This document shows positions 1 to 64,000 of a stretch of DNA of 64,000 nt, piece after piece. Within the stretch, counting starts at the first letter, position 1. Each line of letters begins with the position of its first letter. The stretch is from Candidatus Dormiibacterota bacterium (GTDB lineage Bacteria > Chloroflexota > Dormibacteria > Aeolococcales > Aeolococcaceae). Position numbers and translations under genes: made by a program. Under the pieces are notes generated by a model. The model was not told where the DNA came from and ran no database searches. It was given only the letters and a program-made list of their open reading frames with translations. Location of the stretch: assembly GCA_963718525.1 (NCBI GenBank), contig OY970355.1, positions 576,001 through 640,000 on the forward strand. Reading direction: 5' to 3'.

Positions 1-645
1 AAATCGCTTGCAAGCCTCGAGTGCGACGAACATCACGCCACGGCCCGTCGCCGCGTTGCGTCCCTGGCTGCCGCCCACGGAGAGTGGCTTGCCGGTGACC
101 ACGGCGGGAACGGAGAACCCCTGTTCCATCGAGATGGTGTCCATGATCCAGGCCATGATCTTGGGTGACGTGTTGACGTCCGGAGCGGGGATGTCGTACT
201 CGGGGCCGATGATGACGCTGATCTCGGTGGCATAGCGCCGGGTCATCCGCTCGAGTTCGCCCTCGCTCAGGTGTTTGGGGTCGACGACGATGCCGCCTTT
301 GGCGCCGCCGAACGGCAGCCCTGCGATGGCGCACTTCCACGTCATCCACATCGCCAGGGCCTTGACTTCGTCGAGCGTGACCCCTTGGTGGTAGCGAATG
401 CCGCCCTTGGCCGGCCCCCGGGCCATGTTGTGCTGGACGCGGTATCCCTCGAAAACGCGCACTGAGCCGTCATCCATCTTCACGGGGAAGCTGACGATGA
501 GCTGACGTTTCACCTCGCGGAGCACGGCGCGGAGCCCCGATTCGAGGTGGCTCAACTCCGCAGCTTGATCGAACTGCCGCTGGGCGTTATGCCATGGGTT
601 TTCTGCGGACGCGCTGATATCAGGCGCGGTTGCGATCGCGTTCAC
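1..645 (-). CDS. gdhA: Glu/Leu/Phe/Val (glutamate) dehydrogenase, 3' end outside window
   Basis: Manual minus-strand translation from GTG 645: [15 protein letters not shown]...[34 protein letters not shown], typical GDH N-terminus; absent from ORF track because it runs off the edge. Confidence 0.9.
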
Positions 646-768
646 CTGGACACCTCAGCGAGCCGGCGGCGCCGTCGTCACAGTTCGGCTCGCCGCCTCT
701 GAGCCTACCGCTTCGCCACGGTCTCCCGCGACGTGCCCGGTCACGGCCGGTCTGCATGCCGGGCGCGA

Positions 769-1194
769 CTACGGATCGTGCGGGTGTCGGGAAGCCGCCT
801 GCCTCCGTGCGTGTTCCAGGAGGGTGCTTCTCGGCGGGTTGAAGACATCGATCTCGCGACACGAGGTGCCGTGCGTGCGCGCAGCGTGAGGCACCCAGCT
901 GGGGACGACCGCGACATCACCCTCGCGCATGACGCGAAGGTCGCCATCGATGTCGAACTCGAACTCGCCGGCGATGACGAGGACGATCTGTTCCTCCTCG
1001 TGGACGTGCATCGGGGCCTCGGTGTTCGGCTCGAATGAGACGAAGTTGACCATGGTGCGCTCGCCGAGGACCGGTCGAAAGCTGAGGCCGGGGAGGAACT
1101 CGACGGATTCAATCGAATCGACATCGACGAAACGTCCCGGTGCGGTCGGCGTCCCGTCCGAACGTGTCGTGAAGTGTTGTTCAGCCTCGGTCAT
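769..1194 (-). CDS. Cupin domain protein
   Basis: Cupin motifs PMHVHEEEQ and GDVAVVPSWVPH, then EIDVFNPPR. Confidence 0.85.
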   Translation of the reverse strand: MTEAEQHFTTRSDGTPTAPGRFVDVDSIESVEFLPGLSFRPVLGERTMVNFVSFEPNTEAPMHVHEEEQIVLVIAGEFEFDIDGDLRVMREGDVAVVPSWVPHAARTHGTSCREIDVFNPPRSTLLEHARRQAASRHPHDP

Positions 1195-1279
1195 TCGACT
1201 TCCAGAGAGGTTCGCAGGCGCATGTGCAACGTTTGCGATCGAACGGGCACATGCTAGCTCATAGGATTGATGCCATGGC

Positions 1280-2464
1280 TCAGTCGGAGTGGCGGACCAT
1301 GGGCGCGAGGACAGCGATCAGACCGCAGCACACAACCACCGCGATCAAGGCCCGCGCGAGCGTGAATGCCTGTGCTGCAAACCCAATCAATGGAGGTCCG
1401 GCGAGAAGCCCTGCATAGCCCGCGGACGCGACGGCGGCAATAGCCACCCGGGGCGCGAGGGATCTCGATCGACCTGCGGCACTGAAGAGCGTTGGAACCA
1501 CGTTGGCAAGACCGAGACCAACCAAACCGAATCCGGCGATAGCGAGGGCTGGGCGGCCGAGAAGCAACGTTGCGGTCAAACCCAGAGCGGCCAGGGCGCC
1601 CCCGCCGCGCAAGATCAAAGCGGCGCCCAGACGGCTCGTCAGCCAGTCGCCGCTCAGGCGTCCTATGGCCATTGCAACCGAGAACGCCGCGAATGCAGTC
1701 GCTGAGAACGCCGCATCGGCCCCGAGTGACTTGTGCAGGTACAGGGCACTCCAATCGCCGCTGGCTCCCTCTGCCAGAAGGCTGCAGAAGGCCATGATGC
1801 CGAGCGCCGCCATCGGCCAGGAAAGCAGCCTTCCAGGGTGCACGCGTCCCGTGGGCAGCCGGCCCCTGGTATGCGGCTCTGCGGTCGGAAGCCACTGTTG
1901 GCCGGTGATTGCGGCGGTACCAAGAAGCAGCGCGGGCCAGAGCGCGCGGTTGAACGATGCTACGTGTGCAACCGCCAGAGCTCCGCTGACGAGCGCGCCG
2001 GCAAACCCACCGATGCTGTAGAAGGCGTGGAAGGTCGACATGAGTGGTCTTTGATACGAGGCTTCGACGAATGCGCCCTGTATGTTCATCGCGACGTCCA
2101 TTGTTGCGAGGGCTCCGCCAAAGACGACCAAGGTCAATGTCAGCACCGGTAGCGTCGGCGCCAATACGAGGAGCGGCAACACGACGCAGGACACGATCGC
2201 AGCAAGCGTCACAACCCTTCGGCCGCCCGCTCGCCCGACCAGCCAGCTGGTTGACGGCGTGGCGACCACTGCGCCGACCGCCACGCCGAGCAGTGCGATG
2301 CCGAGCTCGCCGGCACTTAGAGCGAGCTTCTGCTGCACCGCGGGTATCAGCGGTACCCATGTTGCCAGAACCGCACCGTTGACAAAGAACATGATCAGGA
2401 CCGCACCGCGCGCGGATCGCGGCCGGGTCCGAAATTCTCCAGCCGTCGCGCTCCCGGGCGTCAC
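1280..2464 (-). CDS. MFS transporter
   Basis: About 12 hydrophobic segments; DVAMN, MSTFHAFYSIG, EGASGDWSALYL, GRLSGDWL motifs. Confidence 0.9.
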   Translation of the reverse strand: MTPGSATAGEFRTRPRSARGAVLIMFFVNGAVLATWVPLIPAVQQKLALSAGELGIALLGVAVGAVVATPSTSWLVGRAGGRRVVTLAAIVSCVVLPLLVLAPTLPVLTLTLVVFGGALATMDVAMNIQGAFVEASYQRPLMSTFHAFYSIGGFAGALVSGALAVAHVASFNRALWPALLLGTAAITGQQWLPTAEPHTRGRLPTGRVHPGRLLSWPMAALGIMAFCSLLAEGASGDWSALYLHKSLGADAAFSATAFAAFSVAMAIGRLSGDWLTSRLGAALILRGGGALAALGLTATLLLGRPALAIAGFGLVGLGLANVVPTLFSAAGRSRSLAPRVAIAAVASAGYAGLLAGPPLIGFAAQAFTLARALIAVVVCCGLIAVLAPMVRHSD

Positions 2465-2492
2465 CCCTGACGTACTGGCAATGCTGAATTGG

Positions 2493-4616
2493 TCACAACA
2501 GGTCGGTGATCAGCTGCGCCGCATGCGAGGCGCCGTCCGTCTCGACCGCAACGTAGTCCACCCGGCGACCGACCTCGTGGGCGATCGCCTCGGCAATCGA
2601 CGCGCTGGTCTCCTGTTCGTAGTTCATGCAGCGCCCGGCGCCGTACCGCTGCAGCCGATGGTGCACGTGGAAGCTCTGCTCGAAGTGATGACGAAGCGGA
2701 AAATAGATGAACGGCCGCCGGCTCGCTGCGAGCTCCATGCACGTCGTGAGGCCGCCCTGCACAACTGCCAAGTCGCAGACTGCAAGGTGGCGGTAGAGCT
2801 CATGCACATATGAGCGCACCTCCACACCCTCAGGCGCGGGAAGGGTTGCCGGATCGATCCGTGGACCGGCGACGACGACCATGCGCAGGTTCGGCACGAG
2901 CTGCTTGGCAGCCGGGTAGGCGTCGACGACCTTGCGGAGCAGGCTGAGCCCGACACCGGATCCTCCCACGGTGACGATGCATATCCGCTCGCCCGGTCCA
3001 TACCCGAGCTCGGCACGAATCCGTTCTCTGTCAGCGAATCGGGCGGGATCGAACCCCGTGACGTATCCGGCGAAATCGAAATGCGTATTCGTCCACTCAC
3101 GGATCGAAGGGAGGCCAGCGCCGAACGTATCGGGCACGATGTCAGCAGCGTTCCCCACGAAGATGGCCCGGTCGCGCACCCGGGGATAGCGAGCAATCTG
3201 CTCGATCATCTCGGCGTTGTAGTCGGCGGTGAGAGCGCTTTCTGAAGCGCCGCCGTCCGGCATGGGCAGGAAGCCAACGAAATCGGTGAGCCAGACGTAG
3301 GCAGCACGTTTCTCCTCCGGGTTCTCGTGCAGATAGTAGTCGAGCTCCCAGGCCTCGTCGCCGATCCACAGGTCGTACGGCTGGTCGCGAACGATGTCGT
3401 GGAACACCATGAAGTTGGCGAGAAGAATCTCGTCCATGCGTCGCAAGGCCTGGAAGCACTGCAGGTCGTGCTCGGCCAACTCGCTCTCGATGTGATGCAA
3501 CTCGTTGGCAAGCTCCGCGCTCGCCGGATGGATGCGCTCCCCCCGGGCCTGTAGAACGGTCGTGACCGGGTGCTGGGCCAGCCAGTCGATCTCGAGGTCG
3601 GGATGGAGCCGGCGCAGCTCGTCGGCGATCGCGATGTCGCGCTGCGCGTGACCGAGGCCGATGGGGGACGAGATGTATAACGCGCGCTTACGGCGTCGCG
3701 TGGCGCTCGACCATTGAGCAGCGGGTTTCGGAGGACAGGCAAAATCGCGGATCAGCGCGTTCACCTTGACCGGCTGACGCGCCGGGGGGCCGTGCCCCGC
3801 ACCCTCGAGACTGACGAGGGTCGCGCCCATGAGCTCGGCGAGCGCTGCCCCGGAGTCATGCGAACGTATGGCGTCGTCGGTCCCGTGAACGACGAGCACG
3901 GGGCAGTGGATGCGCTCGACGAGCCTGCGGAGCGTTGGCTCGTCGACCTCCGGGCCAGCCGCGGTGGCGATGAGCGTTTCCGGCGTGGTCTCCTTCCCCC
4001 AGCCCACCGCGTCTTCGATCTGCTTGGTCGAGTGCGGATCCGTGAACACCTGCGAAAAGAAGAAGGAGAGGAAGTCCTCGTAGTTCTGCATCCAGTAATG
4101 CCGATTGAACTTGAACCATCCCTCGTAGGGAGGCCGCAGCTCGTCAAATGCCGCCATCGCCTCAGCGCGGCTGAGCTGCGCGCCGATCGGTACTGCGGGG
4201 CCAATGAGGACGATGCCGCTGACGCGCGCCGGCTCCTCCGCGGCCAGCACCACGGCACGCTGAGCTCCCACTGACCAGGCAACCAGGATTGCGCTGTCGG
4301 TCTCCGTCGCGTCGAGCACAGCAAGCGCGTCGGCGGCGTACTCGGTTTCAGCGTATGCCTCAGGCTCGGGTGGGCGGTCGGACAGGCCGTTGCCACGACC
4401 ATCGAAGGTCACCACGCGGCAGTGTCGCGAGAGATACGGAATCTGCATCTTCCAGCAGCGCGAGTGAACGATCGACCACGCAGGAAGCAGAAGGATGGTC
4501 GGCGCGCCGTTGCCATACACCTCGTAGAAGGTGCGGACGCCGGCGCGCTCGACGTACCCCTCCGAGTCGGGATAGCGCGCCCGGCTTTGTTCCGGGCGCG
4601 CTCCCCTAATCGTCAA
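2493..4616 (-). CDS. Alpha/beta hydrolase fused to GT-B (MurG/GT28-like) glycosyltransferase
   Basis: N-terminal FDGRGNGLSDRP, AWSVGA nucleophile elbow, HGTDD, GAGH; C-terminal SSPIGLGHAQR, TVGGSGVG, CDLAVVQGGLTTCMEL. Confidence 0.85.
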   Translation of the reverse strand: MTIRGARPEQSRARYPDSEGYVERAGVRTFYEVYGNGAPTILLLPAWSIVHSRCWKMQIPYLSRHCRVVTFDGRGNGLSDRPPEPEAYAETEYAADALAVLDATETDSAILVAWSVGAQRAVVLAAEEPARVSGIVLIGPAVPIGAQLSRAEAMAAFDELRPPYEGWFKFNRHYWMQNYEDFLSFFFSQVFTDPHSTKQIEDAVGWGKETTPETLIATAAGPEVDEPTLRRLVERIHCPVLVVHGTDDAIRSHDSGAALAELMGATLVSLEGAGHGPPARQPVKVNALIRDFACPPKPAAQWSSATRRRKRALYISSPIGLGHAQRDIAIADELRRLHPDLEIDWLAQHPVTTVLQARGERIHPASAELANELHHIESELAEHDLQCFQALRRMDEILLANFMVFHDIVRDQPYDLWIGDEAWELDYYLHENPEEKRAAYVWLTDFVGFLPMPDGGASESALTADYNAEMIEQIARYPRVRDRAIFVGNAADIVPDTFGAGLPSIREWTNTHFDFAGYVTGFDPARFADRERIRAELGYGPGERICIVTVGGSGVGLSLLRKVVDAYPAAKQLVPNLRMVVVAGPRIDPATLPAPEGVEVRSYVHELYRHLAVCDLAVVQGGLTTCMELAASRRPFIYFPLRHHFEQSFHVHHRLQRYGAGRCMNYEQETSASIAEAIAHEVGRRVDYVAVETDGASHAAQLITDLL

Positions 4617-4627
4617 CGTCTTCAGGT

Positions 4628-5707
4628 TCAGGGCCTCGCCTCATACACGATGTTGAACGGAGTCTCCGCTGCCCGACGGAAGCGTGTGAAGCCGCCCGCA
4701 CTGACGACGTCGCGGATACGCGCCTCGCCGGCCTGCGCACCGAGCGCCAGCCCGACCTCCTGCGACAGCGAGGCGGGGGTGCAGAGGAACGTCGAGAAGC
4801 TGTAGTAGGCGCGTCCGACCGGATTGAGATTGTCCTCAACACGGTCGCCGGCAGCGGGTTCGACGATCATCCATGTCCCGTCCGGCGCGATTGCCTCGCG
4901 CACGTGCCGGGCGGCGCCGACCGGGTCGCCCATGTCATGCAGGCAGTCGAACATGGTCACCAGATCGTAGTTGCCGCCGCTGAAGGTTGCAGCACTGGCC
5001 ACCTCGAACTTCGCCCGGCCACCGATCGCCGCGTCTGCCGCACGACGGCGCGCAACTTCGATCGACCCATCGTGATAGTCCGAGCCGGCGAAGGTCGAGT
5101 TCGGATACGCAGCCGCCATGAGGATGGTGGACGCGCCGTGGCCGCATCCCACGTCGGCGACGTGAGCGCCCCGCTCGAGCTTGCTCACAACGCCGTCGAG
5201 TGCTGGAAGCCAGCTCGAGATTAGGTTGGCGTTGTAGCCGGGGCGGAAGAAGCGCTCGCACCCATCGTGCACATCCGATACGTGGTCGTGCCAGCCGATA
5301 CCCTTGCCGGTGATAGCGGCGTCAACGATGCGCGGCGAGTCGTGGACCGTGCCCAGCGCGATCTGAAAGAACCCGGGCAGAAACGCCGGGCTGTCGGCGT
5401 CGGTGAGCGCCACTGCCTGCTCCGGCGGGAGGATGTAGCGGCCTGTCTCGGCCTGATACTCGACGTAGCCGCCCGCCGCCTGAGCGTTCAGCCACTCGCG
5501 CGTGTATCGCTCGGACACGTTGCAGCGTTCGGCCAACTCGGCCGGGGTCAGCGGTCCGGCGCCGGCCATCGCGCGGTAGAGGCCGAGGCGGTCTCCCATC
5601 ACGACCAGCGCCGTGTTGAGTGTCGCGCCGACCTCCTCAACCGCCCGAAAGACGAAGGCTTCGAGCTTAGCGGGGTCCAGGGCTACGGGTTCCAGGGTTT
5701 GTGTCAT
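4628..5707 (-). CDS. Class I SAM-dependent methyltransferase with N-terminal winged helix (Rv2258c-like)
   Basis: GDRLGLY, ERYTREWL, VADVGCGHG, FDCLHDMGDP, LGAQAGE; ATG 5707 follows AGGAGG. Confidence 0.9.
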   Translation of the reverse strand: MTQTLEPVALDPAKLEAFVFRAVEEVGATLNTALVVMGDRLGLYRAMAGAGPLTPAELAERCNVSERYTREWLNAQAAGGYVEYQAETGRYILPPEQAVALTDADSPAFLPGFFQIALGTVHDSPRIVDAAITGKGIGWHDHVSDVHDGCERFFRPGYNANLISSWLPALDGVVSKLERGAHVADVGCGHGASTILMAAAYPNSTFAGSDYHDGSIEVARRRAADAAIGGRAKFEVASAATFSGGNYDLVTMFDCLHDMGDPVGAARHVREAIAPDGTWMIVEPAAGDRVEDNLNPVGRAYYSFSTFLCTPASLSQEVGLALGAQAGEARIRDVVSAGGFTRFRRAAETPFNIVYEARP

Positions 5708-5838
5708 GCCGCGTCCTCCTAGTTGGATCAACTCGCGGCCGAGCCTATTCACGACCTGCAACCGATCGCGTCAGGGGGGACCCCTAGAAGATTCGTCAGC
5801 GTCTGACCTCCGCATCGGGGTCTCCATACAATCGCGGC

Positions 5839-8568
5839 ATGCTGCTCGGGCGTGAGCGAGAGCGCGCGGCGATCGACGGCCTGCTGGCCACCATCCGCTC
5901 GGGCCGGAGTGCGGTGCTCGCGCTCGTCGGTGAGGCCGGGATTGGGAAAACTTCGATCCTTACCTACGCGGAGGAGGAGGCCACCGGGCTTGCTCTGCTG
6001 CGGGCCCGCGGTGTCGAGTTCGAGATGCAGCTCCCGTTCGCCGGCCTGTACGAGATGCTCCGTCCAGCGCTGCATCTGCTTGGCCGCATTCCGGCGCCGC
6101 GCGCAGCAGCACTCGAGGTTGCGCTCGCACTCCGGCCCAATGTGTCCGGTGGCGATCGATTCGCCGTCGGTGCAGCGACACTGAGCCTGCTCGCCGCCTA
6201 CGCAGAGGAGGCGCCAACGCTCCTGCTCATCGATGACGCCCATCTTCTGGATGCGTCGTCCGCCGAGGCCATCCGTTTCGCGTTGCGCCGGATGCTCGCG
6301 GAGCCGCTCGGGGCGGTTCTTGCAGTGCGTGAGGATGAGCCGTCGTTGCTGGACGATGCAGATCTGCCGACACTCCATGTCGTTGGGCTCGACCGCGCCG
6401 CAGCAACCGGCCTCCTCGGCGGCGTTCCTTCCGAGACGGCCGACCGGTTGTATCTCGCGACCGCTGGGAACCCCCTCGCACTGACCGAGCTGGCAAGGGA
6501 CACGTCGAGACTGGCAACGCTCGCCATCGACGCACCCATTCCCGTCCCGGCCAAGGTCACACGTGCTTTCGCCCGACGAGCTGCGCTGCTTGATGCTTCA
6601 GCGCAACGATTGCTGGCGCTTGCCACCGTCGACGAGTTTGCGGATCTTACGACGATCGACCGAGCCGCGCGATTGCTTGATCTCGATGCTGGGGGTCTTG
6701 CCGCTGCGGAGAAGGCTGGCCTTGTGCGGATTGTGAGCGGACGCGTTGAGTTTCGGCACGCGTTGGCACGAGCCGCGATTTATGGCGCATCACCGCCCGA
6801 ATACCGGCGCGAGGCACATCGGGCGCTGGCCCGTGCGCTCCCGGACCGCGATGTCGACCGGCGTGCCTGGCATCTGGGAGCCGCGGCAACCGGAACCGAC
6901 GCCACTGCGTCCGCAGCCCTCGAGCAGGCGGGATTGCGCGCACGACAGCGGAGCGCGTATGCCGTGTCGAGCGCGGCATTTGAACGGGCCGCACGGCTCG
7001 CTCCTAACGATGAGGGTCAGGCCCGCCTGCTCGCGGCGGCCGCTGAGACGACGTGGCTGGCAGGGTTCGCCGACCGGGCAATCGTGCTCCTGCAGGAGTC
7101 GCGCGCACTTGCCATGGAGACCGACCTGCTCGTGCAAATCGACCGGCTGCGCGGGCAAATCGCCGCGCGACGAGGTCCGGTCATGGAGGGCCATGCCATC
7201 CTCGTTGCCGCCGCGGACCGCGTGGCAACGGCGGCTCCTGACCTCGCCATCGGGTTACTCGCAGATGCGGTGGATGCGGCCTTTTATGCTGGCGACGTTG
7301 CCGCAATGGCGGGAAGCGCCCGGCGGATGACCGAGTTGTTGAGTCCAGCCGCGTCGACGCGATCACGGTTCCTCGCAGCCGCGACCACCGGCATGGCAAT
7401 GGTCTTCACCCGTGGCGCTCGCCTGGGCATCGAGTTGATGCGCACTGCGAAGACGCTCCTCGACCAGGATGACCATCTGCGCCACGACACGGATCTGCTC
7501 CCGTGGATCGTCATGGTGCCTCTGTATCTCCGCGAATCCGGCTCGGCTCGCTCGTTGGTTGATGAAGCAATCGACACGGCCCGAGCTCGCGCGGCACTCG
7601 GCATTCTGCCGTGGCTGCTCAATCGTGTGGCCCGCGACCACGCAGGAGCCGTCGAGTGGAGTTGCGCGAGTGTTGAATACGACGAGGCGGTGCGGCTCGC
7701 TCACGAGACCGGTCAACGCACCGAACTCGGTGCAGCGCTCGCCGGCTGGGCGTGGCTCGAGGCCCGCCAGGGGCGCGAGGCTGATTGTCGCGCACACGCC
7801 GCCGAGGCGCTAACGCTCTGCGCGGAGCTCGGGACGCACCTCTTTGAGATCTGGGCGATCCGCGCATTGGGCGAACTCGAGCTGGGGCTGGGTCGAGCCT
7901 CAGCCGCGATCGAACATCTCGAGGACGGCAATGCGCGGCTCGAGGCACACGGCATCGAGGACGTGGATCTCGTGCCGAATGCCGAGCTGATTGACGCATA
8001 CCTCCGCGTGGGTCGACGGGCGGATGCCGAGCAGCTGGTACAGGAACTCGACCTTGAAGCGACCCGGAAAGGGCAGCCATGGTCGCTGGCTCGCGCAGCC
8101 CGGTGTCGCGGCCTTGTCGCGACGGACGACGAGTTTGAGCACCACTTCGACAACGCCGTGAAGCTGCATGTGCAAACGCCCGATGTTTTCGAGCTTGGCA
8201 TTACACGGTTTGCGTACGGCGGCCGACTTCGGCGCCAGCGCCAACGGACACGCGCTCGCGACGAGCTCCGAATGGCACTCGAGATTTTTGAAGGACTTGG
8301 AGCTCAGCCGTGGGCCGAGATGACACGCGGCGAACTCCTCGCCACCGGTGAAACCGCGCGGCGGCGAGACGCGTCCGCCACGGATACGCTCACGCGCCAG
8401 GAGCTCCGTATCGCACAGATCCTCGCGACCGGTAGGACGACACGGGAAACTGCTGCCGCCCTCTTCCTGAGTCCGAAGACGATTGAGTATCACCTGCGCA
8501 GCATTTACGGGAAGCTGGGCATTAGTTCACGGGGCGAGTTGGCTTCAGCCATCGAATCACGGGACTGA
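5839..8568 (+). CDS. STAND/AAA ATPase-TPR-LuxR HTH regulator (LAL-like)
   Basis: GRERE, Walker A GEAGIGKT, LLLIDDAH, GNPLAL, FRHAL; C-terminal LTRQELRIA...LSPKTIEYHLRSIYGKLGI; TACAAT 6 nt before ATG. Confidence 0.93.
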   Translation: MLLGRERERAAIDGLLATIRSGRSAVLALVGEAGIGKTSILTYAEEEATGLALLRARGVEFEMQLPFAGLYEMLRPALHLLGRIPAPRAAALEVALALRPNVSGGDRFAVGAATLSLLAAYAEEAPTLLLIDDAHLLDASSAEAIRFALRRMLAEPLGAVLAVREDEPSLLDDADLPTLHVVGLDRAAATGLLGGVPSETADRLYLATAGNPLALTELARDTSRLATLAIDAPIPVPAKVTRAFARRAALLDASAQRLLALATVDEFADLTTIDRAARLLDLDAGGLAAAEKAGLVRIVSGRVEFRHALARAAIYGASPPEYRREAHRALARALPDRDVDRRAWHLGAAATGTDATASAALEQAGLRARQRSAYAVSSAAFERAARLAPNDEGQARLLAAAAETTWLAGFADRAIVLLQESRALAMETDLLVQIDRLRGQIAARRGPVMEGHAILVAAADRVATAAPDLAIGLLADAVDAAFYAGDVAAMAGSARRMTELLSPAASTRSRFLAAATTGMAMVFTRGARLGIELMRTAKTLLDQDDHLRHDTDLLPWIVMVPLYLRESGSARSLVDEAIDTARARAALGILPWLLNRVARDHAGAVEWSCASVEYDEAVRLAHETGQRTELGAALAGWAWLEARQGREADCRAHAAEALTLCAELGTHLFEIWAIRALGELELGLGRASAAIEHLEDGNARLEAHGIEDVDLVPNAELIDAYLRVGRRADAEQLVQELDLEATRKGQPWSLARAARCRGLVATDDEFEHHFDNAVKLHVQTPDVFELGITRFAYGGRLRRQRQRTRARDELRMALEIFEGLGAQPWAEMTRGELLATGETARRRDASATDTLTRQELRIAQILATGRTTRETAAALFLSPKTIEYHLRSIYGKLGISSRGELASAIESRD

Positions 8569-8808
8569 CATGCGCGGTCGCGGGAGGCAGCGGGCGCGTT
8601 GCGCGCCCCATCGCGGCGCAAGTGCCACGCCGTTGACGCTTGGCGCCTGAGTGGCCTCGACAGTCTCTCATTAGATCAAGGCAATCAGCTGTTCCCTCGA
8701 TTTCGACGCGCCACGCGCTGATGCCAAAGTATCCCTCCCACCTCCAGCGCCACGGGCTCGCTGAATTCCAGTGGGCGGCCTACTCCGCCATCTTGTTCGT
8801 CCAGTGGC

Positions 8809-10716
8809 TCAGACGTACGTGAACTTGTGACTCTTCGCCGATATTCCGCCTGGCGAGTGAACGACCACGCTCACGCTCCCTGCCGCATGTGCTGGGCTCG
8901 TCGCTGTGATCTCCGTGTCAGAGACGACGTGAAAGCTCGCCGCCTTACCCGCGAAGGTGACCAGCGTTGCCCCGGTCAAATTGCTGCCCGTGATGGTGAC
9001 GAAAGTGCCACCCGCTGCCGGACCGCTGGTCGGACTGATCGTCTTGACAATCGGGGCCGTGCCCCCGGTGGTATACGTGAACTGGTCCGACGTGCTGGTG
9101 GCGGACGTGCCGCTCCCCGTCGTCACGCGGACATCGACCGTGCCGCTGCCGGCCGGGCTGGTCGACGTTATCTCCGTGTTCGAGACAGGGGTGAATGCCG
9201 CCGCGGTGCCTCCGAATGTGACCGAAGTGGCACCGCTCAAGTTGAGCCCGCTGATGGTCACGGCGGTTCCCCCAGCCGGTGGCCCGCTACTCGGGCTGAC
9301 GCCGGAGACGACAGGAGACGTTCCGAGGGCGAGGATATAGAGGTTACCGTCGACGCCGGCGTCGAACACCTCACCGGCCGACACCGCCGGCGAGGCTGTG
9401 ATCTCGGTCGTCGTCGAACCGATGTTGAACGCCGTCAGCGATGACCCATTCGAGACCCGGTAGGCGTCGATATTGCCCCCCTTGTCAGGGCGAAGGACGA
9501 CCTGGTTCCCTGAGCCTCCGGACACCACCGGAGAGGCGCGAGAATGCGCTGGCGAGGCGGCTGTCCGCCAAATCAGCGTCGTGGTTCCGGTGCCTGTGGC
9601 CGTCGCACTTACGGCGTACACCCACTTGCAGAAGTTGAAGAGAACCATCGTGCCTACGAGCGCAGTTCCCGAGACGGGGTCGCTACTGCAATTCACCGTG
9701 CTCAGATCAAAGTCCCAATACAGCGCGCCCGTGGTGAAATCGAGCGCGTACTCGTGCTGGTCCTTGCCCATCACATAGACAGCGCCGTCGGTGATGCCAT
9801 TGCCACCGGGCAGCGAAATCGTCGGAGCTGCGCCGACATCCGAGTCAGCGCCCACCGCGGTTTGGAAACGCCACACCATGGCGCCGGTCGCAGCGTTGAG
9901 ACCGTACACGGAGTCATCCGGTTGGTTGCTGCCGAAGACCAGGAGCTGGCGCCCGAGCCTATCGGTTCCGAGCGCGGGCGACGACCAGCTTCCGCCGTCG
10001 GCGCCGTGGTTGGTGTTGTTCCAACTGTTGAACATCCAACGCTCGGTGCAAGCCGCACCCGCACTGTTGCCGACACCGTAGAGCGCCCATTCGTGACCCG
10101 CGTTTCGGGCTTCACTCTTTCCAGTGTCGCCGAAGAAGACCGTGGGACCGGTGCTGTCGATGTCCTCAACGAGCGGGGACGCCTCGATGCGACCACCGGT
10201 GTTGAAGGTGCAATCCAGTGCACCTGTCGTGGCATCGAAGGCATACAGGTTGAAGTCCTCACTCCCGAAGTACACCGTATTGTCAAATACTGTCGGCGAG
10301 GAGTACGCATCTTGGGGGAGCGGCTTCTGCCAGAGAATCGCACCCGTGGCCGCATTCACGGCTGCGACGGAGGGCGCCCCCGACGTCACAACGTAGACGA
10401 CGTTCTCGTTGAGAGTCGTGTTGTAGGCCACCGCCGGTGACGAGAGGATGAAGCCGCCGAGGGCCACCTTGTGTTTCAGGGTGAATGCGTCCCAACTCGA
10501 AGCACTGACCGTCGTGTCCGGCGACACGCTGGTATGGGTCGCGTTGTACCCAAGCATCGGGTAGTCGGTCCCCGTGCTCGCGTGCGCAACGATAGGCCGT
10601 GCAGCGCCGAGAGCCCCAACCACGACCGCGGCGACAAGCCCGAAGCCGATTATTGCGTGACGCTCTCTGGCGGGCGTGGTAAACCCAAGCGCCCCTGAAA
10701 GTGCCCCCATGCTCAT
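8809..10716 (-). CDS. Secreted PQQ-like (BamB-type) beta-propeller with two IPT/TIG domains
   Basis: Signal-like N-terminus, repeated SSPAV and DATTG..W motifs, C-terminal VSPSSGPPAGGTAVTISG x2; start placed at ATG after AAGGGG. Confidence 0.85.
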   Translation of the reverse strand: MSMGALSGALGFTTPARERHAIIGFGLVAAVVVGALGAARPIVAHASTGTDYPMLGYNATHTSVSPDTTVSASSWDAFTLKHKVALGGFILSSPAVAYNTTLNENVVYVVTSGAPSVAAVNAATGAILWQKPLPQDAYSSPTVFDNTVYFGSEDFNLYAFDATTGALDCTFNTGGRIEASPLVEDIDSTGPTVFFGDTGKSEARNAGHEWALYGVGNSAGAACTERWMFNSWNNTNHGADGGSWSSPALGTDRLGRQLLVFGSNQPDDSVYGLNAATGAMVWRFQTAVGADSDVGAAPTISLPGGNGITDGAVYVMGKDQHEYALDFTTGALYWDFDLSTVNCSSDPVSGTALVGTMVLFNFCKWVYAVSATATGTGTTTLIWRTAASPAHSRASPVVSGGSGNQVVLRPDKGGNIDAYRVSNGSSLTAFNIGSTTTEITASPAVSAGEVFDAGVDGNLYILALGTSPVVSGVSPSSGPPAGGTAVTISGLNLSGATSVTFGGTAAAFTPVSNTEITSTSPAGSGTVDVRVTTGSGTSATSTSDQFTYTTGGTAPIVKTISPTSGPAAGGTFVTITGSNLTGATLVTFAGKAASFHVVSDTEITATSPAHAAGSVSVVVHSPGGISAKSHKFTYV

Positions 10717-10919
10717 TCCCCCTTTGAACGCGTCCGACCCGAGTCCCGCGGACACCGAGGTCGCTGGCACGACTCTAGCACCCTGGGTCAGGAGACGCAA
10801 TTGGCCACATTGGTTCCTTTGCGGGGCGCTCAGGTCTATCGCTCGCGGCTCCTCGCCGGCGACCCCCCGGATGCGCTACGCTTCAGGTCGCATTTCGCGC
10901 GTTGGGGAGACGGAAGGGG

Positions 10920-12254
10920 TTGAAACCGCGTCGTACGAGCCTTATGGCAGCGATTTGGTGCGTCGCTGGGTTGCTCATTTCGTTCTCGAGTACGGCGGCG
11001 GCCTCGACGCCCGGCGACTGGAGCATGTTCCACGGCGACCCGCTGCACAGCGGCGTTTCGCCTGACACCACGATCAGCACGTCGCATTCCACGCTCGCGG
11101 TGCGGTGGTCGCACACGATCGACGGCTCGCCTATCTACGGCTCGCCCGTGGTCGTGTACAACACCGTCCTCAGCGAGAATCTCGTGTACGAGGTGAGCGT
11201 CGGCGGCACGATGGAAGCGATGGATGCGACCAGCGGTGCGCAGGTGTGGACGGCGTCTGTCGGGTCTGGAGCCGTCGACTCCCCTGCAGTCGACTCCAAC
11301 ACTCTCTACATCGGCAGTGACGGCGGCCTGCTCTCTGCGCTGGATGCAGCCACCGGAGCCGTCGACTGCACGTTCCAGCTGCCGATCCTGAGCCCGGAGA
11401 CGGCCCCGGGCCGCATCGAGTCGTCTCCGGTGGTGGGTCACGACAGCAGTGGGCCCATCGTGTATTTCGGCGACACTGGGCAGTCCGAGTCAATCAACCA
11501 CGGTCGCGAATGGGCCGTCTACGGGTTCGGCAACACCAACGGCAATTGCGTCCAAAAATGGGTGCACGACCTCGGTACCTCGTCCAAGAGCAAGCATTCC
11601 GGGACGTGGTCACCGCCGGCCCTGGTCATGGATTCGACCGGGCGCACCCTCGTTGTGTTCGGAACGGGCCAGCCCGATGACGCCGTCTACGCGCTGGACA
11701 CCGCCACCGGTGCGCAGGTCTGGCGCTTCCAGACCACCAAGAACTTCTCTGACGCGGACGTCGGCGCGGGGCCAACCATCAGCGCTCCCGGTGTCAATGG
11801 CGATGCCGATGGGCTCGTCTACATCGATGGCAAGGACCGAATCGAGTACGCCATCGACCTGCTCACGGGCACGCAGCTCTGGGACTTCGACATGGGGGCC
11901 GATGCCAACGACAGGACGAACTCCGTGTCGTGCGCTGCGCTCGTGGGGGACATCGTCGTGGTGGCGTACGCCGACTATGTCTACGAGTTCAACGCCACGA
12001 CGGGAGCGAAAATCTTCCGGTCGGTTGCCATGTCGGGAAACGTCCTGGGTTCGGTGATCGTCTCGGGGGCTCCAGGAAGCCAGGTTGTCGTCGTCGGCGA
12101 TCTGACGGGCAGGGTGTACACATTCCAGTTCAGCAACCTGCAAGATCTCGCAGCCCTGAGGTTGGCCAAGACCAAACTGGCAGCTTCCATCGCGATCTCC
12201 GACGGCATGGCCTATGTCGCCGATGAGAACGGGATCGTGTACGGCCTCGGCTGA
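10920..12254 (+). CDS. Secreted PQQ-like beta-propeller
   Basis: Signal peptide, DWSMFHGDPLHSG, repeated ALDAATG..W; start codon uncertain. Confidence 0.85.
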   Translation: MKPRRTSLMAAIWCVAGLLISFSSTAAASTPGDWSMFHGDPLHSGVSPDTTISTSHSTLAVRWSHTIDGSPIYGSPVVVYNTVLSENLVYEVSVGGTMEAMDATSGAQVWTASVGSGAVDSPAVDSNTLYIGSDGGLLSALDAATGAVDCTFQLPILSPETAPGRIESSPVVGHDSSGPIVYFGDTGQSESINHGREWAVYGFGNTNGNCVQKWVHDLGTSSKSKHSGTWSPPALVMDSTGRTLVVFGTGQPDDAVYALDTATGAQVWRFQTTKNFSDADVGAGPTISAPGVNGDADGLVYIDGKDRIEYAIDLLTGTQLWDFDMGADANDRTNSVSCAALVGDIVVVAYADYVYEFNATTGAKIFRSVAMSGNVLGSVIVSGAPGSQVVVVGDLTGRVYTFQFSNLQDLAALRLAKTKLAASIAISDGMAYVADENGIVYGLG

Positions 12255-12560
12255 CAGCGCACGCCAAGCTCCTGACCGTAGCGCCGGAGAGGTTGGTTGA
12301 CGTGTTCAGGAAGTCGAACTCCGAGCCGGCATAGCAACCGGTGACCATGGATCCCACCTCGCTTGACGGCGCTCGTCCGGTTCGAGTATCTTCCCGAGCG
12401 AAGCTGCGTGAGAGTGGGCGCAGGAGGGGAGACGAGTGACGCAAGGATGTGGTGAGCGGCTACCTGCCGCGCCCGTGGCTCCTCGGTGCCCGTGGGGGTT
12501 CCGTATCAGCCGCATCGGTTGACACTCGCTGGCGTAGCTGTTCAGAAGGGGTGACATGGC

Positions 12561-13946
12561 ATGAGGGATGCAGCAGGGACACATCAGCACGTGCCGCGGC
12601 CCGCGCAACTTGGACTCCGCCGTCGGGCGGAGGTGGCGATCCTCGTTTTGGCGTGTGCGGGGGCCGCGACGGTGTTCACTTCGCCCACTCGTGCCGTCGC
12701 CGCGCAGCCAGATGACTGGGCGATGTTCCACCGAGACCAGCTGCACCAAGGCGTCTCGCCGGACGCGAATCCAAGTGCGTCGACCGCGTCTTCATTGTCG
12801 CTCAAGTGGAAAACGGCGGTGCCTGGATCGGCAAGCGGGTTGCTGGGATCGCCTGCGGTTGTCTACAACGCGACCCTCGGAACGTATCTCGTCTATGAGG
12901 CGAGCCAGGGAACACGAGCGACAATGGTGGCGATCGACGCCGCAACCGGTGCGACCGTCTGGTCCACCAAACTCGGCGCCACAGTTCGAGACTCCGCTGC
13001 AGTATCGGGCAACACCGTCTACGTGGCGACCCATGACCAACGCCTCTACGCGATCAACGCGACGACTGGCGCGATCGTCTGTTCCTACCTGACGACGGGA
13101 CTGATCGAGGCTTCGCCGGTGGTGGGTGATGTCGACGGCACGGGTGACGTTGTCTACTTCGGTGACATCGGGCAGCGAGAGAAGGCAAACGCGGGTCACA
13201 TGTGGGCTGTCAACGGGGTGGGCAACAGCAACGGTCAGTGCACACTCAAGTGGTCCTTCAACGCGTTTGCAGTCACCGCTGGCGGGACCCGGACTGGGAG
13301 CTGGTCACCCCCGGCCCTCACCCAGGACAAGACGGGTCGGTGGCTCGTCGTCTTCGGGACGACGAATCCTGATAACGCCGTCTATGCACTTGACGCCGTT
13401 GCGGGTACCGAAGTGTGGCATTTCACTACCACAAGCGTTGGCGACTCGGATGTCGGCGCGGGCGCGACGATAAGCCCCCCGGGCGCCAACGGCTTTGCGG
13501 ATGGGGTCGTCTACATAGACGGCAAGGACCAGGTCGAATACGCGCTCGATCTGTCGACCGGCGCAAGCCTCTGGCAATTCAACCTCAAGAAGAACGCAGG
13601 GAGCGGAGCCAAGGCGATTTGCACGGCCGCACTGGTGGGCACGAACCTGATCATCACGTACAACCAGTATGTCTATGACCTCAATGCGGTCAGCGGAGCG
13701 GTGGTCTGGCGAAGCGCGGCGACAGGCACGGCAGATTTCATTGCCTCACCGGCAATCTCGGGGGCACCCGGTGATCAGGTGATCCTCGCCGGCGACCTCG
13801 CCGGAACCGAGCATGCATATGCCCTCGCCACGGGCGCAGAGGTATTCAAGTTCAAGGCATCCGCGACGATCTTCTCATCGTCCGCGATTGCGAACGGCAT
13901 GGTGTTCTTCGGATCGCTGGACGGCAGCGTCTATGCGCTGGGTTGA
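12561..13946 (+). CDS. Secreted PQQ-like beta-propeller
   Basis: DWAMFHRDQLHQG, AIDAATGATVW repeats, ends GSLDGSVYALG. Confidence 0.85.
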   Translation: MRDAAGTHQHVPRPAQLGLRRRAEVAILVLACAGAATVFTSPTRAVAAQPDDWAMFHRDQLHQGVSPDANPSASTASSLSLKWKTAVPGSASGLLGSPAVVYNATLGTYLVYEASQGTRATMVAIDAATGATVWSTKLGATVRDSAAVSGNTVYVATHDQRLYAINATTGAIVCSYLTTGLIEASPVVGDVDGTGDVVYFGDIGQREKANAGHMWAVNGVGNSNGQCTLKWSFNAFAVTAGGTRTGSWSPPALTQDKTGRWLVVFGTTNPDNAVYALDAVAGTEVWHFTTTSVGDSDVGAGATISPPGANGFADGVVYIDGKDQVEYALDLSTGASLWQFNLKKNAGSGAKAICTAALVGTNLIITYNQYVYDLNAVSGAVVWRSAATGTADFIASPAISGAPGDQVILAGDLAGTEHAYALATGAEVFKFKASATIFSSSAIANGMVFFGSLDGSVYALG

Positions 13947-14259
13947 TCCGTGGTCGACGTGGCTCCCATCAATCGCGCCCCGCATTGAGATACGCGGCAG
14001 GCACAGCTGGCGCGTGCTCCATTAGCCACGTCGTCGTCACCTGACGGGGGCACAATCCGGCGACTTCGCTGGTATTGGTCCGTAGCGCCCCGAAGGGATC
14101 CCTGGTCGAGCACTGTCGCGAACATCACAACACCCCGTTTGGGTGCCCGGGGCAGGTAGGCCGAGATGGGTGCCGGGCTCTCGTTCCTTAACGCCCGCTT
14201 AGTCAGCTGTCTGGTAGCGTCATGACACATCGACTGTCATCGGAGAGGAGAAGGACAGG

Positions 14260-14454
14260 GTGGCTCAGGACACCAGGACATCCGAGCTGGGAGTCAAATG
14301 TGGCTGCGGATTTGAAGTGTGGGGCACCGAAGAGGAGCTCATCCTGATGGTTCAGGAGCATGGGATCGAGGCACATAACGTGCACGTGACGTACGAGCAT
14401 GTGCTCGAGATGGTGCGTCCAGCCACGCCGGTCGCCCCCCGCTGGGTTCGGTAG
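14260..14454 (+). CDS. Small metal-binding DUF1059-like protein
   Basis: KCGCGFEVWGTEEEL..VQEHG..AH pattern; GGAGAAGGA upstream. Confidence 0.65.
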   Translation: MAQDTRTSELGVKCGCGFEVWGTEEELILMVQEHGIEAHNVHVTYEHVLEMVRPATPVAPRWVR

Positions 14455-14639
14455 GTCGGCGGACGATCAGATCAGGAAAGGTTCGACGCGCAGACGGCGA
14501 CGTGACGACGCTAGGGCCCGCCCCATGCCGCGGCGTGCTGCGGGTCAGGAGATGAACGAGATTTCGACCTCCCAGAGGTAGGAGGGCGGGGCACAGACGG
14601 GCGGGCACCGCGGGGATCGAGATGCATCGATGGATGCTG

Positions 14640-15146
14640 CATATCGCTGCAACCGAGGTGTCGGCGTTGAAGCCGGGCCGCACCGCGCGAGCGCGAGCGG
14701 TGAACAGCGCTACGGCGTCACCCTGCGGCAGCGGCGGCACGGGATACTCCCACTCGGCTGTGACGCGCAGAGGGTCGCGGCTGGTCACCAGGAGCTTCAC
14801 GCCGCTGGCTTTCTCCAGCACGTGCGCAAGCTCAGTCCCGGCAGCCACAACCTGCTCGAAGTTGTCGACCAGGAACAGCATGCGTTTGCCGGCGACGCGT
14901 TCCGCCACATCGCCAATGATGCCGGCGGCCTGCGCCAGCGCTGGGGACACCAGTTGCACGTCACGCGTCGCCCTGCGTATCGACCTCGGCACCGTTGTGC
15001 TCAGCGAAGTCGGCGCGCAGGACGCGGCGATGTTCGCGCAGCACGGCTGGGTAGCCGTCGCCAAGCTCTTGCGCCAGCCGGGTCGATCCCTCGATGTCCG
15101 TGAACAGGAAGGTGACGGTGCCGGTTGGAAGGTCGCGGCGACTCAC
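14640..15146 (-). pseudogene. Adenylate/guanylate cyclase-STAND ATPase gene relic with internal deletion
   Basis: LPTGTVTFLFTDIEGSTRL...VDTQGDA then stop, followed in another frame by LFLVDNFEQV, LLVTSRDPL, AVALFTARARAVRPGF; Walker A and TPR missing. Confidence 0.8.
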
Positions 15147-15320
15147 GACGGGAGTTTGGCATCAAGATCCCACAGGTCGGGGCGGCTTGACCTGTTCGAG
15201 GCAATCGAGACATTCCCCTGCATTGCTACTCAATAGAAGCTAGACTGCGCCGTGCGCTCGCGGGTGGCGTGTCGTACTGAAGGGCTGGGAGATGTCCGAC
15301 CAGCGATATGGGGGAAGCAA

Positions 15321-16628
15321 ATGAAAGCCACTGGAATCATGCGGTTCGTACTGGCAGCGGGACTGCTCGCCGGTGCCGGCGTCGCTCAAAACCTCGATGT
15401 GGCCGCAGCGAGCGCGGGCGATCACGATAGGGGGGCGCTCTTCGTGTCGCCGCTCGGAGCCCCGACGAATCCGGGCGAGTCGTGCGCGACCGCCCGCTAC
15501 AAGACGATCCAGTCAGCAGTGGATGCCGCCTCGAAGTGGGCCACCGTGATCGTCTGCAAGGGCACGTACACAGAGGATGTGGTCGTGTCCTCGCCGCTCA
15601 CACTCAAAGGCCGCGACGCCACGATCAAAGGCACCGCGATGACGTCATTCATATGCGATCAACTCGGACCAACCGGTCCGGGCGTGGCTCCCTGCCTCGC
15701 CGGCGTCACCATCAGGAGCTCGCACGTCTCGATCGAAGGCTTCACCGTAACGGGCGCGATCGGTGAGGGCATCCTTGCCACGGGCACCCTGAAAGGCGGC
15801 TCGATCACCGACGTGAGCATCGAAGACAACTGGGTAGCCGGTAACAACATCGGCGGGATTCCCCCTTCTCCGAACTCGCCATATCCGCAGTGCGCGGCCA
15901 ACGGCCAGATCCCCGGCGACTGCGGTGAGGGCATCCATCTCATGGGCGTCGCTCACTCGGTGGTAGCCGGCAACCACGTCAGCGGCAACGAGGGTGGCGT
16001 CCTCCTCACGGACGAGTTTGGGCCGACGCACGGCAACGTGGTCGAAGACAACACGATCACGGCGAACCCGTTCGACTGCGGCGTGACCGTCCCTGGGCAT
16101 AACCCGTTTGCGCTCGACGCAAGCGGCAATCCGCAGCCCCTGGTCGCCGGCGTGTACAGCAACGTCATCCGTGGCAATCGCATCACAGACAACGGCTTGC
16201 TGGGAGAGGGTGCGGGTGTGCTGTTCGCCAACGCTGGCCCGGGAACCGCCTCCTACAACAACCTTGTCGTAGACAACTACATCGCCGGCAATGAGCTGTC
16301 GGGGGTGACCATGCACGCGCACACGCTTCCGCCTGGAATGTTCGAGGACCTCAACGGCAACCGCATCATCGACAACATCATCGGCCGCAACAACGTCGGC
16401 AGCCCATTTGTCCCCGGAGATCCACTCGATGGACCGCCCGCGCAGGATTTTGTGACAACCGGCATTCTGGTTTTCTCGGGCACCGTGCCGGTGCACGTGA
16501 CCATCAGCGACAACCGGATCTCCAACGATCAGTACGGCATGTGGGTAGGGATCAACGGCAACGTGACAGTGACGCGGAACGACAACTCGTTTCATAACGT
16601 CGCCAAGCATTTCTTCCTCTACAGCTGA
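15321..16628 (+). CDS. Secreted right-handed parallel beta-helix protein
   Basis: Signal peptide, YKTIQSAVDAA...KGTYTE, repeated N-x-I-x-x-N turns. Confidence 0.85.
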   Translation: MKATGIMRFVLAAGLLAGAGVAQNLDVAAASAGDHDRGALFVSPLGAPTNPGESCATARYKTIQSAVDAASKWATVIVCKGTYTEDVVVSSPLTLKGRDATIKGTAMTSFICDQLGPTGPGVAPCLAGVTIRSSHVSIEGFTVTGAIGEGILATGTLKGGSITDVSIEDNWVAGNNIGGIPPSPNSPYPQCAANGQIPGDCGEGIHLMGVAHSVVAGNHVSGNEGGVLLTDEFGPTHGNVVEDNTITANPFDCGVTVPGHNPFALDASGNPQPLVAGVYSNVIRGNRITDNGLLGEGAGVLFANAGPGTASYNNLVVDNYIAGNELSGVTMHAHTLPPGMFEDLNGNRIIDNIIGRNNVGSPFVPGDPLDGPPAQDFVTTGILVFSGTVPVHVTISDNRISNDQYGMWVGINGNVTVTRNDNSFHNVAKHFFLYS

Positions 16629-16645
16629 GCAGTTCAACACCAAAG

Positions 16646-16692
16646 GTGATCTGTCGACCCTCGTCGGGCGTACGGCGAGGGTCGACGATCAC
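16646..16692. terminator. Hairpin between convergent genes
   Basis: GTCGACCCTCGTCG-ggcgta-CGGCGAGGGTCGAC inverted repeat. Confidence 0.6.
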
Positions 16693-16723
16693 GGTCGTCA
16701 TCGGCGGCCGGTCGGTCTCCCGG

Positions 16724-17710
16724 TCAGTGCAATGGGATCGTGTTGAACACACCCCACGGGGTGACCGCGCCCGCCCCGTTGATGCTCTGCGTTCCGGTGA
16801 CGCCCGGTATGTAGGCGTCCTTGATGAACAGGTACAAGGGCTTGCCATGGTAGGTCACCTGGCGGGTACCGTCCGGCCTCACGACAACTCCGAGCGCGCG
16901 CTGATCGACGCCCTTGCCGGCCTCAGGTCGCCCGGAAGTGAGGACCGGTGACCAGATCAGGGCGCAAAACCTTTGGCAGGCCTGGCCTTCTTCGTTACTC
17001 AACGTGTAGGCAGGGAAGCTCCCCTGCGGCAGGAGGGAGAAGTCGTTGTCCATCGTTGCGGCCAGCACCTCGTTCGCGCCCACCGTCTCGACCTGCATCT
17101 GAAGGCGACCAGGCGCGGGATTGCCGCGATCCGGATCCACCAGGTACCAGGTGCCAGGCGGACTGGTCACTGGGTCGAACAGATCGGCCCCGTCCGTTTG
17201 CCCCGGCGCCTCGTCCAGGAAGAACCGGTACAGCGGCAGACCGGCGTAGGTCACCTGCTGCACGCTCTCGCCGGAGAGCACGTCAGTGCGGGTCACCGTC
17301 CCGAGGAGAGAGCGCTTGATCCCGGGCCCGGCGATCGGATGACCCTTGGTCAGGAGTGCGGGCCAGAGGATACTGTCGCACGGCTGCCCGATGGCGTTCG
17401 GTCCGTTGCTGCACCCGAAAGCAGCCAAACCAAACGTCAGCGAATGGAGTTTGTCGGACGTCAGGACGTACAGAGAGCAACCGGCGTTGGCGCCCGAACC
17501 GACGATGAGCACCGTACCGAAGGATGTCGATGCCGTCGACAGGGTCGCGGGGCCGGTCGGGGCGCTGGTAACTGGAGTGGTGCAGGAACGAGCAGCGCCC
17601 TGGGCGTTCACGGGTGAGCTGACGAGAGGGGCAGCCGCAAGCAGGGCCAGGGTGAGCACAGCAGCCGTGGTTGGGCCTGCAACAACCCGTCGGACATGGC
17701 GGGACAACAT
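16724..17710 (-). CDS. Secreted protein with COG4315 (Lipoprotein_15) repeats
   Basis: Two QVTYxGxPLYxFxxD repeats, each preceded by C...WP/WSP. Confidence 0.8.
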   Translation of the reverse strand: MLSRHVRRVVAGPTTAAVLTLALLAAAPLVSSPVNAQGAARSCTTPVTSAPTGPATLSTASTSFGTVLIVGSGANAGCSLYVLTSDKLHSLTFGLAAFGCSNGPNAIGQPCDSILWPALLTKGHPIAGPGIKRSLLGTVTRTDVLSGESVQQVTYAGLPLYRFFLDEAPGQTDGADLFDPVTSPPGTWYLVDPDRGNPAPGRLQMQVETVGANEVLAATMDNDFSLLPQGSFPAYTLSNEEGQACQRFCALIWSPVLTSGRPEAGKGVDQRALGVVVRPDGTRQVTYHGKPLYLFIKDAYIPGVTGTQSINGAGAVTPWGVFNTIPLH

Positions 17711-17736
17711 CTCAATAACCTCCAAAACTCTTAAGG

Positions 17737-18009
17737 TCAGCGGTAGAAGTACGGATCGAGCACGCTCACCTGCGTGATCTGGTCGAGCGGCAGGGAGTTG
17801 CGGTCGGCGGTCTTGCGAATCGCTTCTGGACTCGGCGCGTCGTAGACGCAGAAGGTCTTCCTCTTGTCGTCGCTGACATAGGAGTGGACCCAGGTGACGC
17901 CGTCATCGGCGTTGCGGTCCACCACTGCTAGGCAGCTCGCAGCTCCCTGCGCATCCACGGGAATGTGGAGTCCTTCCGGAAAGGTCCGCTCCACAACGTA
18001 TCTCGGCAT
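17737..18009 (-). CDS. DUF4242 family protein
   Basis: MPRYVVER...VTWVHSYVSDDKRKTFCVYDAPSPEAIR; AAGGAGG RBS. Confidence 0.88.
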   Translation of the reverse strand: MPRYVVERTFPEGLHIPVDAQGAASCLAVVDRNADDGVTWVHSYVSDDKRKTFCVYDAPSPEAIRKTADRNSLPLDQITQVSVLDPYFYR

Positions 18010-18194
18010 ATGCGTTCCTCCTTGTGCTGTTCTCGCTGGCGCGAGTACCTGCAGCGAGGCTAGGAGCGTCTCAGCCGAGCGCGAATCGGGGGGACTACCC
18101 AGATTGGCGCTTGCGGTTACCCATCTTCGCCCGCAAGCGGAGACGCCGGCTTGACGCGGTTCTACAATTGGCCCACTTCACGGGAGGTAATGCT

Positions 18195-20838
18195 CTGAAG
18201 ACGCCGCAAGCCGTTGCAGGATTGGGGGATCTGCTCGAGCGGGCGGAACCGCTCGCTGCGCTCGAGCAGCACTTCGCCGCGGTCGCGAAGTCCTCGGCCG
18301 GACGCTTCGTTTTCATCGGCGGTGAGGCCGGCGTCGGCAAGACGTCGCTGGTGCGACGCTTCTGCGCCAATCAGTCCGTGCGAGTCCTCTCTGGAGCATG
18401 CGACGCCCTCGCCACGCCGCACCCACTCGGCCCGCTGCTTGACATCTCCCACACCACGGCCGGAGACCTCGAGGCGATGATCGCCGGGGGTGGCCGGCCC
18501 CATGAGGTCGCTGCGGCGTTCCTCGACCAGCTGCGGGCAGGCCCTCCGTGCATCGTGATTCTGGAGGATCTCCACTGGGCTGACGACGCCACCCTGGACG
18601 TCGTCAGGCTGCTCGCCCGCAAGGTGGAATCGGCGCCGGTACTGGCGGTCGGTACCTACCGGGACGACCAGCTGGACCGTACCCACCCGCTGCGGATGCT
18701 CATCGGCGACATCGCGACCAGCCCGGCGATCGCGCGCCTCTCCCTCAGCCCGCTGTCGGCAGCCGCGGTCGCGAATCTCGCAACGCCATACGACCTCGAC
18801 GCCGCCGAGCTCTACCGCAACACGGGCGGCAATCCCTTCTTCGTCACCGAAGTCCTCGCGGCAGGCGGGGACACGCTTCCGGCAACAGTCCAGGACGCTG
18901 TCCTCGCCAGGGTTGCGCGCCTTGGGCCGGTCGCGCAGCGGCTGGTCGAGACGGTCGCCATCATTCCGACCGGCGTCGACGTCAGCGTCCTCGAGGCCAT
19001 GGATGCCGAGGCCGTGACTGGAGTTGAGGAGTGCCTTGCCTCGGGTGTGCTGGCCGCGACTCCCGGCGGTGTCGCCTTCCGCCACGAGCTTGCGCGCCTG
19101 GCTGTTGAGATCTCGCTGTCACCCTCGCGCCGCGTCAGCCTCCACCGCGCCGCGCTGAGGGCGCTGTCCGATCCGAGACGTGTGCCCACTGATCCGACAT
19201 CGCTCTCACATCACGCGGAGGCCGCGGCTGACATCGACGCGGTGCTTCGCTTCGCCCCTCAGGCGGCGGCTGTCGCCGCGCAGGCTCGAGCACATCGGGA
19301 GGCCGCTGCACAGTATGCCCGCGCGCTACGTTTTGGTTGGGCGCTCACCGATGAGCAGCGCGCCGAACTTCTCTCCCTGCGGTCGTGGGAGTGCTTTCTC
19401 ATCGGCCACTATGCGGACGCAATCGAGTCCCGCCGCGAGGCGCTCGCGACGTACCGTTTCCTCGGCGACCGGCTGCGTGAAGGTGACGCGCTTCGCGCGA
19501 TGTCATCGAATCTCCGCTGCAACGGGCAGGTCGCCGAAGCGACCGAGGCGGGTCTGGCAGCAGTTGCTCTGCTGGAGACATTGGCTCCGGGACCTGAGCT
19601 TGCGATGGCGTATGCGAATCGCGCCATGCTTGCGCTGAACGTCGAGCACACGACGGCGACGCTCGACTGGGGCGGGAAGGCGCAGGAGCTCGCCGAGCGC
19701 ATCGACGACCAGGAGACGCTCGTGCACGCCATGAATTCCATTGGCACAGCGGGCTATCTCGTCGGTGATGACGGCGGCCGGCAGGCGCTCGTACGCAGCT
19801 TGCACCTCTGTAAGGAGTGGGGATTCGTCGAGCAGGCTGGTCGCGCATATATCCACCTGGCCTGGGCAGGCGTCCGCGTACATGACTACGCGCGTGCCGA
19901 GGCGTATCAACGAGAAGGAGTTCGAATACTGCCTCGAGCGCGGGCTCGATGCCTGGCGATTCGAGATCCTCGCACACCAAGCCCGCCGCCTCCTCGACCA
20001 AGGCCATTGGGACAAGGCCGCCGAAGCGACATCGACGATTCTGCGATCCGGCACCGGCAACGCGGTCGCACAAACGCTGGCCCTGTGTATCGTCGCGCTG
20101 CTGCGCGCGCGTCGCGGCGACCCCGACCACCAAGGCCCGCTGGCGGAAGCGACAGCGATCGCGGCGCCAACTGGAGAGCTCCAGCACCTCCTGCCTGTCG
20201 CCACTGCAGCCGCCGAGATCGCCTGGCTCGGGGGCGGCGCAAACGCCGCTGACGTGACCCGCGCGGCAACCGATCACGCCATGGAGCTGGCTCTGCGCTA
20301 CCCCGCCATACCGGCGCGTAGCGAGCTCGCGGCGTGGCGCCGACGTTGTGGAGTCCACGATGTGAAGCCCACCGATTCCGTGGGTCCGTATGCCCTCGAG
20401 CTCAGCGGTGACACGGCCGGTGCAGCGGCAGCGTGGACGGAGCTCGGCTGCGAATATGAGGCTGCGATCACGCTCTGCACGGGAGAAGGACCAGACGAGA
20501 ATCACCGGCGCGCACTCGCCATCTTCCAGGTACTTGACGCGAGACCGGCCGCCGCGATCGCAGCGCGACTCCTCCGTGAGGGTGGCGCGCGTGGCGTGCC
20601 TCGTGGGCCTCGTCCGTCGACGAAGCAGAACGCCAGTGGGCTGACGACGCGCGAGGTGGAGGTGCTCGGAATGCTGAGCGAGGAAATGAGCAACCGTGAG
20701 ATCGCCGGGCGCCTGCACCTTTCGGAAAAGACCGTCGACCATCACGTGGCGGCGATCCTGGCCAAACTCGGCGTGAGCAACCGCCGACAAGCGGTCAGGG
20801 CGGCGGCAGCCACGAGCGCGAGCCGATCACCCTTCTGA
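18195..20838 (+). pseudogene. STAND ATPase-LuxR regulator with one frameshift near 19921-19923
   Basis: GEAGVGKT, LEDLHWAD, GGNPFFVTE in one frame; EYCLERGLDAW...LTTREVEVL...LSEKTVDHHV in the next; removing one base in gga gtt c gaa tac joins them; start uncertain; could be a sequencing error. Confidence 0.8.
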
Positions 20839-20900
20839 TCGCCAACAAGGACATCCGGATCCCGCTCGCGTCAGCCGTCCAGGACGCCCCGCTCATTTGA

Positions 20901-20960
20901 CAACCAATTGGTTGACATCCCGAAGGGTTCAGCGTATGGTCGATGTCAACCGATTGGTTG
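20901..20960. promoter_or_regulatory. Two ArsR operators CAACC-N4-GGTTG
   Basis: CAACCAATTGGTTG 20901-20914 and CAACCGATTGGTTG 20947-20960, immediately upstream of the ArsR gene. Confidence 0.75.
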
Positions 20961-20970
20961 AGGAGGTGAC

Positions 20971-21384
20971 GTGCCGCACGACGAACTGTCCCGGGTGTTC
21001 GCGGCCCTGGCCGACCCCACCCGCCGAGGCGTCGTGGCTCGCTTGGCCACCGGCGATACGACGGTGGGTGAACTCGCCTCGCCGTATGGGATGACGGTGC
21101 AGGCGGTCTCCAAGCACCTGAAGGTGCTGGAGGACGCGGGACTGGTCAGCCGTACCGGCGATACGTACCGCCGGCCCTGCCACCTGGAGGCGGAGGTGTT
21201 CGACCTCATGACCAGCTGGATCGAACGGTATCGGCGCGAGGCCGAAGCCCGGTTCGCTCGCCTCGACGGCGTACTCGCCGATCTCGACGCCCTCGAACAA
21301 CCCGGCCCCAAATCGGGCCATCCCACCCGTTCGCACACGACAGCAACGAAGACCGCCAACTCACAGGAGGAAGAACCATCATGA
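20971..21384 (+). CDS. ArsR/SmtB family regulator
   Basis: FAALADPTRR, VGELA, AVSKHLKVLEDAGLV. Confidence 0.92.
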   Translation: MPHDELSRVFAALADPTRRGVVARLATGDTTVGELASPYGMTVQAVSKHLKVLEDAGLVSRTGDTYRRPCHLEAEVFDLMTSWIERYRREAEARFARLDGVLADLDALEQPGPKSGHPTRSHTTATKTANSQEEEPS

Positions 21385-21899
21385 GCACTGCAAGCGAAAC
21401 CTCGGTTCCCGAGACCACGATCATGGCGCCCGCCGATCTGCCGACCATCACGATCCAGCGGACGTTCGCCTCGACACCGAGCCAGGTGTTCCGGGCGTTT
21501 GTTGAGCCGGAACTGTTCAGCCGGTGGATCGGGCCGCACAGCATCGAAGCTCGAATCGACCATTGGGACGCCCGGACCGGCGGGAGTTGGAGGTACGCCG
21601 CCTGGCGGGACGGGGAGCGCGTCGCCGGTTTCTACGGGTCGTTCCATGAGATTCGCCCCGACGAGCGGTTGGTGCAGACGTTCACCTACGACGGCGCTCC
21701 CGACGGGGTCAGCCTCGACACGACGACCTTCACCGCTCTGCCCGACGGCGGCACCCGCCTTACCACGGTTTCAGTGGTGGAGTCTCTCGAGATTCGCAAT
21801 CTGATCCTCGCCAGCGGAATGGACAGTGGCGTCCGGGAGGGGTACGCAAAGCTCGACGTGCTGCTCCAGGATCGAGCTATTATTCAACCTTGTGGTTGA
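21381..21899 (+). CDS. SRPBCC/AHSA1 domain protein
   Basis: ITIQRTF, RWIGP, DARTGGSWRY, RLVQTF, SGMDSG; ATGA overlap with ArsR. Confidence 0.9.
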   Translation: MSTASETSVPETTIMAPADLPTITIQRTFASTPSQVFRAFVEPELFSRWIGPHSIEARIDHWDARTGGSWRYAAWRDGERVAGFYGSFHEIRPDERLVQTFTYDGAPDGVSLDTTTFTALPDGGTRLTTVSVVESLEIRNLILASGMDSGVREGYAKLDVLLQDRAIIQPCG

Positions 21900-21900
21900 A
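21883..21900. promoter_or_regulatory. Third ArsR-type operator, overlapping a stop/start junction
   Basis: TTCAACC-TTGT-GGTTGAA palindrome. Confidence 0.7.
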
Positions 21901-22224
21901 TATGAAACGGCGCTCGATGCGACATTCGCAGCGCTGAGCCACCCCGTTAGGCGCGAGATGCTCGACGATCTGCGGGAAGGTCCGATGCGCGTGACCGATC
22001 TCGCTGAGCCATTCACCGTCTCGCTCGCAGCATCGTCCAAGCACATCAAGGTCCTGGAGCATGCCGGGCTGGTGAGCCGGACGGTTTCCGGACGCGACCA
22101 TGTGCTCACTCTTCAAGGCACGCCTCTGGGAGATGCCGGGCGATGGATCGGCGTCTACCGCCAATTCTGGGATGGGCGACTCGATGCATTGGACGCGCAA
22201 CTCCGCGCCAGGGCACGGCGATGA
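21892..22224 (+). CDS. ArsR/SmtB family regulator
   Basis: MVEY..LDATFAALSHPVRR, SKHIKVLEHAGLV. Confidence 0.9.
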   Translation: MVEYETALDATFAALSHPVRREMLDDLREGPMRVTDLAEPFTVSLAASSKHIKVLEHAGLVSRTVSGRDHVLTLQGTPLGDAGRWIGVYRQFWDGRLDALDAQLRARARR

Positions 22225-22697
22225 CCGATCCGCCGCAGGAACCGGCTACGGCCATCTACATCGAGCGACTCCTACCGGCGTCGATCGACGAGGTGTTTGC
22301 CGCCTGGACCGATCCTGCGCTTATGGCGAATTGGCTATCGCCAATCGGCCATGCCGAGATCGAGGCCGACCTGAGGGTAGGCGGTCAGTTCTGCGTGACC
22401 ATGGTCGGCGACGACCTTCGCCTTGAACACACCGGTGTATACCTCGTGATTGACCCTCCGCGCCGGCTCTCGTTCACGTGGCTCTCGCCCTACACCGGGG
22501 GGCATGCCAGCCGGGTCGATGTCACGCTCACCGCTCACGGCGCGACAACGCTGCTTGTCCTGACCCACCAGCGACTGCCTGACGAGACCACTGCATCCCA
22601 CGAGGGCGGCTGGGTGGCCATGCTCGACCGCCTGGACGCGTTGCTGGGCGCCAGCGTCGGGGCGACGCCGGCGCCCATGAGTGACGATGCTCCATGA
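22221..22697 (+). CDS. SRPBCC/AHSA1 domain protein
   Basis: VFAAWTDP, DLRVGG, PPRRLSFTW, HEGGW. Confidence 0.9.
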   Translation: MTDPPQEPATAIYIERLLPASIDEVFAAWTDPALMANWLSPIGHAEIEADLRVGGQFCVTMVGDDLRLEHTGVYLVIDPPRRLSFTWLSPYTGGHASRVDVTLTAHGATTLLVLTHQRLPDETTASHEGGWVAMLDRLDALLGASVGATPAPMSDDAP

Positions 22698-23128
22698 GCG
22701 TCGACGTCATCACGCAGATCGACATCGACGTTCCACGCGAGCGCGTCGCCGCTTACGCGATGGATCCCGACAACGCAACGACCTGGTACGAAAACATCAA
22801 ATCCGTGACCTGGGAAACCCCCAAGCCGCAGATGGTCGGCTCTCGTTTTGCGTTCGTGGCTCGGTTTCTTGGGCGGCGGATTGCCTACACGTACGAGGTC
22901 AAGGAATTGGTGCCGGGTACACGATATGTGATGGCCACGGCGCAGGGTCCGTTTCCGATGGAGACGAGCTACGCATGGGAAGATACGGCCGCCAGCGCGA
23001 CGCGCATGACATTGAGAAATCGTGGCGAGCCATCTGGCTTCTCGAGGTGGGCGGGTCCGGTGATGGTTCGAGCAATGCGCCGGGCCAACACCAAGGACCT
23101 CCGACGCCTGAAGGCGATTCTCGAGTGA
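22694..23128 (+). CDS. SRPBCC (polyketide cyclase-like) protein
   Basis: DPDNATTWYENI, GPFPMETSY, KDLRRLKAILE. Confidence 0.88.
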   Translation: MSVDVITQIDIDVPRERVAAYAMDPDNATTWYENIKSVTWETPKPQMVGSRFAFVARFLGRRIAYTYEVKELVPGTRYVMATAQGPFPMETSYAWEDTAASATRMTLRNRGEPSGFSRWAGPVMVRAMRRANTKDLRRLKAILE

Positions 23129-23233
23129 GCGACCCCTCGAGCGTTCGAGGGTTGATCACAGACGGAAGCGGGTAGCGCGCGTTGCGCCACCCGCTATCCG
23201 CTGACCCGCGTCGACGCGAAACTGACGGCGGCG

Positions 23234-24181
23234 TCAGCTCTCGTCTGGGAAGAAGACGAAGCCGTGTGCGGCGCTGCTCGCGTCGGTGTAGTACCCAACG
23301 AGCTCACCGGTGTCGCCCACGGACTGGACCGAGCTGCCGGTGACGCCCCTGGGGTCATCGATCGTGGTGAACCGTCCTCGGTTCAGGGTGAACCCGTGGA
23401 GCACTCCGGCGGCGTCGAAGTACTGCCCTGCAACCTCTCCGGTGTCGTTGATCCCGAAGGTCTCGGTTCCCAGGCCGCTGCCGTTGGCCGCGCTGGGATC
23501 GTCGATGAGCGCACTCATGCGACCGTTCCGATCGAGGACTCCATGATGGTCGCCGTGGGCGTCGATGAGCGCTGCCACTGCGACACCGTGGTTGTTGATG
23601 GAGCAGAGCGCGATTCCCTGCCCTGCGGCGGTCCCCGCGTGTGGATCGTCGACTGTCCTATATCTCCCTTCGATCAGCGTGAAGCCGTGAACGACGCCGG
23701 CGGCGTCGATGTAACCGCCGGTGATATCGCCGTCATCGTTGATGCCTTGCGGGATCGTTCCCTGCCCCGCCGACGCGCCCGCTTTCGGGTCGTTCAGCGT
23801 GGTGAAGTTGCGACCCCGGAAGAGAAACCCGTGCAGCACGCCGACGCTGTCGACGTAGTACCCGACCATGGCGCCGCGCGAGTTGATGCTCAGGGGATCG
23901 GTCCCCTGAAAAGCCCCGGCTCCGGCATGGGGATCGTTGACAGGAGTGAGCCGGCCGTCGTCGTAGAGGAAGCCGAAGCCCTGGTTGGTGCTGTCGTAGT
24001 AGTTGCCGACCACCGCACCATGTTTGTTGATGCCCGATGGAAATGTTCCCTGGCCAGCGGCCGTGCCGGCGGTGGGGACATCGATGGTGACGAACCGGCC
24101 GTCGCCGGACGCGCGGGCCTGGACCGCCGAGAACATCAGCGGTGCCATGGCAAAAAGGATGACGATCATGCGTCGCTTCAC
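23234..24181 (-). CDS. Secreted tandem-repeat (HAF-like) beta-propeller protein
   Basis: Signal peptide, then six ~48-aa repeats T(I/V/L)DDP.A...GT...GIN..G.VVG.Y.D..G..HGF. Confidence 0.85.
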   Translation of the reverse strand: MKRRMIVILFAMAPLMFSAVQARASGDGRFVTIDVPTAGTAAGQGTFPSGINKHGAVVGNYYDSTNQGFGFLYDDGRLTPVNDPHAGAGAFQGTDPLSINSRGAMVGYYVDSVGVLHGFLFRGRNFTTLNDPKAGASAGQGTIPQGINDDGDITGGYIDAAGVVHGFTLIEGRYRTVDDPHAGTAAGQGIALCSINNHGVAVAALIDAHGDHHGVLDRNGRMSALIDDPSAANGSGLGTETFGINDTGEVAGQYFDAAGVLHGFTLNRGRFTTIDDPRGVTGSSVQSVGDTGELVGYYTDASSAAHGFVFFPDES

Positions 24182-24417
24182 CTGTGTTCACCTCCGGTGT
24201 GATCAAAACTGATTGTGCTTCCGTGCTCGCTCACGCTCGGCACGGGTGGTTGCTCCTTGGCCTTCAGGGCCGTTCAATTCCACGTCTTCATTTCAGTCTC
24301 CTTCGAGAGCCCGCCCCACCTGGGCGTTTCGTCCCTCATCAGAGACTGCGCGAGGAAACTCGCCCGATCGCTAGGCGCTGCCTCGCGATCCGAAGTTGCT
24401 TCGCCGTCGGAATCGGT

Positions 24418-27294
24418 TCAGAGCCGCCACGTCGCCGGCTCAGCCGGCTCGTAGACGCAGAATCCCCCGGTCCGCACCGAGCGGCGTAAGTGGCGTCCGA
24501 GCTCAGCATGGGCGGCGTCGACGTGGTTGAGCGCGTCCCGAATCCGCCAGGTCACCGCCTTGCGGGCCCGCTCGGCGGGATCGAGTGCGCGACGCGGCCG
24601 GCCGCTCAGCCCCACTGCGGCGCTCAGCTCGGCAAGCAGGAACTCTCGCTCCTCGCGCGCACGTCCCGCCCGTTCCGGGTCGTTGGCGGCGTCGGCGTCG
24701 TCGATCTCCTGCTCGAGGTCGGTCAACCGCTCCCTGTACTGCGCCCTCGCCTCGCTGTCGAGCATCTCGCCGGCGTCCGCCTCCGCACTCATGCCGAGCT
24801 CGGCAAGCTCACGCATCGCCACGGGCTTTCCTCGACCGCTCGCGAGATCCACGGCGGCCACCTCCCTACCAGGAGTGGCCATCAGCTGTGCAATGTCGCG
24901 AAGGCCCTTGCTGTCCCGCAATCGCACCGTCTTTCCCATGAACGTCAGCGACCAGTACTCCCCTGCGCGCACGAACTCGGCCTCGGGTGGGGCGTCCGCT
25001 TCGCCACCTGCGCTTCTGTGTGACGGTGTCGCCACGACCTCAAGGTCCGCCGCCTCCATCTCTCCAAGGCCAAATCGCACCGCATCCTGAAGCGACATTC
25101 GGGCGCCCTCGCTCAACAGGACATCACTCGCTTCATCGCCAAGCAACGCTCGAGGCCGACGCTGCGCGTCCTCAACGTCGTTTGCATACTCCACGACGCC
25201 TGCGGTGCTGAGCAGCGAGCTCGCCGCACCAAGAAGTCGCAGCGATCGCTCGGGTTGTGTGTCCATCGCCACCTTAGCAAGCACGGACAAGGCGTACGCG
25301 ACGCTGGTTCTGCTCCCCAGCTCTCGCTCGATCGTCAGCACCTGTTTGGAGTGTTCCTCCGCTTCAGCGACGTCGCCGCACTCCCACTCGATCTCCGCAA
25401 GGCTCTCAAGGAAGCCCGACATCTGCCAAGGGTCATCCCGGCTGTTCGCTAACGCGAGCGCCTCTTCGACCTTCGCTCGCGCCCGAACGAGATCGCCTCC
25501 GACCTGAAGTGTGCATCCATAGTTATTGAGAAGGCGGCCCAGTGCCTCGAGGTCGTTCGCCCTCCTGATGTGCTGCTCCGCGGCTTCATAGACCGAGAGG
25601 CAGTACGTGATCCATCCTTCGGCGCGCTCGGTGCTCGCCACGGCACCCAGGGCGCTGAGGGCCTGACCGACATAGAGGTCGCTGTCCAACTCCCGCGCGA
25701 GCGCGAGGCAGTCGTTCCCAAGCTGACGGGCTTCGACCGGGAATCCGCGGTACCAGGCCCAGTAGCTCGCGTCATACAGAGCTTGGAGGCGCAGATCGTC
25801 TCGAGGCTCGTAGAGCTCGAGAGCCTTCTGCAGCCATTCGCGGCCCTCGGCAGGGTTGTTTCTGATCCAGTAGCGCTCCAGAGCGAGCGCGAGCCTGAGT
25901 GCGGCGCGTGTGTCGTGGTCGAGAGCCCACCCAAAACATGCTCTGAAGTTGTCGAGTTCATCTGCCACCCGCCGCATCCATGCAGCTTGTCGCGGTCCTC
26001 GTAGCGCCCTGAAGGCATCGTCCCCGAGGCCGAGGAAGAAATGAGCATGGAGACTGCGAATCTCGTCGGATTCGTCGGCTTGTGCAAGTCGCTCAGCTGC
26101 ATATTGGCGTATCGGCTCGAGGAGTCGGTAACGCCCCGGCTCGTGTGCACCTTCGAGCGAAATCACCAAGGACTTGTCGACCAGGGCACTGAGCGTTCGG
26201 AGCCAAGACTGGTTGGACGTGTCGCCGTCATGCACACGGCAGGCTGATTCGGCCGCGTCCAGGGTGAAGCCACCGGCAAACACTGAGAGGCGCCGAAAGA
26301 GGGCCTTCTCATCATCGCTCAGCAGCTGATGGCTCCAATCGAAGGTCGCCTGGAGTGTTCGCTGCCTCGGCATCGATGTCCGCCGGCCACCGGTGATCAG
26401 GTTGAACTGTTCGGCGATGCGCTCTTCGATTGCAGTGACCGACATGGCTCGCGTGCTCGCCGCGACAAGCTCGACGGCGAGCGGGATTCCGTCCACGAGA
26501 TGGCAGATCCGTAGGACCGCGGCCGCATTGTCGTCGGTCAGGTCGAACCCCGGTCGGGCAGCTCGTGCGCGTTGAATGAGCAGTTGCACCGTCTCGCAAC
26601 AGCGCAGCTCCTCCATGCCGTACGTGCGATGCGTATCCAGCGTGGTCATCGACGGAACGCGCCAGGTGACTTCGCCATCGACGCCGAGCACGTCTCGACT
26701 GGTGGCAAGCATATGCAGGCCAGGGCAACGCCGCAGCAAAAGGTCCGCCAGTTGAGCCGCCGTCTCGATGAGGTGCTCGCAATTGTCGAGGACGCAGAGA
26801 AGCTCCCTTGGACCGATCACGCTGAGCAACGTTTCCGTCGGGGTGAGGCCCGGCGGGGTTATGTACCCGAGAGCACTCATAACGGCCTCGGGCACGAGCT
26901 GTGGATCCGTCAGACCAGCGAGTTCCACGAGCCAGACGCCGTCCTCGTAGCCTCCCAACAAGTCACGCGCCACCTCGAGGGCGAGCCGGGTCTTGCCGAT
27001 GCCGCCAGCTCCCGTGAGTGTGACCAGGCGCGACTCCATTAGCAGACCCTTCACCGCGTCGATCTCCGCGGACCGACCGATGAAGCTCGTCAGCTGAAGC
27101 GGGAGGTTCGAACGCTCGGCGATGTCGGCGAGACGGCATAGTGCAGCCATCAATGACTCGTCAGGCGCACCAGACGGATCACGACACCGATCTTCCAGGC
27201 ATTGGTGGGTGGGTAGTTCCAGAAGGGCGAAAGCATTTCTCGATCCCCCGACAACTTCATGGGCGATCGTAGCTATTTTGCTGGCTGTCCACAC
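24418..27294 (-). CDS. STAND (NB-ARC-like) ATPase-TPR protein with non-LuxR C-terminal domain
   Basis: NLPLQLTSFIGR, GAGGIGKTRLA, LDNCEHL, DGIPLAVEL; C-terminal LRDSKGL...ERARKAVTWRIR...SVRTGGFCVYEP; start uncertain. Confidence 0.88.
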   Translation of the reverse strand: MWTASKIATIAHEVVGGSRNAFALLELPTHQCLEDRCRDPSGAPDESLMAALCRLADIAERSNLPLQLTSFIGRSAEIDAVKGLLMESRLVTLTGAGGIGKTRLALEVARDLLGGYEDGVWLVELAGLTDPQLVPEAVMSALGYITPPGLTPTETLLSVIGPRELLCVLDNCEHLIETAAQLADLLLRRCPGLHMLATSRDVLGVDGEVTWRVPSMTTLDTHRTYGMEELRCCETVQLLIQRARAARPGFDLTDDNAAAVLRICHLVDGIPLAVELVAASTRAMSVTAIEERIAEQFNLITGGRRTSMPRQRTLQATFDWSHQLLSDDEKALFRRLSVFAGGFTLDAAESACRVHDGDTSNQSWLRTLSALVDKSLVISLEGAHEPGRYRLLEPIRQYAAERLAQADESDEIRSLHAHFFLGLGDDAFRALRGPRQAAWMRRVADELDNFRACFGWALDHDTRAALRLALALERYWIRNNPAEGREWLQKALELYEPRDDLRLQALYDASYWAWYRGFPVEARQLGNDCLALARELDSDLYVGQALSALGAVASTERAEGWITYCLSVYEAAEQHIRRANDLEALGRLLNNYGCTLQVGGDLVRARAKVEEALALANSRDDPWQMSGFLESLAEIEWECGDVAEAEEHSKQVLTIERELGSRTSVAYALSVLAKVAMDTQPERSLRLLGAASSLLSTAGVVEYANDVEDAQRRPRALLGDEASDVLLSEGARMSLQDAVRFGLGEMEAADLEVVATPSHRSAGGEADAPPEAEFVRAGEYWSLTFMGKTVRLRDSKGLRDIAQLMATPGREVAAVDLASGRGKPVAMRELAELGMSAEADAGEMLDSEARAQYRERLTDLEQEIDDADAANDPERAGRAREEREFLLAELSAAVGLSGRPRRALDPAERARKAVTWRIRDALNHVDAAHAELGRHLRRSVRTGGFCVYEPAEPATWRL

Positions 27295-27572
27295 GACAGG
27301 AGTCCGCCAGGTCGGCGGCTCACGCTGCCGGATAGCCCGTGCTGATGGTTGGTGGTGAGGCCCCGGGCCTAGGGCTCTTATCGGATTGGGCAGTGGGAGT
27401 TCCGCCTCGCGAGGGCATGCCTGACGTGCATCAACTAACGGAGCATGCCTTCGAATCGCTCGCGTGCGAAGATCGCATGCCGCGGGGCACCAAGAAGAGC
27501 CGCGTCGCGGCGCAACTTGAGACCCGTGTGTCCTCTATCAGGCCAGCAGTTCAGGCGCGCGTGGAGGTTGAC

Positions 27573-28187
27573 ATGACGAGTATTGCGGTCATCGGCTCAG
27601 GGAAGATCGGCGGAGGGTTGGCGAAGAAGTGGGCAGCCAAGGGGCACGCGGTGACCTTCGGAGCGCGTTCCCCGACCAAGCCCGCGCTAGTGGACCTGGC
27701 GGAGAAGATCGGGGCCAGGCGTACAGAGATAGAAGGTGCCGTGCGGCACAACGAGATCGTGCTCTTCGCGATCCCTGGCAACGAGATGGCGGAGACCGTG
27801 TCGCATCTGGGAAGCCTCCTCAACGACAAGCTGGTGGTCGACGCTGCCAACAACGTGAGCGCCGAGCACATGCACAGTGCGGTCGCGATTGCGGAGGCGG
27901 CACCCGGGGCGGCGTACTGCAGGGCGTTCAGCTGCTACGGATGGGAGCAAATAGAGCGACCGGATTTCGACGGAACTCGGGCCGATGGCTTCTATTGCGG
28001 GCCTGACGGCGCCCACCGTGTGACGATTGAGCAGTTGATCGCCGATGTTGGTTTTCGGCCTGTACGGGTGGGCGGTCCAGAGGATATCGACGTCGTGGAC
28101 GGGTTGCTCCGTCTTTGGTTCACGATGGTGATGAAGCATGGGCACAGCCGGCGTTTGGCCTTCAAGGTGCTCGAGGACAGAGGCTGA
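27573..28187 (+). CDS. NADPH-dependent F420 reductase-like dinucleotide-binding oxidoreductase
   Basis: IAVIGSGKIGG, VVDAANN, GFRPVRVG; GGAGG RBS. Confidence 0.85.
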   Translation: MTSIAVIGSGKIGGGLAKKWAAKGHAVTFGARSPTKPALVDLAEKIGARRTEIEGAVRHNEIVLFAIPGNEMAETVSHLGSLLNDKLVVDAANNVSAEHMHSAVAIAEAAPGAAYCRAFSCYGWEQIERPDFDGTRADGFYCGPDGAHRVTIEQLIADVGFRPVRVGGPEDIDVVDGLLRLWFTMVMKHGHSRRLAFKVLEDRG

Positions 28188-28318
28188 TCGCAGATTGGCT
28201 GGGGGGGCCGCCGCCCCACTCGTAGGGTTTTCCCGCTTTCGGTGCGTCCGGCGCACCGATACGCTGCCGGTGTGACGCCACGCAAAGCGAACGAAGACAC
28301 ACCACAGAGGATGGTCGC

Positions 28319-29785
28319 ATGCGACACATTCGGGCCGTGACCTCACGACTGTTTCCCTACCGGATCGCGTTGACTCGAAGGGCTGCTCGCCCACTCAGCG
28401 CGGCTACGCAGGCCCAACGCTCACGCCGGCACATCTTGCCCGCGCTTTGCGCCTTCGGAATGGCGACGCTCGCCTTCGGTGTACTGATTGGCGTCACCGC
28501 CTCGCCTGCCTTGGCCGATCTGGCGATAACTGTGCCGTGTGCGGGCAACCCGTCAACCAGCGGGCCGCAGGGTCTCGTGAACGCGATCACAGCAGCCAAC
28601 ACCTACGGGGCTGCCCATCCCGGGCACAAGACAGAGATCAACGTTGTCAACGCCTGCGCCTACGACCTCACCGCCCAGTACAACACCTATGACAGCTCGC
28701 CCACTGCGCTGCCGCAAATCACCTCGACGATCGTCATCAACGGCCAGGGTGGAAACGACCAGCCGGCGATCATCCTGCGCAGTGTCGCCAGCGGAACGCT
28801 CCCCTTCAGGCTGATCGACGTCGCCCCCAATGGCAACCTGACGCTCAACTCGATCCAGATCACCAACGGACTCACACCAGACGGCGCCCCGTGGACGCTC
28901 GTGAATGGCGCCGAAAACGGCAACAGTGCCCCTGACGGCGGCGGCATCTACTCGAGCGGTCACCTCACCCTCCAAGACAGCGTCGTCAGCGGCAACGCCA
29001 GCGGCAGCGGCAGCCCCGGCGGCCCCAACGCCTCCGGGGACGCCAACGGCGGAAACGGTGGCGACGGTAGCGGCATCTACAACAATGGCGGCATCCTGAC
29101 GGCCATGAACGGCGACAGCATTTCGGGCAATGCGACCGGCAACGGCGGCAGCGGCGGCGGCTTCGCCCCCTACTTCAACACCGGCAATGCCAACGGTGGA
29201 AACGGCGGCAACGGCGGAGGCATCGCCACCGTCGGCTCGGGCACCGTCAGCTTGCGGGACCACACGACGTTGTCCTCCAACTCGACCGGAAACGGCGGCA
29301 ATGGCGGGGCGGCCGTAGGCACCACCACCGGCGGCAATGGCGGCAACGGCGGGAGCTCCTACTCTGCGGGCGGCTCGACGGTCCGGATCAACGGTGGCGA
29401 CACCAACCTCGAACAGAGCAACACCGGCACCGCCGGCGCCGGCGGCGAGGAGTTCGGCGGCGGATTTGGGGCGCCCGGCAAGGCCGGAGATGGCGGTGGA
29501 CTGTTCACCTCCGGCGTCGTCTCCACCAACGGCACGAACTTCACGGAGAACATCGCCGGTGGACCTCAGCAGTCAACGTCGGGCACCGGCAACGGCGGCG
29601 GCCTGGCCGCTGAGGGCGGGGCCAAGGTGACTATCCGGCAGGGATCGTTCACATGGAACGTCGCCAGCACTGGCGGCGCCGTCTACGATGATTATCCGAC
29701 CTCGACCGTGACGGTCAGTGGCACGATGTTCGCGGACAACACGCCGAACAACTGCACCCCGTCCGGCGGTGGCTGCCCAGCCTGA
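28319..29785 (+). CDS. Secreted glycine-rich beta-solenoid (GGNGG / GGGIY repeats)
   Basis: Hydrophobic leader, LVNAITAAN, LPQITS.I.ING, repeated GGGIY and GGNGGNGG, ends NTPNNC. Confidence 0.75.
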   Translation: MRHIRAVTSRLFPYRIALTRRAARPLSAATQAQRSRRHILPALCAFGMATLAFGVLIGVTASPALADLAITVPCAGNPSTSGPQGLVNAITAANTYGAAHPGHKTEINVVNACAYDLTAQYNTYDSSPTALPQITSTIVINGQGGNDQPAIILRSVASGTLPFRLIDVAPNGNLTLNSIQITNGLTPDGAPWTLVNGAENGNSAPDGGGIYSSGHLTLQDSVVSGNASGSGSPGGPNASGDANGGNGGDGSGIYNNGGILTAMNGDSISGNATGNGGSGGGFAPYFNTGNANGGNGGNGGGIATVGSGTVSLRDHTTLSSNSTGNGGNGGAAVGTTTGGNGGNGGSSYSAGGSTVRINGGDTNLEQSNTGTAGAGGEEFGGGFGAPGKAGDGGGLFTSGVVSTNGTNFTENIAGGPQQSTSGTGNGGGLAAEGGAKVTIRQGSFTWNVASTGGAVYDDYPTSTVTVSGTMFADNTPNNCTPSGGGCPA

Positions 29786-29800
29786 TCCACTGACGTATCC

Positions 29801-29833
29801 GGCGGTCGCGGCTCGATGCGGGCCGCGACCGCC
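29801..29833 (+). terminator. GC-rich hairpin after the glycine-rich gene
   Basis: GGCGGTCGCGGCTCG-atg-CGGGCCGCGACCGCC. Confidence 0.55.
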
Positions 29834-29928
29834 ACCAAGTCGGTCTAGGCGCTACCAGCAGCAGGCCGTGTCTGTGCTGCAGTTGACCCGGTTTGCCAGA
29901 CGGCCGCGGAAGCCTTGATCGACCGTAA

Positions 29929-30066
29929 TTACAACAGTTCGGTGACAGCTCGTTGGAACGCCATCATGAACTCGTCGCTGTCACGTAGGTTCGCATCGAC
30001 GTACTCACTACCCAGCACGTCCCGACGTCGTTGCAGGCCCCGCTCAAATAACTCGCTTTCAGCCAC
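29929..30066 (-). pseudogene. Truncated carboxymuconolactone decarboxylase-family 5' fragment
   Basis: Manual translation MAESELFERGLQRRRDVLGSEYVDANLRDSDEFMMAFQRAVTELL*, GGAGG RBS; family N-terminus only. Confidence 0.7.
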
Positions 30067-30224
30067 TACGCTACCTCCGTTTCCCGGTGTCTCAGCAGCC
30101 TAGTCGGCGGTAGCCTAGGCCTCGACACTGCGTGTTGTCCACACGACCAAATGACAGCTTCTCAACGGGCTCCGAGGCGACATCCATGAGGTAATGTCAA
30201 GAAGGTCGCTCTGCGCGCCTTCGG

Positions 30225-30557
30225 CTAGGTGCGACCGGACCTTGGTGCTGGTAAGTGCTGTATGGACCAGCCGAGGATCCGTCGCCACGAGGGGGTCTCG
30301 ACGTATTCGCGAGCCGCGTCGAGACGCGCCTGCATCGGTGGTGGGAATGACACATCCCGCATGGCGTCCGAAACGAGATCCGTCAGCGAGAAGTAGAACA
30401 GCCAGCGCCAGGGCGCGGCATCAAAGCTATCGAGGAGTTCTTTCGGGTCCTTCTCGACCATGCGGCACAGGCTGACGAATTCACTCGGCGCTGCTCGGGT
30501 TGCAGCATCAAAGGCAGCCCGTTCACGTGCCGTCGGTGGATACAGTCGTTCGGTCAT
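30225..30557 (-). CDS. Hypothetical protein
   Basis: 110-aa ORF with protein-like composition, no recognised motif. Confidence 0.4.
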   Translation of the reverse strand: MTERLYPPTARERAAFDAATRAAPSEFVSLCRMVEKDPKELLDSFDAAPWRWLFYFSLTDLVSDAMRDVSFPPPMQARLDAAREYVETPSWRRILGWSIQHLPAPRSGRT

Positions 30558-30759
30558 ATGCTTTCGCGCCGTCTTGAAGGGAGCCGGGCCAGGCAAAGCT
30601 CGCGGGCGACCAGGTGGGGGTCGTCGACGTCGATTCAGGGGGGTGCATCGGCCTTGCCCGGCCTGCTCGCGACGATACAGACGTCTGAGAATGCTGTCAG
30701 TGCGCCAGGTCACAGGAAGGACCTCGCCCTATCTGTGAGCACGCGTATCGACGGGCGCT

Positions 30760-30921
30760 GCGGTCGAATTCGGTCTTGATGATTGCGTAGCACTCACAGG
30801 AAAGTGCTCCGAGCCACTGCCGGTTGATGATCGTGACGCCGCCTCGCGCAAAGCGGATCAGCCCCGCGCGCTGCAGGCCACGGGCTGATACGGAAATCGT
30901 CGAACGCCGTGTGCCCAGCAT
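30760..30921 (-). pseudogene. C-terminal HTH fragment of a Crp/Fnr regulator
   Basis: MLGTRRSTISVSARGLQRAGLIRFARGGVTIINR...SCECYAIIKTEFDR; no cNMP-binding domain upstream. Confidence 0.75.
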
Positions 30922-30944
30922 CCGCGGACATCGCGCGACGGGTG

Positions 30945-31586
30945 TCAAATCAGTCCCTGGCGCGCCGCGCTTATGGCAGCCTCCACCCGATTGCGGACGT
31001 CGAGCTTCGCGAAGATGTCCTGCACATGGCTCTTCACGGTGTTCTCGCTGAGGTGCACACGTTTGGCGATCTCCTTGTTGGAGTAGCCGTCGCTGATCAA
31101 CCGGAGGATTTGAGTTTGCCGCTCATTGAGCACTGGAGGATTGGCGGCTCCCGCGGTCGAGTTGGCGTCTCCGCGAACTCGATCCATGAGACGTTGGGCA
31201 ATCGTCGGCGAGACGACCGCCTCACCACGATAGACGGTGCGGATTGACTGCTTCAGGTCAAAGCGTTCGACGTCCTTGATGACGTACCCACGTGCACCGG
31301 CGCGGATGCTCTCTTCGACGAGCACGTCGTCGGAGTAGACGGTGAGGATGATCACCCTGACGTCGGGGTGCGTGATGCCGAGAATGCGGCACGCCTCGGG
31401 CCCCGAGATGCCCGGAAGACGGGCATCGAGGAGCACGATGTCGGGTCGGGTTTCAGAAACGAAGTCGGCGATGTCTTGGGCAGAATCTCGCTCGCCGACA
31501 ATCTCGAAGTCGGGATCATCGGCCAGCATTGCCCGAACCCCCTCGCGGACAACCTCGTGGTCGTCGATGATCGCGACGCGGATCAT
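30945..31586 (-). CDS. NarL/FixJ-type response regulator
   Basis: IIDDHEVVREG, LLDARLP, GYVIK, LuxR HTH LSENTVKSHV; ATGA overlap with kinase. Confidence 0.93.
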   Translation of the reverse strand: MIRVAIIDDHEVVREGVRAMLADDPDFEIVGERDSAQDIADFVSETRPDIVLLDARLPGISGPEACRILGITHPDVRVIILTVYSDDVLVEESIRAGARGYVIKDVERFDLKQSIRTVYRGEAVVSPTIAQRLMDRVRGDANSTAGAANPPVLNERQTQILRLISDGYSNKEIAKRVHLSENTVKSHVQDIFAKLDVRNRVEAAISAARQGLI

Positions 31587-32797
31587 CGCGTCGTCTTCGG
31601 TACGGGCACCGAGATCCTGACCATGAGTCCACAATCCTCACCATTCTCGATCGTCAGCGTTCCTCCGAGACCTTCAATCCTGCGTCGCATGTCGAAGAGC
31701 CCGAAATGGCGCTGACGTCCAGACGCCTCATTGTCGCCGGGCGTGGGCATACCGACGCCGTCGTCCTGCACGACGATCTCCACGTTATCGGATTCGTATC
31801 GCATGTTGATAAACACGCTCTGCGCATGGGCGTGACGACCGATATTGGTGAGTGCTTCTCTCACCACGGCCACCAGATCGTCCTGCAAGGTCTCGACCAT
31901 CGAATGGGGGATCCCCTGAACGATGAGGTCGACATCGAGGTTGTGTTCACGTCCGACACTGCGCAGCAGCGATTGGATCGTGGCGGTCAGATCCGGCTCG
32001 CCGTCAGGCGGTGCGCCGAGCGTGAAGATGGCGCTGCGCAGCTCGTCAAGTGCGCCGGCCGCCATCCGCCGGATGTCCAACACGCGGCGAGCGTTCTCCG
32101 AGTCTAGATCCCGCTCGAGCAGCGCATTGACGCTGAGCCCAAGGCTGAATAGGCTCTGTCCAACGCTGTCGTGAAGCCCGGACGCGATGCGGGCGCGGTC
32201 CTGTGCGAGCAGGCTCTCGCGTTCCGCGTGTCCGAGGCGTTGTTGGAGGTCCTCGAGCCCCGCAATCATCTCGCGCTGCCGCTCGTACAGGCGGCCGTTG
32301 TCGATCGCAACTGCTACCTGATTGGCGAAGGTGGCGAGCAGGCGTTCCTCATCATCGCCATATCCACCCAGGCGATTCCCGGCACCGATCATGCCGATGA
32401 CAGTGGCGCCGACCATGAGCGGTACTCCCAGAAAGGTGCGGACCTCGGGATGACCGGGTGGCGTCCCGACGTGGTTCGGGTCCGAGGCAACGTCATTGGA
32501 GATGTACGGGCGCTGATCGATGATGGTCACGCCGAAGACGCTGCGGCGCACAGGCATGACGCGGTAGCGGTCGTGAAAGGTCGGATCGGAAGCGAAGAAG
32601 CCCTTGACCGCGACGATGTCCATGTATTCGCCGCTTGTGCTGACGAGATCGATGAAGCCGAGCTCGGATCTCGTCAGCTCCAGGCAATATGCAAGCGCCC
32701 GTTCATAGATCTCAGGCAACTCCCGCAGGGACGCGATCTCGACGGAAATCGAGTGCAGCGAATTGAGCTGATCGCGGAAGGTCTGATCGGTTTGCAA
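31583..32797 (-). CDS. GAF-domain HisKA_3 sensor histidine kinase
   Basis: GTPPGHPEVRTFLGVP (GAF), RIASGLHDSVGQ, EALTNIGRHA, DDGVG, FGL. Confidence 0.92.
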   Translation of the reverse strand: MQTDQTFRDQLNSLHSISVEIASLRELPEIYERALAYCLELTRSELGFIDLVSTSGEYMDIVAVKGFFASDPTFHDRYRVMPVRRSVFGVTIIDQRPYISNDVASDPNHVGTPPGHPEVRTFLGVPLMVGATVIGMIGAGNRLGGYGDDEERLLATFANQVAVAIDNGRLYERQREMIAGLEDLQQRLGHAERESLLAQDRARIASGLHDSVGQSLFSLGLSVNALLERDLDSENARRVLDIRRMAAGALDELRSAIFTLGAPPDGEPDLTATIQSLLRSVGREHNLDVDLIVQGIPHSMVETLQDDLVAVVREALTNIGRHAHAQSVFINMRYESDNVEIVVQDDGVGMPTPGDNEASGRQRHFGLFDMRRRIEGLGGTLTIENGEDCGLMVRISVPVPKTTR

Positions 32798-32922
32798 CGA
32801 ACCCCTTGCCGTGGTTACGACGGCTTGGTGATCCTAGCACCGGCCACGTTGCCCCGTCAGGACGGGCCGGGTCCGCAATCCGTGTCTCGCCAATGCCACT
32901 GTGGATGCGGGACGGTAACGAA

Positions 32923-32961
32923 ATCCCCCGACTGGGTGATGGAGTTCCACCCGGGTGGGTG
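32923..32961. promoter_or_regulatory. Candidate NarL-type binding palindromes
   Basis: ATCCCCCGACTGGGTGAT followed by CCACCCGGGTGGGTGG, upstream of the kinase. Confidence 0.4.
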
Positions 32962-33117
32962 GTGACACCCGAGGTCCGGGCTGACACCCTCAGAGTAACG
33001 ATGGTCATAGACCCCTGCGCCATCCTTGCCGGCTGCGTACCCACCGATCCCAACGGATCGGTGGGTACAAATGCGCCGTCCCCCGCCGCACAGAGGGGAC
33101 CGCTGAGCGGTGACGGC

Positions 33118-33738
33118 ATGTGGCACCACCACTTCAGCGCCGGCTCCGGCGATGTGCATGTCAGGGCCGGTGCACACGTCTTTCGCGCCGGTCACACCCC
33201 GAAAATCGCGCTCCTCGGAGCCGGCCTCGTACGAGTGTTCCTCCTGACATCGGGGGGGCGGCAGTTGACCATCCGCTATGCACGGCAGGGTGAGCTGATC
33301 GGTCTAGCAGGCCACCTTGCTCGCACCGACCAGTGGAACGCCGAGGCGATCACGGACGCTAGTTTGAAGGTGCTGACCATCGAGCAACTTCGGAGCGCCG
33401 CGACGCACGACCCCGAACTGCCATGGCAGATCGCGGAACACGTCGCAACTTGGACCGCCGAGACGCTGCTCTCGATCGCTGATACAGATGGTCAACCGAT
33501 GGCCGTGCGCGTCGCTCGCCACCTTCGCGAAATCGCGCTTCGCGAGCCGGACGGGCATGCCGTTGCACATATCAGTCACCAGCGGTTGGCGGACGCGGTC
33601 GGCACGGTCCGTGAGGTCGTGAGTCGCGAACTGAACGCACTCCGACGGCGTGGCATCATCGAAACATCGACCGGATCGGTGACTGTCATCGATGAGGCTC
33701 GACTCGCCGATCTCGCTGTGGGGCGACTCAGCTCGTAG
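33118..33738 (+). CDS. Crp/Fnr family regulator
   Basis: GLVRVF..GRQLTIRY..GELIG, SHQRLADAVGTVREVVSRELN; start uncertain. Confidence 0.85.
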   Translation: MWHHHFSAGSGDVHVRAGAHVFRAGHTPKIALLGAGLVRVFLLTSGGRQLTIRYARQGELIGLAGHLARTDQWNAEAITDASLKVLTIEQLRSAATHDPELPWQIAEHVATWTAETLLSIADTDGQPMAVRVARHLREIALREPDGHAVAHISHQRLADAVGTVREVVSRELNALRRRGIIETSTGSVTVIDEARLADLAVGRLSS

Positions 33739-34051
33739 GGCGGCAACGCATGTCGCCCCCGGCGCGATCGCAGGCACCGACTTGCCATCGCGTTTGTGCA
33801 CAACCCGTGACCCAGATCACCAGCTTCGAGTTTTAGGTCACTCGCGCGTGGAGTTCGATGTGTCCGGGCGGTCACAGTGTAATCACGACGTCCGCGCTGG
33901 GTATCAGGAGGCCTACACCGCCACCCTAATACAGGTGCGTACGGCGCGCGAGGCACCCCGCAAGGCTGGATCGGGTGTTGAGCACGGTGGGGCGTTCAAC
34001 ACATCCGGATCGTGAACAATTGGCAGCCTACAAACGCTAATAGGACGTGCG

Positions 34052-36244
34052 ATGAACAGGCGACACGCTGCGCGTGGCGACCCGCCGGCAGTAGCACTCG
34101 CTCCTCGCACCGGCACGCCCACCCGCCTGGCACGCCGTCTCGACGCAGCCCACGAGGCTGGCCGTCAAGAAGGGCTCCGCCTATATCAGAGCATGTTTGA
34201 GCGCGGGTCGCTGGGGCAGTTGATCGTCGACTTCACCGAGTTTCGCATCCACGTCGCGAACCAGGCGCTCTGCACCATGACTGGATACAGCGCTGACGAA
34301 CTCGTCGAGGCGCCGGTCGGGAAGATCTTCCCAGCCGACCAAAATCCCACGCCCGATGCGATCGAACGTCTGTCCGGTGGCCATGTCGACGGATACTCCG
34401 TCGAGCGGGTGCTGCAGCACAAGGACGGCCATATCTTCCCGATACTATCGACGGTCTCCGCGGTGCGCGATGAGGCGGGGGTACCAGTACAGGCATTGGT
34501 GCTCATGCAGGATTTGACGCAGCACCATCAGGTCAAGGCGGCACAAGCGCGTAGCCAGGCCGTGATTGACGCGGCGGTCGCCGCACTCCCCGTCGTCTTC
34601 ACCACATACGACACCAGCCTGCGGCTGACCTTCGCAGCCGGGGAGCGCGAGCTCGCGGGCATACGCCTCAAAGACTATGTTGGGAAGCACGTTTCGGAGA
34701 TCGCGCCCGATGCAGGGGGACTGTTCGCACTTGAACAAGCGCTTGCCGGATTGCAATCGACGTCCAGGGCGCTATTCAACGGCAGCACGTATCTCACACT
34801 CAACGCCCCGATGCGCGATGACGCGGGTGCAATAATCGGTGTGATTGCCGTATCCAGCAACATCACAGCCGAGGTTTCGGCTGAGGCGGAGCGCCGGCGG
34901 GCCGACGAGTTGCGCCTGTTTGCCGTGCGACACGATGCACTTACCGGCCTTCTCGGACGGTCCGGTCTCGTGGAACACCTCAATGACCTCGCGGCATCCG
35001 GCCAGCTGACCGGCGCCCTGCTCCTCCTCGATCTCGACGACTTCAATCTCATCAACGACAGCCTCGGCCACAAGGTCGGCGACGCCGTATTGCGTGTGAT
35101 CGCAGCACGGATCTCGACGATCTTTCCCGAGTTGGTGGTTGCCAGGTATGGGGCTGATGAGTTTGCGGTGGTGGCACCATCTGTGAACAATCGACTCGAA
35201 GCAGCCAACGCCGCAACCCGCATCTTCGCAACGCTCGAGGACGATGTACAGGTTCACAGTCATCCCCTCCACGTCACCGCGAGTCTTGGCATCGGCCTGC
35301 AGAGGATGCCGCGTGGCCTATCGGCACCGACGCTGATTCGCAATGCGGCCTCCGCGTTGACGCACGCCAGGAGTGCAGGCGCGGGACAGTACCGACTCTA
35401 CGACGCCGCGATGAGACGACAGGTGCGGCATCAGCTCGAAATCCAGGATGGACTGCGTCGAGCGATGAACGCCGGGCAGTTGCACCTGGCGTATCAGCCG
35501 ATCGTCAACCTCTTCGATCAGCGCGTGATCGGTGCCGAGGCATTGCTGCGGTGGAGGCATCCTGAGCAAGGGATCATTCCGCCCAGTGACTTCATCCCGA
35601 TTGCTGAGAAGAGCGGCCTCATCGTGCCGATTGGTCAGTGGGTGATGTCGACGGCGTGCTCGAGCATCCTCACTCTGCAACGCAACCACGGCATCTACAT
35701 CGCAGTCAACGTCTCGGTGCGCCAATTGGCCGGCGACCTCTTCGCGGGATGGGTCGAGGACGTCCTGAGAAGCACTGGGCTGTCCCCCAATGCACTGGTC
35801 GTCGAGGTCACCGAGAGCGCGCTCATGGACGACATCGGACTCACCCGAAGAGCCTTTGAGCGGCTGCGGTCTCAAGGTGTCAAGGTCGCAATCGACGACT
35901 TCGGCACGGGATATTCGTCCCTGGCTCGGCTGCAGCGTCTCCCCGTCGACGTGATCAAGCTCGACCGCGCGTTCGTCACCGATATCGACAATCGGGCCCC
36001 GGCACGATCGATGGCCGCGGCCATTCTTCAGGTGAGTGCAGCGATCGGCGCACGGATCGTCGCCGAGGGCATCGAGACCGATGCGGAGGCTGCCACGCTG
36101 GCTGAGCTTGGGTACACCATCGGACAGGGCTTCCTCTTCGGGAGACCGATGCCCATCGAGGAGCTGCAAGAGCATTTGAGGGCTGACGAGCGATTCTCAA
36201 TCAATCCGATACCGATAGCGACCTCAATGCCGAGCAGGATCTGA
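34052..36244 (+). CDS. PAS-PAS-GGDEF-EAL protein
   Basis: HDALTGL, DLDDF..INDSLGH, ARYGADEF, YQP, AEALLRW, IDDFGTGYSSL. Confidence 0.93.
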   Translation: MNRRHAARGDPPAVALAPRTGTPTRLARRLDAAHEAGRQEGLRLYQSMFERGSLGQLIVDFTEFRIHVANQALCTMTGYSADELVEAPVGKIFPADQNPTPDAIERLSGGHVDGYSVERVLQHKDGHIFPILSTVSAVRDEAGVPVQALVLMQDLTQHHQVKAAQARSQAVIDAAVAALPVVFTTYDTSLRLTFAAGERELAGIRLKDYVGKHVSEIAPDAGGLFALEQALAGLQSTSRALFNGSTYLTLNAPMRDDAGAIIGVIAVSSNITAEVSAEAERRRADELRLFAVRHDALTGLLGRSGLVEHLNDLAASGQLTGALLLLDLDDFNLINDSLGHKVGDAVLRVIAARISTIFPELVVARYGADEFAVVAPSVNNRLEAANAATRIFATLEDDVQVHSHPLHVTASLGIGLQRMPRGLSAPTLIRNAASALTHARSAGAGQYRLYDAAMRRQVRHQLEIQDGLRRAMNAGQLHLAYQPIVNLFDQRVIGAEALLRWRHPEQGIIPPSDFIPIAEKSGLIVPIGQWVMSTACSSILTLQRNHGIYIAVNVSVRQLAGDLFAGWVEDVLRSTGLSPNALVVEVTESALMDDIGLTRRAFERLRSQGVKVAIDDFGTGYSSLARLQRLPVDVIKLDRAFVTDIDNRAPARSMAAAILQVSAAIGARIVAEGIETDAEAATLAELGYTIGQGFLFGRPMPIEELQEHLRADERFSINPIPIATSMPSRI

Positions 36245-36352
36245 TGCCGTACATCAGGGACCGCCCGACAAGTTGACACCCGACGAGATTTGGGCGGGCA
36301 GTCGCGACGTTGCGAGCGATTTGTCCGGGGGTCAGGCGAGTCCTCTGGCGCG

Positions 36353-38662
36353 TTACTGGAACCAGCCCTCCACATCCAGGACGGCATTCACGTTGCCATT
36401 CGCGTTGAAGAGGCGGATATTCCCGCCAGGAGCGAGATGCGACAGGCCGACCACAACCAGGTTGGGGAGCACCGGACCCACGATGTTTAGATCCGAGGCG
36501 TTCGGACGGGGAGTGACGTCGGCTGGATACGCGATGAGGTATGTGCTTGTCGACGGAGCAACTGCCGTGAGATTGGCAATGACGGCGACCGGACCGATCT
36601 TCGGAACCCCCCCAACACCCGCAACGCCGATTGAGAGCGTTGCGTCCGCACCGAGCGTGTGGCTCGAGCATGGCGTAGCGGATCCGACTCGGGTGTCACA
36701 TACCCGGGTCGGACCGATCGCCTGGAATTGGGCGCCGAGCGGGGTCGAGGTCAGGCTGGATCCAAACCACCCATTCGCATCGAGGACGAAGTCGATGGAG
36801 CCGACTGCGTTGTAGACACAGACATCGGTTGCGGGGGCTCCAGTTGCGTCAGCTCCGAGGCTCACCATCACTCGGTTCGCCTCGGTCGCACCACCATTAA
36901 GGTTGATGGTGGATGTGGTGGATGCGGTTGGACACGAACCGTCCGCACGCGAAGGGAACACGCTGAGGTACGTTGGCAGTGTCCCCCCGGTCGCGGTGAG
37001 GTTGAGGACAGCTGCCTGGGCAGTGCCGTCACTCGGGATGCTCGCGGGAGCACCAAAGACGCCGCTCGGGAGGCCGGAAACGTTAACTTTGACCACCGAG
37101 TTCGGGCCGAGCCGATGCCCAGTACCGGTTCCTTGATTGCAGACGTTGGCAGCTTGCCCCGCCCGCGTGTCACAGACGCGCAGGGGCGACATCGCGTGGA
37201 ACTCACCCGCAGGATCGCCACTCGCATTGGGAGCGAAATAGCCCTCGATGTCAGCCACGACGTCGAGAGAGCCGATCGGGTTGAAGATGTTGACGGCCCA
37301 GTTCGGTGACGCGGCGCTCGTTTGCCCCAAGGTGACGGTCACGAGGTTGGGGGTGACTGTTCCCGCGTTGAAGTTCAAGTTCGACGCTCGAGGAAGCGCC
37401 GTGCCGGTCGGATAGATTGTCAGCAGGCCGCCGGTACGACCAGACACTGCTGTCACGTTCATGACGATCGCAGTGGCGGTGGCAGGAACTTGATCGGCAC
37501 CACCCTTGAGGCCGGTGACGCCGGTGATCTGCAAAGTCCTCGTCTGATTCGACGCGAGCCCTCCGGCGCCACATTGCACGCACGTTCGTGCGCGAGTGTC
37601 GAGTATGCGAAATGGCGTGACAGCAACATAACTCGCCAAGCTGGTGAATACGTAGCCCGAATTGGCGCTGAGCGCGCTCGATCCCTTCGACGTCGTGACC
37701 TGCAAGCGGTCGTATCCCGCCGCGTGAGCCGGGGTGGTGATATTGAATGACGTGGTCGTGATGCGCTGTGGCGTGATCGCCGTGCCGCCCAACGAAACCG
37801 TCATCGAGGCTGCGAATCCTGTGCCGGTGACCGTCACTACCTGGCCGCCGGTTGCCGGGCCCGCAGCCGGCGCAAGCGACACAACCACCGGGAACGGTGG
37901 CGTGACCACCACAGCAGGACCGACGGCAACGGCCATACCATGGAACGTCGAGAGCATGCGCGCGAACTGAGATTCCGAGTACGTGTACTGATTGCCCGAG
38001 TAGACGTCGAGCAGGGTTATCGAATGTCCTGGGTATGTACCGAGCACGGTGACTGCATGCTCATGGAGCGTATAAGGAACCTTCCGTCCATCAAACGCGG
38101 TCCACGTGTCAGTGGAATATCCGGCGCCACTGGCGAGGCTTCGAAAATCGATCCAGACGACGACCGGATTCCCGGCTTCAAGTTCAGCTTCAATGGTGGC
38201 CGTGGTCCATCCCGTCTTGGCGACCTCTGTATGACCCACCTCGGTAACCACATTGGCAATAGGCTGGTAGTAGACTCCATACCCGTCGCCGGGAGCGAAG
38301 CCCTCGCGCCCGTTGACGTTGCCGACGAAATCGTCGTAGGGATCGCCCCAGGTGATATTGCCTCCCGTGTCGATGGCGTTTCGGTGATCATCGGGAAGTT
38401 GGTTGAAGATCCAGTTCTGCAGATTCGATGTCCCGGTGTTCACGGCAATTTTTCTTGCGACGAACGCTGCCGCGAGCGCGGCAGCTTCACAATCCAGGTT
38501 CTTGTCTTGGACCGTGAGAAGTGGATCCAGGTTCAAGGGCCCGGGATGCGTGATCGCGGCGACCCGGAGTGGTGACCCTGCGAGACTGACAGCTCCTATG
38601 CTGGCGCCGACGAGTAAGGCGACCAAAATGGTTGCTGCCGAATGGCGCCGATGGCAGGTCAT
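36353..38662 (-). CDS. Secreted C39-like cysteine peptidase with IPT/TIG and three P.R(I/V).DTR repeat domains
   Basis: QDKNLDCEAAAL, GDPYDDFVGN, EHAVTVLG, LLDVYSG; repeats PFRILDTR, PLRVCDTR, PTRVCDTR ending D..G(Y/W)F. Confidence 0.82.
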   Translation of the reverse strand: MTCHRRHSAATILVALLVGASIGAVSLAGSPLRVAAITHPGPLNLDPLLTVQDKNLDCEAAALAAAFVARKIAVNTGTSNLQNWIFNQLPDDHRNAIDTGGNITWGDPYDDFVGNVNGREGFAPGDGYGVYYQPIANVVTEVGHTEVAKTGWTTATIEAELEAGNPVVVWIDFRSLASGAGYSTDTWTAFDGRKVPYTLHEHAVTVLGTYPGHSITLLDVYSGNQYTYSESQFARMLSTFHGMAVAVGPAVVVTPPFPVVVSLAPAAGPATGGQVVTVTGTGFAASMTVSLGGTAITPQRITTTSFNITTPAHAAGYDRLQVTTSKGSSALSANSGYVFTSLASYVAVTPFRILDTRARTCVQCGAGGLASNQTRTLQITGVTGLKGGADQVPATATAIVMNVTAVSGRTGGLLTIYPTGTALPRASNLNFNAGTVTPNLVTVTLGQTSAASPNWAVNIFNPIGSLDVVADIEGYFAPNASGDPAGEFHAMSPLRVCDTRAGQAANVCNQGTGTGHRLGPNSVVKVNVSGLPSGVFGAPASIPSDGTAQAAVLNLTATGGTLPTYLSVFPSRADGSCPTASTTSTINLNGGATEANRVMVSLGADATGAPATDVCVYNAVGSIDFVLDANGWFGSSLTSTPLGAQFQAIGPTRVCDTRVGSATPCSSHTLGADATLSIGVAGVGGVPKIGPVAVIANLTAVAPSTSTYLIAYPADVTPRPNASDLNIVGPVLPNLVVVGLSHLAPGGNIRLFNANGNVNAVLDVEGWFQ

Positions 38663-38922
38663 GTGCTTGACGCTGCGCTCTTAGCATATCGCGTGCCGAA
38701 CGAGCGGTTACGGTACTCGCTGCGAACGGTACCGAAGTAGTGCGATGTGCGTGGATAGCGAGGCTACCACCAACACAATCAATTACAAATGTGTCTGCGA
38801 GTGGAGCGTGAGACGCCCAAAGCCCGCGCATCACCGCTGCTGGTCAACGAAGAAGAACGGCCGGCTGGCGAACACCGCGTCGACCAAGTCTCGAGCCGCG
38901 TCAAGTCCAGTGACGCTCGCGA

Positions 38923-39366
38923 TCAGACTCGCGCGAGTTCCTCGGTTGCCTGCATGGCTCCATGAAGTGAACGGCCTGATATCGCTTCGATTCGGATGCG
39001 CACCCAGTGCTCAGCCGGAGAACGCAACCAGGAACTCGGGGCGCCCCGACGCAGGATCTCGAGTTCGCTTGGGTCGGTCACCTCCCGAGCGACGCCATGG
39101 ACGAGGACACTCCAACCTTCACGATCCGCCCACCTGCTCTCGTCGGCCTGAAACGACAAATGCCCGCGCAGGCTCAACCATGTGAGCGTGCTCCCCTTGG
39201 CAGTGCAGAAGACGATGTCGCCGTCGCGCACCGTGAAGTTGACCGGCAGGATGATCGCGATGCCGTCGGTCACGTAGCCGATTCGGCCGACGACCACCTG
39301 CTCAAGAAGCTCGAGGCACTCCTCACGGGTGAGGGTTTGGAGGTGAGCTTGCTGGAAGTCACTCAT
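38923..39366 (-). CDS. Pyridoxamine 5'-phosphate oxidase-like (split-barrel) protein
   Basis: LTREECLELL..VGRIG, ILPVNF, GWSVLVHG, ISGR. Confidence 0.88.
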   Translation of the reverse strand: MSDFQQAHLQTLTREECLELLEQVVVGRIGYVTDGIAIILPVNFTVRDGDIVFCTAKGSTLTWLSLRGHLSFQADESRWADREGWSVLVHGVAREVTDPSELEILRRGAPSSWLRSPAEHWVRIRIEAISGRSLHGAMQATEELARV

Positions 39367-39585
39367 TTTGGGGTCTCGGAACTCGCGTGTCTTATGATGG
39401 TCGACGCCTGTTACGCGTACGAGCTCATCCTCGTCGGCGTGCGATGGGATTGGTAGGGCCGAACGTCATCAACACACACCTCCAATCGGCCTGCTCACCA
39501 GGGTGCACATCCCCGAGACCGCAAGGAGCAGCGCACCGATCGCGACCTCCAGGTGCTGGCTGGCATCGGTCGAATCCACGTCGAG

Positions 39586-39622
39586 CGGTCATAGGTCCCT
39601 CTGAATCGGCGACGTTCGGCAC
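39586..39622. promoter_or_regulatory. Tandem DosR/DevR-like boxes
   Basis: CGGTCATAGGTCCC 39586-39599 and GCGACGTTCGGCAC 39609-39622. Confidence 0.55.
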
Positions 39623-39657
39623 TGTTTCCGGACGTCACCCGAAGCCATGCTCCCGTC

Positions 39658-39903
39658 ATGAACAGTGATGGATCGTTCGTGATGCTGGACCCGGCAACGG
39701 ACGACGTGCTCGCCGAGTGCAGCGGGCCAACCGTCGACGGCCGCTGTCCGGTGAGCGATGCCCCGCCTTATATGTGCGCGGGACTGCACCTCGTCGGCAC
39801 GCCGGGAACCGGTGGCCGTGGGGTCTCGCTCACGGTGACAACCATGCAGCCTGGACGGTGCCCGCTCTCGGTCGCCGGCAGCGAGGCACCCGACCGCTCG
39901 TAA
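39658..39903 (+). CDS. Small Cys-containing hypothetical protein
   Basis: ECSGP..GRCP..MCAG..GRCPL; CATGCT 6 nt before ATG. Confidence 0.55.
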   Translation: MNSDGSFVMLDPATDDVLAECSGPTVDGRCPVSDAPPYMCAGLHLVGTPGTGGRGVSLTVTTMQPGRCPLSVAGSEAPDRS

Positions 39904-40430
39904 GGGCACCTGCAATAACGGTTCTAGAACACCTGGAGGAACTCCGATGGCGTGGCTCTGGTGGCGGCAGCATCGAGCGGATCGTGCTGAGATGGTCAGA
40001 ATCCGGCTCTATCTCGAGCGGCGCGCAGCGCAACGTCGGCTCGCAGAAAGCATCACCGATGCGCGCCGGCACGACGATGGCATCATCCGCCTGGACACGG
40101 GGTTCGGCAGCGGCTTTGTGGGCTGACCACGTCTCGACCCGGTGCTCGTAGGTAGCGGTGTTTGGCAGTTGAAGGTCACCGACGCCGGCGCGAACCGGTA
40201 GCCGTGCACGAGTCACTACGGGATGGTGGGCAACACCGTCGCGCGCTCAGGACGGGCAGCGCCGCGAGCTCGCGGCATCCAAACACACTCGGCCGCGACG
40301 GGCTAGTCAACGAACGCGAAACCCGCGGCGTTGGGGGCCAGTACGCCGGTTCATCGGGTGCCCCGAGGCCCAGCGTTTCTTGGGACCAATGGCACTTGTG
40401 GAACCATTCCGGGGGGGTGACCATCGAAAC

Positions 40431-40691
40431 ATGACTAGAGCAGCGACGGCGGTCTCCCCAGCGGCGCGGCGGGTCACCGTGCGAGTGGCGTACGGAGCCG
40501 CGGATGTCGAGCGGGCAGCTGATTCGATGGACGTGCTGGTGAGCGACGAAGAGGTAGGGGTGATACTGGAGGCCATCGACGGCGAGCTCGCGACCCTGGC
40601 GGCTGCTGCGACGCGTACCGCAGTCGTGGAGCGGATATTCGACCAGTTGCAGACGGTCTCGAACGCGCACGCGTGTTGCGACGACGACTGA
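40431..40691 (+). CDS. Small acidic hypothetical protein
   Basis: Helical-looking 86-aa ORF ending HACCDDD; box GGGACCAATGGCAC at 40382-40395 upstream. Confidence 0.5.
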   Translation: MTRAATAVSPAARRVTVRVAYGAADVERAADSMDVLVSDEEVGVILEAIDGELATLAAAATRTAVVERIFDQLQTVSNAHACCDDD

Positions 40692-40830
40692 GCATCTCAG
40701 CAGCCAGGAGTGATGTCCAGCTAACGGCAACGACAGCTGCTGGCGACGGTCTCGATGGATGCGGGTGACGGGAGATCTAGGGCACCGCGATAAGGTGCCG
40801 CGGGCTCGGGGCGGTTGGCCTCCCAGATTC

Positions 40831-40844
40831 GGGACCTTCGACCC
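40831..40844. promoter_or_regulatory. DosR/DevR-like box
   Basis: ttcGGGACCTTCGACCCtgg. Confidence 0.55.
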
Positions 40845-40878
40845 TGGCTGCGATCAGAGGTCTCGGCGGATGATCGTC

Positions 40879-41214
40879 ATGCCACCCGCGCTAGGACGGG
40901 CGGACGGGGAGCCTCCCGGAAGCTCGCGTCGCAGCACCCAACTTGTGAAACAGTACGACGAGTTGCAGAGCCGGGAGACGCTCCCCGCATCGTGTCCGGG
41001 CGGAAACGAGGCAGGCTCGCCCGTCCGCGCTGATGAGCCCGCCTTCTGCCCGTATTCCGAGGAGACGGTCACTGGTTGTCGCCACTACCGCGCGAAGTCC
41101 GAGCACGGTGACTTCGCGGACGCGGCGGAGTGCCAGGCGGTTCTCGTCATCAGCCTATCGAGTCATCAACGCCAGCGCACCTGCAGGCGCCATGGAGCCC
41201 AAACCTTCCCCTAG
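40879..41214 (+). CDS. Cys/His-containing hypothetical protein
   Basis: SCPGG..FCPY..GCRHY..ECQAV..TCRRH; start uncertain. Confidence 0.35.
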   Translation: MPPALGRADGEPPGSSRRSTQLVKQYDELQSRETLPASCPGGNEAGSPVRADEPAFCPYSEETVTGCRHYRAKSEHGDFADAAECQAVLVISLSSHQRQRTCRRHGAQTFP

Positions 41215-41412
41215 GGCACGGGCGTCTAGGACGCAGTGACTCGTGAGCAGCTGATGTGGACTCATCCGTTCCGCAATCCGTCGATGATTTCGCTGCTTAC
41301 ATACTCACGCCCATCGAGTGATCCGGCGATGCGCATGCGAGCACCACGACCGTGATCAGGATAGATATGCCTGAGCTGGAGCGGGCATTGACTTCCAGCA
41401 GTGATCGGACTA

Positions 41413-41442
41413 TTGTATCAATGTACTGATACATCGATACAA
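41413..41442. promoter_or_regulatory. YtrA/GntR-type operator
   Basis: TTGTATCAATGTA-ctga-TACATCGATACAA inverted repeat upstream of the membrane protein-GntR operon. Confidence 0.75.
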
Positions 41443-41467
41443 CCGGAGCTCCGGTGGAGGCCCAACC

Positions 41468-42349
41468 ATGGAAACGTCGCAGCTGACCGCGTCGGGAACG
41501 ATCATTCTCGGCCTCAGCGCCGTTGCCCTGGCTGGGGCCTTCGTGTGGGCGGCGATGGTGCCGAGCGAAGGACGGATCGCACGGTGGTCATCCCACTACG
41601 GTCTCGGGCTCACCGCGTTGAACAGTTCACTGGTAGCGCCCTATCTGCGCAGAACGCGCTCGCTCCAGGTGGCGGGAGGCGCGCTTGGATGGCTGTTGTC
41701 ACCGCTGTACATCACACTGTTCGGGCGACCCTTTCCACTCACCGACAATTGGGCCCTGCTCGCTGTGGCCGGCTATTTTCTCGGCGCTGCTGTGGCTGAG
41801 ATCACGTTTCTCAGAAAGTCGCAGCCTCACTCCAGCGTGCGTGCCGCCGCGCTCGCGAGGCGGGCGCTATCCGATTACATTCCTCGAGCGACGGTATGGG
41901 CGATTAGGATGCTGCCCCTGGCAGGCGTGAGTCTTGCGGTGATCTACGCGTTGGTCCCTGAGAACCCTCAGCGCACCGTCGATCCGAGCGTTGCCTTCAT
42001 GATCGCGTCCTCGCTTCTGGTGGTCGTGCTCGCGGCGCTCATCGAATGGTTTCTGAGAACGATCGTCACGCGGCCACAACCGGCAATCACCAACGATTTA
42101 CTGGCAGCAGACGACGCCATCCGGGCAGCTTCGATTCATTCGCTTGCGGCCGCCGGCATCGCGGTGATACTGCTGAGCATCGGTTGGGCGGCAGTGTCGT
42201 TGGGTGACGTGATCGCCAGCAATGCGTTGAGCGAGCTCCTGCCATGGTTTGGCGTCGCCTGTGATCTCGCTGCGCTGGTAGTGTGGATCGGCCTAGGGCA
42301 CCTCGCGACATGGCGAGTCCAGCGGGGCACGCCGGCGGTCAGCGGATGA
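41468..42349 (+). CDS. Multi-pass membrane protein
   Basis: About 7 hydrophobic segments, RRALSDY, RPQP, ADDAIRA; GGAGG RBS. Confidence 0.8.
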   Translation: METSQLTASGTIILGLSAVALAGAFVWAAMVPSEGRIARWSSHYGLGLTALNSSLVAPYLRRTRSLQVAGGALGWLLSPLYITLFGRPFPLTDNWALLAVAGYFLGAAVAEITFLRKSQPHSSVRAAALARRALSDYIPRATVWAIRMLPLAGVSLAVIYALVPENPQRTVDPSVAFMIASSLLVVVLAALIEWFLRTIVTRPQPAITNDLLAADDAIRAASIHSLAAAGIAVILLSIGWAAVSLGDVIASNALSELLPWFGVACDLAALVVWIGLGHLATWRVQRGTPAVSG

Positions 42350-42735
42350 TCCTGCGCGTCGACGCGTCGACCGCGGTCCCGCCCTACGAACAGATTCGCA
42401 GCCAGCTCGCAACGATCATCGCCACTGGGGTGCTACCTGCTGGTCAGCGACTTCCGTCAATCCGCCAACTAGCCGCCGACCTCGGACTTGCCGGCGGGAC
42501 TGTCGCGCGAGCGTTTCGTGAGCTGGAGCAGGGTGGCTTCATCATCTCGCGTGGAAGGCATGGGACGTTCGTATCCGATCGGGTGCGTGCCGGTGATCCT
42601 GACCGCGAACGAGCTCTCCTCGAGGCGGCCGGTGTGTTCGCGTCGCAAGCCGTCCAGGCGGGACTGGATCCGCGGCGAGTGCTCGACCGGGCACTCGAAG
42701 CGCTCACATCCAGCGCGGTGTTCGAACCGACATGA
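42346..42735 (+). CDS. GntR (YtrA subfamily) regulator
   Basis: VPPYEQIRSQL, RLPSIRQLAADLG, GRHGTFV; short C-terminal domain; ATGA coupling. Confidence 0.9.
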   Translation: MILRVDASTAVPPYEQIRSQLATIIATGVLPAGQRLPSIRQLAADLGLAGGTVARAFRELEQGGFIISRGRHGTFVSDRVRAGDPDRERALLEAAGVFASQAVQAGLDPRRVLDRALEALTSSAVFEPT

Positions 42736-42818
42736 GACCGCGGATCGCGGGCTCGACACTCCGCTGCCGTTTACGCTCGTAGTTCTCACGGGCCGTCAAG
42801 CGAGCGGTTATCCAGCGC

Positions 42819-42958
42819 CGGGTGTCGAGCAGCCGCCTGACTCCGCGCGTGATCCACGAGGGAGCGTCACGGAGAGTTGAACACATCGATCTCGCGACAC
42901 GAAGTGCAGTGCGTGCGTGCTCCATGCGGCACCCAGCTGTGAATGACCGCGACGTCAC
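42819..42958 (-). pseudogene. Decayed 3' copy of the cupin gene at 769-1194
   Basis: Ungapped manual alignment to 781-920 gives 117/140 identical; in-frame TGA replaces the Arg of NPPR. Confidence 0.85.
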
Positions 42959-43139
42959 ATGCGTGCATGGTCCGCTACTACGTGTGGCTGATCGTCAGCG
43001 TGGACAAGCCACTTTGTCGCTAGCTTGACCGCAACTCGTCTATGGCACCGAGCCGGCAGCTCGACACGCTGACGCGCCGATATAGCTCCTAGCGCATCGA
43101 GTCACCGAGACCGGTGCTAGGTTGGGCTAGGATCGCGCG

Positions 43140-45248
43140 TTATTCAACGCTTCCGAAAGCCTTGATCTCCTCAAGTTCTTGCGGCGACAGCTCGCGCGGC
43201 TGGTCGCCTCTCGCCACCTTCTCGGTCTGGACCTGGTGGCGGATACTCTCCACGATCTCGGGATTCGCCAGCGTGGTCACGTCCCCAACATCGGTGAAGT
43301 TTGAGATCGACGCGATCACCCGCCGCATGATCTTTCCGGATCTGGTCTTGGGCATGTCGGGAACGATCCACACATTGTGCGGACGCGCGATCTTCCCGAT
43401 CTCACGGTCGATCGCTTCGACGATCTTTTTCTTGATCTCGTCGCTCGGTTGCACACCGGGCTTCAGTGCGACATACATTTCCACGGCGCGACCGCGAAGC
43501 TCGTCGATGACCGGGACCGCAGCTGCCTCGGCAATCTCGTCGACCGTCAGGCACGCCAACTCGAGTTCCTTGGTTCCCAACCGATGTCCAGCTACGTTGA
43601 TCACGTCGTCGACACGGCCAAGGATCCGAATGTAGCCATCCGGTGCCTGGACGGCGCCGTCACCCGCGAGGTAAGGCCAGTCTCGCCAGTCCTTGCTCTC
43701 CGGGTCCCGGTTGTACTTCCTGAAGTAGGTATCCACAAACCGCTCGGGTTGACCCCAGATAGTCTGAAAGATGCCCGGCCACGGGTTGCGGATGCAGATG
43801 TTTCCTGCTCGACCGCTACCTGGCTCGATGACGTTGCGGTTCTCGTCGTAGATGACCGGATAGATGCCGAGGACGCCTGGGCCGCAGCTGCCTGGTTTCA
43901 TCTGGTCGAGCGCGGGAAGCGTGCTTCCCAGGAATCCGCCATTCTCCGTCTGCCACCACGTGTCGACGATGACCGCCTCGCCCTTGCCGACGACGCGGTG
44001 ATACCAGCGCCAGACCTCCGGTTCGATAGGCTCGCCGACCGTCGTCATGTGTTTGAAGTGGTAGTCGTACTTGGCTGGCTCATCTGGCCCGAACTTGCGC
44101 AGCATCCGGATAGTGGTGGGAGCGGTGTGGAAGATATTCACGCCGAGACGCTCGGCAATCCTCCACGGCCGACCGGCATCCGGGTAGAGCGGCACACCCT
44201 CATACATCACGCTGGTCGTCCCGAGCGACAGGGGGCCGTACACAATGTAGGAGTGCCCGGTGATCCACCCGATGTCCGCAAAGCACCAATACGTGTCTTC
44301 AGGATGGATGTCCTGATAGTACTTTGACGTACCGGTGACATACGAGAGGTAGCCACCGGTGCTGTGGACACAGCCCTTCGGCCGCCCGGTCGTACCGCTC
44401 GTGTACATCATGAAGAGCGGCGCTTCGGCCGGCATCGATACGGGCGCGACGGTTTTTCCCGCGTAGTCCTTTATCAGATCGTCGACGAAGAAGTCGCGAC
44501 CTTCGACCATGGGAGTCTTCGAGCTGTACTTGCCTGGGTGACGCCGCCACACAAGTACCTTCTCCACCTCGACACCCTGCTCGCGAGCCACCGCTACCGC
44601 CTCATCGGCCTTGGCCTTGTGGTCGATGAGTTCGCCGTTTCTGTAGTACCCATCCATGGTCACCAGGATGCGGCTCTCGCAGTCGGCCATCCGGCCGCCA
44701 CAGGCGGTCCCACTGAAACCGCCGAACACCTGGTTGTGGATCACGCCCAGCCGCGCGCAGGCGAGCATTGAAACCGGGAGATCCGGAACCATCGGCATGT
44801 GAAAGGTGACGCGGTCACCGACCTCGACGCCACCGAAACCGCGCAGGAGCGCGGCAAACTCGTTGACCCGTTTGTAGAGCTCCTGATAGGTGATCGCCTG
44901 GGTCTCCTCGGCTTCTGGCTCTGGGACCCATATGAGCGCTGCTTTGTTGCGGGATTTCGCAAGGTGCCGATCGACACAGTTGACGCTCGCATTGAGCCGC
45001 CCCCCAACGAACCACTTCCAAAACGGCGGATTGCTCGTGTCCAGAGTGGTGTGCCAGTACTTATCCCAAGTGAGCAGGTCCGCATACTCCTTGAAACACT
45101 CGGGGAAGTTCTCCTCGCGAAATCGCTCACGGATGCTGGGGTCGCTGGCATTCGCCTGTCCGATGAACTTCGCGGGCGGGGCGAAATAATCCTCCTCGCG
45201 CCAGTGCACTGCGATCTGCGCTTCGTTGACCTGCACTTCAACTGCCAT
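43140..45248 (-). CDS. acs: Acetyl-CoA synthetase
   Basis: YTSGTTGRPKG, ADIGWITGHSY, DTWWQTE, PKTRSGKIMRR. Confidence 0.96.
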   Translation of the reverse strand: MAVEVQVNEAQIAVHWREEDYFAPPAKFIGQANASDPSIRERFREENFPECFKEYADLLTWDKYWHTTLDTSNPPFWKWFVGGRLNASVNCVDRHLAKSRNKAALIWVPEPEAEETQAITYQELYKRVNEFAALLRGFGGVEVGDRVTFHMPMVPDLPVSMLACARLGVIHNQVFGGFSGTACGGRMADCESRILVTMDGYYRNGELIDHKAKADEAVAVAREQGVEVEKVLVWRRHPGKYSSKTPMVEGRDFFVDDLIKDYAGKTVAPVSMPAEAPLFMMYTSGTTGRPKGCVHSTGGYLSYVTGTSKYYQDIHPEDTYWCFADIGWITGHSYIVYGPLSLGTTSVMYEGVPLYPDAGRPWRIAERLGVNIFHTAPTTIRMLRKFGPDEPAKYDYHFKHMTTVGEPIEPEVWRWYHRVVGKGEAVIVDTWWQTENGGFLGSTLPALDQMKPGSCGPGVLGIYPVIYDENRNVIEPGSGRAGNICIRNPWPGIFQTIWGQPERFVDTYFRKYNRDPESKDWRDWPYLAGDGAVQAPDGYIRILGRVDDVINVAGHRLGTKELELACLTVDEIAEAAAVPVIDELRGRAVEMYVALKPGVQPSDEIKKKIVEAIDREIGKIARPHNVWIVPDMPKTRSGKIMRRVIASISNFTDVGDVTTLANPEIVESIRHQVQTEKVARGDQPRELSPQELEEIKAFGSVE

Positions 45249-45310
45249 TTGGTCGACCTCCGAGTTGCCGCTGGACTCGTCGCTCTGTCCCGAGGGTGAA
45301 TCGCCCCACT

Positions 45311-45598
45311 TTAGCCGTCTCCAAGCAGCCTTGCAGAGACGGCGAACTCCCGAAGCTCAGCCGCCATCGCAGCCTGAGACGTCAGTGCCCGGAGGTCACC
45401 TCGCGCCAGAGAGACTTCGCAGAGGCCACGCATAAGGTGGAGCGCCTGCAGGGCCCTGGTGGGTAGCGTTTCAAAGGGTGCTGTCTCGGTTTCTACCCGT
45501 AGCCGGGCGACCTCGAACGCAAACGCCTCATTAGGAGCGACAGCCTCTAACTGCACCAGCCGTACGGACAACTCGCCGATGATGTACTGCTCAGTCAC
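45311..45598 (-). CDS. Small hypothetical protein
   Basis: MTEQYIIGELS...RLRVETE...LCEVSLARGD...AELREF; helical and protein-like. Confidence 0.55.
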   Translation of the reverse strand: MTEQYIIGELSVRLVQLEAVAPNEAFAFEVARLRVETETAPFETLPTRALQALHLMRGLCEVSLARGDLRALTSQAAMAAELREFAVSARLLGDG

Positions 45599-45726
45599 CG
45601 CCACCCACAGCTGGCTCCCCGGTATGAACGTCTCCCGGCGGCCGGTCCCGTTCGGGTCGCTCCATGGTGCTCCGTGACGCACGGAGGGTCAAGCTGGCGC
45701 CCGCGATCGCCGAGTCCTGGAGCGGG

Positions 45727-46077
45727 TCAGCAGGTGATGTGCAGGATCGCGTTCGTGGCGTTGGCATCCTTTGCGAGCAGCGCGATCGCCTGCTTGGTCG
45801 GCACCATCACCAACTCGATCTCGCGGCGACGCGCTTCGGCTTGGACCGTCTCCATCACTGGCAGGGCACCCGCGGCGCCGGTGCCGATCACCAGCCGGCT
45901 GCAGCCCCAGGGAATGAGTTCCTCAGCTGACAACGGCGTGTGTCCGTACGCGTCTCGGTGACGCTTTGAAGGACCCTTGCGACGCTTGCGCACCACGCCA
46001 CGATCGATGACCACATCCTGGGTGTACGTTCGGCCGTCGATCTCGATCGCGCCAAAGAAAAAGTGTTCGATTCGCAT
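45727..46077 (-). CDS. Mth938-like (DUF498/598) protein
   Basis: FGAIEIDG.TY..DVVI, LVIGTG..G.L, AILHITC. Confidence 0.85.
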   Translation of the reverse strand: MRIEHFFFGAIEIDGRTYTQDVVIDRGVVRKRRKGPSKRHRDAYGHTPLSAEELIPWGCSRLVIGTGAAGALPVMETVQAEARRREIELVMVPTKQAIALLAKDANATNAILHITC

Positions 46078-46099
46078 GGTCGTGCCTCGATCTCAGGAT

Positions 46100-46290
46100 A
46101 AGCGTTGGGACTGACGATCACCAGATTGGCTGAACGCGCTGAGATCGTCGTCGACCCACGCATGGGCAATGCTCCAACCGCGTCGCGTCGCTTCTTCAAG
46201 CTAGTCGGCCTCCTGGCGCTGGACACCCAGACGCTCCCCCGACGGTTCGTGATAAGCGAGCAATACGAGGTAGGCGAAACCCTTGCCGCC
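46100..46290 (-). pseudogene. Serine recombinase N-terminal relic
   Basis: Manual translation AYLVLLAYHEPSGERLGVQRQEAD*LEEATRRGWSIAHAWVDDDLSAFS resembles the GV.RQE.DC...RGW....VD.D.SA(F/Y)S motif; in-frame stop. Confidence 0.6.
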
Positions 46291-46546
46291 ATCGGTGCGC
46301 GGTCGGTCTCACCCGCGAACGCGTCCGCCAGCTCGTAAAGGCGTCCGCCGCCCCCATGCCCTGGGGTTACAAGTGCGCGGTCAAAGCCCGCAATACGTCG
46401 CCGCGAACACCGAATCGCTATTGCCATGAACATCAGCGGCGGAAGGTGGACCGCATGCTCAGACCGCTCGATTTGAGGCTTGGCATCAACCGACAACGGC
46501 AGCGTGGCTATACGAACCCGACTCCACCAAAGTCAGGACACCCCAA

Positions 46547-46573
46547 GCTCTCCACGAAACCAGGGGCGGATCA
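46547..46573. mobile_element. Solo IS3-family (IS51/IS6110-like) terminal inverted repeat
   Basis: Reverse complement reads TGATCCGCCCCTGGTTTCGTGGAGAGC, close to TGAACCGCCCCGG...GGAGAC ends; no transposase or partner end seen. Confidence 0.6.
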
Positions 46574-46647
46574 TTCAGCCCACTTGTGTCACCTGCTCGG
46601 AGCGCCTATGATCCGTGGCCGTCGGGTTCGGATCGGAGGAGGTTGGT

Positions 46648-46890
46648 ATGCCGCAGTTCATGGACTTTCACGACAACCTGAAGCTGCCGCAAGAAGCGAT
46701 CGACGACATTGCAGCGGGTGCCCGCGCCGGCACGACCGACCAGTTCGGTGTCCGGCAGGTCGAGCTGTACCACAACTCCGACGGGAAGGTGTACTGCCTC
46801 CTGGACGCACCCGACGCGCAAGCGGTGCGCGATCACCACGCTGCCTTGGGGGTGGACTGCGGGGAAGTCCACCCCGTGACCGGCATGTAA
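46648..46890 (+). CDS. DUF4242 / SCO4226-like putative metal-binding protein
   Basis: MPQFMDFH...GKVYCLLDAPDAQAVRDHH...EVHPV; GGAGG RBS. Confidence 0.8.
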   Translation: MPQFMDFHDNLKLPQEAIDDIAAGARAGTTDQFGVRQVELYHNSDGKVYCLLDAPDAQAVRDHHAALGVDCGEVHPVTGM

Positions 46891-47026
46891 CCCGCAATCG
46901 CGCCCCGAATATTGGAGCGGGCAGCGGTTGCGCTCGCAGCGCCGGAGTTGACGACTTTCATACTCCCGCGCCTTCTTGGCTTAGGGAGCCACATTGCGCA
47001 GGTTGGCCCAGCGCGCGTCGAGCCGG

Positions 47027-48406
47027 TTAGTGCGCCTGCAGCGGCTCGAAGCGCGCGGTGAAGTGGCGCAGGGCGGGCGGCTCCTCGACGATCCGGTATC
47101 CAGGAAGGTCTCTAGCGTGCGTTGCCACCTCGCGGCACACGGCAATGACGTAGTCGATATGGCTCTGCGTATACGTGCGTCGCGGGATCGCCAGTCGGAC
47201 CAGATCCATATCCGCGGGCCGCTCTGAGCCGTCAGGCTGTCGACCGAACATCACCGTACCGATCTCACAGCTTCGGATCCCGCCCGTCTCATAGAGGGCG
47301 AGCGCCAAGGCCTGGCCCGGGTATTGGAGTGGTTTGATATGCGGCAACATCCCACGGGCGTCGACGTAGATCGCGTGTCCCCCAGGCGGCTGAACGATCG
47401 GGACGCCGAGGCCGGTCAACGCTTCGCCGAGATACGCCGTCGAGCGGATGCGATAGCGCAAGTAGTCGTGCTGAACCACTTCACGCAGACCTTGGGCGAT
47501 CGCCTCCAGGTCACGCCCCGCCAGACCGCCGTAGGTTGGGAAACCCTCAGTAAGAATGAGTAGGTTGCGACACTGCGCCGCGAGGTCATCGTCGTTCATC
47601 GCGAGCCAGCCGCCGATGTTGGCGAGCCCATCCTTCTTGGCGCTCATGGTCATACCGTCCACGAGCCCAGACATCTCGCGCACGATATCGCGCACTTCCC
47701 GCTCCCGCTGATCCGGCTCTCGCTCGCGGATGAACCACGCATTCTCCGCGAACCGGCACGCATCGAGGAACAGCGGAACCCCGTAGCGGTCGCACACTTG
47801 TCGAACGGCACGCAGATTCGCCAAAGAGACGGGCTGGCCGCCGCCTGAGTTGTTCGTGATAGTGATGAACACAACTGGGACCGAGCCGTCGTGAGACTGT
47901 AGGAACTCGTCGAGCCGGTCGACATCCATGTTGCCCTTGAAGGGATGCTGTGCTGAAGGATCGTGCCCTTCTGGAATGAGCAAGTCCACCGCTTCCGCAC
48001 CAGTGAACTCGACGTTGGCACGAGTGGTATCGAAGTGCGTGTTGTTCGGCACGCTCTTGCCCGGTCCGCCGATGGCGGTGAAGAGGATCTTTTCCGCCGC
48101 CCTGCCCTGGTGCGTCGGGATGACGTGCTTGAACGGGAAGAGATCCTGGACCGCTTCGAGGAAACGAAACCATGACGGGGAGCCCGCATAGCTCTCGTCG
48201 CCGTGCTGAATGGCCGCCCACTGATCCCGTGACATCGCGCCGGTACCGGAGTCGGTGAGCAGGTCGATGAGAACGTCATCGGAATGCAATGCGAACAAGT
48301 TGTACCCGGCGACGACCACGGCCCGCTGACGTTCCTCCCGCGTCGTCATACGCAGCGGCTCAACGGAATGGATGCGGAAGGGCTCGATGATGGTTTGCAG
48401 TTGCAT
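47027..48406 (-). CDS. tnaA: Tryptophanase (PLP beta-eliminating lyase)
   Basis: EPFRI, IDLLTDSGTGA, PTHQGR, MSAKKDG, TYGGLAGRD; EIG and LRHFTA match tryptophanase rather than tyrosine phenol-lyase (ERG, LRFFTA). Confidence 0.85.
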   Translation of the reverse strand: MQLQTIIEPFRIHSVEPLRMTTREERQRAVVVAGYNLFALHSDDVLIDLLTDSGTGAMSRDQWAAIQHGDESYAGSPSWFRFLEAVQDLFPFKHVIPTHQGRAAEKILFTAIGGPGKSVPNNTHFDTTRANVEFTGAEAVDLLIPEGHDPSAQHPFKGNMDVDRLDEFLQSHDGSVPVVFITITNNSGGGQPVSLANLRAVRQVCDRYGVPLFLDACRFAENAWFIREREPDQREREVRDIVREMSGLVDGMTMSAKKDGLANIGGWLAMNDDDLAAQCRNLLILTEGFPTYGGLAGRDLEAIAQGLREVVQHDYLRYRIRSTAYLGEALTGLGVPIVQPPGGHAIYVDARGMLPHIKPLQYPGQALALALYETGGIRSCEIGTVMFGRQPDGSERPADMDLVRLAIPRRTYTQSHIDYVIAVCREVATHARDLPGYRIVEEPPALRHFTARFEPLQAH

Positions 48407-49107
48407 GGGCGGCATCATGCGCGCCGACGAGACTGGCTGGCTAGCTGGGACGCCGAACGGCAGTGGATCACCAGGCCGTACCATCGCCGGCGAGCGGATG
48501 AGGACCTACCGGGAGATGATCCGCCAGCTGGACAGCCAGGCGACACCAGCCCCCGTCGGTGTCGGCGGCCATCGGCATCCGCCAGATCCTGACCGTCCTC
48601 GAGGCCACTGACGGCGCAAAGGCTTCCTTCATAGATAGCTTGGTGGAACTCGACCGCACGACGACGCCGCCTCCGTGGAGCTCGGACACCTGGTGCTCGG
48701 CATGGAGCTCGATGCCGAGCTTCGGTCATCGCTCGGAATCGCCACTCCCAGGGACGGCGACTGTCAGCTCATCGCCGTGGCGCGGGTGGCGCTGCCGCGG
48801 GCACGCGAGTTACTCGCTTTCGCCGCGGCGATTGTCTCGCAGCACGCGCACCGAGACGGCTCTCTCGGACGACAGGGAGCGGCGGTCATCGCGGCAGCGG
48901 TGTCCACATCGACCAGCATCGCGCCGGCGAGGGAAGTGGGACAGACACCGTCTGAGGGTGCGTTTGAAGTTATCCGAGGTGACACGACTTAACGACCGGT
49001 CGACGACGCCGATGTCCTTACCCGATGTCGCCGGATCACTGGCTCGGAAGCGAGCTCTGTCGAGCACCTCGTCGGCTGTGAACGCCGAGCAACACTTGCC
49101 GTCAGCG

Positions 49108-50097
49108 TCAGGCTGTGTCGACCGCGACCGCGACCACGACCTTTCCCCGGGCGTGCCCGCTTTCGACGTAGCGGATGGCCTCGGCGGTATCGCTCAATGA
49201 ATAAGTCCGGTCGACGACCGGCGTGACGCTCCCGGCTTCGATCATTTCTTTCAGGATTTGCAGGTCTGCGCTGCTTGCCTTCGCGACAAGCGCAGGCATT
49301 CTCTGGCTGACGAATGGCGAGAGCATGAGGGCTTTAATGATCCGATCGACGGGGCCGATGACGCGGCCCGGGGAGTCGCCGCTGCTGAGCACGAGCGTGC
49401 CTTTCGGAGTCAGAACCCGGCGCAAGGAACCCGGCGACGCGGTTCCCCCGAGTTGAAAAATCAGGTCATATCGTTGGCTGCTTCGCGTGTAGTCCTCGCG
49501 GGTGTAGTCGACGACGTGGTCGGCCCCGATCGAGCGGACCAGATCCAGGTTCGCGGTGCTGCACACACCGGTCACCTCCGCGCCGTACCACTTCGCGAGC
49601 TGAACGGCGAACGTCCCGACTCCTCCCGAGGCACCGACGATCATGACCTTCTGGCCTGCGCGGATCTTCCCGGCATCGCGCAGACCCTGGAGGGCGGTTA
49701 CCCCGGCCAGTGGGACAGCGGCAGCTTGTTCAAAGCTCAGATTGCTGGGCTTCAGCGCCAGGAGTCGCTCGGGAGCCGAAACGTATTCGGCGAAGGTGCC
49801 CGCGCCGACCTGACCGAAAACCTCGTCGCCCCGTCGGAAACGTGTCACCCCATCCCCCACCGCCTCAACGTCGCCGGCCACGTCGGTGCCGGGAACGGTC
49901 TGCTTCGGTTTCCGCACTCCGGTCGCCATCAGGCGGGCGATGTACGGCACGCCCCGCATGAAGTGCCAGTCGTAGGGGTTCGCGGAGGCCGCGCGAACCC
50001 GCACGAGGACGTTGTCGCCCGCGACGCCAGGTTTGGGAACGTCCCTGAGCTCGAGGACATCGGCCGAGCCGTACTGCTTGTATGTGATCGCCTTCAT
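49108..50097 (-). CDS. NAD(P)-dependent MDR-family (quinone oxidoreductase-like) dehydrogenase
   Basis: MKAITYKQYG, ANPYDWH, GASGGVGTFAVQLAK, HARGKVV; no Zn ligands. Confidence 0.92.
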   Translation of the reverse strand: MKAITYKQYGSADVLELRDVPKPGVAGDNVLVRVRAASANPYDWHFMRGVPYIARLMATGVRKPKQTVPGTDVAGDVEAVGDGVTRFRRGDEVFGQVGAGTFAEYVSAPERLLALKPSNLSFEQAAAVPLAGVTALQGLRDAGKIRAGQKVMIVGASGGVGTFAVQLAKWYGAEVTGVCSTANLDLVRSIGADHVVDYTREDYTRSSQRYDLIFQLGGTASPGSLRRVLTPKGTLVLSSGDSPGRVIGPVDRIIKALMLSPFVSQRMPALVAKASSADLQILKEMIEAGSVTPVVDRTYSLSDTAEAIRYVESGHARGKVVVAVAVDTA

Positions 50098-50127
50098 TCT
50101 GCTTTCTCCTCCAGTTCCCGCCAGCCT

Positions 50128-50175
50128 GGTGTACGGCGTACACCTGAGCCCATGGTAGGTGTACGCCGTACACTT
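50128..50175. promoter_or_regulatory. Two TetR operators
   Basis: GGTGTACGGCGTACACC 50128-50144 and AGGTGTACGCCGTACACTT 50157-50175 between divergent genes. Confidence 0.8.
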
Positions 50176-50183
50176 GTCAAGGC

Positions 50184-50879
50184 ATGGCGGACAAGTTCAA
50201 GGCACGGCGCAGGGCGTTTCTAAACCGCGACCGGGTGCTGCGCGCCGCGGTCAATCTTGCGGACACCGACGGCATCGAAGCACTGAGCATGCGCAGGCTC
50301 GCCGACGATCTGGGCGTGGTACCGATGGCGCTCTACAAACACGTGGCCAATAAGGAAGAACTCCTTGACGGGATGATCAACGTCGTCGTCTCCGAGATCG
50401 ATCCTCCCGACCGGGACACGGACTGGAAGAGCGCAGTGCGGAAGAGGATCCTGTCGGCTCGGGAGGCGCTGCTACGTCATCCGTGGGCGTCACGGGTGCT
50501 CGAAGCGCGGACCACCCCAACACCCGATGTGCTGGCCTACATGGATTCGATGATCGCGCTCTTTACGGAGAACGGCTTCTCCATCAGCCTCACGCACCAT
50601 CTGATGCACGCCATCGGCAGCCGGGTGTTGGGTTTCACGCAGGAGCTGTTCAACGACTCACGCAGTGGGGCGCCACAACTGCCTGAGACGGTGCTGCACG
50701 AGATGGCCCGGACATACCCGAACGTCGCGGCGATAGCCGGGGCAGCCTCGCATGACGACGAAACCGTAGTGGGCCCTGGTTGCGACGATCAGTTCGAGTT
50801 CGAGTTCTCCCTGGATCTACTCCTCGACGGTTTCGAGAGACTCCGCCAGGCGGAATGGACGGCAACGAAGCACGGGTAA
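50184..50879 (+). CDS. TetR/AcrR regulator with TetR_C domain
   Basis: ALSMRRLADDLGVVPMALYKHVANKEELLDGM, FEFSLDLLLDG. Confidence 0.93.
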   Translation: MADKFKARRRAFLNRDRVLRAAVNLADTDGIEALSMRRLADDLGVVPMALYKHVANKEELLDGMINVVVSEIDPPDRDTDWKSAVRKRILSAREALLRHPWASRVLEARTTPTPDVLAYMDSMIALFTENGFSISLTHHLMHAIGSRVLGFTQELFNDSRSGAPQLPETVLHEMARTYPNVAAIAGAASHDDETVVGPGCDDQFEFEFSLDLLLDGFERLRQAEWTATKHG

Positions 50880-50894
50880 CCGCGATGGAAAAGG

Positions 50895-51824
50895 TCAGCG
50901 CCGAGGTTTGGTTTGACCGTCCAGAGCTCTTGCCGCTGAGGTCAGCCTTCGAGAATGTCCAATCAAACCCAGCACGCGCTGTTGCACCGGCCGAGCGGGA
51001 AGCGCGCGCAGGATGCGCAGGGAGACCTCCTCGACCGAGCCGATGCCGTCGATCTCCGCGACCAGCCCTTGCTTGCGGTAGTGGTCGAGCACCGGCAACG
51101 TCTGCTCCAGGTAGACCGCAATACGACGCTGGGCGGTCTCCGGCCGGTCGTCCTCGCGCACGATGAGTTCCCTGCCATCCGCCACGCAGCTCAACGGTCG
51201 GGGTTGGTCCGGCTCGAACCCGTAGCTTCGTCCGCAGCCCGGGCAGGTCAACCTGGTCGTGACACGCCGGATCAGCTCAGCCTCGGGCACGTTCAGGTAC
51301 AGGACGCGGTCGAAGTCAGTCGCCATCGACGCCGCCAGCGCATCGAGCGCTCGGGCTTGCGGCACGGTGCGGGGGAAGCCGTCGAATAGGAAGCCGTCCC
51401 GGCGGTCGCTCCCCATTAGGCGCTCCCTGATGATGTCGATCATCAGCGCGTCCGGAACCAAGTCGCCGCGCTGCATGTAGGCTTGGACGCGCAGCCCCAG
51501 CTCGGTCCGCTCAGCCAGCTCGGCGCGCAGGATGTTCCCCGTCGCGATCGCGGGAATGTCGAGCCGCGAGGCTAAAAGGTCTGCCTGCGTCCCCTTACCA
51601 CTGGCCGGCGCCCCGAGGAGCAGGAGATTCAGCCGTGGACTGTCTCCGCGGACAAATGGTCGTGCTCGCTCCATCGGCAAGTCGAATTCAGTGGCACGAA
51701 TACCGGTATTGGGGAGTCCGGGCGCATGGGGGCTGAGGGCGGCTTCGACGACCAACGGGGCTGGGCTCGGTCGTTCCTCGACGATGATTGCCGGCTTCAC
51801 CCGGTGCACGACGGCAGCTTTCAT
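50895..51824 (-). CDS. adk: Adenylate kinase with N-terminal extension
   Basis: LLGAPASGKGTQA, GDLVPD, FDGFPRT, LID CPGC..CVAD, REDD. Confidence 0.9.
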   Translation of the reverse strand: MKAAVVHRVKPAIIVEERPSPAPLVVEAALSPHAPGLPNTGIRATEFDLPMERARPFVRGDSPRLNLLLLGAPASGKGTQADLLASRLDIPAIATGNILRAELAERTELGLRVQAYMQRGDLVPDALMIDIIRERLMGSDRRDGFLFDGFPRTVPQARALDALAASMATDFDRVLYLNVPEAELIRRVTTRLTCPGCGRSYGFEPDQPRPLSCVADGRELIVREDDRPETAQRRIAVYLEQTLPVLDHYRKQGLVAEIDGIGSVEEVSLRILRALPARPVQQRVLGLIGHSRRLTSAARALDGQTKPRR

Positions 51825-51903
51825 GGGGCAACTCCTCGCGAATCAGTTGGCATCGGCCCGGTTGGACGGATCCCAGTAAACGCTTGTGGCCCTGACCGGA
51901 CCA

Positions 51904-51938
51904 GGGCCGTTGGTCACGTGACTGGCGCCGAAGGTCCT
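51904..51938. promoter_or_regulatory. Tandem DosR/DevR-like boxes upstream of adk
   Basis: GGGCCGTTGGTCAC 51904-51917 and GCGCCGAAGGTCCT 51925-51938. Confidence 0.5.
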
Positions 51939-52040
51939 GCTGTATGCGGCGCTTCCAAAGAGCGTCCATCGCTGCGTTCGGCACGTCCGTCACGCCAGCA
52001 ACGCCGGCACTCCGCGCTGGTCAGCCAACTCGAGGAGGCT

Positions 52041-53219
52041 CTAACTGCGTTCGATCACCATGGCGATGCCCTGGCCACCGCCGATGCACATCGCCGCAAT
52101 GCCCAATTCCACGTCGCGGCGCGCCATCTCGTAAAGGAGCGTGGTGAGAATGCGTGTCCCGCTGGCACCGATCGGATGGCCCAGCGCAATGGCGCCGCCG
52201 TTGACATTGACCCTGTCCTCAGGGACGGCTAGCTCCCGACATACCGCCACCGACTGAGCGGCGAAGGCCTCGTTGAGCTCGAAGAGGTCGACGTCACGAA
52301 CACCGACGCCGGCCTTGTCCATAGCCTTCCGCGCCGCCGGTACCGGCCCGATCCCCATGATGCGGGGCTCCACGCCGGCGCTGGCGTAACTGCGGATCCG
52401 GGCCAGCGGACTCAACCCCTGGGCTTTGGCGCGTGAGGCGCTCATCACCACCATGGCCGCTGCGCCGTCGTTGATACCGCTTGCGTTGCCGGCCGTGACG
52501 GTACCGTCCTTTGTGAAGGCAGAGCGCAAGCCCGACAGGACATCCAGAGTGGTGGCGGGACGCGGATGCTCATCTGTGTCGACGAGAACCGTCTCCTTGC
52601 GACGGGCTACCGGCACAGGAACGATCTCGTCCTTGAACCGGCCCGCTTTGATCGCGTCGCCGGCCTTCTGCTGCGAGGCCAGCGCAAAGCCATCCTGATC
52701 GGCCCGGCTCACCTCCCATTCTTTGGCCACGTTCTCTGCGGTAATGCCCATATGGCAGTCGGTGAAGGCGCACCAGAGTCCGTCGCGGATGATCACGTCC
52801 ACCAGCTGCCCATGGCCGAGGCGATAGCCGTAACGCCCACTGTCCATCAGGTATGGCGCGCGCGACATGTTCTCCATGCCACCCGCCACCATGCACTCGG
52901 CATCGCCGAGGCGGATCGCCTGAGCGGCTAACGCCACCGTCTTCAATCCAGAGCCGCACACCTTGTTGACGGTCATGGCTGGGACGGCCGTCGACAGATT
53001 GGCCCCGAGCGCCGCCTGCCGCGCGGGGTTCTGGCCGAGGCCTGCCTGTAGTACGTTCCCCATGAGGAGCTCCTCGACCTGGTCGGCGTCGATGCCGGCG
53101 CGTCGGATGGCCTCCTCCACGACGATGGCACCGAGTGTCGTCGCCGGAACCTCAACAAATATGCCCCCCACTGTGCCCACCGGCGTCCGGACGGCGCTGA
53201 CGATGACGGCCTCTTCCAC
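52041..53219 (-). CDS. phaA: Acetyl-CoA acetyltransferase (beta-ketothiolase)
   Basis: [30 protein letters not shown]; lies in the PHA cluster. Confidence 0.92.
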
Positions 53220-53505
53220 CCTGGTTGCCCTACTTGTAACGGACGGTCACGAACGGTCGCTCTCTCGCGGCGCGCCGACGCGCGAAGCGCCTCACTTCCA
53301 CGCACGATCCTACGCCGATTTCTCCCGACGTCTATCAAGGCGCCGGAGCGGACTCCAGCTGCAACCGCGGAGCCCGGTCAGCTTGATCAGCGTTGCCGCG
53401 GTGAGCAGCGGACGCATTCCCTGGGCCACGGTCTGCTCGATGGCCTCACGTCACGAGCACCAAGTTGGCACGTGGGCCGCGGGGCGGCCACAGAAGGTTG
53501 AGGTC

Positions 53506-53537
53506 AGGAGCGCGCAGCGTCGCGCTGGCGCTCCTGC
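53506..53537 (-). terminator. Hairpin after phasin-like gene
   Basis: CAGGAGCGCGCAGCG-tcg-CGCTGGCGCTCCTG. Confidence 0.5.
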
Positions 53538-53542
53538 CGGAG

Positions 53543-53824
53543 TCAGTTGGAGGCGACGGATCCCAGCTGCTTCAGAGTGGCGATCCCGAACTCGTACTGC
53601 CACTCGACAAACTTGGTCACGACGGCGAAGTTGCGATCCACCACGGTGTCGATGGCCGGAATTAGCTCCTCAGAGTTGGGAAGCGCGAACACGCTGAGCG
53701 GAACCAACACGGAGGTGATGCTCTTGAGGACCTCCGTAGCTGCAAGCTTGATCTCAGTCGTGCGTTGGAGGCCTTCCGCCACTGCAGCGTTGGCGGTGCG
53801 TGTGTAATCGGCGTAGTCGGTCAT
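53543..53824 (-). CDS. Small helical orphan, candidate phasin / granule protein
   Basis: 93 aa, amphipathic-looking (VVDRNFAVVTKFVEWQYEFG), GAGG RBS, consensus-like promoter, PHA cluster context. Confidence 0.65.
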   Translation of the reverse strand: MTDYADYTRTANAAVAEGLQRTTEIKLAATEVLKSITSVLVPLSVFALPNSEELIPAIDTVVDRNFAVVTKFVEWQYEFGIATLKQLGSVASN

Positions 53825-53877
53825 GACTGTTTCCTCGTGACCTCCGGGGCCCGTTGGGCTCCTACTGGAGAGGCTGT

Positions 53878-53910
53878 GCTAAGTCTACCAAGCGGACGCT
53901 AGGTTGTCAA
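53878..53910 (-). promoter_or_regulatory. Sigma70 promoter with overlapping palindromic operator
   Basis: Minus strand TTGACA-17-TAGACT; GCTTGG-TAGA-CTTAGC at 53878-53893 covers the -10. Confidence 0.75.
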
Positions 53911-54028
53911 CCCGAGGCTGCTCATGTCTCCAGCGATACCACCAAAGGCTGGTGCTCCATGGGTTCGAACGGACGGCTCGGAGGTGTCCTCGGGCTGGCC
54001 CGAAGGCCAACCGGTCGGTGAGGCAGAG

Positions 54029-54427
54029 CTAGCGGGACGCGACAGCCGCCAGTTCCTTCCAGGCGGTCTCGAGCGCCGAAAGATTCTCGCAACCGAGCAC
54101 GAGACTCGTGTCAGTCGCCAGGTACGCCACGGTCAGGTTGATGCCGGCGTCGGCGAGGCGACGCGTGACATTACCAAGCATGCCGGGGTGATTCTCAACG
54201 CGCTCAACGATCACTTCCGCCTCGCGGGTGACCTTGTAGCCGACCTTGGTGATGGCGCGGCCAGTCGCGGCTCTGTCTGTGGTCAGCAGGTGGAAGATAA
54301 CGCTCCCATTCTCCTCGACCGCAGACAGGCCCTCGATATTGATCTTCTCGCGCCCCAGCTCCTCCGCGAGGGTCGCAAGACTGCCCTTGGCGTGCGGGAC
54401 GACGATGGTGAAGTCATATGCGTACAT
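54029..54427 (-). CDS. Tandem ACT-domain protein
   Basis: PHAKGSLATLAEELGREKINI and ENHPGMLGNVTRRLADAGINL. Confidence 0.85.
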   Translation of the reverse strand: MYAYDFTIVVPHAKGSLATLAEELGREKINIEGLSAVEENGSVIFHLLTTDRAATGRAITKVGYKVTREAEVIVERVENHPGMLGNVTRRLADAGINLTVAYLATDTSLVLGCENLSALETAWKELAAVASR

Positions 54428-54554
54428 GACTGTCCTCCTGTGTCGGGCGCCGAGTAGCTCAGCTGGCCTGCGAACCACCGTGCGCGTGCTGTCATACAAA
54501 ACGCAACCGGTGCGAACCGCGCATTGTCATCGGGCGACGCATATGGGTCGCGAT

Positions 54555-54583
54555 GTGACATTCGGTCCCGTGGCGAATGTCAC
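54555..54583. promoter_or_regulatory. Perfect 10-bp inverted repeat / paired DosR-like boxes in a divergent promoter
   Basis: GTGACATTCG-N9-CGAATGTCAC. Confidence 0.6.
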
Positions 54584-54652
54584 TCGCCTCTGGTGGTGCG
54601 GACACAAGCGCGTCGATGCTGTCAGGAAACCGGCAGACACCGAAGGAGAACA

Positions 54653-56182
54653 GTGAGGAGCGCGACACGCACCCTTGGCGCCGATGCGACACTGCCGCTG
54701 TTGATCCAGGGCGGCATGGGTGTGGCAGTCTCCAACCATCGCCTCGCCCGCGCTGTGGCCATGACGGGTCATCTCGGCGTCGTCTCCGGGACGGCTATTG
54801 ATCTCGTGCTCGTGCGGCGGCTCCAGGACGGTGATCCCGATGGCGAGATGCGAAACGCGATTGCGCAATTTCCAGTGACCGCCATCGCAGAGCAGGTAAT
54901 GGAGCGCTACTTCCTTCCTGACGGGCGCCGCCAGCGTCCCTATCGCAACATCTCGATGCACTCACATCGCGACAAGCACGTGTCTCAAGACCTGCTCGTG
55001 CTCGCCGCGTTCGTCGAGGTGATGCTCGCCAAGCGCGGGCACGATGGACACATCGGCATCAACCTGCTGACCAAGGTGCAGATCCCTACAGTGCCGACGC
55101 TGTTCGGCGCGATGCTCGCGTCTGTCGACTACGTGCTCATGGGAGCGGGAATCCCCCGCGAGATACCAGGCATTCTCGACCGTCTCGCTGCGATGCTGGC
55201 GGTGGAGACACGGCTCGACGTCATCGGCGCCGCTGCCGCCGACACCATTCCCCATCTCCGCTTCGATCCCAATCGCTTCGATGTCAGCACTGCACCGCGC
55301 CGTCCGGCGTTCCTGCCAATCGTGTCGTCGCATACCCTGGCGACCGTCTTGGCCCGCAAGGCGAACGGCTCGGTCGAGGGCTTCATCGTCGAGGCACCGA
55401 CGGCGGGTGGGCACAACGCGCCGCCACGGGGCACGCCAACCTATGACGCAATCGGACAGCCGTGCTACGGCGAGCGCGACCACGTCGATCTCGCAGCCAT
55501 GCGCGCCCTGGGCCTGCCCTTCTGGCTGGCGGGCGGCAGGGACACACCGGAACGCGTTCGAGACGCGCTCGCAGTTGGTGCAACCGGCGTCCAGGTGGGC
55601 ACGCTCTTCGCCTTCTGCCGTGAATCGGGAATCGCGCCTGCGTTGCGCCGCGCCGTTCTCGACACCGTGGAGAGCGGGCGCGAATTCGTGCTCACGTCGT
55701 CACGCGCGTCGTCGACCGGGTATCCGTTCAAGGTGGCCTCGGTCCCCGGGACCCTGTCTGAGCGGGGGGTCTACACGGCCCGGACGCGCGTCTGCGACCT
55801 GGGCTACCTGCGCGAGGCATATGTGAAGTCAGGGGCCGGCGTTGGCTACCGATGCCCCGGCGAGCCGGTTGGCGATTATGTCGCCAAGGGTGGCGATGCT
55901 TCCGCCACCGTTGACCGCATGTGTCTGTGCAACGGCCTCGCGGCCACGGTCGGGCTCGGCCAGGTGCGGGTCGCCGGTCTTGAACCTGGCGTGATCACGA
56001 GCGGTGACGGCCTCGCCGCCGTACGGACGATGTTGATTGACGATGACGATTACTCCGCCGCCGATGTTGTCACTCACCTGCTGGGCGGCCTTCGGGGCGC
56101 GTCGGCGACCTCTGACGGACCTCATCTTGAGGCGACGAAAGACGGGTCACACTTGGAGGCGGCGCATACACGGAGTGTCTGA
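54653..56182 (+). CDS. Nitronate monooxygenase / FabK-like FMN enzyme with C-terminal Cys cluster
   Basis: LIQGGMGV, MGAGIP, AGGHN, GVQVGT; RVCDLG, YRCPGE, MCLCNGL; GTG after AAGGAG. Confidence 0.85.
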   Translation: MRSATRTLGADATLPLLIQGGMGVAVSNHRLARAVAMTGHLGVVSGTAIDLVLVRRLQDGDPDGEMRNAIAQFPVTAIAEQVMERYFLPDGRRQRPYRNISMHSHRDKHVSQDLLVLAAFVEVMLAKRGHDGHIGINLLTKVQIPTVPTLFGAMLASVDYVLMGAGIPREIPGILDRLAAMLAVETRLDVIGAAAADTIPHLRFDPNRFDVSTAPRRPAFLPIVSSHTLATVLARKANGSVEGFIVEAPTAGGHNAPPRGTPTYDAIGQPCYGERDHVDLAAMRALGLPFWLAGGRDTPERVRDALAVGATGVQVGTLFAFCRESGIAPALRRAVLDTVESGREFVLTSSRASSTGYPFKVASVPGTLSERGVYTARTRVCDLGYLREAYVKSGAGVGYRCPGEPVGDYVAKGGDASATVDRMCLCNGLAATVGLGQVRVAGLEPGVITSGDGLAAVRTMLIDDDDYSAADVVTHLLGGLRGASATSDGPHLEATKDGSHLEAAHTRSV

Positions 56183-56257
56183 TCGTTCTGCGGTCGTCGA
56201 CAGACCATCGCTCAGGCCCGGCGGGAGGGCCTAACCCTGGACTACGATGGTCGGACT

Positions 56258-57043
56258 ATGGCTGTCGTTGAGCCGGCTGCCAGCGATGCAGCGACGCCGC
56301 GCCTCTTCTCCGGAAAAGTGGCCATCGTCACCGGGGGTTCCCGCGGTATCGGTGCGGCGATCACCCGAGAGCTCATACGCCATGGCGCGCACGTGGCGGC
56401 CGGGTTCAACCGCGACGCCGAGTCCGCTGCGGCCTTGCGCGACGAGCTCTCCGGTCTCGGTGGCTCGATCTCGGTGCATCAGGGCAACGTTGGTGTCCCT
56501 GCGGACTGTACCCGCGTGGTCGACGAGGTCTTGACCGCATACGGTCAGGTCGACTTCCTGGTCAACAATGCCGGCATCACCGTTGACAAGACCGTCCGGA
56601 AGATGAGCGTCGAGGACTGGCATGCGGTGATGCGGATCAACATCTCGGGCGCGTTCTACATGATGAAGGCCGTTCTGGACCACATGCTCGAACGAGGCAA
56701 CGGGCGGATCGTCAATCTGAGCTCGGTCATCGGCCAGACCGGAAATATCGGGCAGGCCAACTACGCTGCCTCAAAGGCGGCGCTCTACGAACTCACCCAA
56801 AGCCTTGCGCTAGAAACGGCTCGCAAAGGGATCACGGTCAATTGCGTGGCCCCGGGATTCATCGCAACCGAGATGGTGGCCAAGATCCCGCAGCCCATCC
56901 TCGACGGCATCATCGAGAAGGTACCGATCCGGCGGCTCGGCCAGCCCGACGAGGTGGCTCGCGTGGTCCGCTTCCTTCTCGAGGATGAGTCGTCGTATAT
57001 CACCGGTGCGATGTACGCCGTGAACGGCGGCCTGTTCATGTGA
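56258..57043 (+). CDS. phaB: Acetoacetyl-CoA reductase (SDR)
   Basis: TGGSRGIG, NNAGIT, GQANYAASK, PGFIATEM; directly before phaC. Confidence 0.88.
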   Translation: MAVVEPAASDAATPRLFSGKVAIVTGGSRGIGAAITRELIRHGAHVAAGFNRDAESAAALRDELSGLGGSISVHQGNVGVPADCTRVVDEVLTAYGQVDFLVNNAGITVDKTVRKMSVEDWHAVMRINISGAFYMMKAVLDHMLERGNGRIVNLSSVIGQTGNIGQANYAASKAALYELTQSLALETARKGITVNCVAPGFIATEMVAKIPQPILDGIIEKVPIRRLGQPDEVARVVRFLLEDESSYITGAMYAVNGGLFM

Positions 57044-57050
57044 TCGGCTC

Positions 57051-58811
57051 GTGAGCAACGATGCCGGCGAGGACACCGCCTATGAGGCCCTGCTGGCCAA
57101 GGTAGACCAGAGCGATTTCGGAGGAGCGTTCCGCAGCGTGTTCCTCGGTGACGCGATACGTCACCCGCTGCACGTCGCGAAGGCCGGCCTGGATCTCTCG
57201 GCCGGGCAGGCCGCGGTAGCGGCGCGTGCTGCTCAGCGCGCATTGGGCCGCGGAAAGGCTGATCCGGTTGCTCCGGAGGACAACCGCTTTGCGGACCGGA
57301 CCTGGCAAGCGAACCCTGCCTTCCGGACCCTGGCCGAAAGTTATCTGAGCACCGTGCAGTGGGCGCGGCAGCTGGTCGAGACGTCTCACGCTCCCGCCGT
57401 CCAACGCGAAAAGGCGCGGTTCGCACTCGATCTCATGCTCGATGCGCTCGCTCCGACCAATGTGCCGTGGATGAATCCCGCCGTCTTGAAGGAGACATTC
57501 GAAACGGGTGGGCAGAGCCTCATCGCAGGCGCGAGCAACTTCGTCGACGATTTGCTTCACAACGGGGGACGGCCTCGACAGGTCGACGCCACATCATTCA
57601 GTCTCGGCAAAAACCTCGCGGCGACACCTGGGCGCGTGGTGATGCGCAACGCGCTCATCGAGTTGCTGATGTACAAGCCGCAAACCGATCTGGTCCACGC
57701 GCAACCGATCATGTGCAGCCCACCCTGGATCAACAAGTACTACATCATGGATCTGGCACCCGGGCGATCCTTCATCGAGTACGCGGTGCAGCACGGCTTC
57801 ACTGTGTTCTGCATCAGCTATCGGAACCCCGACGCGTCAATGCGGGAAGTCAGCTGGGACGACTATCTGCAGCTCGGGCTGATGGCGGCGCTCGACCAGG
57901 CGAGCATAATCACCGGCTCACCGGTTGTGAACATCGTCGGCCTCTGTCTCGGGGGAACAATGTCGACGATCGGCCTGGCCCACCTTGCGGCTAAGGGCAA
58001 GGCCGAACGAGTGGGCTGGATGACCGTCACCAACACGCTCGTCGACTTCAGCATCCCCGGCAATCTCGGCGTCTTCGCCGACCGCAAGAGCGTGGCACGC
58101 CTCGAAAAGAACATGAAGCAGCGTGGCTATCTGGAGGCGTCAGCGATGGCGCAGACGTTCGACTGGCTGCGCGGCAACGACCTGGTCTGGAATTACGTCA
58201 TCAACAACTGGTACATGGGCAAGACCCCACCAGCATTCGATCTCCTTGCGTGGAATGGGGACAGCACGAACATGCCGGCGGCGATGCACACGCAATACCT
58301 TCGAGCCTGCTACGTCGACAACCTGCTGATTCGCCCCGGTGCGTTTCAGATCGCCGGAACCCCGATCGATCTCAGGAAGATCAAGCAGCCCATGTACGTG
58401 CTCGGCGCCGAGAACGACCACATCGCCCCCTGGAAGGGATCGTATCTGACGACCCAACACGTCGGCGGCGAGGTGCGCTACACGCTGACGTCGAGCGGGC
58501 ATGTTGCCGGGATCGTCAATCCGCCCGGCAACCCGAAGGCCGCGTTCTGGACTCGCCCGCATGCGAATCGCGGTATCGATGCCGAGGCATGGCGAGCGGG
58601 AGCAGAACGTGTGAGCGGGAGTTGGTGGGACGACTGGGTTGCGTGGGCTGCCGAAAGGTCGGGGGAACTCGTTGCGCCGCCACGAGTTCCGCTCGGAGAC
58701 CCGGCACCCGGGAGCTACGCCAAGGGCGAGACGGCTCGACTCTTCGAAGCTCGATCCTCGGCACGCCGGTCCCAGCGTGCTCGAACTGGCGCAGCAGCGA
58801 AGAGTTCCTGA
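57051..58811 (+). CDS. phaC: Polyhydroxyalkanoate synthase (single-subunit, class I/II type)
   Basis: DNRF, PPWINKYYIMDL, lipase box GLCLGG, WNGD, NDHIAPW, SGHVAG, GSWW. Confidence 0.95.
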   Translation: MSNDAGEDTAYEALLAKVDQSDFGGAFRSVFLGDAIRHPLHVAKAGLDLSAGQAAVAARAAQRALGRGKADPVAPEDNRFADRTWQANPAFRTLAESYLSTVQWARQLVETSHAPAVQREKARFALDLMLDALAPTNVPWMNPAVLKETFETGGQSLIAGASNFVDDLLHNGGRPRQVDATSFSLGKNLAATPGRVVMRNALIELLMYKPQTDLVHAQPIMCSPPWINKYYIMDLAPGRSFIEYAVQHGFTVFCISYRNPDASMREVSWDDYLQLGLMAALDQASIITGSPVVNIVGLCLGGTMSTIGLAHLAAKGKAERVGWMTVTNTLVDFSIPGNLGVFADRKSVARLEKNMKQRGYLEASAMAQTFDWLRGNDLVWNYVINNWYMGKTPPAFDLLAWNGDSTNMPAAMHTQYLRACYVDNLLIRPGAFQIAGTPIDLRKIKQPMYVLGAENDHIAPWKGSYLTTQHVGGEVRYTLTSSGHVAGIVNPPGNPKAAFWTRPHANRGIDAEAWRAGAERVSGSWWDDWVAWAAERSGELVAPPRVPLGDPAPGSYAKGETARLFEARSSARRSQRARTGAAAKSS

Positions 58812-58821
58812 CCGACGATCC

Positions 58822-59277
58822 TCAGTGGGACGTCCGCTTCGCCCTGGCGGGCGCCGCCTTGGAGGGCACGGCTTTGGTGGCCGTCTTGCGCGCCGGGCGT
58901 GACGGGGTCGGGCGATCCGCTGACGGCTGCTGAGTGGCGATCAAGCCTCGATACACCTGGATCAATGCCTGCTTGGCTTCCTGAGTGAGCCGACCGTCCA
59001 CCCGGATGGCGTCCTCGACAGTCAGGATGGGGCGTTCCACCGAGTTATCGAGTAGGCCAGCCTCCCGGTACAGGGTCTCGGCGGACATGTCAAGCGCGTC
59101 CGCGATCCCCTTGAGCACTTGCGCTGATGGCGTATACACGCCGCGTTCGATCTGACTGAGGTAAGGATTCGACACCTTGGCCAGCCCCGCGAGCTGGCGC
59201 ATCGAGAGTGACATCAGCTCCCGCTGCGTGCGGATGAAGTCTCCTACTGACTTGAACGGTGGCGTGGGCTCGGGCAT
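58822..59277 (-). CDS. XRE-family regulator (Rv0474/MLDSR-like) with Lys/Ala/Pro-rich tail
   Basis: GDFIRTQRE..SMRQLA...VSNPYLSQIERG...SAETLY..AGLL..VEDAI..D..LT...KQAL; tail PARKTATKAVPSKAAPARAKR; TACCAT 6 nt before ATG. Confidence 0.88.
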   Translation of the reverse strand: MPEPTPPFKSVGDFIRTQRELMSLSMRQLAGLAKVSNPYLSQIERGVYTPSAQVLKGIADALDMSAETLYREAGLLDNSVERPILTVEDAIRVDGRLTQEAKQALIQVYRGLIATQQPSADRPTPSRPARKTATKAVPSKAAPARAKRTSH

Positions 59278-59291
59278 GAGCCAATGGTAGC

Positions 59292-59351
59292 GCTTGGGGA
59301 GCCAAGCTGATGGAGGGTTGACATAGGCAGCACCTGCTTGGTATACTAAGC
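59292..59351. promoter_or_regulatory. Divergent promoter with two GCTTGG-N4-CYAAGC operators
   Basis: GCTTGG-GGAG-CCAAGC 59292-59307; TTGACA 59318-59323, 18 nt, TGn-TATACT 59342-59347 covered by GCTTGG-TATA-CTAAGC 59336-59351. Confidence 0.8.
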
Positions 59352-59386
59352 ACTCCACAACAGCCTCGCTACAAAGGAGACCACCC

Positions 59387-59659
59387 ATGACCGACAACCA
59401 GACGTATCTGACCGACCTGCAGAAGCAGTTCCTGACTGCGCTCCAGAAGGTGGGCGAGGTTCAGGCAAAGCTCTACGAGGCAGTTCGCGATATGCCGGCA
59501 ACTCTCGAGAGTGGCCAGATGACTCCCGCCGAGATGGTGGAGAAGTCGTTCGACTTCGCGGCTCAGGTGCTCAACACCCAGCGCGATATGACCCTTCAGC
59601 TCATCAACGCCGCTGGTGGAACACCGACCAAGACCCGGACGGCGAAGCAAACCGCGTAA
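59387..59659 (+). CDS. Small helical orphan, candidate phasin / granule protein
   Basis: 90 aa, PAEMVEKSFDFAAQVLNTQRDMT amphipathic helix, basic tail; AAGGAG RBS. Confidence 0.75.
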   Translation: MTDNQTYLTDLQKQFLTALQKVGEVQAKLYEAVRDMPATLESGQMTPAEMVEKSFDFAAQVLNTQRDMTLQLINAAGGTPTKTRTAKQTA

Positions 59660-59662
59660 ACC

Positions 59663-59698
59663 CTCGATACGGGTCGAGGCGACTCGACCCGTATCGAG
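59663..59698 (+). terminator. Perfect 16-bp hairpin with GCGA tetraloop
   Basis: CTCGATACGGGTCGAG-gcga-CTCGACCCGTATCGAG. Confidence 0.75.
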
Positions 59699-59709
59699 TC
59701 CAAGCCACG

Positions 59710-59851
59710 CTTCCCAATGCTGAGACGCTGATTCCCCGCGATCGACAGGGTGGTTGATCGCAACTTCGGCATCGTGCTCAAGGTCGTCGAGTGGCAGCAC
59801 GACATCGCGACTTCGGCTCTCGGTCACCTGGGATCCGCCGCGTCAAACTGA
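59710..59851 (+). pseudogene. Frameshifted 3' relic of the 53543-53824 phasin-like gene, inverted
   Basis: LPNAETLIP(+1 C)AIDRVVDRNFGIVLKVVEWQHDIATSALGHLGSAASN* versus LPNSEELIPAIDTVVDRNFAVVTKFVEWQYEFGIATLKQLGSVASN*. Confidence 0.85.
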
Positions 59852-60003
59852 TCCCGGCGGCTGGTCGTGAGGAACGGCGGGAGATCGGATCGTCGTCGGG
59901 TCGGTTGAGGCTGTATAGACCGCCGTTTCGAGTCGCCGCGTATTCGGCACGCCAACGAACGTAACCGTGGTGACGTGTTCGCGTTGAATGGGTCACTACA
60001 GCC

Positions 60004-60711
60004 ATGAAACTCACAACCGTCATCGGTACTGCGATCGCCGCCTTGAGCGTCGCAGCTTGTGGGTCAACAGTCCCGCTGACTACGCGGCCAGCTACGGCGA
60101 CGGCGGCGCCGACCGCCACGCCGACCGCGCCACCTACGGTGGCACCTACTCCAACGCCTACACCGTCCACGCCGGGCGTGTACGTTACCGTGACGTGCTC
60201 GAACGTACCGGTGATGTGGGCTATTAACCCCTTTCCAGCCGGGAGCATATTGGGCGTCGCCACCTGGCACAACCTGACGGTTGGAGACTACTTTGGAATT
60301 GGGCTCAACATGAACCCTGTTACGTCGAACACGATGTCGGTAGGGGTTGAGGGCATTGGGGATGCGAACAACGCCTTCCAGCAAGGCACCTGGGGCTGGA
60401 TGGAATTGACCGGCCCCGACGAGACGGTTACGGTCGCGCAGGGCAACCTCACAATTCCGGCGTGCGCACCTGATGTGCGCGTAACCGCGTGCGATCACGC
60501 GGGCACAGCAAGCGGCGGCGCAATCGCATGGTCAGACCTCGCTTACTCGACGCTGACAGTCACCGGCCCAGCACCGTCCACCTATCATTTCACGCTCCCT
60601 GCTAGCGCAGGCCGATACGGTCCGCTGACCGCAGGCACCTATAGCTACAGGTTCAACGCGTACGAAGAATCATTAAGCGGTGCAGTCACCATCCCAGCCT
60701 GTCCGAGCTGA
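60004..60711 (+). CDS. Lipoprotein with Pro/Thr linker
   Basis: Lipobox VAAC, PTATPT linker, beta-rich domain with Cys residues. Confidence 0.75.
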   Translation: MKLTTVIGTAIAALSVAACGSTVPLTTRPATATAAPTATPTAPPTVAPTPTPTPSTPGVYVTVTCSNVPVMWAINPFPAGSILGVATWHNLTVGDYFGIGLNMNPVTSNTMSVGVEGIGDANNAFQQGTWGWMELTGPDETVTVAQGNLTIPACAPDVRVTACDHAGTASGGAIAWSDLAYSTLTVTGPAPSTYHFTLPASAGRYGPLTAGTYSYRFNAYEESLSGAVTIPACPS

Positions 60712-60812
60712 CGATAAGCACCGAGCCCGTCGCGGCCCTGTACATGCGGAGCATGTAGGCACCGCACAATACCTCGGTGCCGCGACAGAGGCATGACGAA
60801 TGCCGCTGAACG

Positions 60813-61952
60813 TCAGTAGATGAAGCCCTCGACGTCGGTGAGCGATGAGATCAATCGCTGGTCGACGATCCCCAGGCCGTCGACGTTGGCCTCGTCGACG
60901 ATGAAGTTGGTCGGGTTCAGCACCAACTCCACGTAGGCGACGTGCCCGAGCGGGCTGTAGCCGTTGCCGGGACCGAAGACGACGATCGCGCCCACCCTGG
61001 GGATGATGCCCTCATGCTTTCCTCGGGCCGCCGCCGCGATGAGCCACTCCCAGGCGTCACCGCCCCAGGTGACGTCGCGCAGGGATGCGACGTACCACGT
61101 GCACTGGCCCCACGGGAAGTCATCGACGCGTGGGCCGTAGGCGAAAGGTGGCAGCGCTCCATCGATCGAGCCGGCTCCGCCTCCCGACGCTCCCAATGTC
61201 GCTGCCTGCACCCCCTCCGCCGTCGCGAGCTGCGTGAGGACGTCCTCCAGACGGTGCATCAGGGTCGCTGCCGAGCCGGTGAGCCGCGATGCCTGCTGCT
61301 GGTAGCGCGCCTGATCCTGCAGCGACTGCGCCTGGAGGGTCTGCACCGCGGCGGCCTGAGCGGCGATCTGCTGCTCCTTATACTGCTGCTGCGACTGCAG
61401 TTCCGTAAGTTTGTCCGTGTTGGCGCGCACATCGAGCACCAGCGTGTTCATGTTGTCGGTCACCTGCTGGTAACTCACCATCGTGTCGAGTGCGTCCAAG
61501 AGTGTCTTGCTCTGCAGCAGCGTGGTGAGTGCGGTGCCGTTGGTAGTGAGCATGTACCTCGCGACGATCAGCGCGCCCAGGCGGGTGCGGTCCGATTGCA
61601 GCCTTGCCTCCGCCGCCTGCGCGAGCCCGGTTGTTTTCGCGAGCTGCGAGTTGGCCGCGGCCAGCTCCACCTGCTCGGTGTCCAGCTGTGTTTGCGCGGC
61701 GGCAGCCTGCTGCCCAGCCTGCACGGTCTGCGCCTCGAGCGGCGCGGCCTGCATCTGCAGCGCCATGATCTGCTGCTCCAGTGCTTGCGCCTTCGACTGC
61801 AACTGCACGACTTCAGGACTTGGCGGAGCGGTCGGGCTCGGACTCGGGCTGCCGCCGGGAGTCGGTGTGGCATCGGCCCGTGCCGAGATGCCGGATAGCG
61901 CGGCCATGACGCAAAGGCACAAGAGGGCCGCGGTCGGCCGGACGGGAATCAA
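60813..61952 (-). CDS. Secreted coiled-coil + CHAP peptidoglycan hydrolase (PcsB/CwlO-like)
   Basis: Gln/Ala coiled coil; FPWGQCTWYV, GDAWEW, PRVGAIVVF, GHVAYVE. Confidence 0.9.
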   Translation of the reverse strand: MIPVRPTAALLCLCVMAALSGISARADATPTPGGSPSPSPTAPPSPEVVQLQSKAQALEQQIMALQMQAAPLEAQTVQAGQQAAAAQTQLDTEQVELAAANSQLAKTTGLAQAAEARLQSDRTRLGALIVARYMLTTNGTALTTLLQSKTLLDALDTMVSYQQVTDNMNTLVLDVRANTDKLTELQSQQQYKEQQIAAQAAAVQTLQAQSLQDQARYQQQASRLTGSAATLMHRLEDVLTQLATAEGVQAATLGASGGGAGSIDGALPPFAYGPRVDDFPWGQCTWYVASLRDVTWGGDAWEWLIAAAARGKHEGIIPRVGAIVVFGPGNGYSPLGHVAYVELVLNPTNFIVDEANVDGLGIVDQRLISSLTDVEGFIY

Positions 61953-62283
61953 TGGGCAGGCGTGGCGTTCATGAGCGGCAGTGCAGCCAGTGCAACACGA
62001 TCGCCACGAGCAATTGGCCTACCGCAGTGTCACAACCCGGTTACGTAGGGGCCGAGCCCGTCTTGCGACCGCACAAGCAAGGCTGGTCGGCGAGATCTGG
62101 ATGGTTGCGCAGAAGGAGGTCTGCAAGGGCTCCAGTCACACGCTGTCAGCTCAACGCAGCGAATGCAGAGGCCTGGGGAAGGCCACAGAGCTTCTCGTGA
62201 ACGCGCGTCTGCCTGAGGCCCATCGCGGTGCCACCACGTGCGGTGGCGCCGCGAGGCCCCTTAGTCGCTTCGTGGACACAGAT

Positions 62284-62930
62284 CTATATCGCGATTCTCC
62301 AGACTCCCCGCCCGTGTGTCGCCGCATAGATGTATCCGTCCGGCCCAACTGTCACGTCGTCGACCACCACACGGGGCAGACCCGTTCCCAGCCGCGACCA
62401 CGAGGTGCCGATCCCCTTGCCCTCGTTCGCGACGAACATGCCCATGTCGGTAGCGAGCGCCAGCTTGTGGTGGACCAACACCAGCGCGTCGCCGCCGATG
62501 TCAGGCAGGTTTCCGGAGATGTTCGTCCGCGACGCGCCTCCGTTGGTTGTTTCGAACACGTGACCGACACCGCCACCCGGGATGAAGCGACGTGAGTAGC
62601 CGTTGAAGATGGCATAGGCATGAGCCGGGTTCGACGGGTCGACGGTGACCCCGGCGATGTAGCGATTCGGCAGACCGGTCATGTTGACCTCGTGCCATGT
62701 GCCACCGTAGCTGGTGGCTATGCCTGAGGCGAAGCCGGGACCCGGGTTGCCCCCGGCAGCCACCCAGGCCGCGTAGATGATGCTGCCGCCACTGGCCGAG
62801 GACAGCGCCGTGACTGCGTTGCCGGCACCCGTGTCATACACGTTCTGCCAGCTGCACGAGACGTTGGTGCAGGAGGTGCTCCACCCTGCCGTGCTCACCC
62901 AGACGTAGCGACCGCCGATCAGCTGGATCG
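62284..62930 (-). pseudogene. 3' fragment of a BNR/VPS10-type beta-propeller glycosyl hydrolase-like gene
   Basis: GHVFETTNGGAS, NISGNLPD, ATDMG, LGTGLP, YAATHGRGVW; no start or signal peptide, about 200 aa only. Confidence 0.7.
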
Positions 62931-63227
62931 AGGTGACCCCGAAGGTAGCGTCGCGCGGAGCCTGCGCCCTCAGATGAGCTGACGTGGACGTATCCGTTCT
63001 GCAGTCCGTCGCCGATGTCGCTGCCTGTGACTGCAGTCGTATCGGCTAATCCGATGGTGCCAAGGCTGCTGATCGACTGATCTAAAGGTCACCCAGGGTT
63101 GGGGCAGCGGGTGGGCAGCGGGCCGGGACTGAGCCCTTGGCGGGCGGGTATATCAAGGAGCGCGCTGACCCTCGCAACATCGAAGCGCTTTCTCTGAGGG
63201 TGTGTCCCGAACATCCAGTCCACCAGC

Positions 63228-64000
63228 TCATTGACTCGAGGGTGGCTCCTCCAAGGCCAGCAGTGCCTCGAACGCCGCCGGCTCGAGTGGCCGACTGAAG
63301 AGGTAGCCCTGGGCGAGGTCGCAGTTGCGTTGCCGGAGGTAGGCCGCCTGCGCCGCGGTCTCCACTCCTTCGGCGACCACCTTGAGGCCGAGCACGCGGG
63401 CCATGTCGAGGATGCTCTCGGCCAAGGTTGAGCCCGGGTCTGCCGCGGCCAACTCATCGACGAACGTCTTGTCGACCTTGAGCGTGTCGAAGGGCAGCGC
63501 ACGGAGGCGCGCGAGCGCCGAGTAGCCGGTGCCAAAGTCATCGATGGCCAGCTTGAGGCCCAGTGCTTTGAGCGCCTGTAGGGTCGTCAGCGCGTCGTCG
63601 GACTCGGCGATGGCCACGCCCTCGGTGAGCTCGAGCTCCAGGTTGGCGGCGGGAAAGCCGGTGTCGAGAAGTGTCTGCGCGACCGAGTTGACGATGTCGA
63701 GGCTCTGGAGATTGCTCCCGGAAAGGTTCACCGCCATGCGCATGGCGGGAAAGCCCGCCGCGCGCCACGCCTGGCCCTGCTCGCAGGCACGGCGCAGCAC
63801 CAGGGCGTCGATGTGGGTCGCCAGGTTGAGCTCCTCCGCGACGGCGATGAAGACCACCGGGCTGATCGGTCCGCGGCTCGGATGGTGCCAGCGCGCCAGC
63901 GCTTCCGCTCCGACGATCGCGTCCGTCTGCATATCAACAACCGGCTGGTAATTGACGGTGATGTTGCTGGCGGCGATCGCATCGCGAAGGTCCTCACCGA
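63228..64000 (-). CDS. EAL-domain c-di-GMP phosphodiesterase, 5' end outside window
   Basis: YQPVVD, AEALARW, ELTEG, IDDFGTGYS, VAEGVET, AQGYLFSRP. Confidence 0.92.
   Translation of the reverse strand, partial: GEDLRDAIAASNITVNYQPVVDMQTDAIVGAEALARWHHPSRGPISPVVFIAVAEELNLATHIDALVLRRACEQGQAWRAAGFPAMRMAVNLSGSNLQSLDIVNSVAQTLLDTGFPAANLELELTEGVAIAESDDALTTLQALKALGLKLAIDDFGTGYSALARLRALPFDTLKVDKTFVDELAAADPGSTLAESILDMARVLGLKVVAEGVETAAQAAYLRQRNCDLAQGYLFSRPLEPAAFEALLALEEPPSSQ

Follow-up and report, generated by a model that had tools for sequence, protein, structure and literature searches.

What regulates the storage of polyhydroxyalkanoate (PHA), and which proteins coat its granules, at a locus where no phaR can be recognised? 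It belongs to a Candidatus Dormibacteria genome of 3.34 Mb, in which it forms the module for PHA storage, and lies within a window (the whole stretch of DNA that was analysed) of 64,000 nucleotides. The source is a soil bacterium, and the stored polymer is a bioplastic. A first-pass annotation had placed phaA, phaB and phaC together with an XRE-family gene and two orphan genes for helical proteins of about 90 aa, and these gene identities were confirmed with Pfam:

52041-53219, minus strand: phaA, acetyl-CoA acetyltransferase (thiolase; Thiolase_N E 1.9e-102, Thiolase_C E 3.9e-51)
53543-53824, minus strand: phasin-like small protein 1 (orphan 1), 93 aa, without Pfam or NCBIfam family
54029-54499, minus strand: ACT-domain protein, a context gene (ACT E 2.8e-10)
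54524-56182, plus strand: nitronate-monooxygenase/FabK-like oxidoreductase, a context gene upstream of phaB (NMO E 1.5e-15)
56258-57043, plus strand: phaB, acetoacetyl-CoA reductase-type SDR (adh_short_C2 E 1.5e-61)
57051-58811, plus strand: phaC, class I-like PHA synthase (PhaC_N E 6.8e-58 and an alpha/beta hydrolase domain in Pfam)
58822-59277, minus strand: XRE-family regulator, 151 aa (HTH_3 E 1e-11)
59387-59659, plus strand: phasin-like small protein 2 (orphan 2), 90 aa, predicted helical hairpin, without Pfam or NCBIfam family
59699-59851, plus strand: relic (orphan 1B) of a paralogue from the second subfamily, with the ribosome-binding site and about 45 codons missing and one frameshift

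PhaC scores 555.5 bits against TIGR01838, under the cut-off of 622.65. The oxidoreductase gene matches the FabK-like model at E 1.1e-8, far under its cut-off, and its real start probably lies downstream of the listed TTG. The ACT-domain gene is also found next to orphan 1 in another genome (G221, locus L038). The best reading of the locus, to which we give a probability of about 0.62, is that a repressor circuit of the lipid-droplet (MLDSR) type may act here on the coat proteins of PHA granules. The refuting conditions named in the first-pass annotation came out in its favour wherever a check could be made.

The two orphans were compared with Pfam and NCBIfam, phasin models included, and no family was matched. 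Orphan 1 has 94 homologues, every one unnamed or hypothetical, and orphan 2 has 120, some of them labelled Candidatus Dormibacteria. By profile comparison (orphan 1 against the extended orphan-2 family, hhalign 95.7%, E 9.5e-9), they are paralogues within one family rather than members of two. A third intact paralogue is present in the same genome, about 1.4 Mb away, with its promoter site at position 2056112. The relic, a fourth and 5'-deleted copy, has 53% identity to residues 49-93 and contains one TGA; an intact 92-aa gene stands in its position in nine genomes of the genus. The AF2 model of orphan 2 (pLDDT 70) has helices at residues 2-34 and 47-77, and a structure search with this hairpin returned generic helical folds and nothing else; the model of orphan 1 is poor (pLDDT 52). 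The amphipathic moments of the small proteins are not above those of shuffled sequences. The centre of orphan 1 is conserved, hydrophobic and contains proline (VLVPLSVFxLPNSE), a feature that is not, to our knowledge, known from phasins.

Like the phasins of the Phasin_2 family (PF09361), these proteins are small, predicted to be all-helical and encoded beside phaC. It had been asked whether the orphans belong to a family unconnected with granules. No such family was matched, and the remote relatives lean towards Phasin_2, below threshold: this was the best recurring family among 42 remote relatives of orphan 2, matched at E<=0.1 by 14, all under the cut-off, and no other family was matched by more than two. 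For the Elarobacter member, the match covers profile positions 23-97 of 100 (E 0.011). Unlike true Phasin_2 proteins, all family members scanned fall short of the 24.9-bit cut-off, and the window's own proteins have no match at E<=0.1; alignment of the family with a single Phasin_2 protein gives an hhalign value of 0.5%. The nearest named protein-atlas clusters are all PHA-related, with scores under 0.9. Judged from these profiles, the family comprises unannotated helical proteins of about 90-110 aa, and any kinship with Phasin_2 is very remote at best.

The first-pass annotation had also linked the small proteins and the XRE gene to PHA synthesis, and the homologues do co-occur with phaC and adjoin it. 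The order phaC, XRE, orphan 2 is kept in 26 of 26 loci of the genus, and the orphan-1 family occurs in 18 of its 42 genomes, all of them phaC-positive. Within a sample of 151 genomes of the class Dormibacteria, the family is present in 14 of 19 phaC-positive and 3 of 132 phaC-negative genomes and the XRE orthologue in 15 of 19 and 1 of 132, counts in which the kin are not independent and behind which stand about five genera. No family match was found in five phaC-positive genomes of this sample. Elsewhere in the class, the XRE and family genes may form an operon with an internal promoter, the XRE gene may be divergent from phaBCA, or the family gene may be divergent from phaC; both operator types described below persist although the gene order differs. 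Among the best 80 XRE loci of other phyla, a family gene adjoins the XRE in 21, and phaC lies within 4 kb in 11 (one of them weak). The pair of XRE and small protein with a two-palindrome promoter is found in records labelled Eremiobacterota, Binatota, Myxococcota and Actinomycetota.

This distribution bears on the strongest alternative, in which XRE does regulate the small proteins through palindromes, but the proteins might be stress, dormancy or nucleoid-associated factors co-inherited and co-regulated with carbon storage and not a coat. The small proteins match no phasin model, and some members of the family carry Lys/Ala-rich C-terminal tails that resemble the DNA-binding tails of HBHA or PhaF. 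The XRE and a family gene occur without phaC in one genome (G083, 93% complete) and as a pair 15 kb from phaC in another (G053), and the third paralogue lies beside Crp-like and acetyl-CoA-hydrolase-like genes and not PHA genes. Against this, the family is concentrated in phaC-positive genomes, is an immediate neighbour of phaC, phaB or phaA in different phyla and in several unrelated arrangements of the genes, and has its sub-threshold matches mainly in Phasin_2. No canonical Phasin_2 protein exceeds the cut-off in the genomes checked, and neither Phasin_2, Phasin nor PHA_gran_rgn does so in this genome. The non-coat alternative is thus possible but unlikely.

The preferred reading of a regulated granule coat depends further on the promoters, which, with two inverted repeats, are laid out as follows:

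53507-53534, minus strand: G+C-rich inverted repeat just 3' of the orphan-1 stop codon, read from the sequence and probably a terminator stem
53878-53910, minus strand: orphan-1 promoter with putative operators; -35 TTGACA at 53910-53905, CTAGC half-site at 53902-53898, palindrome GCTTGGTAGACTTAGC at 53893-53878 around the -10 TAGACT at 53887-53882
59284-59307, minus strand: XRE promoter core; perfect palindrome GCTTGG-N4-CCAAGC at 59292-59307, -10 TACCAT at 59289-59284, 6 nt before the ATG
59318-59351, plus strand: orphan-2 promoter with putative operators; -35 TTGACA at 59318-59323, AGC core at 59329-59331, palindrome GCTTGGTATACTAAGC at 59336-59351 around the -10 TATACT at 59342-59347
59663-59698, plus strand: 16-bp stem with a GCGA tetraloop and no U-tract in the gap between orphan 2 and the next gene (dG -32.3 kcal/mol, z -7.1)

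The 53507-53534 repeat recurs 3' of the paralogue in locus L001. The stem after orphan 2 is kept in nine relatives, with GAG/CTC replaced by GGG/CCC on both arms, and is probably an intercistronic stabiliser or attenuator.

The sequence reads as first described, with near-identical orphan promoters that carry GCTTGG-N4-CYWAGC across their -10 boxes and a third copy just upstream of the XRE -10, 2 nt away. Both orphan promoters have a TG-extended -10, and their sigma-70-like scores (10/12 for orphan 1, 11/12 for orphan 2) are the best two in 53400-60000. By its sequence, each putative coat gene has a strong sigma-70 promoter within two adjoining imperfect palindromes, over the -35 and the -10, with half-sites TGCTTG / CYWAGCA. 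The XRE start is the ATG at 59277, common to its homologues in alignment, and the -10 is only 6 nt before it, which implies a leaderless mRNA.

The sites are rare. GCTTGG-N4-CYWAGC occurs at four distinct sites in the window (five strand matches), while shuffles expect 0.03. The genome-wide scan that had been proposed found five distinct sites, four of them at family or XRE promoters, the fourth being that of the third paralogue; the fifth genomic site, at window position 32823, is not conserved. In a PWM scan, the four promoter sites score 33.4, 28.0, 25.2 and 17.5, and the next-best sites 15.0 and 12.1. Apart from the -35, the palindrome halves, the ribosome-binding site and the start codons, nothing is invariant in an alignment of 25 intergenic regions. 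Over 25 species of the genus, the invariant runs of the orphan-2 promoter are 59317-59323, 59329-59331, 59336-59343, 59345-59347 and 59349-59351, and the 5' UTR varies; at the XRE promoter, GCTTGG and CCA are invariant. Stand-alone orphan-1-type genes of the genus have the exact promoter layout in 15 of 16 cases, and the 16th has one mismatch. Outside the class, TGCTWR-N4-6-YWAGC (with at most one mismatch) lies upstream of 17 of 19 family genes, whereas in shuffles the count averages 0.47 and never exceeds 3.

It is improbable, though conceivable, that the neighbouring XRE leaves these flanks unbound, and that they serve as promoter elements (extended -10, discriminator) or are recognised by another transcription factor. 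The TG of the extended -10 falls on the T and G of GCTTGG, so part of the conservation of the left half could reflect promoter function. Canonical PhaR is present in some motif-carrying genomes. However, the same half-sites lie elsewhere, between the -35 and -10 of the XRE promoter, in six genera: five others have nnTTGG-N4-CCAAGC followed by a -10 placed 6 nt before the start (10 nt in G348). The strict pattern is found in 27 of 28 phaC-positive genomes of the genus and is absent from 13 of the 14 that lack the PHA module, the single exception carrying a different, recurrent variant. The XRE orthologue sits in the PHA module wherever it was looked for, the motif travels with it across phyla and occurs there with other gene orders, and three genomes (G000, G221, G363) have the motif or XRE and no PhaR.

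The regulator has an HTH at about residues 10-75 and a conserved helical middle at about 85-115, and it ends in a basic tail of variable sequence in which P, A, K and R are abundant. That XRE and a small neighbour might be a toxin-antitoxin-like or phage-derived pair unrelated to storage, as many XRE proteins are antitoxins that have small neighbours and weak NCBIfam matches to HipB- and DicA-type models exist, is very improbable, since the small proteins have no toxin domain in Pfam or NCBIfam, several dispersed paralogues would share one regulator, one XRE orthologue (E<=1e-20) was found per genome, always at a PHA or phasin-like locus, and no mobile-element context was seen.

PHA granule coats are classically controlled by PhaR. 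In Cupriavidus and Paracoccus, this repressor has a small regulon, the coat-protein genes and itself, with operators that overlap the promoters, and links coat-protein supply to granule surface. The circuit proposed here would share all these features. The XRE protein differs from PhaR in fold and family, with HTH_3 and without PHB_acc_N or PHB_acc, and its palindromes differ from the PhaR operator. The early statement that phaR cannot be recognised extends to the whole genome, in which a profile search found no PhaR domain (PF07879, PF05233). Nevertheless, XRE is not simply a replacement, since it coexists with canonical PhaR in four Dormibacteria genomes of other genera (G280, G348, G053, G268). 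PhaR is named as a regulator of phaP1/P3 in an account (PMC11332829) that also describes the binding of PphaP1, with a KD of ~175 nM, by the XRE-family protein H16_B1672 from Ralstonia eutropha. By description, this protein is an XRE-family repressor on a phasin promoter, as is proposed for the present XRE, but it was found by promoter pull-down and, in the parts of that account consulted, is not described as encoded at a PHA locus or paired with a phasin gene.

The closest parallel appears to be MLDSR of Rhodococcus jostii RHA1, which, according to the sections consulted (PMC5504291), binds a pair of adjacent palindromic motifs, acts as a repressor of its own gene and of that for the lipid-droplet coat protein MLDS, and is sequestered by lipid droplets. 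The likeness to MLDSR that had been suggested for the XRE protein is supported through positional equivalents of MLDSR: over 102 aa, across the HTH and the following helical region, it is 51% identical to a Nocardia XRE at the head of an operon whose HBHA/MLDS-type product has a PAKKA tail. The XRE protein is therefore read as a homologue of regulators that stand first in HBHA/MLDS lipid-droplet operons of Mycobacteriales-type actinomycetes. Such equivalents are found in Nocardia, Amycolatopsis, Streptomyces and Actinoalloteichus records, and five HBHA-type loci have TTGCAAGCA-GRG-TGCTTGCAATAGYTAGCAC upstream of XRE. This is the same operator layout, which supports the idea of a lipid-droplet-type circuit applied to PHA.

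As far as the consulted sections of that source go, both systems place an XRE-HTH protein of ~125-170 aa beside the gene of a (here putative) storage-body coat protein, with two adjoining, partly palindromic motifs over ~40 bp at the promoter and a regulator that controls, or here would control, itself. In the present locus, the partner belongs to a ~90-aa family in which no homology to HBHA/MLDS-type proteins was detected (hhalign 27%), the polymer is PHA, with phaABC alongside, rather than triacylglycerol, the regulator gene is transcribed divergently from its target and does not share an operon with it, and the putative control also covers dispersed paralogues. The MLDSR box as printed there could not be mapped base for base onto these sites.

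For the MLDSR-type circuit on PHA granules, we infer DNA binding by XRE, the sign of regulation, the granule localisation and the signal. The coat role would be filled by the small-protein family, that is, orphan 1, orphan 2, the 2.056-Mb copy and one decayed copy. The divergently transcribed XRE would bind the palindromes as a dimer or pair of dimers and occlude RNA polymerase, thereby repressing the coat genes, and would repress its own gene through the one palindrome that lies between the -35 and -10 of the XRE promoter. More speculatively, if the circuit behaves as PhaR does with PHB and MLDSR with lipid droplets, the granule surface might titrate the repressor off the DNA, and the supply of coat protein would therefore follow the granule surface. 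These PHA genes stand without the usual regulator and coat proteins, and have instead small helical proteins that may serve as the coat, together with a regulator of the lipid-droplet type.

The PHA locus lies in a genome that consists of one contig of 3.34 Mb with 66% G+C, of which the window covers 576001-640000, and the closest database proteins carry the names Candidatus Dormibacteria or Dormiibacterota. The first-pass annotation had placed phaA, phaB, phaC, a gene for an XRE-type regulator and two small orphan genes at one locus, and the identities of all but the orphans are borne out by Pfam.

Genes of the PHA locus (window positions; identities from Pfam, except for the orphans)
52041-53219, minus strand: phaA
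53543-53824, minus strand: orphan 1, 93 aa
54029-54499, minus strand: ACT-domain gene
54524-56182, plus strand: NMO/FabK-like gene
56258-57043, plus strand: phaB
57051-58811, plus strand: phaC, with PhaC_N and an alpha/beta-hydrolase domain
58822-59277, minus strand: XRE gene, HTH_3, 151 aa
59387-59659, plus strand: orphan 2, 90 aa

PhaC scores 555.5 bits against TIGR01838, the NCBIfam model for class I PHA synthases, which has a cut-off of 622.65. The XRE gene starts at the ATG at 59277, which is common to all homologues in the XRE alignment; an upstream TTG is not used by them. phaA is closely followed (50895-51824, minus strand) by an adenylate-kinase-like gene whose product is extended at the N-terminus by a long stretch, and a similar frame adjoins the XRE/phaBCA cluster in G363, a genome of another genus (locus L086, 1-600).

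Neither orphan matches any family in Pfam or NCBIfam, and the roughly 100 close homologues of each, all more than about 55% identical, are without exception unnamed or “hypothetical”. A direct profile comparison of the two orphans is weak (44%). A search with the orphan-2 profile of 1.84 billion representatives yielded about 40 full-length relatives of 80–120 aa, and orphan 1 matches the broader profile made from these (A3) at 95.7% (E = 9.5e-9). On profile comparison, the two orphans are one family. Phasin_2 (PF09361) is matched at E ≤ 0.1 by 14 of the 42 members of A3, with a best E of 0.0018, and every other family by at most two. The scores of two relatives, 16.4 and 17.2 bits, are both below the Pfam gathering cut-off of 24.9 bits, and the Phasin_2 HMM finds nothing at E ≤ 0.1 in the window’s own two orphans. 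In the protein atlas, the nearest named clusters are all PHA-linked (Phasin_2, PHA_synth_III_E, PHB_acc and PhaP_Bmeg), with every score below 0.9, and such neighbors are leads only. When A3 was aligned to the sole Phasin_2 protein compared, from genome G313, hhalign returned 0.5%.

The AF2 model of orphan 1, a single long helix with a pLDDT of 52, was discarded. That of orphan 2 (pLDDT 70) has no Foldseek match in the PDB at E ≤ 0.001 and gives generic helical hairpins only in VIA-align (best Z 8.0). Matches of the family profile to PDB sequences, namely designed helical bundles and apolipophorin-III (E = 0.029), were set aside as composition-driven. The amphipathic moments of both orphans and of the XRE protein do not rise above those of shuffles, and no toxin family from Pfam or NCBIfam is found in the two orphans that neighbor the XRE gene. 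Because of the lack of a phasin match in the window’s proteins, the hhalign value, the uninformative models and the shuffle-level moments, the family is best described as phasin-like by association and faint similarity rather than as a demonstrated member of Phasin_2, and granule binding is a prediction. It is possibly an unannotated coat-protein family derived from Phasin_2.

Residues 38–52 of orphan 1 (53650-53700) form a near-invariant, hydrophobic, proline-containing center, TSVLVPLSVFxLPNSE, that is also seen in its relatives and is not present in orphan 2; it might serve for surface insertion. Lys/Ala-rich tails are found at the end of several distant family members.

The genome has a third paralogue, which encodes 95 aa at 86% identity to orphan 1 and has the same promoter, 5′ UTR and terminator repeat. 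Its neighbors (L001 9091-11449, genome 2055090-2057448) are a gene for a Crp/Fnr-like regulator on one side and, on the other, an acetyl-CoA hydrolase/transferase-like gene that appears to be split over two overlapping frames (10153-10947 and 10679-11449), which may reflect a frameshift. On the 3′ side of orphan 2 (within 59663-59851) is a very stable stem of 16 bp (dG −32.3, z −7.1), capped by a GNRA tetraloop and lacking a U-tract, followed by the relic of a fourth paralogue, 5′-deleted and frameshifted, of which nine relatives have an intact counterpart. Both arms of the stem covary in relatives, from GAG/CTC to GGG/CCC, and because the arms change together, this suggests a conserved RNA structure between two cistrons.

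The XRE gene and the small-protein family keep company with phaC across genomes, as would be expected from the first-pass annotation. Among 42 genomes of the genus, an orthologous phaC is present in 28, in one of which it is cut at a contig end. Orphan 2 occurs in 27 of these 28 and is absent from the remaining 14, bar one weak match at 2.3e-4; the orphan-1 family occurs in 18 genus genomes, all phaC-positive. The order phaC, XRE, orphan 2 is kept at 26 of 26 genus loci. Among 151 class members sampled evenly, with XRE orthologues called at E ≤ 1e-20, there are 19 genomes with phaC, 17 with the small-protein family and 16 with the XRE orthologue. The family is found in 14 of 19 phaC-positive versus 3 of 132 phaC-negative genomes and the XRE orthologue in 15 of 19 versus 1 of 132, in a set of related genomes where the signal rests on about five genera. 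Outside the genus, the arrangement of the genes varies.

Gene arrangements in individual genomes
G280 and G348: family gene after XRE, with phaC 2 kb away
G053: XRE then family gene, 15 kb from a phaC of 40% identity
G268: phaC1 divergent from family gene and phaB; phaC2 divergent from XRE
G363: XRE divergent from phaB-phaC-phaA
G083: XRE and family gene in divergent orientation; no phaC found in a genome that is 93% complete

The promoters of orphans 1 and 2 are the best sigma-70-like sites in 53400-60000 (10/12 and 11/12, respectively). Both are TG-extended, and their sequences are exactly as first annotated. The palindromic pattern GCTTGG-N4-CYWAGC has four distinct sites in the window versus 0.03 expected, and five in the whole 3.34 Mb genome, four of them at promoters of the family or of XRE.

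Sites of GCTTGG-N4-CYWAGC in the genome
Orphan-1 promoter
Orphan-2 promoter
59292-59307: perfect palindrome
Genome 2056112: third paralogue
Window 32823: fifth copy

With a position weight matrix made from the genus sites, the four promoter sites score 33.4, 28.0, 25.2 and 17.5, and the next best 15.0 and 12.1, the last being the site at 32823. Downstream of this fifth copy (GCTTGGTGATCCTAGC, 32823-32838), at a distance of 26 nt, is the gene for a GAF-domain histidine kinase (31583-32797, minus strand). A scan of 41 other genomes of the genus for the strict pattern, rather than for the kinase locus, found none outside family or XRE promoters except for one recurrent variant. Because of its low score and the absence of a strict-pattern counterpart in the other genus genomes, the site at 32823 is probably due to chance. 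Overall, the genus has the strict pattern in 27 of its 28 phaC-positive genomes and in 1 of the 14 phaC-negative ones, where the site is a different recurrent variant. Another perfect palindrome, GCTTGGACCGCCAAGC, occurs off the PHA locus once per genome in five genus genomes, one of them phaC-negative.

Sites of GCTTGGACCGCCAAGC (genome, contig and position)
G224, C156:1904
G213, C181:22519
G223, C42:14796
G221, C18:33393
G209, C182:11415

An alignment of the 115–123 bp between the XRE gene and orphan 2 from 25 species of the genus has a variable 5′ UTR and is invariant only in the ribosome-binding site, the start codons and a few operator and promoter runs.

Invariant operator and promoter runs in 25 species
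59292-59297: GCTTGG
59302-59304: CCA
59317-59323: GTTGACA
59329-59331: AGC
59336-59351: GCTTGGTA, ACT and AGC

The palindrome over the −10 box is kept in all 25 species, and the upstream one is exact (GCTTGG-N4-CCAAGC) in 14. Stand-alone genes of the orphan-1 type have the exact −10 palindrome in 15 of 16 cases and a single mismatch in the remaining one. In other genera, GCTTGGTAnnCTWAGC covers the −10 of family promoters even where the gene lies codirectionally behind XRE, and the XRE promoters of five other genera have nnTTGG-N4-CCAAGC 2–7 nt upstream of the −10. Two of the conserved bases are accounted for by the TG of the extended −10. That the same half-sites are seen at two different promoter positions and accompany XRE speaks for a putative site of protein binding rather than for an element of the promoter. 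The XRE −10 in these five genera ends 6 nt before the start codon (10 nt in G348), which suggests that the XRE mRNA would be leaderless.

The XRE protein has an HTH_3 domain at residues 15–67 (Pfam) and a conserved region at about 85–115. This architecture of an N-terminal helix-turn-helix and a short helical region is that of MLDSR/Rv0474-type regulators, and the protein falls within their approximate range of 125–170 aa. It is 51% identical over 102 aa (BLASTP, E = 1e-31) to an XRE protein from Nocardia tenerifensis (L164), in an alignment that spans both the HTH and the helical part. The Nocardia gene is followed by one for a helical protein of 223 aa that is of the HBHA/MLDS type, with PAKKA-type repeats at its end. 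The pairing of XRE with an HBHA-like gene is also found in Amycolatopsis (two records), Streptomyces and Actinoalloteichus among the best 80 of at least 597 XRE loci. Upstream of these five HBHA-linked XRE genes is TTGCAAGCA-GRG-TGCTTGCAATAGYTAGCAC, with half-sites and spacing as at the sites here. The description of the regulator as Rv0474/MLDSR-like holds up, and the likeness rests on the positional equivalent from Nocardia because the comparison was made with that protein rather than with RHA1_ro02105 or Rv0474. The remainder of the protein (residues ~115–151, 58822-58950) is a basic tail in which Pro, Ala, Lys, Arg and Thr abound. In close relatives it is between about 25 and 70 residues long, and it is reminiscent of the tails of histone H1, HBHA and PhaF.

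According to the primary report (PMC5504291), MLDSR is a 126-aa XRE-HTH protein encoded in the same operon as mlds. It binds both of two adjoining, partly palindromic motifs inside 43 bp, represses at a high protein-to-DNA ratio and is sequestered by lipid droplets. Two adjoining palindromic motifs at the controlled promoter are also a feature of the small-protein promoters, as judged from sequence layout. A base-for-base match to the MLDSR box as printed in the text of that report gave no alignment, and the likeness is one of layout. The partner gene differs: it is of the HBHA/MLDS/TadA type in the MLDSR/Rv0474 systems and of the A3 family here, and a comparison of A3 with five HBHA-like proteins (hhalign 27%) detects no relationship between the two.

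A scan with the XRE alignment, using one genome per species, matched at least 600 stretches, of which at least 597 were confirmed and the best 80 analyzed.

Neighbors of XRE in the best 80 of at least 597 loci
Adjacent A3-family gene: 21
Flanking match to any small-protein HMM (A1 or A3, E ≤ 0.01): 23
phaC within 4 kb, one of them weak: 11
Unrelated ~183-aa protein: 22
Unrelated ~400-aa protein: 13
HBHA-like gene: 5

Among these best 80, the loci with an A3-family gene include records titled Candidatus Elarobacter, Binataceae, Myxococcota, Nitriliruptorales, Acidimicrobiia and Mycobacterium sp. MAG, these being the labels under which the MAGs were deposited. Of 19 family genes from outside Dormibacteria, 17 are preceded by TGCTWR-N4-6-YWAGC with no more than one mismatch, compared to 0.47 on average and 3 at most in shuffles and a background of 52 in 2338 tiles of the same loci. 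These promoters have two adjoining palindromes, with the −35 enclosed by the TGCTTGACAtATCTAGCA type and the −10 by the TGCTTGGTATACTTAGCA type. Phasin_2 is over its cut-off in none of five genomes with such promoters outside Dormibacteria. The 22 loci with the ~183-aa partner (L104-L160) are mostly from Ilumatobacteraceae and Acidimicrobiia and have an XRE of about 50% identity; the partner is conserved, of no recognized kind, and replaces the phasin-like or HBHA-like gene.

The locus had been described as having no recognizable phaR. Indeed, neither PhaR domain, PHB_acc_N (PF07879) or PHB_acc (PF05233), scores over its cut-off anywhere in this genome, so that no canonical phaR was found elsewhere in it, nor in G221 from the same genus or in G363. 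The XRE protein contains HTH_3-type domains only and no PHB_acc_N (Pfam). PhaR is present in all four phaC-positive class members that lack XRE and also in four XRE-positive genomes of other genera, and mutual exclusion of the two regulators was rejected on the latter count. Because these four genomes carry both, XRE is read from gene content as generally an additional, phasin-dedicated regulator, and as the only candidate in the window’s genus.

Most likely, XRE would occlude the promoter of each coat-protein gene at its two tandem palindromes and its own leaderless promoter at a single one. By analogy with MLDSR, the granule surface would titrate the repressor and thereby relieve repression. 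Four soil “RNA-Seq” runs were rejected as expression evidence, as they are contigs, probably DNA, and mostly from relatives. At the level of search results, the literature offers no report that connects phasins of actinobacteria or Dormibacteria with an XRE regulator. In Ralstonia eutropha, an XRE protein of unrelated context binds PphaP1 (PMC11332829).

The circuit proposed here would be a variant of the known MLDSR/MLDS circuit with an unannotated coat-protein family as its partner. The broader reading, to which we give a probability of about two in five, is that MLDSR-family XRE proteins and two-palindrome promoters may constitute pan-phylum “storage-body surface sensors” over unrelated coats: HBHA/MLDS on lipid droplets in Mycobacteriales-type actinomycetes and an unrecognized phasin family on PHA granules in records labeled Dormibacteria, Eremiobacterota, Binatota, Myxococcota and many Actinomycetota. 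In the window’s genus, which lacks PhaR, XRE would be the sole phasin regulator. If true, this would put a name to the granule-coat proteins, and to the regulator of these, that have been missing from PHA storers of several mostly uncultivated soil phyla, whose loci are currently annotated as “hypothetical protein” and “XRE family regulator” only. The circuit is compact and testable, with a 151-aa protein, 40-bp operators and 90-aa targets, and its strong promoters, predicted to be tightly repressed, and small putative coat proteins could provide parts for PHA engineering. The regulator of the lipid droplet, MLDSR, and that of the PHA granule would then be one family with one operator design, joining two systems hitherto studied separately.

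Follow-up and report, generated by a model that had tools for sequence, protein, structure and literature searches.

In an uncultured soil bacterium of the Dormibacteria (Chloroflexota in GTDB), phaA, phaB and a class-I-type phaC are grouped with an XRE regulator and two two-helix proteins of about 90 aa. We consider it probable that this is a PHA storage locus whose regulatory module combines an MLDSR-family XRE repressor with divergent Phasin_2-like two-helix proteins, and the XRE appears to switch the phasin-like genes and itself through a common DNA site. What the sequence data establish is that the XRE belongs to the MLDSR family, that the sites exist and are conserved, that the genes are syntenic, and that the small proteins are remotely akin to phasins. 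The locus lies within the window (the whole 64,000-nt stretch of DNA that was analysed), which belongs to a one-contig genome of 3.34 Mb with a marker completeness of 88.9%, and comprises the following features:

52041..53219, minus strand: phaA-type acetyl-CoA acetyltransferase, 392 aa (Thiolase_N and Thiolase_C)
53543..53824, minus strand: phasin-like small protein 1A, 93 aa, pI 4.6, two long helices
53878..53893, minus strand: putative operator box over the 1A promoter -10, GCTTGGTAGACTTAGC (from sequence)
54029..54499, minus strand: ACT-domain protein, 156 aa (Pfam ACT, E 2.8e-10)
54524..56182, plus strand: nitronate-monooxygenase-like (NMO/FabK-like) protein, upstream of phaB (Pfam NMO, E 1.5e-15)
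56258..57043, plus strand: phaB-type acetoacetyl-CoA reductase, 261 aa (adh_short)
57051..58811, plus strand: class-I-type PHA synthase PhaC, 586 aa (PhaC_N, E 6.8e-58, and Abhydrolase_1)
58822..59277, minus strand: MLDSR-family XRE regulator, 151 aa, pI 10 (N-terminal HTH_3)
59284..59289, minus strand: putative XRE promoter -10, TACCAT, 6 nt from the ATG (from sequence)
59292..59307, no strand assigned: putative distal operator box, a perfect dyad (from sequence and conservation in 26 genomes)
59318..59351, plus strand: small protein 2 promoter (-35 TTGACA 59318-59323, 18-nt spacer, -10 TATACT 59342-59347)
59336-59351, plus strand: putative proximal operator box GCTTGGTATACTAAGC, which includes the -10 TATACT (from sequence)
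59387..59659, plus strand: phasin-like small protein 2, 90 aa, pI 5.2 (family of 120 matches)
59664..59697, plus strand: 15-bp stem-loop right after the protein 2 stop codon, with no U tract (RNAalifold)
59700..59851, plus strand: remnant of a fourth family gene, type 1B (frames 1 and 3, A1 profile)

The PhaA protein matches NCBIfam acetyl-CoA C-acetyltransferase models with E down to 8e-166, under the equivalog cut-offs; PhaB scores 283 bits against TIGR01829, slightly under the cut-off of 302, and PhaC 555 bits against TIGR01838, for which the cut-off of 623 is not reached. The NCBIfam FabK match of the NMO/FabK-like protein is weak, and its start codon is uncertain. An earlier note had described the cluster as having no recognisable phaR, and searches of the whole genome (one contig, 88.9% marker completeness) for the PhaR domains PF07879 and PF05233 were indeed empty, as were those for the phasin families PF09361 and PF05597. 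Canonical Phasin_2 passed its cut-off in one of 301 sampled Chloroflexota genomes.

By sequence, the XRE is a member of the family of MLDSR, the lipid-droplet regulator of Rhodococcus jostii, as had been suspected. The two proteins share 50% identity over 103 aa (E 2e-31), an identical recognition helix and the identical stretch VSNPYLSQIERG, and they are reciprocal best hits (88 versus 36.6 bits one way, 88.8 versus 31.4 the other way). In a tree the XRE falls with actinobacterial MLDSR homologues, one of them from a Mycobacterium sp., and separately from XRE paralogues. Besides the N-terminal HTH_3 domain, the XRE has a tail rich in Lys, Ala and Pro as well as the conserved helix LTQEAKQALIQVYRGL. 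We place the start at the ATG at 59277 from the sequence and its conservation in 26 genomes. TAnnAT is retained at the putative -10 in 26 aligned genomes, and the transcript is probably leaderless.

The promoters of the two small-protein genes in the window, GGGTTGACAACCTAGCGTCCGCTTGGTAGACTTAGCA on the minus strand (53877-53913) and GGGTTGACATAGGCAGCACCTGCTTGGTATACTAAGCA on the plus strand (59315-59352), carry a 16-bp dyad, GCTTGG-N4-CYWAGC, which covers the -10 box of each; in the 1A promoter the -10 is TAGACT (53887-53882) and the -35 TTGACA (53910-53905), both on the minus strand. A further palindrome, GCTTGGGGAGCCAAGC (59292-59307), lies 2 nt upstream of the XRE -10 (TACCAT, 59289-59284, minus strand), and 6 nt separate this -10 from the ATG. 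The sequence elements listed in the earlier note are thus all present where it placed them, including the third palindrome copy, and the shared operator that it proposed gains from the retention of position and dyad symmetry across genera. Genome-wide, GCTTGG-N4-CYWAGC occurs at five sites in 3.34 Mb, compared with a mean of 0.83 (range 0-2) in six first-order Markov simulations of the genome, and the -10-overlapping form GCTTGGTANACTNAGC occurs three times, compared with none in the simulations. The third such promoter, together with a second copy of gene 1A (1A'), lies outside the window (genome 2055770-2056057, minus strand). The fifth motif match, at window position 32823, is probably due to chance, because it reads GCCTGG in both relatives that keep the region, one of which lacks the XRE.

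Across 26 genomes the half-sites are invariant and the N4 and flanks vary: in the distal box GCGCTTGG and CCA are invariant around a variable centre, and in the protein 2 promoter GCTTGGTA-n-ACT-A-AGC is invariant or nearly so, followed by a variable leader. Upstream of 1A orthologues, TTGACAAyCTAGC...GCTTGGTAnACTTAGC is conserved in other genomes. Genera g126, g134, g5 and g3 show the same pair of boxes, the first overlying the -10 of a small-protein gene and the second immediately preceding that of the XRE. Alternatively, the common sequence might reflect nothing more than a promoter design, with an extended -10 and a discriminator, that was carried along when the genes were duplicated, and the XRE would regulate something else. 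The TGG before the -10 does fit an extended -10 (TGn), and since genes 1A, 1A' and 2 are paralogues their promoters could have a common ancestry. However, the distal box lies off the small-protein promoter and is a perfect dyad with conserved arms and a variable centre, the box has been kept although proteins 1 and 2 have diverged to ~16-21% coding-sequence identity, and GCTTGG precedes the -10 in only 3 of 31 TTGACA-N17/18-TANNNT promoters genome-wide, namely those of the small proteins. The box also occurs with the XRE in five further genera of the family and on the metagenome contig L197, where a scan of the region between the XRE and the phasin-like gene gave a single box with perfect half-sites, overlapping a -35-like TTGACA. 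Since the operator mapped experimentally for the orthologous regulator has matching half-sites as well, we regard the promoter-only explanation as highly improbable.

The small proteins themselves have no significant Pfam or NCBIfam match (for protein 2, chance-level matches only, E 0.02 or worse), and all 94 matches in the protein 1A family come from metagenomes or Dormibacteria. AlphaFold2 models are helix-loop-helix structures, with helices 4-47 and 55-92 in protein 1A (pLDDT 58) and helices 2-42 and 47-77 followed by a disordered basic tail in protein 2 (pLDDT 74.6). The two proteins align over their full length in hhalign (E 4e-4, probability 34%) and are bridged by intermediates, and profiles A1 and A2 match the same ORF in genus g126. 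Both belong to one superfamily, A3, whose profile gathers 326 representative clusters of ~80-120 aa. In the searches of this superfamily, Phasin_2 (PF09361) was matched, at E 2e-6 to 8e-3, by 13 of 142 scanned distant members, of which a single one exceeded the gathering score; Phasin_2 was the only family to recur among the 142. These matches make A3 a divergent phasin-like branch rather than a relative of MLDS, the window's own proteins being linked to Phasin_2 transitively, through distant relatives. Kinship with MLDS/HBHA was ruled out: neither sequence nor profile similarity was found and the PAKKA repeats are absent. The nearest Atlas clusters bearing a Pfam family are all PHA-related, which we treat as leads only because the scores are just 0.81-0.82; Foldseek and a PDB sequence search returned generic helical hairpins only.

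The earlier note had described two orphan phasin-like genes of an uncharacterised phasin family. Their phasin-like character stands, but they are not without relatives, because they share homology with one another and a remote likeness to Phasin_2, and the genome holds not two family genes but three intact ones and a remnant. The type 1B remnant has lost its ribosome-binding site and approximately the first 46 codons and contains one frameshift; frames 1 and 3 read LPNAETLIP / AIDRVVDRNFGIVLKVVEWQHD...SAASN*, and the A1 profile matches it with one TGA inside. In relatives an intact 1B gene follows protein 2. The conserved stem-loop that precedes the remnant folds at -29.6 kcal/mol over eight sequences, with one pair showing a compensatory G-C to A-U change in three of the eight.

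Rather than forming a structural coat, the small proteins could assist the XRE in regulation or as adaptors, for example as an anti-repressor or as a granule-nucleoid tether resembling PhaM or PhaF. In favour of this, genus g126 and L197 have the small gene behind the XRE on one strand, and short tails rich in Lys, Ala and Thr close protein 2 and several of its relatives. Amphipathicity is also not significant: the maximal hydrophobic moment is no higher than in shuffled sequences (fractions 0.28 and 0.10). Against this, the tail of protein 2 is only ~13 residues long and protein 1 has none, relatives show weak Phasin_2 matches, and the near-consensus promoters, strong ribosome-binding sites (AAGGAG) and multi-copy genes fit abundant structural proteins. 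We thus consider an adaptor role improbable and retain the phasin-like reading.

We surveyed synteny in the 117 genomes of the GTDB family, with the unpublished genome G203 counted in; as members of a single family these do not count as independent samples. Of them, 42 have the XRE and 45 have PhaC_N; the two occur together in 39, so that the predicted co-occurrence of XRE homologues with phaC holds for 39 of the 42. XRE and phaC lie within 4 kb on one contig in 37 of these 39, in differing gene orders, and a small-protein match was found in 40 of the 42 XRE genomes. The module may nevertheless not be PHA-specific, because pairs of XRE and small protein exist without phaC, one of them beside WS/DGAT. 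Overall, the earlier proposal of a lipid-droplet-type circuit applied to PHA granules is supported as a probable reading, although the circuit may extend beyond PHA.

An alternative is that the module serves neutral-lipid bodies generally, meaning the droplets of triacylglycerol or wax esters that WS/DGAT produces, in the way that MLDSR-MLDS does in Rhodococcus, and that the adjacency to phaC is secondary. MLDSR, the only characterised family member, is a lipid-droplet regulator, and the three XRE genomes without PhaC_N (G083, G206 and G207) all have WS/DGAT, although two of the three are just 77% and 86% complete. In G206 an acyl-CoA dehydrogenase gene is followed by those of the XRE, the small protein and WS/DGAT. 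Two WS/DGAT genes are present in the window's genome as well, and a lipid droplet could therefore be the body that is coated, but no box with up to two mismatches lies near either gene. The closeness of XRE to phaC has persisted through several rearrangements and is seen again on L197, and the matches found for the small proteins' distant relatives are to Phasin_2 and not to apolipoprotein-like families. Hence, we consider a general neutral-lipid role unlikely, though less so than the other two alternatives.

For the favoured PHA circuit we infer the following steps, from the binding of DNA and the direction of regulation to the sequestration of the XRE by granules and the location of the small proteins on them. 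The XRE, presumably as a dimer, would bind the 16-bp dyad and, because the dyad contains the -10 hexamer, would exclude RNA polymerase at gene 1A, at its second copy (genome 2.056 Mb) and at gene 2; binding 2 nt upstream of its own -10 would give autorepression. By analogy with MLDSR on lipid droplets and PhaR on PHB, nascent granules would titrate the XRE off the DNA through the conserved post-HTH helix, the phasin-like genes would be derepressed and their products would coat the granule, and as the free granule surface vanished the XRE would return to the DNA. The direction of regulation is not certain, because MLDSR is reported both to activate and to repress, as set by its ratio to DNA (Zhang et al. 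2017, PMC5504291).

The closest known system is MLDSR-MLDS (ro02105/ro02104) of Rhodococcus jostii RHA1, with homologous pairs beside HBHA/TadA-type genes in Mycobacteriales; the published MLDSR box is a 16-bp palindrome (motif 1, GTGCTTGCAATTGCTAGCAC) with two copies in the control region, one of them at the promoter (PMC5504291). Motif 1 reads GCTTG-N6-CTAGC compared with GCTTG-N6-YWAGC here, and the two systems share the 16-bp dyad with outer half-sites GCTTG...CWAGC and the two-copy arrangement. They also share an orthologous regulator whose gene adjoins that of a helical storage-body protein, and XRE followed by a small gene in g126 and L197 mirrors mldsr followed by mlds. In contrast, the inner operator positions differ (of the 12 positions fixed in the published consensus GNT(T/A)GCTNNTGCTANC, the distal box meets only 7), the genes are divergent in this genus and not in an operon, the ~90-aa two-helix proteins bear no similarity to the 274-aa MLDS with its PAKKA repeats, the neighbourhood is phaCAB and not a lipid-droplet context, and the host belongs to the Dormibacteria and not the Actinomycetota. 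Like Pfam Phasin_2 (PF09361) proteins, the small proteins are all-helical and encoded in PHA clusters, but they and all close relatives score nothing against PF09361 and, at 90-93 aa, they are shorter than many phasins. In the PhaR-PhaP system of Cupriavidus, Paracoccus and Rhodobacter, an autoregulated repressor, whose gene belongs to the pha cluster or lies close to it, has sites at the promoters of the phasin gene and of its own gene, and the surface of the nascent granule presumably titrates it. The circuit logic and the location near the pha cluster are the same here, but the regulator is of the XRE-type HTH class, no PHB_acc_N or PHB_acc domain occurs in the genome and the operator is unrelated. 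Two other non-PhaR phasin regulators, PhaQ of Bacillus megaterium and the TetR-type PhaD of Pseudomonas, come from different protein families and set a precedent for the control of phasins having passed to different DNA-binding folds in different phyla.

The source genome is a single contig of 3.34 Mb with 66% G+C and a marker completeness of 88.9%, and close homologues of the window's proteins are named Candidatus Dormibacteria or Dormibacteraeota by their sources. Dormibacteria are abundant, uncultured soil bacteria, and to our knowledge the control of PHA granule coating is largely unknown outside Proteobacteria and Firmicutes. In this genome the PHA genes share a locus with an XRE-type regulator gene (hereafter XRE) and two small ORFs.

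Features of the pha locus (window coordinates)
52041-59851: whole locus, in the order phaA (-), 93-aa ORF (-), ACT-domain gene (-), NMO-like gene (+), phaB (+), class-I-type phaC (+), XRE (-), 90-aa ORF (+)
53543-53824 (-): 93-aa ORF, small protein 1A
54524-56182 (+): NMO/FabK-like flavoprotein gene, 551 aa
58822-59277 (-): XRE
59292-59307: distal box
59336-59351: proximal box, over the -10 of the 90-aa gene
59387-59659 (+): 90-aa ORF, small protein 2
59664-59697: stem-loop
59700-59851: remnant of a further paralogue, 1B

PhaC carries class I features, namely PhaC_N (195.6 bits) and Abhydrolase_1 matches in Pfam and the single-subunit length class of about 590 aa, and its 555 bits against TIGR01838 lie below the subfamily cut-off of 623. 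The flavoprotein gene lies directly 5' of phaB-phaC on the same strand with the ACT-domain gene opposite, and neither is standard in pha operons. The PhaR domains PHB_acc_N (PF07879) and PHB_acc (PF05233) have no match in the whole genome and were detected in a Caulobacter control genome, which bears out the earlier note's claim that no phaR is recognizable. Likewise, the Phasin_2 and Phasin models match nowhere in the genome and were detected in named control genomes.

The N-terminal helix-turn-helix of XRE is matched by HTH_3 (E 1e-11) and HTH_31 (E 7e-9). XRE and Rhodococcus jostii MLDSR are 50% identical across 103 aa (E 2e-31) and agree fully in the stretch VSNPYLSQIERG; the two are reciprocal best hits (88 versus 36.6 bits, and 88.8 versus 31.4 bits in reverse). 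In a tree of 68 rows, built without identical segments or matches of under 55 aligned residues and with actinobacterial rows that are biased by the way they were found, all 12 Dormibacteria XREs fall in a single clade (support 99/97) within the MLDSR group. This clade adjoins one Acidimicrobiia and one unnamed sequence and lies far from three XRE paralogues, and the grouping of XRE with the actinobacterial homologues apart from the paralogues has a support of 97/86. As judged from these comparisons, XRE belongs to the MLDSR family. The earlier note had called it Rv0474/MLDSR-like; orthology to MLDSR holds, with R. jostii MLDSR as the protein compared.

Beyond the helix-turn-helix, XRE and MLDSR share an alignable helix (LTQEAKQALIQVYRGL with ITERQKQVLLEIYESF), which would be alpha6 of MLDSR going by the truncation limits in the MLDSR paper. 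According to that paper, helices alpha2 and alpha6 of MLDSR associate with the storage body, which sequesters the regulator (PMC5504291). The C-terminus of XRE (58822-58900) is a Lys/Ala/Pro-rich tail (…PARKTATKAVPSKAAPARAKRTSH), and PAKKA-like tails also occur in some actinobacterial MLDSR homologues (loci L063, L069 and L133); such tails are reminiscent of the non-specific DNA-binding tail reported for MLDS in PMC5504291. The start of XRE was placed at the ATG at 59277, and a TACCAT hexamer 6 nt upstream suggests a leaderless transcript. In four soil runs labelled RNA, 5-8% of the words sampled were present; all four consist of contigs that are mostly 90-95% alike (relatives), three may be DNA, and they say nothing on transcription, starts or levels.

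The published MLDSR box is a 16-bp palindrome, 5'-GNT(T/A)GCTNNTGCTANC-3', with two copies upstream serving as promoter and operator (PMC5504291). In the window two boxes of the dyad GCTTGG-N4-CYWAGC lie 44 bp apart between XRE and the gene of small protein 2, and the distal one agrees with the MLDSR consensus at only 7 of its 12 specified positions. Both promoter strings and the third palindrome described in the earlier note were found at exactly the positions it gave, and its proposal of a shared operator, with a third copy before the XRE -10, is backed by a layout kept across genera and by a genome-wide motif scan that found five sites where about 0.8 would be expected.

Sites of GCTTGG-N4-CYWAGC in the genome
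-10 of the promoter of the 93-aa gene
-10 of the second copy of the 93-aa gene (genome 2055770-2056057)
-10 of the promoter of the 90-aa gene
2 nt 5' of the XRE -10 (perfect palindrome)
window 32823

Among the 31 TTGACA-N17/18-TANNNT sites of the genome, only 3 have GCTTGG before the -10, so promoters in general do not carry the box. The region between XRE and the 90-aa gene, aligned for 26 genomes of the genus, keeps the XRE -10, the GCGCTTGG...CCA of the distal box, GGTTGACA, GCTTGGTA-n-ACT-A-AGC and the ribosome-binding site; it varies in the centre of the distal box, the inter-box spacer and the leader. The two-box layout also recurs in four other genera of the GTDB family (g126, g134, g5 and g3). 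The remaining site, GCTTGGTGATCCTAGC at 32823-32838, was rejected as a conserved box because it reads GCCTGG in both relatives that have retained this stretch, of which one lacks XRE. It lies between a GAF/HisKA_3 histidine kinase gene (-) and a Crp-family regulator gene (+) and overlaps a minus-strand TAGGAT hexamer.

The 20-bp MLDSR operator, 'motif 1', was taken from supplement file 1 of PMC5504291. An exact search of one-genome-per-species contigs found it in 84 stretches, and 80 of these (L061-L140) were fetched; by record title all are from Actinomycetota, save a few unnamed MAGs. An MLDSR homologue lies beside motif 1 in 75 of the 80 loci and is followed by an MLDS-type gene in 63 of these 75; in the other 12 the downstream helical gene is not recognizably MLDS-type. 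For an operator, conservation of the R. jostii sequence without a letter changed in 84 species is unusually strong; the species span, by record title, Nocardia, Rhodococcus, Amycolatopsis, Williamsia, Frankiaceae, Nocardioides, Streptomyces and Acidimicrobiia. The profiles of small-protein families 1 and 2 (A1 and A2) had no match in these 80 loci, and a further profile, A4, matched in only 2 of 121 Mycobacteriales genomes.

Neither small protein matches Pfam or NCBIfam. Each belongs to a conserved family whose known members come solely from metagenomes and Dormibacteria (94 matches for the 93-aa protein, 120 for the 90-aa protein). The two proteins align end to end in hhalign (E 4e-4, probability 34%), a single ORF beside phaC in genus g126 is matched by both A1 and A2, and a joint alignment of both families, one row of which comes from the unpublished genome G203, is coherent; by these sequence comparisons, proteins 1 and 2 are homologous to each other. 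The joint profile (A3) matched 326 proteins at E <= 0.001 among 1.84 billion representatives, nearly all of 80-120 aa and over their full length. Of its best 150 matches, 142 were scanned against Pfam, leaving out five known close members and three proteins of 45, 61 and 2043 aa. Phasin_2 was matched by 13 of the 142 (E 2e-6 to 8e-3) and no other family was matched more than once; one member, P0378, exceeds the Phasin_2 gathering score (28.3 bits versus a cut-off of 24.9). Neither window protein matches Phasin_2 (PF09361) at its gathering score.

As is typical of Phasin_2-type proteins, the pair are small, all-helical and encoded with PHA genes: AlphaFold2 gave two-helix, helix-loop-helix models (pLDDT 58 for protein 1A and 74.6 for protein 2), and the genes lie about 2-4 kb from phaC here and in related genomes. 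In the Atlas, protein 2 is nearest to unannotated clusters of about 105 aa (score 0.92), among which Actinomycetota is the commonest known phylum; the nearest Pfam-bearing clusters, to be taken as leads only, are Phasin_2, PHB_acc and PHA_synth_III_E at 0.81-0.82. When the protein 2 model was compared with the PDB in Foldseek, generic helical hairpins came up and nothing at E <= 0.001; no PDB sequence matched A3 below E 0.39, and the maximal hydrophobic moment of neither protein exceeds that of 500 shuffles. Cluster look-up of ten distant superfamily members yielded no names or taxa. By sequence the small proteins appear to be a divergent, unannotated branch near Phasin_2. The word 'orphan' of the earlier description does not hold, given that the two are a homologous pair whose distant relatives touch Phasin_2.

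Further members of the family occur in this genome. A third intact gene of 95 aa, outside the window at genome 2055770-2056057 (L198:2271-2558), has the same promoter (TTGACA...GCTTGGTATACTTAGC). Its divergent neighbour encodes an acetyl-CoA hydrolase/transferase with the N- and C-terminal domains split between two ORFs that overlap in different frames, which suggests a frameshift or assembly error; downstream is a weak cNMP-binding (Crp-like) ORF. Directly 3' of the protein 2 stop codon lies a conserved 15-bp stem-loop that lacks a U tract; in 3 of 8 sequences one of its pairs has a compensatory change from G-C to A-U. The stem-loop could stabilize the message between cistrons, mark a site of processing or act as a terminator without the U tract. 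It precedes the 1B pseudogene remnant, which lacks about 46 N-terminal codons as well as its ribosome-binding site and carries a 1-base frameshift. In close relatives 1B, the fourth family gene, is intact at the same place.

Co-occurrence was counted in the 117 genomes of the GTDB family, including the source genome and G203; kin are not independent and no statistic is given.

Co-occurrence of XRE and phaC (PhaC_N) in the GTDB family
XRE and phaC: 39 genomes
XRE without phaC: 3 genomes (G083, G206, G207)
phaC without XRE: 6 genomes
Neither: 69 genomes

Synteny of XRE and the small proteins with phaC, a check named in the earlier note, is borne out: phaC is present in 39 of the 42 XRE genomes and a small-protein match in 40, and in 37 of the 39 XRE shares a contig with a PhaC_N match and lies within 4 kb of it, the remaining two being fragmentary assemblies. 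Gene order varies between genera and the XRE-phaC adjacency persists. The phaC-only genomes comprise one with phaC at a contig end, one with only a 27-bit fragment, and G304, G307, G248 and G251; the loci examined, those of G304, G307 and G248, hold a different phaC type (about 40% identity). When metagenome contigs were searched for the context of distant superfamily members, P0392 found nothing and P0371 gave one locus, L197, with phaC (-), an XRE (+) 57% identical to that of the window and a phasin-like gene (+) (A3 probability 97%), and with one perfect-half-site box between the latter two.

A purely PHA reading is challenged by the three XRE-bearing genomes without PhaC_N, all of which have WS/DGAT. 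In G206 (L154, G206:C126:1-16000, about 7800-10100) an acyl-CoA dehydrogenase gene, XRE and a small-protein gene are followed by a convergent WS/DGAT gene; at the same spot in G207, XRE is followed by ABC-transporter genes and no small protein was found. The source genome itself has two WS/DGAT genes, but a relaxed scan allowing up to two mismatches placed no box near either. That the module is not PHA-specific is unlikely in our estimate.

Most likely, going by the homologies, the sites with their conservation, and the synteny, an MLDSR-type repressor-operator circuit controls the phasin-like coat genes and XRE itself: XRE would bind the boxes and repress these genes, and the small proteins would localize to the granule. 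PhaR is titrated by PHB, which leads to derepression. By analogy with MLDSR, the storage body may titrate XRE and so derepress its targets; PMC5504291 describes how lipid droplets titrate MLDSR. A tentative wider reading, to which we give somewhat less than even credence, takes MLDSR-type XREs as cross-phylum sensors that respond to free surface on any hydrophobic storage body. For Actinomycetota the body would be the TAG droplet with MLDS/HBHA-type coats, and for Dormibacteria the PHA granule, and possibly also a wax-ester body, with so far undescribed Phasin_2-like coats (about 326 representative clusters). The coat gene would be exchangeable, the regulator and the 16-bp dyad kept and, as one part of this reading, PhaR functionally replaced in Dormibacteria.

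The regulator family is known; what is new is that an MLDSR-type regulator and Phasin_2-like proteins are combined within a pha cluster of a phylum that lacks PhaR. We found no earlier description of the circuit in a search of openly accessible literature. If true, the circuit would join PHA granule biology to actinobacterial lipid-droplet biology, fields usually kept separate, name a regulator-operator pair directly testable in vitro or in PHB-producing E. coli, and define a sizeable family of 'hypothetical' proteins of about 100 aa as probable phasins. Better annotation of storage metabolism in metagenomes and small granule-binding tags could follow.

Compared with known systems, XRE resembles PhaR in its working by analogy at most. 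MLDSR/Rv0474-type loci have an adjacent or co-transcribed MLDS/HBHA/TadA-type gene, which is absent here, where the adjacent helical proteins are dissimilar to MLDS: pairwise BLASTP gave nothing significant, and A1-A4 reached a local hhalign probability of at most 1.2% against an alignment of 48 MLDS homologues. The apolipoprotein-like N-terminal domain and C-terminal PAKKA/Lys-rich repeats of MLDS/HBHA/TadA are likewise missing, with no Apolipoprotein match and no PAKKA repeat in the small proteins, whereas R. jostii MLDS itself has a weak Apolipoprotein match. MLDSR motif 1 (GCTTG-CAATTG-CTAGC) and the window dyad agree in length and in their outer half-sites (GCTTG ... CWAGC); the inner positions differ.
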